Shown here: positions 1 through 64,000 of the stretch, piece by piece
Layout: every line of letters starts with the position of its first letter
How positions within the stretch are numbered: position 1 is the stretch's first letter
DNA from: Euprymna scolopes
Lineage: Eukaryota
DNA: 64,000 nt
Strand: one strand, 5' to 3'
NCBI GenBank assembly: GCA_053919585.1
Contig: CM132813.1
Notes under the pieces: generated by a model
Databases searched by the model: none
Seen by the model: the letters and a program-made list of their open reading frames with translations, nothing else
Told to the model about the DNA's origin: nothing
Translations under genes and position numbers: made by a program

Positions 1-3000
1 TACAATGCTACATCCATGACCATCATACCATCACACCATACAATGCTACATCCATGACCATCAGATCATCACACCATACAATGCTACATCCATGACCATC
101 ATACCATCACACCATACAATGCTACATCCATGACCATCATACCATCACACCATACAATGCTACATCCATGACCATCAGATCATCACACCATACAATGCTA
201 CATCCATGACCATCAGATCATCACACCATACAATGCTATCTCCATGACCATCAGATCATCACACCATACAATGCTACATCCATGACCATCATACCATCAC
301 ACCATACAATGCTACATCCATGACCATCAGATCATCACACCATACAATGCTACATCCATGACCATCATACCATCACACCATACAATGCTACATCCATGAC
401 CATCATACCATCACACCATACAATGCTACATCCATGACCATCAGATCATCACACCATACAATGCTACATCCATGACCATCATACCATCACACCATACAAT
501 GCTACATCCATGACCATCATACCATCACACCATACAATGCTACATCCATGACCATCAGATCATCACACCATACAATGCTACATCCATGACCATCAGATCA
601 TCACACCATACAATGCTACATCCATGACCATCATACCATCACACCATACAATGCTACATCCATGACCATCATACCATCACACCATACAATGCTACATCCA
701 TGACCATCAGATCATCACACCATACAATGCTACATCCATGACCATCATACCATCACACCATACAATGCTACATCCATGACCATCATACCATCACACCATA
801 CAATGCTACATCCATGACCATCAGATCATCACACCATACAATGCTACATCCATGACCATCAGATCATCACACCATACAATGCTACATCCATGACCATCAT
901 ACCATCACACCATACAATGCTACATCCATGACCATCAGATCATCACACCATACAATGCTACATCCATGACCATCAGATCATCACACCATACAATGCTACA
1001 TCCATGACCATCAGATCATCACACCATACAATGCTACATCCATGACCATCATACCATCACACCATACAATGCTACATCCATGACCATCAGATCATCACAC
1101 CATACAATGCTACATCCATGACCATCATACCATCACACCATACAATGCTACATCCATGACCATCATACCATCACACCATACAATGCTACATCCATGACCA
1201 TCAGATCATCACACCATACAATGCTACATCCATGACCATCAGATCATCACACCATACAATGCTACATCCATGACCATCATACCATCACACCATACAATGC
1301 TACATCCATGACCATCAGATCATCACACCATACAATGCTACATCCATGACCATCAGATCATCACACCATACAATGCTACATCCATGACCATCAGATCATC
1401 ACACCATACAATGCTACATCCATGACCATCAGATCATCACACCATACAATGCTACATCCATGACCATCAGATCATCACACCATACAATGCTACATCCATG
1501 ACCATCATACCATCACACCATACAATGCTACATCCATGACCATCATACCATCACACCATACAATGCTACATCCATGACCATCAGATCATCACACCATACA
1601 ATGCTACATCCATGACCATCAGATCATCACACCATACAATGCTACATCCATGACAATCAGATCATCACACCATACAATGCTACATCCATGACCATCATAC
1701 CATCACACCATACAATGCTACATCCATGACCATCAGATCATCACACCATACAATGCTACATCCATGACCATCAGATCATCACACCATACAATGCTACATC
1801 CATGACCATCAGATCATCACACCATACAATGCTACATCCATGACCATCAGATCATCACACCATACAATGCTACATCCATGACCATCAGATCATCACACCA
1901 TACAATGCTACATCCATGACCATCAGATCATCACACCATACAATGCTACATCCATGACCATCAGATCATCACACCATACAATGCTACATCCATGACCATC
2001 ATACCATCACACCATACAATGCTACATCCATGACCATCAGATGATCACACCATACAATGCTACATCCATGACCATCAGATCATCACACCATACAATGCTA
2101 CATCCATGACCATCAGATCATCACACCATACAATGCTACATCCATGACCATCAGATCATCACACCATACAATGCTACATCCATGACCATCAGATCATCAC
2201 ACCATACAATGCTACATCCATGACCATCAGATCATCACACCATACAATGCTACATCCATGACCATCAGATCATCACACCATACAATGCTACATCCATGAC
2301 CATCAGATCATCACACCATACAATGCTACATCCATGACCATCAGATCATCACACCATACAATGCTACATCCATGACCATCAAATCATCACACCATACAAT
2401 GCTACATCCATGACCATCATACCATCACACCATACAATGCTACGTCCATGACCATCAGATCATCACACCATACAATGCTACATCCATGACCATCAGATCA
2501 TCACACCATACAATGCTACATCCATGACCATCAGATCATCACACCATACAATGCTACATCCATGACCATCAGATCATCACATCATACAATGCTACATCCA
2601 TGACCATCAGATCATCACACCATACAATGCTACATCCATGACCATCATACCATCACACCATACAATGCTACATCCATGACCATCAGATCATCACACCATA
2701 CAATGCTACATCCATGACCATCAGATCATCACACCATACAATGCTACATCCATGACCATCATACCATCACACCATACAATGCTACATCCATGACCATCAT
2801 ACTATCACACCATACAATGCTACATCCATGACCATCAGATCATCACACCATACAATGCTACATCCATGACCATCAGATCATCACACCATACAATGCTACA
2901 TCCATGACCATCATACCATCACACCATACAATGCTACATCCATGACCATCAGATCATCACACCATACAATGCTACATCCATGACCATCAGATCATCACAC

Positions 3001-6000
3001 CATACAATGCTACATCCATGACCATCATACCATCACACCATACAATGCTACATCCATGACCATCAGATCATCACACCATACAATGCTACATCCATGACCA
3101 TCATACCATCACACCATACAATGCTACATCCATGACCATCATACCATCACACCATACAATGCTACATCCATGACCATCAGATCATCACACCATACAATGC
3201 TACATCCATGACCATCAGATCATCACACCATACAATGCTACATCCATGACCATCATACCATCACACCATACAATGCTACATCCATGACCATCAGATCATC
3301 ACACCATACAATGCTACATCCATGACCATCATACCATCACACCATACAATGCTACATCCATGACCATCATACCATCACACCATACAATGCTACATCCATG
3401 ACCATCAGATCATCACACCATACAATGCTACATCCATGACCATCAGATCATCACACCATACAATGCTACATCCATGACCATCATACCATCACACCATACA
3501 ATGCTACATCCATGACCATCAGATCATCACACCATACAATGCTACATCCATGACCATCAGATCATCACACCATACAATGCTACATCCATGACCATCAGAT
3601 CATCACACCATACAATGCTACATCCATGACCATCAGATCATCACACCATACAATGCTACATCCATGACCATCAGATCATCACACCATACAATGCTACATC
3701 CATGACCATCATACCATCACACCATACAATGCTACATCCATGACCATCATACCATCACACCATACAATGCTACATCCATGACCATCAGATCATCACACCA
3801 TACAATGCTACATCCATGACCATCAGATCATCACACCATACAATGCTACATCCATGACCATCAGATCATCACACCATACAATGCTACATCCATGACCATC
3901 ATACCATCACACCATACAATGCTACATCCATGACCATCAGATCATCACACCATACAATGCTACATCCATGACCATCAGATCATCACACCATACAATGCTA
4001 CATCCATGACCATCAGATCATCACACCATACAATGCTACATCCATGACCATCAGATCATCACACCATACAATGCTACATCCATGACCATCAGATCATCAC
4101 ACCATACAATGCTACATCCATGACCATCAGATCATCACACCATACAATGCTACATCCATGACCATCATACCATCACACCATACAATGCTACATCCATGAC
4201 CATCATACCATCACACCATACAATGCTACATCCATGACCATCAGATCATCACACCATCCAATGCTACATCCATGACCATCAGATCATCACACCATACAAT
4301 GCTACATCCATGACCATCATACCATCACACCATACAATGCTACATCCATGACCATCATACCATCACACCATACAATGCTACATCCATGACCATCAGATCA
4401 TCACACCATACAATGCTACATCCATGACCATCAGATCATCACACCATACAATGCTACATCCATGACCATCAGATCATCACACCATACAATGCTACATCCA
4501 TGACCATCAGATCATCACACCATACAATGCTACATCCATGACCATCAGATCATCACACCATACAATGCTACATCCATGACCATCAGATCATCACACCATA
4601 CAATGCTACATCCATGACCATCATACCATCACACCATACAATGCTACATCCATGACCATCAGATCATCACACCATACAATGCTACATCCATGACCATAAT
4701 ACATTCACACCATACAATGCTACATCCATGACCATCAGATCATCACACCATACAATGCTACATCCATGACCATCATACCATCACACCATACAATGCTACA
4801 TCCATGACCATCATACCATCACACCATACAATGCTACATCCATGACCATCAGATCATCACACCATACAATGCTACATCCATGACCATCAGATCATCACAC
4901 CATACAATGCTACATCCATGACCATCAGATCATCACACCATACAATGCTACATCCATGACCATCATACCATCACACCATACAATGCTACATCCATGACCA
5001 TCATACCATCACACCATACAATGCTACATCCATGACCATCAGATCATCACACCATACAATGCTACATCCATGACCATCATACCATCACACCATACAATGC
5101 TACATCCATGACCATCATACCATCACACCATACAATGCTACATCCATGACCATCAGATCATCACACCATACAATGCTACATCCATGACCATCATACCATC
5201 ACACCATACAATGCTACATCCATGACCATCATACCATCACACCATACAATGCTACATCCATGACCATCAGATCATCACACCATACAATGCTACATCCATG
5301 ACCATCATACCATCACACCATACAATGCTACATCCATGACCATCATACTATCACACCATACAATGCTACATCCATGACCATCAGATCATCACACCATACA
5401 ATGCTACATCCATGACCATCAGATCATCACACCATACAATGCTACATCCATGACCATCAGATCATCACACCATACAATGCTACATCCATGACCATCATAC
5501 CATCACACCATACAATGCTACATCCATGACCATCAGATCATCACACCATACAATGCTACATCCATGACCATCATACCATCACACCATACAATGCTACATC
5601 CATGACCATCAGATCATCACACCATACAATGCTACATCCATGACCATCATACCATCACACCATACAATGCTACATCCATGACCATCAGATCATCACACCA
5701 TACAATGCTACATCCATGACCATCAGATCATCACACCATACAATGCTACATCCATGACCATCATACCATCACACCATACAATGCTACATCCATGACCATC
5801 ATACCATCACACCATACAATGCTACATCCATGACCATCAGATCATCACACCATACAATGCTACATCCATGACCATCAGATCATCACACCATACAATGCTA
5901 CATCCATGACCATCATACCATCACACCATACAATGCTACATCCATGACCATCAGATCATCACACCATACAATGCTACATCCATGACCATCAGATCATCAC

Positions 6001-9000
6001 ACCATACAATGCTACATCCATGACCATCATACCATCACACCATACAATGCTACATCCATGACCATCAGATCATCACACCATACAATGCTACATCCATGAC
6101 CATCATACCATCACACCATACAATGCTACATCCATGACCATCATACCATCACACCATACAATGCTACATCCATGACCATCAGATCATCACACCATACAAT
6201 GCTACATCCATGACCATCATACCATCACACCATACAATGCTACATCCATGACCATCATACCATCACACCATACAATGCTACATCCATGACCATCAGATCA
6301 TCACACCATACAATGCTACATCCATGACCATCAGATCATCACACCATACAATGCTACATCCATGACCATCAGATCATCACACCATACAATGCTACATCCA
6401 TGACCATCATACCATCACACCATACAATGCTACATCCATGACCATCAGATCATCACACCATACAATGCTACATCCATGACCATCATACCATCACACCATA
6501 CAATGCTACATCCATGACCATCAGATCATCACACCATACAATGCTACATCCATGACCATCATACCATCACACCATACAATGCTACATCCATGACCATCAT
6601 ACCATCACACCATACAATGCTACATCCATGACCATCAGATCATCACACCATACAATGCTACATCCATGACCATCAGATCATCACACCATACAATGCTACA
6701 TCCATGACCATCATACCATCACACCATACAATGCTACATCCATGACCATCATACCATCACACCATACAATGCTACATCCATGACCATCAGATCATCACAC
6801 CATACAATGCTACATCCATGACCATCAGATCATCACACCATACAATGCTACATCCATGACCATCATACCATCACACCATACAATGCTACATCCATGACCA
6901 TCAGATCATCACACCATACAATGCTACATCCATGACCATCAGATCATCACACCATACAATGCTACATCCATGACCATCATACCATCACACCATACAATGC
7001 TACATCCATGACCATCAGATCATCACACCATACAATGCTACATCCATGACCATCATACCATCACACCATACAATGCTACATCCATGACCATCATACCATC
7101 ACACCATACAATGCTACATCCATGACCATCAGATCATCACACCATACAATGCTACATCCATGACCATCAGATCATCACACCATACAATGCTACATCCATG
7201 ACCATCATACCATCACACCATACAATGCTACATCCATGACCATCAGATCATCACACCATACAATGCTACATCCATGACCATCAGATCATCACACCATACA
7301 ATGCTACATCCATGACCATCATACCATCACACCATACAATGCTACATCCATGACCATCATACCATCACACCATACAATGCTACATCCATGACCATCAGAT
7401 CATCACACCATACAATGCTACATCCATGACCATCAGATCATCACACCATACAATGCTACATCCATGACCATCATACCATCACACCATACAATGCTACATC
7501 CATGACCATCATACCATCACACCATACAATGCTACATCCATGACCATCAGATCATCACACCATACAATGCTACATCCATGACCATCAGATCATCACACCA
7601 TACAATGCTACATCCATGACCATCATACCATCACACCATACAATGCTACATCCATGACCATCAGATCATCACACCATACAATGCTACATCCATGACCATC
7701 AGATCATCACACCATACAATGCTACATCCATGACCATCATACCATCACACCATACAATGCTACATCCATGACCATCAGATCATCACACCATACAATGCTA
7801 CATCCATGACCATCATACCATCACACCATACAATGCTACATCCATGACCATCAGATCATCACACCATACAATGCTACATCCATGACCATCAGATCATCAC
7901 ACCATACAATGCTACATCCATGACCATCATACCATCACACCATACAATGCTACATCCATGACCATCAGATCATCATACCATACAATGCTACATCCATGAC
8001 CATCATACCATCACACCATACAATGCTACATCCATGACCATCATACCATCACACCATACAATGCTACATCCATGACCATCAGATCATCACACCATACAAT
8101 GCTACATCCATGACCATCATACCATCACACCATACAATGCTACATCCATGACCATCATACCATCACACCATACAATGCTACATCCATGACCATCAGATCA
8201 TCACACCATACAATGCTACATCCATGACCATCAGATCATCACACCATACAATGCTACATCCATGACCATCAGATCATCACACCATACAATGCTACATCCA
8301 TGACCATCATACCATCACACCATACAATGCTACATCCATGACCATCAGATCATCACACCATACAATGCTACATCCATGACCATCATACCATCACACCATA
8401 CAATGCTACATCCATGACCATCAGATCATCACACCATACAATGCTACATCCATGACCATCATACCATCACACCATACAATGCTACATCCATGACCATCAT
8501 ACCATCACACCATACAATGCTACATCCATGACCATCAGATCATCACACCATACAATGCTACATCCATGACCATCAGATCATCACACCATACAATGCTACA
8601 TCCATGACCATCATACCATCACACCATACAATGCTACATCCATGACCATCATACCATCACACCATACAATGCTACATCCATGACCATCAGATCATCACAC
8701 CATACAATGCTACATCCATGACCATCAGATCATCACACCATACAATGCTACATCCATGACCATCATACCATCACACCATACAATGCTACATCCATGACCA
8801 TCAGATCATCACACCATACAATGCTACATCCATGACCATCAGATCATCACACCATACAATGCTACATCCATGACCATCATACCATCACACCATACAATGC
8901 TACATCCATGACCATCAGATCATCACACCATACAATGCTACATCCATGACCATCATACCATCACACCATACAATGCTACATCCATGACCATCATACCATC

Positions 9001-12000
9001 ACACCATACAATGCTACATCCATGACCATCAGATCATCACACCATACAATGCTACATCCATGACCATCAGATCATCACACCATACAATGCTACATCCATG
9101 ACCATCATACCATCACACCATACAATGCTACATCCATGACCATCAGATCATCACACCATACAATGCTACATCCATGACCATCAGATCATCACACCATACA
9201 ATGCTACATCCATGACCATCATACCATCACACCATACAATGCTACATCCATGACCATCATACCATCACACCATACAATGCTACATCCATGACCATCAGAT
9301 CATCACACCATACAATGCTACATCCATGACCATCAGATCATCACACCATACAATGCTACATCCATGACCATCATACCATCACACCATACAATGCTACATC
9401 CATGACCATCATACCATCACACCATACAATGCTACATCCATGACCATCAGATCATCACACCATACAATGCTACATCCATGACCATCAGATCATCACACCA
9501 TACAATGCTACATCCATGACCATCATACCATCACACCATACAATGCTACATCCATGACCATCAGATCATCACACCATACAATGCTACATCCATGACCATC
9601 AGATCATCACACCATACAATGCTACATCCATGACCATCATACCATCACACCATACAATGCTACATCCATGACCATCAGATCATCACACCATACAATGCTA
9701 CATCCATGACCATCATACCATCACACCATACAATGCTACATCCATGACCATCAGATCATCACACCATACAATGCTACATCCATGACCATCATACCATCAC
9801 ACCATACAATGCTACATCCATGACCATCATACCATCACACCATACAATGCTACATCCATGACCATCAGATCATCACACCATACAATGCTACATCCATGAC
9901 CATCAGATCATCACACCATACAATGCTACATCCATGACCATCATACCATCACACCATACAATGCTACATCCATGACCATCATACCATCACACCATACAAT
10001 GCTACATCCATGACCATCAGATCATCACACCATACAATGCTACATCCATGACCATCAGATCATCACACCATACAATGCTACATCCATGACCATCATACCA
10101 TCACACCATACAATGCTACATCCATGACCATCAGATCATCACACCATACAATGCTACATCCATGACCATCATACCATCACACCATACAATGCTACATCCA
10201 TGACCATCAGATCATCACACCATACAATGCTACATCCATGACCATCAGATCATCACACCATACAATGCTACATCCATGACCATCAGATCATCACACCATA
10301 CAATGCTACATCCATGACCATCATACCATCACACCATACAATGCTACATCCATGACCATCATACCATCACACCATACAATGCTACATCCATGACCATCAG
10401 ATCATCACACCATACAATGCTACATCCATGACCATCAGATCATCACACCATACAATGCTACATCCATGACCATCAGATCATCACACCATACAATGCTACA
10501 TCCATGACCATCAGATCATCACACCATACAATGCTACATCCATGACCATCAGATCATCACACCATACAATGCTACATCCATGACCATCAGATCATCACAC
10601 CATACAATGCTACATCCATGACCATCAGATCATCACACCATACAATGCTACATCCATGACCATCATACCATCACACCATACAATGCTACATCCATGACCA
10701 TCAGATCATCACACCATACAATGCTACATCCATGACCATCATACCATCACACCATACAATGCTACATCCATGACCATCAGATCATCACACCATACAATGC
10801 TACATCCATGACCATCAGATCATCACACCATACAATGCTACATCCATGACCATCAGATCATCACACCATACAATGCTACATCCATGACCATCATACCATC
10901 ACACCATACAATGCTACATCCATGACCATCAGATCATCACACCATACAATGCTACATCCATGACCATCAGATCATCACACCATACAATGCTACATCCATG
11001 ACCATCAGATCATCACACCATACAATGCTACATCCATGACCATCAGATCATCACACCATACAATGCTACATCCATGACCATCAGATCATCACACCATACA
11101 ATGCTACATCCATGACCATCATACCATCACACCATACAATGCTACATCCATGACCATCAGATCATCACACCATACAATGCTACATCCATGACCATCATAC
11201 CATCACACCATACAATGCTACATCCATGACCATCATACCATCACACCATACAATGCTACATCCATGACCATCAGATCATCACACCATACAATGCTACATC
11301 CATGACCATCAGATCATCACACCATACAATGCTACATCAATGACCATCAGATCATCACACCATACAATGCTACATCCATGACCATCAGATCATCACACCA
11401 TACAATGCTACATCCATGACCATCAGATCATCACACCATACAATGCTACATCCATGACCATCAGATCATCACACCATACAATGCTACATCCATGACCATC
11501 AGATCATCACACCATACAATGCTACATCCATGACCATCATACCATCACACCATACAATGCTACATCCATGACCATCAGATCATCACACCATACAATGCTA
11601 CATCCATGACCATCAGATCATCACACCATACAATGCTACATCCATGACCATCATACCATCACACCATACAATGCTACATCCATGACCATCAGATCATCAC
11701 ACCATACAATGCTACATCCATGACCATCAGATCATCACACCATACAATGCTACATCCATGACCATCATACCATCACACCATACAATGCTACATCCATGAC
11801 CATCAGATCATCACACCATACAATGCTACATCCATGACCATCAGATCATCACACCATACAATGCTACATCCATGACCATCAGATCATCACACCATACAAT
11901 GCTACATCCATGACCATCAGATCATCACACCATACAATGCTACATCCATGACCATCAGATCATCACACCATACAATGCTACATCCATGACCATCATACCA

Positions 12001-15000
12001 TCACACCATACAATGCTACATCCATGACCATCAGATCATCACACCATACAATGCTACATCCATGACCATCATACCATCACACCATACAATGCTACATCCA
12101 TGACCATCAGATCATCACACCATACAATGCTACATCCATGACCATCAGATCATCACACCATACAATGCTACATCCATGACCATCAGATCATCACACCATA
12201 CAATGCTACATCCATGACCATCATACCATCACACCATACAATGCTACATCCATGACCATCAGATCATCACACCATACAATGCTACATCCATGACCATCAT
12301 ACCATCACACCATACAATGCTACATCCATGACCATCAGATCATCACACCATACAATGCTACATCCATGACCATCATACCATCACACCATACAATGCTACA
12401 TCCATGACCATCAGATCATCACACCATACAATGCTACATCCATGACCATCATACCATCACACCATACAATGCTACATCCATGACCATCAGATCATCACAC
12501 CATACAATGCTACATCCATGACCATCAGATCATCACACCATACAATGCTACATCCATGACCATCAGATCATCACACCATACAATGCTACATCCATGACCA
12601 TCATACCATCACACCATACAATGCTACATCCATGACCATCAGATCATCACACCATACAATGCTACATCCATGACCATCATACCATCACACCATACAATGC
12701 TACATCCATGACCATCAGATCATCACACCATACAATGCTACATCCATGACCATCATACCATCACACCATACAATGCTACATCCATGACCATCAGATCATC
12801 ACACCATACAATGCTACATCCATGACCATCATACCATCACACCATACAATGCTACATCCATGACCATCAGATCATCACACCATACAATGCTACATCCATG
12901 ACCATCAGATCATCACACCATACAATGCTACATCCATGACCATCAGATCATCACACCATACAATGCTACATCCATGACCATCATACCATCACACCATACA
13001 ATGCTACATCCATGACCATCAGATCATCACACCATACAATGCTACATCCATGACCATCATACCATCACACCATACAATGCTACATCCATGACCATCAGAT
13101 CATCACACCATACAATGCTACATCCATGACCATCATACCATCACACCATACAATGCTACATCCATGACCATCAGATCATCACACCATACAATGCTACATC
13201 CATGACCATCATACCATCACACCATACAATGCTACATCCATGACCATCAGATCATCACACCATACAATGCTACATCCATGACCATCAGATCATCACACCA
13301 TACAATGCTACATCCATGACCATCAGATCATCACACCATACAATGCTACATCCATGACCATCATACCATCACACCATACAATGCTACATCCATGACCATC
13401 AGATCATCACACCATACAATGCTACATCCATGACCATCATACCATCACACCATACAATGCTACATCCATGACCATCAGATCATCACACCATACAATGCTA
13501 CATCCATGACCATCATACCATCACACCATACAATGCTACATCCATGACCATCAGATCATCACACCATACAATGCTACATCCATGACCATCATACCATCAC
13601 ACCATACAATGCTACATCCATGACCATCAGATCATCACACCATACAATGCTACATCCATGACCATCAGATCATCACACCATACAATGCTACATCCATGAC
13701 CATCAGATCATCACACCATACAATGCTACATCCATGACCATCATACCATCACACCATACAATGCTACATCCATGACCATCAGATCATCACACCATACAAT
13801 GCTACATCCATGACCATCATACCATCACACCATACAATGCTACATCCATGACCATCAGATCATCACACCATACAATGCTACATCCATGACCATCATACCA
13901 TCACACCATACAATGCTACATCCATGACCATCAGATCATCACACCATACAATGCTACATCCATGACCATCATACCATCACACCATACAATGCTACATCCA
14001 TGACCATCAGATCATCACACCATACAATGCTACATCCATGACCATCAGATCATCACACCATACAATGCTACATCCATGACCATCAGATCATCACACCATA
14101 CAATGCTACATCCATGACCATCATACCATCACACCATACAATGCTACATCCATGACCATCAGATCATCACACCATACAATGCTACATCCATGACCATCAT
14201 ACCATCACACCATACAATGCTACATCCATGACCATCAGATCATCACACCATACAATGCTACATCCATGACCATCATACCATCACACCATACAATGCTACA
14301 TCCATGACCATCAGATCATCACACCATACAATGCTACATCCATGACCATCATACCATCACACCATACAATGCTACATCCATGACCATCAGATCATCACAC
14401 CATACAATGCTACATCCATGACCATCAGATCATCACACCATACAATGCTACATCCATGACCATCAGATCATCACACCATACAATGCTACATCCATGACCA
14501 TCATACCATCACACCATACAATGCTACATCCATGACCATCAGATCATCACACCATACAATGCTACATCCATGACCATCATACCATCACACCATACAATGC
14601 TACATCCATGACCATCAGATCATCACACCATACAATGCTACATCCATGACCATCAGATCATCACACCATACAATGCTACATCCATGACCATCATACCATC
14701 ACACCATACAATGCTACATCCATGACCATCAGATCATCACACCATACAATGCTACATCCATGACCATCATACCATCACACCATACAATGCTACATCCATG
14801 ACCATCAGATCATCACACCATACAATGCTACATCCATGACCATCATACCATCACACCATACAATGCTACATCCATGACCATCAGATCATCACACCATACA
14901 ATGCTACATCCATGACCATCAGATCATCACACCATACAATGCTACATCCATGACCATCAGATCATCACACCATACAATGCTACATCCATGACCATCAGAT

Positions 15001-16804
15001 CATCACACCATACAATGCTACATCCATGACCATCAGATCATCACACCATACAATGCTACATCCATGACCATCATACCATCACACCATACAATGCTACATC
15101 CATGACCATCAGATCATCACACCATACAATGCTACATCCATGACCATCAGATCATCACACCATACAATGCTACATCCATGACCATCAGATCATCACACCA
15201 TACAATGCTACATCCATGACCATCAGATCATCACACCATACAATGCTACATCCATGACCATCAGATCATCACACCATACAATGCTACATCCATGACCATC
15301 ATACCATCACACCATACAATGCTACATCCATGACCATCAGATCATCACACCATACAATGCTACATCCATGACCATCATACCATCACACCATACAATGCTA
15401 CATCCATGACCATCAGATCATCACACCATACAATGCTACATCCATGACCATCAGATCATCACACCATACAATGCTACATCCATGACCATCAGATCATCAC
15501 ACCATACAATGCTACATCCATGACCATCAGATCATCACACCATACAATGCTACATCCATGACCATCAGATCATCACACCATACAATGCTACATCCATGAC
15601 CATCAGATCATCACACCATACAATGCTACATCCATGACCATCATACCATCACACCATACAATGCTACATCCATGACCATCAGATCATCACACCATACAAT
15701 GCTACATCCATGACCATCAGATCATCACACCATACAATGCTACATCCATGACCATCAGATCATCACACCATACAATGCTACATCCATGACCATCAGATCA
15801 TCACACCATACAATGCTACATCCATGACCATCAGATCATCACACCATACAATGCTACATCCATGACCATCAGATCATCACACCATACAATGCTACATCCA
15901 TGACCATCAGATCATCACACCATACAATGCTACATCCATGACCATCAGATCATCACACCATACAATGCTACATCCATGACCATCAGATCATCACACCATA
16001 CAATGCTACATCCATGACCATCATACCATCACACCATACAATGCTACATCCATGACCATCAGATCATCACACCATACAATGCTACATCCATGACCATCAG
16101 ATCATCACACCATACAATGCTACATCCATGACCATCAGATCATCACACCATACAATGCTACATCCATGACCATCAGATCATCACACCATACAATGCTACA
16201 TCCATGACCATCATACCATCACACCATACAATGCTACATCCATGACCATCAGATCATCACACCATACAATGCTACATCCATGACCATCAGATCATCACAC
16301 CATACAATGCTACATCCATGACCATCAGATCATCACACCATACAATGCTACATCCATGACCATCAGATCATCACACCATACAATGCTACATCCATGACCA
16401 TCAGATCATCACACCATACAATGCTACATCCATGACCATCAGATCATCACACCATACAATGCTACATCCATGACCATCATACCATCACACCATACAATGC
16501 TACATCCATGACCATCAGATCATCACACCATACAATGCTACATCCATGACCATCAGATCATCACACCATACAATGCTACATCCATGACCATCAGATCATC
16601 ACACCATACAATGCTACATCCATGACCATCAGATCATCACACCATACAATGCTACATCCATGACCATCATACCATCACACCATACAATGCTACATCCATG
16701 ACCATCAGATCATCACACCATACAATGCTACATCCATGACCATCAGATCATCACACCATACAATGCTACATCCATGACCATCAGATCATCACACCATACA
16801 ATGC
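1..16804. repeat. 38-bp tandem satellite, about 442 units, open at the window's left edge; unit TACAATGCTACATCCATGACCATCA[TAC|GAT]CATCACACCA
   Basis: Period 38 is kept with no net indel: lines 1141, 2281 ... 15961 (multiples of 1140 = 30x38) all start in the same phase. Two variants differ at unit positions 26 and 28, with only sporadic other substitutions. The array ends at ...CAATGC 16804. Confidence 0.99.
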
Positions 16805-17620
16805 CTTTTTCTAATTTGAGAACATAATTTTTTCCTCAAATCTGGTCTCTCTGTAGAACCTCTTCCACAACTCCTTGTAACACACTGTCTCACTATTCAC
16901 CATATCTTCCCAATCAGTTCCTTTTGCTATTTTAAATAACTGCAGGTTGTTCTAAGCCATCCAGATATCGGGTAGTAGCCAACAGGTAGAAAACATTTCA
17001 TGCCGTCTCATTTCATCATGTATCTTTGACAGGTCTTTTCATGAAGAGCATTCTTTCTGTACTGTGTGTATTAAGCAGGAGACCTAACACTGTTTTTACA
17101 TTCCATGACTCTGGTGGTTTTGCCGTGAGGCTAAACTTGACAAGATGACATACAAGTTCCACTGCTGACACGTCTATTTCATTGATCAGAATGTCATCTA
17201 CATACGAATCTGTGTTATTTCTGATGAGGTCCTTTTTACTGAGCACAGTTTTCAAAATTTTTGCCATGACTTTTGGGCCAACATTTAATCTAAACCCCAA
17301 ACTCGTCAGACAATAGGTCAGTCCTTCATACGGAACCAATTGGAACTTCCAGAAATGTCTTGTAACATGAATTTGTAAATATATGCATGTCAAATTCACA
17401 ACCTTTGTCGCCTTCCTCCACGTCTTCATAGTTTCTCCATAGACATCAATTGTGTTTCAACCAGAGTGACACATGATATATTTATTTAGTTCTGGTCTTT
17501 GTTCCTCGTGGGTTGTATCACTACCATTATGGGAAGCACTCCTATTTTTACATCTTGATCCCAAGATACTCGGGTCTTTTCTGCAAGCCATTGTTTCACG
17601 CTGAAGTCCTTGTCCACCAC
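16805..17620 (-). mobile_element. Decayed LTR-retrotransposon (Ty3/gypsy-like) pol fragment: RT, connection and start of RNase H
   Basis: ORF 17016-17429 has RT motifs (YLQIHV, LGFRLNVGPKVM, SYVDDILI, VLGL). Upstream frames read GVLPIMVVIQPTRNK and ELNKYIMCH. Downstream frames read GYYPISGWLRTTCSYLK* and LQGVVEEVLQRDQI*GKNYVLKLEKGIVWCD. Stops and frameshifts are present; no LTR was seen. Confidence 0.88.
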
Positions 17621-18005
17621 ATCACATTAGATTTGAATGTCACGGTTATTTTTTAATAAAATAAAAATGGGATGAATAATTGTAGTGGTTGTGATTCATA
17701 TTCATAAAGACATTAAAGGATTTCAATTAGATAACCACACATTCTGCATTTTGAAAATATGGTGCCTTTTTTTTTTATCCAATCGATATCTTTATAACTC
17801 AGATTTCCAATAATATCATTTGTGTGAGCTATCATCACTGTAACCCTTTTTTCTAATATTCAAAACCATTATTTATTTACTGTTTTGATTGCATATTCCT
17901 CAAAAATGAAAGGGCCAAAAAGCAAATCTTGAGTCGTTTCATTTAAAAACACAATCGGCTTTTGTATTTTCTTCATTTTCTTTAGATCTTTTTTCTTTAT
18001 TTCAG

Positions 18006-18100
18006 GGTTATCTGGAATATTTGGATAAATGTGAGGAAGTTTCGAAAGATCAAATAACAATTTTATTTGGAAATATTGTTCAGATTTATGCATTCAGTCA
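18006..18100 (+). CDS. PLEKHG1: RhoGEF exon (DH domain): [31 protein letters not shown](Q)
   Basis: tttcAG acceptor and GTAAGT donor at 18101; 95 nt, phase 0 to 2; LFGNI motif of DH domains. Confidence 0.92.
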
Positions 18101-18331
18101 GTAAGTACTTTTTCAATTATGTGTTATTTTAGCTAATTTATTGGCATTGATTGAGAGATTTGTCTTGTTGTGACTGATGGAATCAGCTATGATGTGTTCA
18201 AATCGAATTTTGCTAATTATCATACTTTAAAATGGCACAAGTAGACAAATAAAAATGCTACATGAAAAAATTATAGATGAAACTCTCCCAATGACTTTAT
18301 CAAAAAATATAAAAGGAAAACAAAATTTTAA

Positions 18332-18365
<34 letters not shown>

Positions 18366-21300
18366 TTATAAAAAATTAACTCTAATTTTGTTTAAATTCA
18401 CTCCTGAATTTATTTATGATTGTCCCTCATACAACTAACAACTAGTATCTTCAGGTTCTTGACTGAGGTTGCTTGAGAAAACAGTTGTGAATCCTACTAC
18501 ATGATTTGTGCCATTTTTTTATATTTATCCACTTGTGCCATTTTTACCATGCCTATATTACTATGCGGTGTTAAAATCATACTATTTCATGTTTATTTCA
18601 GCATAATGCTGTTGAGAAAAGTATGAACTAACAATTCCACTCAAGAAAGCAACTTGATTCATTGTATATGTCAATCGAACACGTTCGCAATAAATATTAT
18701 TTTATCATTAAACAACCCTAAAAGGACTTATCTGGCATTACACACACTGTTAAACCATTTAACATTGTTTTTTACCTGTCTTTTGAAACATATGTAAGTC
18801 ATTCTAATGAAATACTCATTGCCACCGAAAATATTGGGATTTTTACATTGAAAAACAACAACAAAAATAATCCAATTATAATCCAACCAATTAAAATTGA
18901 TATACAGGTCTTTTGAAAAGTCATGTTGAAACTACATTTTCATTCTAATAAGAAAGTTCTTTACTTTATTGATAATTTTATATAAAAAATCTGACAAGAA
19001 ACCAAATTGGTTATGGATTTGAAACACCAGTTCTCATTGGATCACCAAGTTAAGCAATATTAATGCTGGTCAGCATTAGATACTCTAGATCTATTCCCCC
19101 CCCTCCCCAAAATAGTAGGTTAGACTACATCAAGGCCTTGATAGGACAATTCGCCTAGAAGGGTGAGAACTTTGCAATAGTACTAATCATTCTATGCTTA
19201 ACCAAGCATTACCTTATTGTCCTTTTGTAATACTAATTGTTGACTTGATTACTGCCTTCCCTCAGGGTTTAATCATGGGTCCAACTCCCTGGTCTGCATC
19301 AATGATCGACCAAATCATATTCTTAGATCATTCGTAAACATTTATGCTGACAACACCACAATCTATGGCAACACTTCCAAGACCAGCAATGACTGATATC
19401 TTTCTGATCTTGAGCACGTTGTGCATTGGGGAAAAAGGTGACTGGTTAATTTTAATGCATCTAAAACCAAGCTTATCTCTTCTCATCATAATCATTCTGA
19501 ACTCTATCTGCCCCAATTAAAATGAATGGGGAAGCACCATGTCTTAACAAGTTTTCAGACTGACCTTCACTCCTGAAACAGAACACATACATCAAATCTG
19601 TTGCCAAGATCGATGGAAAAATGGTTGGATCATTCTACCACTCCAGTAGGTGTCTCACTGCCGCTGCAATCCTCTTTGCCACAAGAGCTGTTCAGCCTCT
19701 CATGCCTTAATAGCTCACTGAAACCTCGTAGATGATGCACTTTTTCCCTTGCAGCCTCTTTCCCACAGAGACATTGTGAGTCTGTCTCTGTTCTATCGTT
19801 ATTTTCATGGCAAGTGCTCGTCTGAACTCTAATCTTGCCAAACTTTCACAAAAACACTCAACTAGCTACAACCACTATCAATAATCTTTCCCCTCTCTCA
19901 CTGTGCCTAAATCTAAACTCAGATTCTACAAACACAGCTTCTTCCCCAGAACTGCCCACCTGTGGAACACTGTTCCATTGGTCTGCTTCCCAGCCGACTA
20001 CAGAATGGTAGCCTTCAAGTCTGGTGTAAAAAGTTCTTGCTGAACCGCCTCCTTAAATAATCATATTGTACCCAATTTAAATAATCATATTGTACCCAAT
20101 TTAAATAATCATATTGTACCCAATTTAAATAATCATATTGTACCCAATTTAAATAATCATATTGTACCCAATTTAAATAATCATATTGTACCCAATTTAA
20201 ATAATCATATTGTACCCAATTTAAATAATCATATTGTACCCAATTTAAATAATCATATTGTACCCAATTTAAATAATCATATTGTACCCAATTTAAATAA
20301 TCATATTGTACCCAATTTAAATAATCATATTGTACCCAATTTAAATAATCATATTGTACCCAATTTAAATAATCATATTGTACCCAATTTAAATAATCAT
20401 ATTGTACCCAATTTAAATAATCATATTGTACCCAATTTAAATAATCATATTGTACCTAAGTAACGATTACTACACTACCACCTAACATTCATTAACCCTT
20501 ATCCTTGAGTGGCCTTCATGCCTTGATAAATGGTGACTCTTGTAAAAAAAATCGTTTTTGAAAGTTTACTTGTCAACAGGAAAGCACACCGCATAAATCA
20601 TCTTGCAATGCAACTATGTAATGCTAAAGTAACATTATTAATTGAATTCTTATGAAACCATAGCAACGTTTTTTGTGGCTTCTTTAATGACCAAACAATT
20701 TCTATTGTAAACGATTAATCAAAGACACTTTTATTTTAACAAATAATTGATGAGATGGTTGGTGGAAGAGAGGGTATCATACTTTTTTAAAAGTATAAAT
20801 CTGTGTGTGTGCATGTGTGTCCAGCTATGGGTGAAATAGTAGGGATATAATATTAGGACATAATATTAGGACATAAGTTCGAGGCATAATATGATGGCAT
20901 CATTAAAGGGGTGCAATATTAGGATAGAGTTAATTAGAGCATAATTAAGGAAAAACATTGGCGATTATAGATAACATTTCTAGATGAATCCCATAAACTA
21001 AAAAATGTATCAACATTACTTTTGAAGGAAGCTTAAAAACGTCCATTAAAAAAAAAAACATCAATAAATCATGAAAATAAATGTTAATTTGTTTATCATA
21101 ATTAATATAGTGTTGATTTTCTTTAATTTTATGCATCATTTATGTTTATTTCAAAGCTGCTGTTTAAAAGAATTTGAATAAAAACCACATTTCAAATTGC
21201 TTAAAATACTAGAAAAACCTAAAATCTTATAAATATCAAGATTTGATGTAAATAATATTGATGTAAAAAAAATATTGAATATTTTAAAATTTGAAAAAAA

Positions 21301-24300
21301 ATTAATAAAATAAGAATATCTACCAAATGTTTTAATTTTGTCATTTTTTTTTATTTCAAAGATTTTGTAATCTAATTAAATTATTTTATATTTTAAATGG
21401 TTAATGTATTCAAATATTTCAAAGTGAACCATAAATCGATTGCTGCTAGATGTTGAAATTTCTTTGAGAAGAAATGTCAGAACATATTAAAAATTTAATT
21501 ATTTCCAATAAAAAAAAAATGAATTGCATGAAGACTATGCAGAAATTTCAGATAAGATGTTTGAAAGAATTTTATCTTACTGAAGGTTATACGGATTAAA
21601 GAAAAAGGAGAAAGCAAAATTTAAAAAATTGTATAACAACTTTTTATATTCAAATGAGATTATGCATGTTTTTTGTTTGTTTATTTATTTGTAGTTTTAA
21701 TTTAAGCGTTTTTCCCCAATATGCCCAAGAAAGAATAAATACATAATAAAAAAATAAAAAAAATGGGTTATCTTAAAGTAAAATGATTTTGACAATTTTG
21801 TCTTAAGGTTGTTGATATTTCATAAAAACAAATGAAATGATTCATAAAAATAATTGCGTGTAATGCAACAAAATTATTCCCAGTTATTATCTGTTAATTT
21901 TCATTATCTTCTACTCTTTAAGGTTTTATCTTTGTTTTAAATAACTTGAAGCTTGGAATTAAATTTTAATATTTAACACAAGTTAAAATCTTTACATATT
22001 TCAATGTATTTTTCAATCAAATCAAACCCTTTTATTTTTTTTAGAAGAATCTGTCCCAGGTAAAATAACTTCACCTTTATGAAGATTAAAATCAAGATAT
22101 AATGATACTTTGTCTAGATTCTTTCGATTCTATAAAATGTCTAAAATTTAAGGATTGAAGAATTTTATTGGTGTCAAATTTAATACAAATTTGAAACCTT
22201 TGAATTTTTAAATCGAAAGTTATACGAATAACCTTTTAAAATGTTCTAAAAAAAAAAAAATTGAAATTTGGAAAATGTTTATTGTGTTGTCTAAGCCTAT
22301 TGTTAAAATTTCACAAACACCAGAAATGTCTCAATTTTTGCAAAAGACTTCCATACTCCCTTTGCCGTCTTTTAATAAAACTAAATAAAGCTAAATATAA
22401 CCCACATCATCTATCCTTATACCTAGAAGCTGTGCTCTAAAATTCATAATAATCGGTTAATTAATGTAGAAGTGAATCCTGTATATAGAACTACACAAAC
22501 ATGCCTAACCTTGTGTAGAAAGAAATTTATAACATCTTCTTTTCCTTTCTTTTTCTTTCCTCTTTTCCTTCTCTTTTTTTCTTTTACGAACACTGTTTCA
22601 TTATTCATACTTGTCTGAAATACCTTGACTGTTGTACCCACCCACATTCTTTAGGTGGCTTTTGTCATAGTAACATTCTTGAACTTTCAAACTGAACGTG
22701 TTATTTAATCAACTGATGCCAACTACTATTATTTAGTGATCCATACGTTTTAGTTATCTCGTATCAGTTAATTGTGTCTTCAGTTCTTTCATCAAAGATT
22801 GAACTCGCAACCTCTTGTTATCTGAAGAAGATCAGAGAGTGCAACATCTGAGATGTGATAAACATGACCATAACCAAGACGAGTGTAACAACGTAAAACC
22901 TGTAATGAATGGCAACACTTTGGCTAAGACTAAAGTGGAAGAGAAATCTTTCTAGAGTGAGCCAATCTTAAGTTTTGTATCACTGTAGAGTGCCCCATTT
23001 TGGGGAGCTACGTTTTCCCAACATTGAAAACCGACATGTGTCTAATTCTGCTCTCGTGAGAAATTAAGTAAATACAAGCAATATCTCTTCTCTGGAAAAT
23101 CGTCAGTGTTTCTGTTTGTTTCTCATGACTTCCTCAAAAATTTTAGTTTCCTCAACGTTAGCATTTTTATCTTTGTGAATGTCAGCTAATATACCTTATC
23201 ATGCTATGTCCTATTCATTTTATTATAACATACCTTAGTAATTAACATGTTATCTCAGATTCATTTTATCTTCAGCTCATTCATCCAAGATGAGGGACAA
23301 CACTGTAAAATATGTAATTGAACCACAATAATTTGGCTATGTTAAAATAAAACGGAAATCTTTCTAGATTGAGGCAATCTTAATTTTTGTACAAATTTAG
23401 AGTAACCCATTTTAGGGAGATAAATTTTCCCAACATTAAAGACTGACCTCGTGTTTAACTCTTCTGTCTTATAAGAAGGCAAGTAAATATCTCATCCCTG
23501 CAAAATCATTAAACGATGTTTCTGTTTTAATTTTACATCAAAATTCCACATTTTATTTTACTCAACGTTTGATTGTTAGTATTTTTATCTTTGCAGAATA
23601 ACAGGGCTTTATGTATTCATCAGGGCTTTATGTATTAAATGAAAAATGTTTTTTTGATTAGATTTTGGAAGTGGATCCTGGAAAATTTTCAAGTATGCAA
23701 ACATAAACCTTGTCTTGAACCTTGCAATGAAAGTCGAATTAAGTTGAAAATCCTGCATCCAAAAACATTAGATTTTTTTTAGAGAAAACCCAGATCATTT
23801 AACCTTTCTTTGCATGAACTATATAGAATTGCTTTGCACAAATATTTTTATTTGTAAGAAAATGATCTCTGAGTTTTCAATAATTGTTGATTGCCCATTA
23901 ATTTTGAGAATAACACCCAAGCTGCAACTTGAGAAAAGAGGCATATCAGCATCATCAGAGCATCTACAAAGAAGGAACACAACCACAATGTTGGATAACA
24001 GGCGGTCAGCGAATGTGTTAAAGGTATTGCCACACAAACTTGAGGTTGTGTGCATTGTATGTGCTCTGGGCATCAGAGCAGTATTTTCCAGTGACCAGTG
24101 GGTGTTTAGTTACATTTTGAAGGGTTCATTATTAGACAAAGTTTAAAGTGTAACTTAGAGAACTTAGAGTTGGTACACATCTTCTTGCCTGTGTGGCCGT
24201 GTGCACGACCTGCACATAGAGGGATTACAGTGATGCAAGATGGTGTGCATAACGCCCTTGCTATCTATTTTACAGAAGGAAAAGGTCTAAAGTGTAAATA

Positions 24301-27300
24301 TCGAGTAATTGTTGCTTTCATACTGAATAACTGACATTCACTGGAAGCTTTTTTTTCCCGTTTTTATTCGTTTTCCACTTCAAAAATCTATTTGTTTTAC
24401 AGGAAATTTTTACAAGAACTGGAATTATGTGAAGGAGATCCTTTAAAAGTTGCTGAATGTTTTGTAAAAAATAAAGATAAATTTGTAATTTATGGCGACT
24501 ACTGTACCAACTACCCAAGGTGAGTGATTATTTAAAAATTTCTGAAAAAAAAAAATACTCAACAGATAATGTCAAAGTTGCCCCTTCCCTCAAGTTTTTT
24601 TTTATCAGAAAACTCCTATCTGAAAAGTATCATCGAGCAAATTATCACTGTGGATGGAAAGATTCTTCTTAGTCTTGCTTCATTTTCACCAATCGATCAT
24701 CTAGTGGCTGTGGATTAATGCTGGGTGTTGAAAACTCTAGAAGCCTTGCTCTGCAGTTTGCTTTGACGAATCATTTTTAAGAACACATCTTTTTATATCT
24801 ACTTTTACTCATTTGCCATTGAGTTTACTTATTTTATACTTCCTTTTCTTTCATTCACATGTTTTTGCCACACTTGACCTTCTGACTTTGCTAGACAATC
24901 ATTTGTCCCACCTCTCCTTAAATGTCTCTAAGGACATTCAAACAGAAAGTTTCAACTAGCAAAAATACCCAGCCTTCAATATATACCTTTGAAGATGAAA
25001 AACAGTTTTATTTATAGCAATTCAAAAATTATAGATACTAACAGAACTTAGTATTTGGGATATTTTTTTTCTTTTTTATGAGCTCTGTGCAATTTATATT
25101 CTTTGAGTATGAGGCTGTTTTTTTTGTAAATATATAATTCATAGATTGAGATTGTCGGACTGACTTCCTCATCTTGGTTGTTATAGTCAGAATGTTTGGG
25201 CCGTTTTGCCCTCCGGCCTTCATCAGGTGTTTTGTATCGAACTGGGGAACCGTTTGTTAGGAGTCTCGAACCCAACTGTCACTGTGACATATGGCCGAGT
25301 GGTCCTAGACGTTGTATCAAAGTTTACAGTTACCCAAAGGTGTGGAGTTCAATCCTGAATGAAGGCAGTGAAAAGTAACATTCAAAACAGAGAATCAGCA
25401 ACTATGTCCCAAAGCCTAGCTGGAGTCCGAATACGGTACCCCCATAATAATAATAAAGGGTTGTGTTCGAGACTCCTAACAAATGGTTCCCCAGTTCGAT
25501 ACAAAACACCTGATGAAGGCTGGAGAGCAAAACGGCCGAAACGTTGTGACTATAACAACCAAGATGAGGAAGTCAGTCCGACAATCTCAATCAATGAAAA
25601 CACCTCATCTCAAAAATACAGACAATTACTATATAATTCATAGTTTCATTTCCCATTACTTGATTATAATTGTTTTTGTAACATGTCTCTTGTCAGTCAT
25701 TATTTTTTTGTCTTGTAAAAATATTTGACGGTAAGGTCAAAATTTTTAACAAAAATGAAGGTGCACTGACATTAAAAGTTTTATGAAAAATACAAAAAAA
25801 CCTGTATTTATCAGTTTACCCTGTAGAAAAGTGCCCAGTTGAGGGTGAAGCAATTTTTATGTTTTCTCTAAAAATGCCCCAAATTTCTGAAAAACAAAAA
25901 TTAAATGTAATTATAACAAAACAATCTTTATTTTAGATATGCATTTGTTTTTTTTTTGTTTTTTTGTTAATCAGTGCTTCGTTATATGGTAAATTTTTCC
26001 AAATTAATTTATTAACTGAAACATTTTTGTTATTTAATTAAAAAATTTGGTCATATCAATAGTCAAGTTATTTGTCAACTGAAAACAAAACCTTTTTGAA
26101 ATGAATAACAACTTATTAAATATCTTTACATTTATATTCAGTAAAAATGTCAACAAAGTTTATTCCCTGAATGATCTGATTTTTATGTTATGGACAGCGC
26201 TTTAGGGGGTTATTTATGATGAATAATTTTATACAAGCATATCATATACATGTAGAAAACTATCGTTAATTCAGTGTTCTTTTCGTGCAAAATAGAAGCT
26301 TCTTAATTCAAATTTGTAAATTTGAATTTTGCATATTTTTATTTTTGGATGAATCCATTCTCTGTAAAGAATAATGCATTTTTGAAATTGTTATGCAGGT
26401 AAGAATTTTGTTTTATCTGTTAAAACTAAAAACTTTTTCCTCTTAAATTATAAAATAAGAATATATTTTCTCATTTATTTTGTATCATACGTTGAGTCAA
26501 TTATTTCTTATGAATTGAATGATTTCATCTTAGTTCAACCATTTTCAATCCATTATTTATCCTTTGTTCTTGAATTTATTTGCATTCAATATGGCTTCAG
26601 TGATTTTGATGCACAACATGTTATCTTTCTTTACTGTCTACAATAATTTGCAGCTATTAATTCTAGTCTGCATATATATTATTAAAATTATTTTATCAAG
26701 ATTTTTTTTTCTAATATTTTAGTGCCTTGGAAACCTTAACCAAATGTATGGCTCATCCAAACTTGGCCGATATTTTTAAACAGCGCCAACTCGTTCTGGG
26801 ACATAATCTTCCACTCGGTGCCTATCTATTGAAACCAGTTCAACGGGTTCTTAAATACCATCTACTTCTTCAGGTAAGCTATTGATTATTTTAGTTTTAT
26901 GCAAATTTTAACTTGTACTAACACAAATAAAATTCTAATTTTGAAAAGTTAGAAATAACTTGAGCCAAATAAGAATTAAGTTAATAATTTTCAACTGACA
27001 TGTTAGAGCACACATTGGTGCTGCATAATTTGGAAATAATTTTTACAACATGTGCATGTTGTTCAATGCTACTCTTTGAATAAATCTGACAAAGAAAGTC
27101 AGTTTGATTCTCGAGTTCAGATGTACATAAAATTTCATTTGAAAATCGATATTTGGTCATATTTCGTTTTCTTCCATCATGTTCTTTGCAACAAATTAAT
27201 GTATTTCAATTCGGTTCCTTTAAAAATCTGTTTTGGATAAGAATATTGTTACAATAGAGACTTTTTCACTCATGATTCAAGTGGCTGTTGCTATTAAAAA

Positions 27301-30300
27301 AAGTGGTCAAATACTAGTGAGATGCCTGTGTGATAAGAATTAGGAGTGAATGGAATAAGTTCAAGGAACTTTTGCCATTACGAATACATGATTTTATCGT
27401 ATCACCATGTTGAAAGAATTGATGAGAGTTCCTGGGTTCAAATATTCCTCAATGCTTGAATTAATTTATGAGAAATTCCATTGTAATTGTTCTAATTAGT
27501 CGTAATTTGCAATTAACTCACTAATTTACCAATCTTTTAATAAGTTTCTACCATCTTAACCCTCTTTCAATCTATATTGTGACTTTATATGCTGTCTCTC
27601 ATGCTTCTCTCTTTCTATCTCTCTCTGTTTATTAATAGTTTCCTTCTATTGTTGTTTTCCTTTAACCCTTTGCCTCACTATTTCTCTATGGACAAAGAGA
27701 GACAGCAAAAAGTGTAGTAATACTATTTAACCATAGCTGGAAAAATATATATGGCGAGCAGAAGCTCGCCATATATATTTGATCTTTATGTTCAAAACCT
27801 AATTGACTTTTCAAACTTACTTTTCTTCATTAAAAAAAAATAACCCAAGTTTAATGACTGACCTAACAGATCACAATGTTTCTTAACTGTTTGCATTGTG
27901 ACAATCAAATAAAATAAAATGCTTTCTTTGTTTAAAAAAGGGACATTGAAAAGCTAAGAATATTCTTTGAATATGTTTGTTGGTATTCAGGTGCAATTCT
28001 TGAGGTAAGAACAGTTTAACATTTTAATATTTCATTCTTTTATGTATCATAGTTGCATTCTTTGAAATGTCACATCTGAGATTTTTCAGCTACAATCTGG
28101 AAACTATTGTTTTTATGTTGCTCATTTACTTAAAATGTTGGATAAATGTAGTTTTCAGAAGTTACAACATTAAAAATAAAAAACGAAAATTTTATTGCAC
28201 ATGTGTGTTAATCTGACTTAAACTAAAGTTCTATCAAATTTCTATTTTGTAAAAAAATATGTGAAAACGTTTATCCTTTATAAAACATATGATTTATTAA
28301 ATAAATTCCGAATAATTCATTTTGCATTTATTTATTTGTGGATAATAGTCCATAAATAAATGTAATAATTGCCCATTCCAAAATGATTCTAATAATAAAA
28401 ATATGATATTCGGTACACACCCGATGATAGAAGACCACATAAAAACGAAAAAACTTGGATTTATAATCTCCCCCCCCCTCCCCCCCAAAAAAATCCAAAC
28501 CTGATCCCTCTTCAGGGCCCATGGCACAGTGGATACAGATGTTGAATCTCTATGATTTCAGGTAAGCATTGTCTGAAAACGGTTTCAATCCTCCCCAAAA
28601 CCGGCCAGAGGCTTAGTTGGCCAAAACATTGTGAGACGACAGCAACTATGAAAGGCAGTAATTACTAAGGATAAAAGTTAAAAGACGCAGCATTTCTATC
28701 CTGTCGCGGTTCACCACTTAACGAAAGCCAGAGGAATAGTTGGACGAAACGTTGTGAAACAACAATTAGAAGATGAGNNNNNNNNNNNNNNNNNNNNNNN
28801 NNNNNNNNNNNNNNNNNNNNNNNNNNNNNNNNNNNNNNNNNNNNNNNNNNNNNNNNNNNNNNNNNNNNNNNNNNNNNNNNNNNNNNNNNNNNNNNNNNNN
28901 NNNNNNNNNNNNNNNNNNNNNNNNNNNNNNNNNNNNNNNNNNNNNNNNNNNNNNNNNNNNNNNNNNNNNNNNNNNNNNNNNNNNNNNNNNNNNNNNNNNN
29001 NNNNNNNNNNNNNNNNNNNNNNNNNNNNNNNNNNNNNNNNNNNNNNNNNNNNNNNNNNNNNNNNNNNNNNNNNNNNNNNNNNNNNNNNNCAAAGTTTATG
29101 CAACCATATTTCTACATTACCAATTTAATTGAAATTTTCAGAAAATCTATCTGTAAAGTCAATGAAAAAATACCACTTAGATGTAATAATAACATTATTA
29201 TTTAAAAAGCCATTCTTAACATGGGGAGGGTGTTTTGTACCTATTCTGTACTTTAACCTTGCAATTGAATAAAAAAAAAACATAAAACTTTAATTAAACG
29301 TGGAAATACGATTTAAAAAATAGCGCGGATCACTCTCTGCATTAGCACCGAAAAATGTTACTAAACGTTTATTAATAATTTCTCACTTTTACAAACATTT
29401 GATTTTAAATTTCTTTTTAAATGACGACTTTTATGGATTTTTTTTTTAATAGTATTTGCGGATGGGTATGTTGACAACTAATCCCCCTCCCCCAAATGGT
29501 GTTTATTCCGAAATCTGTTGTTAACATGGAGAGGTTGAGGGTGTTTATTCTGAAAGCTGTTCTTAACATTTGTGGAGGTGGACCTAATGTAAAATAAATA
29601 AATAAATTAAAAAAAAACTAAATCATTTACTGATAACTTCTCACTTTTACAAATATTTTTAATTTACATGCGCGGATGAACAAATTGTTGAATAGTGCGA
29701 AAACAAAACGTTTTTGTAATAAACTTCGGGATAGTTTTTTGGGTAAATATTTACATTTAGGTCCACCTCCACAATTTTCTTTTTTAAATGACGACTTTTA
29801 TTGATAAATAAATTTACTTCTTCGCAATTTTATTGATAAATAAATCTACTTCTCTGCAATGGGCACTGAACCCCTCCCGTTTTTTAAAAATAGTATTTTC
29901 AGGTGGGTATGCTGACAACAAATATCAGTTAAATTTTGCAAATACCCCCCCCCCTCCAAAAGTGGTGTTTATTCCAGAAGCTGATCTTAAGATGAGGAGG
30001 TTGGGGTGATTATAAGGTGGACCTAATCTAAAAATATAACAAAAAAATAAAACAAGTTTTTTAAATGATTAAAATAATTTCTCACTTTTACAAACATTTT
30101 TACATGCGCACATAAGCAACTATTTTTTAACTTTTTTTTACTTTTTTTATTTAAAAATTAGTAAATTTCAATGAATAGAATAATAAATCATTTATCATTA
30201 ATATGTGTTTTTGGTTTTGTGTTGAATGAAACTTTTTTTTTTTTTCATTACAACAATAATAAACCAATTTAAATCTTTCGGCATGCGTTTAAGGGTTACG

Positions 30301-32289
30301 AAATTATCAATAAATCGTTTAGTTACTAAGCCAACATCAGTAAATAAAAAAAATGTTACGTGCACATTGACTAGGGGGGGAGCTAAGGGAGCGACCATTA
30401 AATAATTATGCTGGTCACCATGGAATTCAACGCCCAAGGAGTACATAAAGTGGCACTTATGCACTTATGTTATCGTGCTATTTTTTAAAATAGTATTTTC
30501 ATGTTAAATTCAAATTTTACAAAATCTTTTTCTTTTATTAATTTGTTAGGTGAAAGTACAGATAACCCGGTCGGTTTCTAATGCATGGAAAATCTAGCCC
30601 CCCCCCCCAAAAAAAAAGGGTTACTCTGGATAGTAAAAAAAATTAAAATTACCTCAGTCTCGAAAGATTTCTTCTCTACTGAACGAGGAAAAAAAACGGT
30701 GAAGTGTAGTTCACCTTCTGTTTCTCTCCCCCTCTCTCTTCTTCTCTTAATATCTCTCTCTATCCATATCTCCCTTTCCCTCTCTCAATCTATCTTTCTC
30801 TCTATATCACCCTCTCCATCTCTCTTTGAGCCCCTTTCTCTCTCTAACTCCCTCTATCTCTCTCCTTTCCTCTGTCTCATCCCTCTCTGTTTCTAACTCT
30901 CCCCCTCTCTCTTTATCTATCAATCGCTTTATCTCCTTCTCTTTCTCTATTTTCCTCTCACCTTCTCTTTTCTATCTATATATCTTCCTCTCTATCTGTC
31001 CATCTCTAATCCCTCATCCTATTTTAGTCTCCTAAATTAATTACAGTGAATAAGGCATTGTCAAAACATGGATAATTCTTATTTTAGTCACCTAATTTAC
31101 TGACTGTGAGAATAGAAGTTATTTGGAAATTACTGCTACCTTGAACAGCACCAGAAGTAACTGGTAAAACCTTTCTAATTAAATTGATTTTGGCAGCCAT
31201 TTGGTAACAAAATGACATAGCCTTAGCCCTTGCTGCATGAGGAATACCTGCGACCTTGCTGCCAAGTAGAAGAATTATTTATTCTACTTTAAAACATTCG
31301 ATTTTTCAAAAATTTCATGTTCGACATCTCCAAAATATCCAATATGGGGAAAAATATTGCAGAAATGCAAGTTTATTGTTTAGGATGAATGCACAATGGT
31401 ACGCAAAAAATCACTTGAGGTTCGTGGTCGATCCTTGCAAGATTTGCGTAGCAATGTCAGACCATTTGGGAATGCAGTAATATTGCTTGCAGGAGATTTC
31501 AGACAAATGTTACCTGTTATTCTTCAATCAACATCAGCAGATGAAATAAATGCTTGCCTCAAATACTCTACTTTTTTGTTCCATGTGAAGACATTAAACT
31601 TAACTCAAAATATGCATGTCCAGTTGCAGACTGTTCGATCCGCACAAAATTTTTTGCATCACTTGTGGGAAATTGGGTACGAAAAAGTGCCAGCTGATCA
31701 GAGTTAAGGGCAAAATTCTTTGACTTTAAACTTCTGTAATTTCTGTAATTTTATTTCATCAAAAGAACAGTTAGTTTAAAAGGTTTTTGCAGATATTCAA
31801 ATTATAAGAATTCCACTTGACTGAGTGAATGAGCTATTCTTGCAGGGCAATACAAAGACGCCCATGAACTTAACATTATTATTCAATGTAAAATTCCAAG
31901 TGAGGTAGTCAACTACAAATCCATCGACACTGTTGTGAGAGCAGATAAAGTGGTTAATTATCCAACAGCTACATTTGCCAGGGATGCCACCGCATGTATT
32001 GCAACTGAAATTTGGTGTACTAATTATCATGTTGTGAAATATAAACCAATCCAAGCTTTGTTTTTTCACATGGACAATTTATGTTACGTATTCAAGAGTT
32101 ACCAAACCAGAAATTCTCTATATCAGCTAAGAAAATGGAACAACAAAAACTGTGCACCCATGCAAAATGGAAAATTAAACCTATAAGAAACATGCTTTTT
32201 CTCATTTTGGAACTTTTTCCATTGCGCCAATTTGAGCCACAGCAACGCATGGCAGGGTACAGCTAGTAAATAAATAAATATATAAATAA

Positions 32290-32340
<51 letters not shown>

Positions 32341-35293
32341 GATTCATCCAGCCTTGAATTTAAATATTCTCTCCAGTACTTTTAATGATTTGGAATTCAT
32401 TCCATTTGCGCTTTTTCCAAGGAACTCTGCCTTTTGGATTATTTTGGACCATTTGGAATTTACCTATTGGATTGAAATTTTAAATTCTACCGTTTTGGAT
32501 TTTACCATTTTTGGATTTTTACCCTTCACCGGACTGTCCATTCATGTGAAATCTTTTTATTTTTATTTTTATTTTGCCTCCTGTTCCCCTTACCTCACCC
32601 TTTTTTTTAACCAAGTAAGATATGTAACTTACTTATAGTTTCATTAAATACGTTTATATGCAAAATCCGATCCTGCATTTTGCTAATTCCTGCCCTCTGA
32701 TGAGAAGGAGAGTATTTCTTCGAAACTCCGCAGATTAAGGACTATCCACTTGTTTCCTTTTTTTAAAATTAAATATGTTTTTAACTCTTTTTCAAGATGT
32801 CTTTTAACATGTTTTATTAATTATTTGTTCATTATATATATATATATATATAAATTACTCATCTCTGAAAGATTCCAATCATAAAAAGAAATAATTCATT
32901 ATAATTGGATAATTCTTAGTTTTGGGTGATTGAATAAAAATAAACGGTCTTGGTTTATTTACAAATGATATCTTTGTTGTAGGAAGGGGAGAATCTATCA
33001 TAGATTGTGGGCGGGGGGCAGGGCACGATCTCTAGCGTCAACATTGTATAGTTGCCAGACAAGATGATCGCTTTCTTCTGTATGATTCAATTTGTATTTA
33101 AAAGTATGTGTTGTTGACTTGAATTTTCATTTCTTTACCTTTTTCATATTTAACCTTTGACATTTACTGATAAAAAACAAACTATTACTGATCTTTTCTA
33201 AGTGGGCAGAAAAATATGCAAATAGAAACTTAAACCTCTCACTCGTTTTATTTATTCTTAAAACATGTTTATAGAAGATTGCAACCAAAAAAAGGGAACT
33301 TTCTCTTATGTTAATGTGTTCAATCCAGTTCACAAGCCAGGCAGACATTTTGATAAGTGTCTATAAAAAGAATAATTTATTCAGTGAATTGTGTATTTTA
33401 AAAGGCAACGTTAGTAAAAATGGGTGAGAGCCATAGCAAGAATGGCCTATTGAATCAAAGTAGGTGTGCGATTTATAGAAAAAGTAGAAGAATACTCGTT
33501 CCATGACAGGTAAAATTAATTCCCCAAACAGTTTTGCACCATTTTTATAATCTCCTTATGAAAATTAAGATCGAAATATGAGAATAAACCTTATGTCTAA
33601 ATATAATCCTTATTCCAATTTTGATCAAAACCCAATTACATGATTTTGATTCTAGAAGATTTCTAAAATTTAAGGTTTAAGCTCAATGAATATTAAGATT
33701 AAATTGAAATTCAGGAAATATTGTTCAATTAGTGTATTTTGACTATGGATCAAATTAATGAAAATCTGAACTCTTCCACTTTTTGCATGGGAGATTGTGC
33801 TCATATTATGCTCTTTAAAAATACTAAAAAAACCCTGACACTTTGAATATTTATTAATTGATGTCTAATACCTATTATCAAAATTTTTCAAGTATTGGAG
33901 TATCTAAATTTTCACCCACTTTTTATCACTTTGCATGTTAAATCAAATATGGCTCACATTTGAAGCCCTTATGTTTAACAACTGTGTGGCAGAATTCATA
34001 ATGATCAGTTAATTAGTTAAGGAGTGAATTCTCTATGTTCAAATATATAAACATACGAGAGAATTGCAAAGAGAAAGAGCTAGAAAGTAACATGTTGATA
34101 AAAGTAAATTATAAATAGAAAAAAAGAATACAAATAAAATATATCTAGTTTTATTTTCTTTCTTTTATTAGGAGGAGGATTCAGAATGGTATAATGGATA
34201 CCACTCAGTAATACTATTAAAAATGTATACCCCCCTCCCCCCCACACACCCAGCTCTTACTATGGGTAACAAGAAATGCTTTCTGCCACCTTGGAAAACT
34301 TCATTTATTGCTGTAATTACTATCTTTATATTAATTAAATTATATAACCACTTTTCAGCAAAATGTAGCACAAGGTCAGAAGGTGGGGAAAACCCTTGAG
34401 GGGGTACGTTAGTCAGATACAAAAATAGTTAAGAATATGTATTCCCCAGGTGATTTGCAATAATTTAACATATATGATGCCTGAGATGACGCATCTCTTA
34501 GGACTGAGCCAAATTATACCTTGCTCTGACAAAAGAAGCTCACCATAGAGGCATTCCTTAGTGCTGGTTAGTTGCATCATATGTTCTCAGGATCTTTCAT
34601 TATTCAGGTGAAGAGCATTCCACATTGCCATCTATATATAACTTTGTTTCCTTCCAACTAGCTTAACAATTATTTCAAAAATATCTTCTTACTATATATA
34701 TCACATGATTTCACTTGACCAATCACAATTCCGTATGTCTTGTACCCAGTCTCCTTCACTGTCTTGGCCAATCAGAGTTCTCTGTTTTTTAGCTTCTATC
34801 CTATCATTAGAAAGAACTCTTAAATTGATAATTGAATATATGTACAAATTTTGGTATTCAGAAAACTTTGTACAACACTTTTACTAACCCCACTTGCTGA
34901 CCCCTTGCTTCAATTTTCCCAGGAATCCAAGATGTTAACCTTTTTGGCTGCAAGTCCTATTCAATTTCTTTAACAAATGATGTTTTTATACACTCTACAA
35001 GTCTTCAAAAAACAAAACAAAACAAAAAAAAAAAACGAATTTCATAGGAAGACATGTAAAATTGCCAATACTGAAAGAGAATATTTGCAAAGTTCTTGTA
35101 ACTTTTATTGACACAGCTGCACATAATGGACGCTCTTCTACCATTCCTCATGTTACCCGGTTGGAATTTCCTTTGCTTTTTCTTTTTGACACGATTTTAC
35201 AAACAGCAATGGATTGTTATGATTTCCGGTTGACATGAAAACCAAATGTTCAATTTTGCTGATTCCAATTGAATGTCAATCGACAATATACTG

Positions 35294-35326
<33 letters not shown>

Positions 35327-38300
35327 CAGTTTTCCTAATAAAATTGTTTAGAAATTTATCAGTATTTCCTTATTCTTATTTAAGCATATCGGTTAATTTG
35401 TAGGTTTATGTATGCCGGCACTGAAGTAGATCCTCATCCTTTTCTTTTTAGTATATTTTGTAAGAATTAATGTGGTTTAGAGAAATCAGAACCCTAAAAA
35501 CATTTAATTATGAAATTCACTCTTGGGTATGGAAGACCCTAAAGCCTATAATTACAGCGTTTGAACAAAATAGTAGAAACATGTTCAAGCAAATTAATTT
35601 TGATATTGGGTAGGATCACCTTTGCCAGTAATTATAGCTTGAATTTTACAAGATATGAATTTGTACAAAGTTTGAATAGGTTCCAAAGAAATTTTTGTGC
35701 ATTCTTCAACTAAAGTACATTCTCAGTTCTTGTAGTGACGACGGTAGGGGATATCGATTCCTTACTTGTTATACAAAATGCGTTATAAATGTTGAATAAT
35801 ATTTGGATCGAGGGACTATGGTGACCAGATAACATGTTCAACTTGTAATTATTTTTAGTTATGACATCAGCTATATTCTCAAGTACGTTAGCTGGTTCTT
35901 AATATTGAAAAGTGACATTGTTTTTACGTCAATCTAATAATGCTTCAGCATCAATTGTGTAAATATGACTTTTTAAATGATTAGGTTTTTATAGTAATGA
36001 GTTACCACTTACCAAGGCCAAAAGCGACTTGAGGATAAGGGTTAATGAGATTATCAGATATTATGAGATGAATGAAAATGGTAAAAGTTGTTTACATCAG
36101 AGTATTCCGTAACAAGTATTTGTTGACATTGGACTTGAAGGCAACTATGTTGTAGAAAATAGGGAAGCATGCCCACAACTATAGATGAGAGGTTCTTTAA
36201 AAGAAACTCTATTCCTGAAAACTCCATTTGGTTTTAAGTACAAGGAAGGAAAGGAATTTTTTTCCGCTGATAATAGAAACTAGAATTCTAACTGTAAATG
36301 TTTTACTGGTATTGGAAGTCAGTAAAAAAATAGAATAGAGAAAGACTAACAACGTCTGTTTTGTGAAAAATAGGAATGTAAAACGGTCATTCCCCACTAG
36401 ATTGCAAAGTCGATTTTGTACTCTGTCAAGGCAAGAGAGAGTGCTCTGAATTGCACATCTTCTAACATGACAGCAATGCTCTATTTTAAAATGTACCTGA
36501 CTCTTATATATGTAGAGGATCGTATTAGGAGTCAGGTATCTTCTGTAGTGGTAGAATGATGCAACTATTTTATCAACAACCATAGTAATAGATATGAGCC
36601 ATAGTTATCCCAAAATATTATAGTGGTATCTCTAATCTATATTTATGAACTTCAAATTTGATATGAATCTTACCAAGGCAAATTGCTCCCAAATGGTTTC
36701 TTTCTTAAAACAGAAGGGATAAAACAGAGCTACACCCATACATTTTTCTTTACCTTCAATTAGATTTAAACTATAGTAACTTTGCACAAAATTTTATAGA
36801 TTCATAAAATTTGAGCAAATCTTGACAGTTTTAAGACAATTTAGTGGCATTATTACAAAATTAGAACTTTTCTAAACTCATAAGCTCATTGTGTAGGTTC
36901 TATTTTCACCGAGGGCAGAGATAGATGCAAGGTTGGTTTATATAACTTCCTGCTTCATTGACCGATGATAGAAAATATAAAGAACAGTATCAGAACAGAT
37001 ACTGCAGCTTGCTCCCAACCAAAAAATGAATGATGCCAACAAAAGTCAATTGTTTTTATTGCATTGAATATTTAAAGATCTAATCTCTTGCACTTGTTGA
37101 ATGGTTTAAGTGTATCTGTCCTGCTAATATGCTTATGTTTTGTGTCTTTCAGAATATTTTGAAACATTACGATGAAGAGAAAGAAGGTTTTGATGTGTTA
37201 TGTCAAGCTCTGACACACATGACCAGTATGGCGCAACACATCAATGAAATGAAACGAAAACATGAACACGCTGTCCGTGTACAAGAAATTCAGAGCCAAT
37301 TGTTAGAATATGATGGCGCTGACCTAACTACACTTGGTGATCTTGTCATTGAGGTCAGTTGATGGAAAGACAAAACATCTGTTTTATTACTCAATCTTAA
37401 TTCTTTTTTTATTACTTTGAAATATTTTTGTTGTTTTGCTTAAGAAGTGTTTTTTTTTTTGCATTTCAGTTTTTATTTGTGAATAGTTGAAATTGTTTCA
37501 TTAAATTTGTTAGAATTTTTAATCAAAGAAAACAGTAGAGGAAGAATACATAAATTTATTTGAAAAGATAATTTATTAGAATTTTCTAGTTATTATTTAC
37601 ATGTAGTCGAGCTAGTTGCACTATTTTTATTGTCACCATTGTTATGCGTATAATCTATTTCAAGCGAAACTAACTTGCAAAGATAAATTTACTTTTTTTA
37701 GGTCTTTGTAATCATAAATGCACTGGTTGAAGAGAAACTATGTGAGTCTAATTTAAAGGCAAGTTGTAAAACAACTTATCAAGTTAATGGATTCATTTTA
37801 TATACTTTCCATTACAAAGTGATTTTTTTTAGTTTTATCAGAAAATTCATTGAATTTAACAGTTTTCATTGTGAACCTTCAAATGATATTTAATATTGGA
37901 TTTTTCTTATGTTTGGTTGAATTGTCAAACTCTTTTTAAATTTAAGTATTATTTGATTAACCTAACATTTGCAGTTTTTAATTTCTACCTTTTAATATTC
38001 TTTCTAAAATAAATCTTTTAAAAATTATAAATTATGAAAACAATGTAGCTTCACAATTTGATATAAAGTCTTACATGAATGTATTTTGTTTGAAAACCTC
38101 TGATTTAATAAATGGATACATTCTTAATGTCATGTTTAAAAAATTTTGAGATAAGGATTGATTATTTGAATCCTTCAAACTACTGTTTTTATTTTGGATG
38201 TTATTTTCACAACGTTTCGGCTGATATAACCTCTGATCTTCTTCAGATCTTTTGAATGTTGAATATTCAATCCTCAGTATAAGAAAACATAATTAAGAAT

Positions 38301-40196
38301 TGCTTAAAACTTTCACCTGGCTGTTGTTGATAGAACGAGAACAATCTACCTCATGCATTACAGAAATGGTTCAATTCAAAGTTCAATGCAAATTGTCAAA
38401 TGTTGTAAGAATAACATCCAAGAATAGTCAAAATTTCTTTATAGTATAACACTAGCAGACCGCTGGGCATTGCCCGGTCGTAAAATATGCTTATATATGA
38501 TATTTTCTATTAATGCAGATTTTGTATTATTATATTAGACCCAATATATATTGTAATAGTTTAAAAAATAAAAAAAAAATGACATGTGCACAACCACGAA
38601 GATTCAAAACCAAAACGTTTAGTTTACAATTTACTTTTTCCTTTGACATTAATGCCTGAGCTATGAAGACATGTTGGTTGCAAGGCTAAAAATTAAAACA
38701 TAAACTGATAGCTATTACGTTACACATGCATTTTTGTAATGCCATCGTTCGACCGGGCAAATTATATTTTTAAATTTTCAAACTTTTGCACCAATTTTCC
38801 CTGCCCAAATATAAAGTTTTGCATGGGTTCGAATACCATATATATTAAGTTTCATGTCTGTAGACGAATAACTGATAGGAGTTTGGTAGGCGACATGTTT
38901 TAAACAAATATATATTCGCATACATACATAGAAAGAGGTTTGTGTTTACTATAACCTTTTTACACAAATATTACCCAAGTATAAATTATGTATTAATATA
39001 ATTACACGTAATATATTATTAAAGATGATCATCCCATAAGAAAATAAAAAAATAATAGGGAATTAATTAAAATGAATGTTTAAAAGATTATGCAAATTAG
39101 CTAGATCTTTTGCAGATGAATGCAATTCCACGACCCATATATAAAAAAGTTGTATTGTTTTTATAAATAGAAAAATATGAATTATCAATACACAAAAACC
39201 TTATCAATACACAAAAAACTTATCAATACACACACCAAAAAAATTAGATTACACTTTGCATTTTCTTTTGAATTCACATTAAAGTTGAAAAGAACATGTG
39301 CATAAAAAAATGATTGCTTTAATTTAAACTATTTTTTTTCTCTTTGAAGGGTTCACTCCGAATATGCGGTACAAAGACATACCGGCAAGTGTTCTTGTTT
39401 GAGAAGGCTGTACTTATAACAAAAAAGAAAGAGGAAGGCATGCTAAGCTGTAAAAGTTTTATTCAGGTACATTTCTTATGTGGATATTATATGCATATAC
39501 ATGTATGTTTAAGTGAACCCCGTGTTTATGTAGACATGCTCTTGCATGCTAAAATGACCAGAACTGTTATGTTTTACATAAAAACACATATTCAATGATT
39601 TTGTGTCATTTTATTTTTCTTTACCACCATATTTACCACCATATTTACCTCAATGTTTTCATTTATATCTTGTATTTCGCAATGTTTGGATGAGATAAAA
39701 CGTTACACAAATGGCTTTGCTATAGCTGCATCCATTTTACCAATATGTAGGATATTATATTTAATTCTCTCTCGTGTCTGTGTGTAAAAATGGTGTTGCG
39801 TTCACAAAACATCAAAATAAACTCAAAATGAGTCCTTGAATCAAGACAGTAAAGCTTGCAGATAAAAATACTCAGTATCCTCTCTGATAGAGATTTATAA
39901 CAATAATAGATAATTGATTTTTGTATGCATATATAAATAGTAGTGATGGGATAATTTCAATATTTTCCTGATTTCTGGTACTAATACTGATTACAATTTG
40001 CCTTAAAAAAAGTTGAATTTCATTTTTTTTTTTTTTTGTGAAGGGGGAATTCTCATCTAGATATAATTTTTTTTTTAATTTGTCAAACCTATTAATTTTT
40101 TCACAAGTGTATCATATCCAACATTTTGATAAACTCATTGTGAGATTTTTATCTGTATTTTTCACTTGTGTCAGAAATAGAAGATTAAGTTTTAAA

Positions 40197-40238
<42 letters not shown>

Positions 40239-41056
40239 CAGTTGATGAATCATATGAACCTATATAAAAGTTAATAAATCGTTTTTGGAATTGGAAATTA
40301 GGCTCAAATTTATTCGGGCCCAAAGATTTTCAATTTTTCTGATTCCAATGAATCATTTCAACACTAAGAAATAGACAATAACAATTTAGATTCTAATGAC
40401 CATATCTTTATTTATTTATAAGGTCTAAAACTTTTGTGGTCTGTTTTATCATCATCCAGACAAACATGGTACACAGATATACCTTGGATTTCCAAAAAGG
40501 CCAAAACAGTATCTCCCCACCCCTAAAAAAGACTTGCATTTTAAATAAGAAACATGAAGCAACAAACTTTAATTCAATATTTAAACAGATTTTTTGTGGT
40601 ACAAAAGTTAATAATAGCTTTGAACAAGATATTCGGAGTCCTGCCGAGCTGGGAAATAAATAATTCGTTAAGAGGAAAGCGACAATCCGTTAATAAAAAC
40701 GATTTAAGAGTAAATTTATATATTCATAAATTAGTGATTAAAACAACAACAAAAAAATAAAACATCAAGACATCTTTCAACCTATACATTGTCAAGAGAA
40801 AACATTGGTGGTTACGATTTAAGAAAAAAAAAAAAAATAGTAAATATCATTTAGAAAATAAGTTGTTTTTTTTTTCCTCTCTAACGTGGGGTGAGTAAAT
40901 GGAAAATTAGACAAGAAAAAATAAAATTGTCGCCAATATCAGGGTAAAAAAAAAAGTAAAAAAGAGTAACACCTAAAATCCGAACAAATATCAATAGAAT
41001 GTATGCAGATAATTAAATATACACATTCACAATATGTGTATAAGAAAAACAACAAT

Positions 41057-41099
<43 letters not shown>

Positions 41100-44000
41100 G
41101 CTCCTTAAACAATTCTAACTTATGTGAGAGCTCTTTTTGCCTACAGAGCAAAGGCTTACACATCGTTATACACAAAGCCTACAAAACAATCAGTAAATGT
41201 TTAGAGTGAGCCCTGTGCATGATATAAAAAGACCATCCGAGTAGATATCTCCATGCAATTTATTATCAAGCAAATGTTGCCTGATCATCAACTCATGGAT
41301 CGGTGAGTGCTCGAATGTGCTAAGTAAGCATCCGGGCATATTCCTTAAATGACCGGATGTGCTTGTCGATATGTTCTTATTACACATACACTCTGAAATC
41401 GTGCAGGTATATGATGGGCCAGTCTGACCCCCAGGCACTGAAGAGTTCGACCCACATAGTCAGCACCACACTGACATTTGAATTCATAGATTACTAAACT
41501 TTTGTCCAGTGTGGGTAGAACATCTCTCTGAAAAGCTGGGAAAGCCTTGGTACCAAATACCACACGGGGTTGCACCGCATAGTAACAACGGGATATCACA
41601 GATCTGATCCTATCAGAGAAACCTTTACTGATAGCGCCAATATACCGGACATTTAGGTGGCTCAAAGAAAATGTCAGTGTTTGATTGCGCAAGTTTTTCT
41701 GAATAAACTTGGCAATAACACACTCGGGAAAACCATAAAAATGTAAAAAATAAGAATAAAGCAAAGTAAAGATATGGAAAGAGTGTAATTCTAAAGATTA
41801 TGATTATAAAACAAATCATCCTTTTTCTCATTTAATCACATGCGTGATCATCTTCTGCAACGACAATTAAGTATCGCACTGCCATTCTATGTATTCTTGT
41901 AAGGATATACATATATATAATTGTGGATGTGAATATCACCTGTTTCAATAGTAGTTTATAGTCACTAAGTATTCCTTGCTTGGTGCCATAGTTATCAGGT
42001 TTCTGATTAAAATGCAATTGGAAACCATTTGAACAGACCTTATCGGCTAAATCACATTTAAGTTATATTTCAGAATTTTTTAGATGAGGATTGATAATTT
42101 GTTTTATTTTGATCATTTGGACTAATATTCTCATCTTATTTTCACAACATTTTGGCCAATGTAACCACCAACTTTCTGTAAGTGTATTTTTCGGGTTTTA
42201 GAATCTTTGTTGAAATTGGAAACTTGTATGAAATTTTGAACTGAAGCCTTTATTTCATGCATAGGGGTTGATTGTTCTTGTTTTATCAATGATGGCTGGG
42301 TTTAACTGTTATTGTTATTCTAATTATTATCACTAGTAGTAATAAAACCTTCCACCTTCAAATGACTATCATTTAGAACTGATTATTAACAGATAACATT
42401 TAACTGTTACAAAATTCCATGTTGGTTCCCAACTTTGAAAAGATCTGTAGTTACTACTAAAACATGAAAATAACAACCCAGATTAGAATCGAAATAATCT
42501 TACCAAAATATTGCCATTCATTTTATCAAAATTATAGAAATTTTAATGGAAAGGAATTTCCTTTTAAAGATTATAATTTTATAATCCTTAAAATTACACT
42601 CTTTCCATTTCATTTTAATAAATGTCATATATTTTGTAGATTATCTTAGGTGTGTCATTCAAGTGAGGCCTCAATTTCACATCTTTGCAGTTATCCCATA
42701 GTCACCATTGCTCCCATTTTACAAAGCACACGCACACCGTGTAACCATTGTCTTTCAGTTGTTTCATTGTTTTTACTTTCTTTTTAGTGTGCCAACCTGA
42801 TGCTGATTGAAAGCATTCCAAAGGAACCTTTGAGTTTCCAAGTCATTCCATTTGATAACCCAAAGACCATGCAGACTTTACAGGTAACCACCCTCCTCCT
42901 CCTCCTCCTCCTCTCATTTTGCAGAGGTAATGATGTATCTCCATTGATGGGTCAGTCAAAAAATGGTTGGCAGATGAAAGATGAGGAATATTATGGAAAT
43001 ATTAACATTGATCAATGATATGAATTGCATTTGATTATTTTTGTAGTCGTCTATGACAGACATTTGTTGACATTGGATTTGAAGATGACCACGTGTGATT
43101 TGTAGGGAAGCAGTCCTGTGATAATGTTTTCCGGTTCTTGCAACTGTCCATGAAAGTTCTGCCTGACCTTATGCATCAGAAAGAAAACTCTTTTTCCTTG
43201 TGGTAGCTAAAAGAGTTCTTGCTATAAATATCTTAGACTGAAGAGCAGTTTAGCACAGGCCAAAGAAATTATGATAGAATAGACAGAGACAGATAATATC
43301 TCATCTGCTAGAAAGAGGTTGTAGAGTAGAAAAGAAATCACTTTCCCACTAGATTTTGAAGGTGGTTTTAACTAAAACCAGTAAAGAGTACTCTGTGTGA
43401 CACTTCTCCATATGTGGCAACAGTATTTCTTCTTTGGTCATGTCTTATTCTTATGTAGGTAGAGTATTAAATCTGGAATCTGTACTTTCTGATTAGGGTT
43501 TCAATATTGTATAAAATATATAGTTATCAAAATGTTTGGACTGCACACCTGTTTTTCGTGTATCGACAAGGAACTCTTTAGTCTTTATATTAGCAGTTTG
43601 TGTTTTTTATAATTTCAAAAATTGGTTTTTGTTTTTTCTCCTGCTTATTTTCAGGCTAGAAATATGGAACAGAAAATGAAATGGTGTCAGGAAATCAAGC
43701 ATTTGATCTTGGAGAGTTACAAGGGCAAAATTCCTGAGAAGGTGCGCCATCTTGTAATGGAACTTGGTCGCAGCAAAGATGAACAATGTGAGAAGCTTGA
43801 ATGTTTGAACACTTTCCAGCTCTTTGGTAAATTCTTGACGTTTTCTACTTTGATCTGGCTGTTGTGGCTCGACTGCACTTTCCACCCTTACTCACCAAAC
43901 CAACATAAGTTGTGTAATGGCTCAAGTTGATGCTGCCATGTCGATCTGTTCAACTATACACTCATACTCTCCACTCCTATCTACCTTCTTTCTCTCACTC

Positions 44001-46767
44001 CATCATCCATCTTCTCATCTATCACTATCACATTTGTAATGTAGGTGTCTTCAACGTTTAATTCCGTGACTCATAGCATGCTGGAAATAACCATTAAACA
44101 TGTTTACTCAACATTTAAGCATTTATTTGAATAAAATATGAATTCTCATTCTTGACGTTATTTAATTATTAAAACTAATGTAAAAGTTTAAACAAAAAGT
44201 TAAAAAGAATCAAATTCCAATAATTATTTAGCAAATAAATCCAATGATAGCTAAATAAAAAAGAAAGCTAAATAAAAAAGAATCTATGCTATAAAATATG
44301 TAACTATTTAGATTAAAAAGAACAAAAAAGAAAAGACCAGTTTCATTTCTCATATCCAAATTAACATTGAGGATTAATATGTGTTGTAGAAATAAGTGGA
44401 AAATTTGATGACAATAATGAAAAAAGAAATATTGAAACAGATGTAAGTGATAAGTCAACCTAAGAAATAGAAAGTACACAAAGTCCCAGCAACTTTTCTT
44501 TCTGCTTACATAGAGATAATTGATGTGATGAAAGTGGTCTTCGATGATCAAAAGTTAAAATAATGAATATCACTGATGTATTATTTTTTAAGATGTTCAA
44601 CACAGATGTAAGCTTCAAATTCAACTCACAACTACTCCATAGAATTTACTCTAGAATGTCTCATAATCGACACCATTATCCATGAGATTATGGGTCCAAT
44701 CTAGAATGATTCAACTCTGGGTTTCTAAACATGTTTTGTGTGATTATTTACCTCTACTCATATTGCATGTTCTATGCTTTTGATGTAATTAAGAAACTAA
44801 GAAAAATTAACTGATATGAAATTTCGAAAAAGCTTGGGACATTGAATGAGATCAGTCTATCTCAGATGAATTCTCAGAAGATTGCTAATTATAGTAAAAA
44901 TTATCTAAAGAAGGACAATAGTCAAAGCATTGTGAGCATAAGAACCAAGATGAAAATAACAGCCTGAAACNNNNNNNNNNNNNNNNNNNNNNNNNNNNNN
45001 NNNNNNNNNNNNNNNNNNNNNNNNNNNNNNNNNNNNNNNNNNNNNNNNNNNNNNNNNNNNNNNNNNNNNNNNNNNNNNNNNNNNNNNNNNNNNNNNNNNN
45101 NNNNNNNNNNNNNNNNNNNNNNNNNNNNNNNNNNNNNNNNNNNNNNNNNNNNNNNNNNNNNNNNNNNNNNNNNNNNNNNNNNNNNNNNNNNNNNNNNNNN
45201 NNNNNNNNNNNNNNNNNNNNNNNNNNNNNNNNNNNNNNNNNNNNNNNNNNNNNNNNNNNNNNNNNNNNNNNNNNNNNNNNNNNNNNNNNNNNNNNNNNNN
45301 NNNNNNNNNNNNNNNNNNNNNNNNNNNNNNNNNNNNNNNNNNNNNNNNNNNNNNNNNNNNNNNNNNNNNNNNNNNNNNNNNNNNNNNNNNNNNNNNNNNN
45401 NAAAAAAGCNNNNNNNNNNNNNNNNNNNNNNNNNNNNNNNNNNNNNNNNNNNNNNNNNNNNNNNNNNNNNNNNNNNNNNNNNNNNNNNNNNNNNNNNNNN
45501 NNNNNNNNNNNNNNNNNNNNNNNNNNNNNNNNNNNNNNNNNNNNNNNNNNNNNNNNNNNNNNNNNNNNNNNNNNNNNNNNNNNNNNNNNNNNNNNNNNNN
45601 NNNNNNNNNNNNNNNNNNNNNNNNNNNNNNNNNNNNNNNNNNNNNNNNNNNNGCATAATAATAATAATAAAGTGTAATAATAATAAAAAAGTGTAATAAT
45701 AATAATAATAATAAAAAAGTGTAATAATAATAATAATAAAGCGTAATAATAAAAAAGCATAATAATAATAATAAAGTGTAATAATAATAAAAAAGTGTAA
45801 TAATAATAATAATAAAGCGTAATAATAAAAAAGCATAACAATAATAATAAAGTNNNNNNNNNNNNNNNNNNNNNNNNNNNNNNNNNNNNNNNNNNNNNNN
45901 NNNNNNNNNNNNNNNNNNNNNNNNNNNNNNNNNNNNNNNNNNNNNNNNNNNNNNNNNNNNNNNNNNNNNNNNNNNNNNNNNNNNNNNNNNNNNNNNNNNN
46001 NNNNNNNNNNNNNNNNNNNNNNNNNNNNNNNNNNNNNNNNNNNNNNNNNNNNNNNNNNNNNNNNNNNNNNNNNNNNNNNNNNNNNNNNNNNNNNNNNNNN
46101 NNNNNNNNNNNNNNNNNNNNNNNNNNNNNNNNNNNNNNNNNNNNNNNNNNNNNNNNNNNNNNNNNNNNNNNNNNNNNNNNNNNNNNNNNNNNNNNNNNNN
46201 NNNNNNNNNNNNNNNNNNNNNNNNNNNNNNNNNNNNNNNNNNNNNNNNNNNNNNNNNNNNNNNNNNNNNNNNNNNNNNNNNNNNNNNNNNNNNNNNNNNN
46301 NNNNNNNNNNNNNNNNNNNNNNNNNNNNNNNNNNNNNNNNNNNNNNNNNNNNNNNNNNNNNNNNNNNNNNNNNNNNNNNNNNNNNNNNNNNNNNNNNNNN
46401 NNNNNNNNNNNNNNNNNNNNNNNNNNNNNNNNNNNNNNNNNNNNNNNNNNNNNNNNNNNNNNNNNNNNNNNNNNNNNNNNNNNNNNNNNNNNNNNNNNNN
46501 NNNNNNNNNNNNNNNNNNNNNNNNNNNNNNNNNNNNNNNNNNNNNNNNNNNNNNNNNNNNNNNNNNNNNNNNNNNNNNNNNNNNNNNNNNNNNNNNNNNN
46601 NNNNNNNNNNNNNNNNNNNNNNNNNNNNNNNNNNNNNNNNNNNNNNNNNNNNNNNNNNNNNNNNNNNNNNNNNNNNNNNNNNNNNNNNNNNNNNNNNNNN
46701 NNNNNNNNNNNNNNNNNNNNNAAAGCATAATAATAATAATAAAGTGTAATAATAATAAAAAAAAAGC

Positions 46768-46808
<41 letters not shown>

Positions 46809-49800
46809 GCATAATAATAATAATAATAAAAAAGCGTAATAATAATAAAAAAGNNNNNNNNNNNNNNNNNNNNNNNNNNNNNNNNNNNNNNNNNNNNNNN
46901 NNNNNNNNNNNNNNNNNNNNNNNNNNNNNNNNNNNNNNNNNNNNNNNNNNNNNNNNNNNNNNNNNNNNNNNNNNNNNNNNNNNNNNNNNNNNNNNNNNNT
47001 AATAATGTATAATTATAGAAATATTGAATTGTATTAGGGTTTGTTTTTATTTTTGTAATTACTAATCTACAGAATGTTTTCACTGTCAATTAAACAAAGA
47101 ACTTATTTGGCATGCGTACGCAGTGCGATGGTGTATGGAAGTGAAACCTGGCCAATGAGAGTTGAGGACATGTGTTGCATATTGAAGAGGAATGATATGA
47201 TAAATGTGTAATGTAATTTTAATGGGCAAGCTTACTTCTGGTGACCTCAGAGGTCGATTAAATCTGGTTAGTAGGGGAGATGTGTACAAAATACGAGACT
47301 TTGATAATATGACCACATTGAAAGAATGGATAAGCATTCTTGGGTTAGTAAATGCAAAATAGTTGAAATAGCAGGTTCGGTTCATAGAAAAAGACCCAAG
47401 AAAACATGGGAGGAAATGATAAGGCTGGGCTTTATAGAAATAGGAATGAATAAAGACCTGGTCAAAGAAAGGTTGGTTTGGAAGTTAGTTTCTAAAAACA
47501 GTTTTTAACACATGTTTAACATGTGTTGAACGGACATTAAATTGAATATTAATGATGTGCTTCTTACTTCTTGGTAAATAAGTTACAAAAAATAAATGGG
47601 AAGAAATAAAGTGAAGTCACAATGAAAGATGAAGAGGAGGATATAATTAAAGTGATATTCAGAAATAAATGATGCAGACAATAAACGAGAATGTGTAAAA
47701 AATGTTTTTAAATAAATAAAATAACTCATGTCAGAAATAATATCAAATACTTTGAAGAAAAATGTTTGTTTTATTAAATTGAATTATTCTGATGAAGTAT
47801 GAAAATGACTGTCATGTTTGGCCGATTGAATTTATTCAGACTAGTTCTCTAGAAGGCATGTTGCATTTGATCCAAGAATGATATTCACTTGGTTCTTCAC
47901 AATAACCCCACCATGACAAAAATGTCTTAGTTTCTGAAAAGTCCAATTGTTGAAATGGATGATCGAATAGTCAGGAACTCTTGGAATCTTGGTGCATTTC
48001 AATAACGAATAAATAGTTTATTTTTACTTTGATTTAAAAAAATTGCAATATAATATTGTGTGTGTTGCCCTGTTGCTTGTGTCAGTATGACACTATGGCA
48101 GCACAAAGCGTTAAAACTAAGGTTTGATTAGATGTGCAAAGCATTGGAAATAAGGTTCACAAAAGATCTAAAACGTTAGGAATGGATATTTTATGCTCCT
48201 ATAGTTCCAACATGATGACACTCTTAACCTCATGATGCAATAGAATTTTAAAGAAAAAATCTTGTTCATTAAGATACACAACATTTTGAGAGTTTATGAT
48301 TATTTAATTACCCATGTAAAAAAAATCAGACTATCTGAACAATAAAGTGTTTTTTTTATCATTTTTTTATGATTGGGGTTATCGCGAACAATAATTGAAT
48401 GATTATTTAGTCTTTTAGAATGATTCACTTGTGCATGTCTTAAAGGAAAGTCTTTCAATAAAAACATTTAATAACAAGATTAATTGGTGTAATGGATGGT
48501 GACACAGACTATGAAGTTGGTTAAGCCGAATTCAAAACCAGTGAATCTATTCGCGTCTACTTGCGCTATAATAATATTTGAGAAAGGTATGAACATTTTC
48601 CACAGCTACAGATGAAATTGTCCTTTGGAATTGAATGATATAAAATAGGATTGATATGCAGTAAATAGATGAACTAAACCACTTATGATTTTATGTAAGG
48701 AAAATAATGCTTATTTAAGTTATTTTAAAATGTTGTATGATAATTGCCAATAATGATTTATCATTTTCAAGGGAAGCTACTTTTCTATATATTTATGGTG
48801 GTTATCCTTCCAAATTGTTTACATCTACTAAAATATGGGTACAAAAGCAAAAAAGATTAATTAGATCAAGATAGAAATATGGTGATCCTAACAAATGGAC
48901 AACATATTGCAAGTCAAATCTATGTTTGGAATGATGCTGGTGAAATCATACTCAGTAATAGGAAGGCTTGGATGAAACACTATGCAAAGCTTCTTAATGT
49001 CAAGTTTGAATGGTCAAGTGACTCATTTCCTAAAATATATCTGATTGCTGAACCGTGTGTCTTCAGATTTGGTTCAAAGAGTCATTCTTGGGATGAAAAA
49101 TGACAAGTGCTGCTTTTTGTGACACGAGGTCCTAAAGGACTGGGAGCTGAGCTACATTCTTAACTTCAACAACAAGGACAAAACCCTCCACCACAGCAAC
49201 TGTTAAGAAGTTAGTTTTATAGCCAGAGCATTTAGGTCTTTTAGTGTGAATTTAAAATAAGTACAATCAGAAGAGTATTTCATTGGTGAGGCCCATACTA
49301 ATCACCCAGTCTCTCAATGCAAGGATAATAGAAGAGTAACGGAAAAAGCAAACAAAATTGAGTAAGGCGAAGAATAATTAGAAAACATTGATTATGATGG
49401 ATATGTAGACTTAGACAATTTCCTTTCTATATAGCTTTTTTATTCACTCACAAATAAGTGTAAAGAGCTACTGTGATGATGGCCAGATTTATAGGGGGGC
49501 AACCTGGATCGGGCAGCAAGATATTATTTAAATTTCGGCATGTTGGTACAGTTGGGAACAGAGAAGGAATTCTAAATGCACTCCAAGGAAAGTATATATC
49601 AGAGTAGAAAATCTCCCAGTATATAGGGACTTCTAGAATGAAGTGGTAGGATTTTGCTGCTAGTTGGGTGGGTTGATGGTATTTTCTTGTAAAACAAGTG
49701 CAGAGATGTAATATTGCACTGATCCTACAGGACTGGAGTTTAATAGAATGATTGCACCCTGTTCAAAATAGGCTAGTGGTTGGTGCACCAGTCAAGATGC

Positions 49801-52800
49801 CCCAAAAATACTCCATGCACAGGTTAATGGTACGAAATGTTTTTAAATACTGTAGTGACTTTTAGAGCTACTGCCACTAGATTTCGAAGCCATAAACCTA
49901 CAATATTGAAATGAGCTTTTATTTCAAGTGAAATCAACACCTAAAAATTGATTTGGAAAACCAGTTTTTTGGTTTGCTCTGTTTTTTATTGTAAACCATG
50001 TCAATTTTTTTTATTGTAAACCATGCCAATTTTTTTTACTGTAAACCATGCCAATCATTCTTTTTGAAGGAAAAAATGAGTTTTTGTTGTTTTGTTTTTT
50101 TTAATAACTTTTTAAATCGTTTTTTTTTTTTTAAATCTTTTTCTATCAAATGATTCTTTTCTATCATTCACAAATCAATATCTTTGTATCATTTTCATTC
50201 CACTTTTTCTCTTCATCCATTTCAAGAAATCAATGATAAATATGTTGATTTATAAAAGAAAATATAACGTCAGATCATTGTAGAAATTGGAAGAATTTTA
50301 CATGTTCTTTTATTAACAATAACATGAAAATCAACTTTTCACATTCAGCCTTGCATACACAGTAATTTCTGAAATAAATTGAAGTTCAATCTAAATAATA
50401 TGCGCTTTCACATTTGTAACATTAGAATAACTTTAGACTAATGTAAATACTAAAAAATTACTAATATACAGACTTACTGATGACAGTAATCTTTAATAAG
50501 GTGTGAAAATTTGCAGTAATTCATAATTTCTGTATTTGCTGCTCGTATCTCTGTAAATACTCTACCATTTTTACTATAAGGGAGGTAAGTCAATTATCAT
50601 AGGCAATTTTCTGAAAATAGAGGATCATGTATAGATTCAGCACCCTAAGTCTGCTGGTCTATGAAAAAATGTATATAGCATGACACTGGATCTGACATCA
50701 CTCAGATGTACCCCCACTTTCTCAAACGTAAGCAAGTATAAACGTTTTTAATTGACTTTGATCACAGAATAACATTTTCTTCAAAAAAAAATAATGCGTA
50801 CTTAAGAAGTATGTATTTATTTCTCATAAATACTTGCACATTGTACGATTTGGAAAATCTGATGTAAATATGCAAATAAAATTTTATTTAACAATCATTT
50901 TTTTTTACAAAAAATTAGTTTTATTCACAAAGGATCCAAATTTAAAAGAAAAATATTTTTCTGACAAATGACTCATTAAAAATTCGCAAAAGATAATATA
51001 AATAAAAAATTACCATTTTACATGTTTTTTGTTTTTTTTTCAGTCAGTCAAAAAATTTATTTTTGGTGGAAAAGTAGTAATCAGGTTGTTTTAAGAAATT
51101 GGATTTGACAAAAAGAAAACTTCTTTATCATGTTAAGATGTTTTTATGCAGTTCTCTTATTCAGATTTTTATTAAATTAAAATTATTTTTTGTAAATAAT
51201 TAATATATAAATTATTTTATATTTTTAAGTGATTCTGTGTTTATTTTCTTGTTTACATTTGAGAATTTGTAGCACATTTAGGTGATAGCAGATATGGTGT
51301 CATAACCGGAGGTGCAGGGGGTGCTGAATTTACGCATTGAAAATGTATTGTATAATTTTCCTTTATTCATAAACAATTTATGAGTAAACAGAATATCTGA
51401 TTCTTTACATGATTTTTTTCAGTAATTTGCATATAGCATGCCTTACATTTTTAATTTATTGTCAATTCACTTCTTAATTAAAAATCATTACGTTTTTGTC
51501 CAACTTGTCATAATTATTTGGATATAGACATGACATACAAAAATATTTCAGCAGCTTTGCACAAGGAATTAAATATTTTCTATTATTCAGACATATTGGA
51601 AATTACTGAAGTTATGCTAACTATTAAAGTATACACCAATATATATATATATATATCTATATACATACACACATACACATACGAGGGGGCGTGCAATAAG
51701 TAATGCCCCTGACCCACTTCCCATAGTAGTAGAGCAATGAAACTTGGAACAGTCTTTTTCTACATAGAAATCACCCAGAGTTATGCATTTCTTCCATAGT
51801 TTGATGCAGCTCTAGAGACCGTTTTTGTAGAACACCCCAGGTTGGTCCTCCAATCATGACGTGACTTCAGAAATCAAGGCTGCATCATCTGGGAAACGTT
51901 TTCCTTTCAAAAACAACTTCATGGCTGGGAAGAGGTGAAAGTCAGAGGGTGCAAGGTCAGGAGAGTAGGGAGGATAGGTAAGGATTTCATAACCACATGC
52001 CCGTGCTTCTGATCTGGTGACATGCTAGTTGTGGACTGGAGCGTTATCCTGCAGGAAGAGGGTACCTTTACTGATCTTGCCCCGTCTCTTGATTTTGATA
52101 GCTTCCCTTAATTTCCTCAAAAGTGAAGCATAATAGGCTCCTGTAATTGTGGTACCCTTTGCCAGGAAATCTGTCATTACTACTCCCTCCTGGTCCTAGA
52201 AGACTGTGAGCATGACCTTGCCAGCGGAGGGCTGTACCCTTGCCTTCTTTGCAGGTGGTGAGTCCAAGTGCTTCCACTACATTGACTGGGCTTTGGTCTC
52301 TGAATCATAGTGATGAACCCAGGTTTCATCCTGTGTAATCAGTCTTTTGAAAAACTTTGACTCATCTTCTTGGCACATCTCCAAATTCATCCTCGAGCAC
52401 TCGACGCATTCTCGCTTCTGGAATGGTGTGAGCAATCTGGGGATCCATCTGGCAGACACCTTATGCATATGCAAATGGGCATGAATGATAGTTTCTACAG
52501 ACTCTGTACTAATCTTGACATCTTGGGCTATTTGGTTAATAGTAATGCACCGATCTTCCAAAATGGCAGCCTCAATTGACGGACAGATGCCTCATCCTGG
52601 CAGAAGGGGGGGCGACCATGTCTGGGAGCTGTTTCCACAGATTTCCGGCTATGTTTGAATTCACGATGCCAGCGTTTTACAAGGTCATATGATGGGACAT
52701 TGTCACCATAAGTTTCTTTCATTTCATCAAAAGTCTCCTTTCAAATACAAAAATCGGATAACTGTTCGACATTCAACAGGCTCCATTTCACACCTGACTC

Positions 52801-54537
52801 AGTTCAAACACCTGTAAAACAGAAACCACAGTTAGTTCAGAGCTGTAATTTGTCACATAACCCGTAGAGATATAAATCATTGCACATGCAAAATTTCAGC
52901 TAGATCAGACAACTAAGTGGGTCAGAGGCATTACTTATTGCAGGCCCTCGTGTGTGTGTATACATATATATATATATATAACTTCTTATTCATAGCTTTT
53001 AGTGTCACCTGAAAATGATTTATGAATGAATTAAAACTGCTTGTGATACGTTTCGAACCTTTATTAATCTTTTTAATTATAAAACAAAAAAAAAGGATAG
53101 TGAAAAAGAATTCTGTAATGTTTAACAATGTCTGCTTGAAACGGATGTGATCTATCTATTTATAAATAAATTAAAAAAAAAAAAAAGAAAAGAGAGAGAG
53201 GCTAAAAAAAAACAAAAAACAAAACACATTAACCCGGTTGTTTCAAGATTGCAGATTCTACTTCATCATGAATTTGCCCTTCTACTCGCCAACAGTATTC
53301 TGATGTTATCATGAGGTACAGGTTAGGGGAAGATGGGTGGTAGTGTGGCAAAAGATTTTTTTAAAACACTATTTTTCAATCTGTTACTTTTATATCTATG
53401 TAATAAAATGTAGATTTAATGAACTTATTACAAAATCTGTTACTTTTATATCTATGTAATAAAATGTAGATTTAATGAACTTATTACAAAATCTGTTACT
53501 TTTATATCTATGTAATAAAATGTAGATTTAATGAACTTATTACAAAATCTGTTACTTTTATATCTATGTAATAAAATGTAGATTTAATGAACTTATTACA
53601 AAATCTGTTACTTTTATATCTATGTAATAAAATGTAGATTTAATGAACTTATTACAAAATCTGTTACTTTTATATCTATGTAATAAAATGTAGATTTAAT
53701 GAACTTATTACAAAATCTGTTACTTTTATATCTATGTAATAAAATGTAGATTTAATGAACTTATTACAAAATCTGTTACTTTTATATCTATGTAATAAAA
53801 TGTAGATTTAATGAACTTATTACAAAATCTGTTACTTTTATATCTATGTAATAAAATGTAGATTTAATGAACTTATTACAAAATCTGTTACTTTTATATC
53901 TATGTAATAAAATGTAGATTTAATGAACTTATTACAAAATCTGTTACTTTTATATCTATGTAATAAAATGTAGATTTAATGAACTTATTACAAAATCTGT
54001 TACTTTTATATCTATGTAATAAAATGTAGATTTAATGAACTTATTACAAAATCTGTTACTTTTATATCTATGTAATAAAATGTAGATTTAATGAACTTAT
54101 TACAAAATCTGTTACTTTTATATCTATGTAATAAAATGTAGATTTAATGAACTTATTACAAAATCTGTTACTTTTATATCTATGTAATAAAATGTAGATT
54201 TAATGAACTTATTACAAAATCTGTTACTTTTATATCTATGTAATAAAATGTAGATTTAATGAACTTATTACAAAATCTGTAGTTAATGTGTTACATGCTT
54301 TACAATAAAAAAAATATTCGAAAGCATTGTTTTTTTGTTTTTTTTAAGACACTGCTTGGAGGATACTTAATGATCCCCCCATCCCACACACACACTCTAT
54401 AGGCTAAGGAATCTCTTAAAACATTTTTTTTTAATTTCAGAATCTTTCCCATATCGTAGTTATTTTGGGCTAACAACAGATCATTGTTTTTTTAATACAA
54501 AATTATCAGAAAGACTTCATCTTGTAATTATTTATTC

Positions 54538-54598
<61 letters not shown>

Positions 54599-56322
54599 CC
54601 CGTACCAGAATTATCTGCAAATCGATATTTTTGTTCTAACTTTGATAGTTTTCAATGAAAATTCTTGAAACCGCACGTTATACGGCAACACTAACACATG
54701 CGCAGATATAAAATTTTAAGCTGATCTGCGCAATAGTGAGCAAATGGCAGCCATTTTGGTGACTTGCAGTTTTTTTCACTGTGCCAACTTTATATGCAAG
54801 ATGGGACGTAAAGGTGCTTTAAGTCAAGTTGAGAAGTCTAAAATTGTTCAAAGGCTCCATAATGAGATTTCCACCTTAGAAATTGCCAAAGAATTACACC
54901 GTGATCATCGAACAATCAAAAAAATATTGTACGAACCCTTAACTTTGCAACGGACGTTCTGACAAAGGGAAAATTCGTAAGAAATCATATGTCATGTTGA
55001 ACAATGAGCAAGATCAAGAGAGAAGTTCACTGTAACCCACTTAAAAATAGTAAACAAGTTTTTGAAAAAGCTGGTGTTCCTGATGTGCCCAAATCAACTC
55101 GTTATCGTATCCTGAGGACAATTGCAAAATTTGGAAAGCCGTCAATTGAAGGATATCCACAAGAAAAAAAAGAATGGAGTGGGCAAGACATCACATGAAC
55201 GTGAATTTTCAAACTGTTTTTTTCACTGGTGAGTGTCGAGCGACCCTTGATGGACCCGATGGTTGGAGGGGGATGGTACCATAATGAGGGTCTATGTCCC
55301 TCAAGGATCAGGCGTCAACAAGGAGGTGGTGGTGTGATGTTCTGGGCTGCAATCATTGCCAATGAGCTGGTAAGACCATTCAGAATTGCAGATAGTGAAA
55401 ATTACCGCCAAACTCTACATTGACTTCATTAAGGAACACTTGGAACCCTGGCACAAGAAGAATTTGGCATTCCTGAAAAAGATGGTATTCATGCACGATA
55501 ATGCACTGTCTCATTCTGCAAGGAGAGCAACTGAATATTTGGAGAGAGTTTTTGCCAGACATGGGAAAATAATGCAATGGCCAGCCTGTTCTCTAGATTT
55601 AAATCCCATCAAAAATCTCTGGAACATCTTTAAACAAAATATTTACTCCGGAGGAAGGCAGTACAACTCCAAAGATGACCCCTGGAATGCTATTCTGACT
55701 GCTGCCAAAGAAATTTCATCAGATGAAATCGAAAGTTTGACATCTTCAATGGACTAAACGCTTTTTGCTCTTGTCAATAAAAATGGCAATTATATAAGAT
55801 ATTGTTTGTACTATGAAGCAATATTGAAGTTGTTTGTTCTTTATTATTGTTGTTCTCAATTTACAAATTCCTAGAATAATGAATGTTTTGATGATCTTTT
55901 AGCACTTCACCATATTTTAGCAGTGGTTTGCATATAAAGTTGGCACACTGAAAAAAAAATGCAAATGACCAAAATGGCTGCCAATTGTTTATTACTGTGC
56001 TTGTTGCCATATAATGTGCTAAATTTCACAAATTTTCATTGAAAACTATCGGAGGTAGAAAAATATCGATTTGCATATAATTCTGGCACGAGTTGTATAT
56101 ATATATATATATATATATATTTTGTGTATAGAAAGAGTTGTTAGTTGAGACAGATCATTGGTACCGTAGGTTTCAAGCCCGATAATAAGGCCCGTTTAAG
56201 GTATCCTTATCAAGCTCTCTTCAGCCAATTTTCGTCTCCTAAAAATATAAATACGCTCTTACAATTTGGATTTTCCTTTTAATTGAGCACTCTGCAGGAA
56301 TTCTTTTTCCAAAAAAAAACTA

Positions 56323-56366
<44 letters not shown>

Positions 56367-64000: not shown

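What the first reader, a model, noticed from the sequence alone, without database searches (positions are those of the whole stretch)
16760..16900. A satellite of at least 16.8 kb apparently born from the RNase H active-site motif of an adjacent LTR retrotransposon
Seen: on the - strand the pol relic reads LQGVVEEVLQRDQI*GKNYVLKLEKG and crosses the junction at 16804 in frame into the satellite as I-V-W-C-D-D-L-M-V-M-D-V-A-L. The 38-bp unit is bracketed by a 6-bp direct repeat GCATTG (gGC ATT Gta = G-I-V; gta GCA TTG = V-A-L). Known: gypsy-type RNase H domains start with a (W/T)CDAS...G.(A/V)L strand carrying the first catalytic Asp, directly after RT and the connection. Inference: a microhomology-primed duplication of this 38-bp coding segment seeded the array, so the parent sequence, breakpoint and likely mechanism of satellite birth are all preserved at one junction.
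Basis: partly seen in the sequence, partly recalled or inferred. Interest (0 to 1): 0.88.

Follow-up and report, generated by a model that had tools for sequence, protein, structure and literature searches.

The report
Satellite born inside dead retroelement gene
About 497 copies of a 38-base unit (18.9 kb), found at only one place in this 5.9-Gb mollusc genome, grew out of a short piece of the RNase H-coding part of a long-dead retroelement, and the parent gene is still readable on both sides, so it shows cleanly how a satellite starts.

Summary
The 38-nt array runs past the window start and is 18,882 nt long (about 497 units; C31:50527923-50546804). It lies inside one decayed pol gene on the minus strand, not beside it. 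RT and the first RNase H codons lie at window 17635-16788. The rest of RNase H and integrase-like sequence resume, colinear with other copies, directly after the far end.

Other genomic copies (70-79% identical) read KLEKG-IVWCDASS...IDGVIVEDAAWL at this point. The unit consists of the first 18 nt of that 77-nt stretch plus its last 20 nt. An in-frame 39-nt gap between two TGATG repeats separates the two pieces. The array ends with an extra GCAT, and the parental stretch is bracketed by GCATTG and GCATGG.

The unit occurs nowhere else in the assembly: all 494 matches are in this array. Independent short-read runs contain it, including one from a second species label.

Corrections: the unit is not one contiguous parental segment, the RNase H is not gypsy-type by Pfam, and no LTRs were found.

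This is a new, very clean member of a known kind (transposon-derived satellite seeded by microhomology duplication). Unchecked notes from this scan report similar cases elsewhere in the same genome.

The parts
1..16804 (.). Window part of the 38-nt satellite array. The whole array is C31:50527923-50546804 (window coordinates -2077 to 16804): 18,882 nt, about 497 units. There are two main unit variants, A (307 units) and B (175 units), which differ at two linked positions.
   Evidence: TRF; k-mer density over fetched upstream loci; boundary read; unit parsing.
16767..16804 (-). First unit in pol sense (variant A). It reads in frame from the pol relic as I-V-W-C-D-D-L-M-V-M-D-V-A.
16787..16804 (-). 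The 18 nt of the unit that are identical to the family's pol sequence (codons G-I-V-W-C-D, including the probable first catalytic Asp of RNase H). Other pol copies align up to this point and diverge beyond it.
   Evidence: contigs and reads of other copies lie on 16787-16825 and then run on unlike the window.
16805..17635 (-). Decayed pol relic upstream of the array: RT (YVDDILI near 17190), the connection, and the start of RNase H. It has many stops and is about 70-79% identical to at least 49 other genomic copies.
   Evidence: Translation; genome search; tblastn with RT and RNase H pieces of other copies, 17635-16882 and 16886-16788.
16804..16805 (.). Pol-upstream junction of relic and array. 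The other junction is outside the window at L031:7922/7923 (window -2078/-2077). There the array ends ...GTAGCAT and pol resumes as the family's GCATGG-CTAAG... continuation.
   Evidence: An independent contig in run X1 covers 16793-17098 with 1 mismatch.

Best explanation
A locus-specific satellite arose in place from coding sequence of a dead retroelement.

The host is one old, decayed copy of a PR-RT-RNase H-integrase-like retroelement on the minus strand. In the parental state, the first beta-strand region of RNase H (KLEKG-IVWCDASSMATGVCVEIDGVIVEDAAWL in other copies) held a 77-nt stretch bracketed by GCATTG and GCATGG.

Step 1 (inferred). A 39-nt, 13-codon deletion between two TGATG repeats brought the two GCAT words 38 nt apart.

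Step 2 (inferred). Slippage, template switching or unequal exchange on the GCAT microhomology duplicated that 38-nt segment.

Step 3 (inferred). Unequal exchange or replication slippage expanded and homogenised the array to about 500 units. This produced two linked variants and local higher-order patterns.

The result is (38 nt)n plus a terminal GCAT, nested between colinear halves of pol. The array is most likely a neutral by-product. That the RNase H catalytic-Asp codon lies in the unit is incidental.
For: Shown:
- Array limits and size: 18,882 nt, 497 units.
- Both flanks belong to one pol copy and are colinear with paralogues. In L002 the upstream flank ends at 2333 and the downstream flank resumes so that about 77-81 nt of family sequence are replaced. 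tblastn places RT and the RNase H N-terminus on the right, and the RNase H C-terminus and integrase-like pieces on the left.
- Unit = family positions 1-18 (18/18 against L016) plus positions 58-77 (14-15/20), with a single 39-41-nt gap. Its ends fall in TGATG repeats. The shuffle test gave 0/2000 for 7 of 8 copies.
- Paralogues carry GCATTG at position 1 and GCATGG at position 78, and the array ends with an extra GCAT before pol resumes.
- The unit and the deletion-junction 24-mer occur only in this array in the 5.9-Gb assembly: 494 and 493 hits, one strand, none elsewhere.
- The array has only 13 singleton variant units, while the flanks are about 27% diverged from relatives and full of stops.
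- The array is real in independent data. X1 unitigs have depth about 2000 and about 1000 against 15 for the flank, with a contig crossing the junction. Raw reads show unit-to-unit joints. A second species label holds the A unit.
- RNase H identity: the L022 piece hits RVT_3 at 4e-6 (above cutoff) and RNase_H at 2.5e-3.
Against: - The pre-array sequence of this particular copy cannot be seen, so the parental state is inferred from paralogues only 70-79% identical.
- The second half of the unit matches at only 14-15 of 20 positions.
- Which variant (A or B) is ancestral is ambiguous. A matches L026. B is closer to the majority of copies. The second species shows only A, and the far-end unit is B.
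- The order of deletion and first duplication is not proven.
- Short-read copy-number estimates disagree with the assembly: about 0.4x in X1 and about 2-2.5x in X5/X6. The latter are proximity-ligation-like libraries, and the A unit carries GATC.
- No LTRs were found within 13 kb on either side, and Pfam did not confirm the integrase, so the element's class is unresolved.
- Whether the array in organism B lies at the same locus was not shown.
Confidence: 0.85

Rival explanations
1. Same origin in place, but a different order of events. A 77-nt tandem duplication on GCAT came first. A 39-nt deletion then arose in one unit, and the 38-nt form replaced the 77-nt form through homogenisation.
For: Paralogues have GCATTG and GCATGG 77 nt apart, so the microhomology already existed at that spacing. 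Homogenisation is clearly strong in this array.
Against: No 77-nt unit or remnant survives at either edge, where old units usually persist. Both terminal units are ordinary 38-mers.
Confidence: 0.12
2. The deletion and the first duplication were made by reverse-transcriptase template switching on short repeats during the retrotransposition that created this copy. Only the later expansion was genomic.
For: RT template switching at short direct repeats is an established source of deletions and duplications in retroelements (general knowledge, not tested here). Other copies show independent deletions in the same stretch (L003, L021).
Against: No other copy carries the deletion junction. The array is far more homogeneous than expected if its seed were as old as the insertion. 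Nothing here distinguishes events before integration from events after it.
Confidence: 0.07
3. An unrelated satellite inserted into or expanded next to a pol relic, and the in-frame reading is coincidence.
For: In-frame reading of a 38-nt unit means little by itself.
Against: 18/18 identity of the unit start to the family sequence. The unit end matches the sequence just before the resumption point. The flanks are colinear. The unit is absent from the rest of the genome.
Confidence: 0.02
4. Assembly artefact: the array or its junctions were created by mis-assembly.
For: Satellite arrays are hard to assemble, and read-based copy numbers differ from the assembly.
Against: Independent runs from three studies hold the unit at high depth. 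X1 has a contig over 16793-17098. Raw reads show tandem joints. The A:B ratio in X1 (about 2:1) resembles the assembly's 1.75:1.
Confidence: 0.02

Closest known systems
Transposable-element-derived satellite DNAs (for example PisTR-A from the Ogre 3'UTR, Sobo from the Sore1 LTR, CRM1TR/CRM4TR; ORF-derived cases from LINE-1 ORF2, CR1 ORF2 and rye gag), as reviewed in PMC9659126 and PMC12628747
   Same: A tandem array whose monomer is homologous to an internal part of a retroelement, arising in a degenerate copy. The reviews propose microhomology-mediated repair followed by unequal recombination or slippage as the route.
   Different: According to the review, most documented cases come from LTRs, TIRs or UTRs that are already repetitive. 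The few ORF cases listed are ORF2 or gag, and none is RNase H. This array is confined to one locus. It still sits inside its parent copy with both breakpoints intact, and the unit is a deletion derivative of the parental stretch.
Microhomology-mediated tandem duplication (MTD), PMC13167724
   Same: A segment bracketed by a short direct repeat (GCAT) is duplicated head to tail. The product is n units plus one extra copy of the microhomology, which is what both array ends show.
   Different: MTDs are usually seen as single duplications. Here the duplication went on to about 500 copies. Genetic dependence (for example on a flap endonuclease) cannot be tested from sequence.
Locus-specific minisatellite and macrosatellite arrays with higher-order structure shaped by unequal crossing-over
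   Same: A single-locus array with two variants arranged in local repeating patterns (BBAA, and a 10-unit AAABABABAB pattern), very low private variation, and apparent copy-number differences between samples.
   Different: Unit origin and both breakpoints can be traced to a specific coding sequence, which is rarely possible.

Membership tests
TE-derived satellite DNA | Long head-to-tail array of a short monomer | tested here: met
   18,882 nt, about 497 units of 38 nt, 97% matches.
TE-derived satellite DNA | Monomer homologous to a defined part of a transposable element family | tested here: met
   Unit = family pol positions 1-18 and 58-77. Shuffle test 0/2000 for 7 of 8 copies.
TE-derived satellite DNA | Abundant, multi-locus or chromosome-scale distribution (classical satellite) | tested here: not met
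   All 494 matches lie in one array, none elsewhere in 5.9 Gb. It is a single-locus array, so 'satellite' applies only in the loose sense.
Microhomology-mediated tandem duplication | Parental segment bracketed by a short direct repeat, with the product ending in one extra copy of that repeat | tested here: met
   Paralogues have GCATTG and GCATGG at the two ends of the replaced stretch. The array ends ...GCAT, then pol resumes.
Microhomology-mediated tandem duplication | Pre-duplication allele with a single copy of the segment | not testable with these tools
   No related eukaryote assemblies are available. Short-read runs gave no bridging reads of an unexpanded allele.
RNase H domain (catalytic D-E-D-D core) | Significant match to an RNase H profile in the stretch that follows the array's parental segment | tested here: met
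   L022 piece: RVT_3 PF13456 at 4.1e-6 (27.1 bits, cutoff 21.6) and RNase_H PF00075 at 2.5e-3. L017 piece: 0.011 and 0.034.
RNase H domain (catalytic D-E-D-D core) | The Asp in C-D-A-S is the first catalytic Asp | tested here: inconclusive
   The Pfam alignments start about 28 residues after it. Extrapolating the offsets puts it at profile position about 8-10, where the DGS/DAS Asp is expected from my memory of the models. PDB sequence searches gave nothing.
Ty3/gypsy LTR retrotransposon | Gypsy-type RNase H (Pfam RT_RNaseH models) | tested here: not met
   No hit to these models at E<=1 on three RNase H pieces. The hits were RVT_3 and RNase_H.
Ty3/gypsy LTR retrotransposon | Pair of long terminal repeats | tested here: not met
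   blastn of 18 kb to the left against 13 kb to the right found only microsatellite and SINE-like matches. The copy is old and probably truncated at its 5' end, so this is weak evidence against.
Ty3/gypsy LTR retrotransposon | Gene order PR-RT-RNase H-IN | tested here: inconclusive
   Weak aspartic protease hits (about 1e-3) upstream of RT in L003. RVT_1 at 7e-4. RNase H met. Integrase-like pieces were seen by eye and by tblastn colinearity, but Pfam had no rve hit. The Atlas suggested DDE-type features only weakly.

The most novel reading that the evidence does not exclude
This locus may be one resolved example of a genome-wide, still active process in this mollusc lineage. In that process, microhomology-bracketed segments of ordinary single-copy DNA, including dead transposon ORFs, are repeatedly seeded and blown up into homogeneous arrays of 1-30 kb. 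Presence and copy number may differ between individuals and between two species labels. If so, rates of satellite birth and expansion could be measured directly.
Probability: 0.3. Interest if true: 0.7.

Novelty: new member of a known kind. Interest (0 to 1): 0.55.

Why it matters
Satellite DNAs are usually studied after they have spread and homogenised, when their parent sequence and the seeding event are lost. Here four things can all be read at one locus and checked against more than ten paralogous copies:
- the parent, a defined 77-nt stretch of RNase H-coding sequence;
- an intermediate, an in-frame 39-nt deletion between TGATG repeats;
- the duplication microhomology, GCAT;
- both array edges.

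This gives concrete support to the model of microhomology duplication followed by unequal exchange for satellite birth from transposon remains. It adds a pol/RNase H coding-sequence case to a list dominated by LTR, TIR and UTR origins. Because the array appears to vary between samples and occurs under a second species label, the locus could be used to time birth and expansion. It has no evident function, and the biology is not of a new kind.

Tried and rejected
- LTR search: blastn of the far-side 18 kb against window 16805-30000 gave only AT-microsatellite hits and one 64-nt SINE-like match.
- PDB sequence searches with RT and RNase H pieces gave no meaningful hits.
- Pfam on integrase-like and RNase H C-terminal pieces found no family.
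- The Atlas search of the RT piece said only 'RVT_1, mollusc-rich cluster'. For the integrase-like piece it gave weak DDE-transposase-like leads, not evidence.
- Other pol copies with the same 39-nt deletion but no amplification: none found.
- An unexpanded allele or bridging reads in short-read runs: coverage read was about 0.3x, so none were seen and nothing can be concluded.
- Unrelated satellite and assembly artefact were considered and rejected (see rivals).
- Comparison with individual copies answered the question.
- The first Pfam call failed because the chosen window frames contained stops.

Full report
WHAT IS THERE

TRF finds one array over window 1-16804, with periods that are multiples of 38 and 97% matches. 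At 16804/16805 the sequence changes to unique DNA. The window is C31:50530001-50594000 of a 5.9-Gb assembly. I fetched 100 kb upstream. There the array continues for another 2,077 nt and stops sharply at L031:7922/7923.

The whole array is 18,882 nt, about 497 units. It has 307 units of variant A and 175 of variant B, which differ at two linked positions. There are 13 singleton variant units and one 30-nt unit. Local higher-order patterns occur, such as BBAA and a 10-unit AAABABABAB block.

THE FLANKING GENE

On the minus strand, window 17635-16882 is a decayed reverse transcriptase with YVDDILI and many stops.

The genome holds at least 49 related stretches at 68-81% identity. All copies inspected are broken. 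Stop-free pieces of other copies give these Pfam results:
- RVT_1: 7e-4
- weak aspartic-protease hits upstream of RT
- RVT_3: 4e-6, above the cutoff, for the stretch just after the point where the array sits
- RNase_H: 2.5e-3 for the same stretch

No gypsy RT_RNaseH model was hit, and no LTR pair was found. The element is therefore a PR-RT-RNase H-integrase-like retroelement of unresolved superfamily. Run labels and the nearest Atlas cluster point to a mollusc.

THE DECISIVE COMPARISONS

1. In ten other copies, pol continues past the junction as G-I-V-W-C-D-A-S-S-M-A-T-G-V-C-V-E-I-D-G-V-I-V-E-D-A-A-W-L. The first 18 nt after the junction are the first 18 nt of the satellite unit: 18/18 in L016 and 17/18 in several others. 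Read data agree. Contigs and reads from other copies lie on 16787-16825 and then diverge into the family's normal continuation.

2. Read in pol sense, the sequence beyond the far end of the array is the family's continuation from ...GCATGG-CTAAG... onward. It stays colinear for more than 900 nt through the RNase H C-terminus and integrase-like region. This copy has an extra deletion of about 53 nt there, which removes the TDS motif.

3. The array therefore replaces a parental stretch of about 77 nt. MAFFT places the unit as parental positions 1-18 plus positions 58-77 (14-15 of 20 identical), with a single 39-41-nt gap. Local alignment puts the gap ends in a TGATG repeat present at both sides. 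The score exceeds all 2000 shuffles for 7 of 8 copies. The gap is 13 codons, so the frame is kept. The unit's D-D-L-M-V-M-D-V-A-L corresponds to L026's D-D-L-I-V-E-D-A-A-W.

4. In the paralogues the parental stretch begins with GCATTG and is followed by GCATGG. The array is n units plus a terminal GCAT. This is the expected product of a tandem duplication on that microhomology.

5. Genome-wide, the unit at 3 or fewer mismatches has 494 hits on one strand. All are inside this array. The 24-mer across the internal deletion has 493 hits, all on one strand, about the number of units in this array, and every listed hit lies in it.

IS IT REAL?

Run X1 (same species label, another study) has A-unit and B-unit unitigs at depth about 2000 and about 1000, against 15 for a single-copy contig. 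That contig covers 16793-17098 with one mismatch. Raw reads of two further samples show unit-to-unit joints.

Rough copy numbers differ from the assembly, about 0.4x in X1 and about 2-2.5x in X5/X6. They are of the same order. The X5/X6 libraries look proximity-ligated, and the A unit contains GATC, so this is not a clean measure.

One run labelled as a second species (X3) holds a pure A-variant unitig. Its depth corresponds to roughly 150-200 units at its coverage. Another run of that label and one of a third label hold none of the sampled words, which is not proof of absence.

MECHANISM

Shown:
- The array is nested in one pol copy.
- The flanks are colinear with paralogues.
- The unit is composite.
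- Microhomologies are present at the relevant places in paralogues.
- The unit is unique to this locus.
- The array is far more homogeneous than the relic is similar to its relatives.

Inferred:
- A 39-nt deletion between TGATG repeats came first. This order is favoured because neither edge keeps a 77-nt unit.
- A 38-nt duplication on GCAT followed.
- Unequal exchange or slippage then expanded and homogenised the array.

Which variant is ancestral is unresolved. That the catalytic-Asp codon is part of the unit is supported only by extrapolating Pfam offsets, and it has no mechanistic role.

COMPARISON WITH WHAT IS KNOWN

Reviews PMC9659126 and PMC12628747 document many transposon-derived satellites. 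They propose microhomology-mediated repair followed by non-allelic recombination or slippage as the route. Origins are mostly LTR, TIR or UTR, with a few ORF2 or gag cases and none from RNase H. Microhomology-mediated tandem duplication is described as a conserved mechanism (PMC13167724, abstract). This case is a new and unusually complete member of that kind, not a new kind.

EARLIER NOTES OF THIS SCAN

One note on the same array calls it a binary string of two linked variants with no length variants. That holds inside the window, but one 30-nt unit lies outside it. Three unchecked notes on other pieces of this genome claim satellites born from retrotransposon ORFs. I did not test them.

In this window, a 56-nt array of 16 identical copies is also unique to its locus. 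It ends in a partial unit, which fits a general tendency of this genome.

I built no consensus of the retroelement. All comparisons were with individual natural copies.

Noticed in passing
window 53378-54280: A 56-nt unit repeated 16 times with no differences. It is unique to this locus in the whole assembly (16 hits, all here). The array ends with a 7-nt partial unit (AATCTGT) before unique sequence, the same 'n units plus a short repeat' signature as the 38-nt array.
   Followed up: partly
window 20053-20456: A 24-nt unit repeated 16.8 times at 100% identity. It directly follows the C-terminal coding end of a non-LTR (LINE-like) ORF2 (the ...LWNS.P...FK..V motif, also seen in L011/L012). It is probably the LINE's 3' tandem-repeat tail.
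   Followed up: no
window 20490-20551 and window -3082 to -3019 (L031:6918-6981): A short SINE-like dispersed repeat, 83% identical between the two sides of the relic. The same element appears next to pol copies in L009, L011 and L021. It is not an LTR.
   Followed up: no
L008:2928-3626; L020:2057-2617: Other pol-family loci also have long tandem arrays within 1-2 kb (a 30-nt-period array in L008 and a roughly 39-nt-period array in L020). Their origin was not examined.
   Followed up: no
L031:7750-7800 region (window about -2157 to -2200): Relative to L002, this pol copy lacks about 53 nt just downstream of the array. The missing stretch includes the family's I-R-T-D-S motif (third catalytic Asp region of RNase H).
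   Followed up: partly
window 44971-46999: Several N blocks (masked or gaps, 2000 N in total together with 28778-29089) lie in an extremely AT-rich (GC about 15%) region of (TAA)n-like repeats.
   Followed up: no
runs X5 and X6 laid on window 16691-17100: Many reads run from the satellite into a palindromic sequence of about 30 nt centred on ATCGATCGAT. This looks like a proximity-ligation bridge or linker, so these 'genomic other' libraries are poor for copy-number estimates. The A unit contains GATC and the B unit does not.
   Followed up: no
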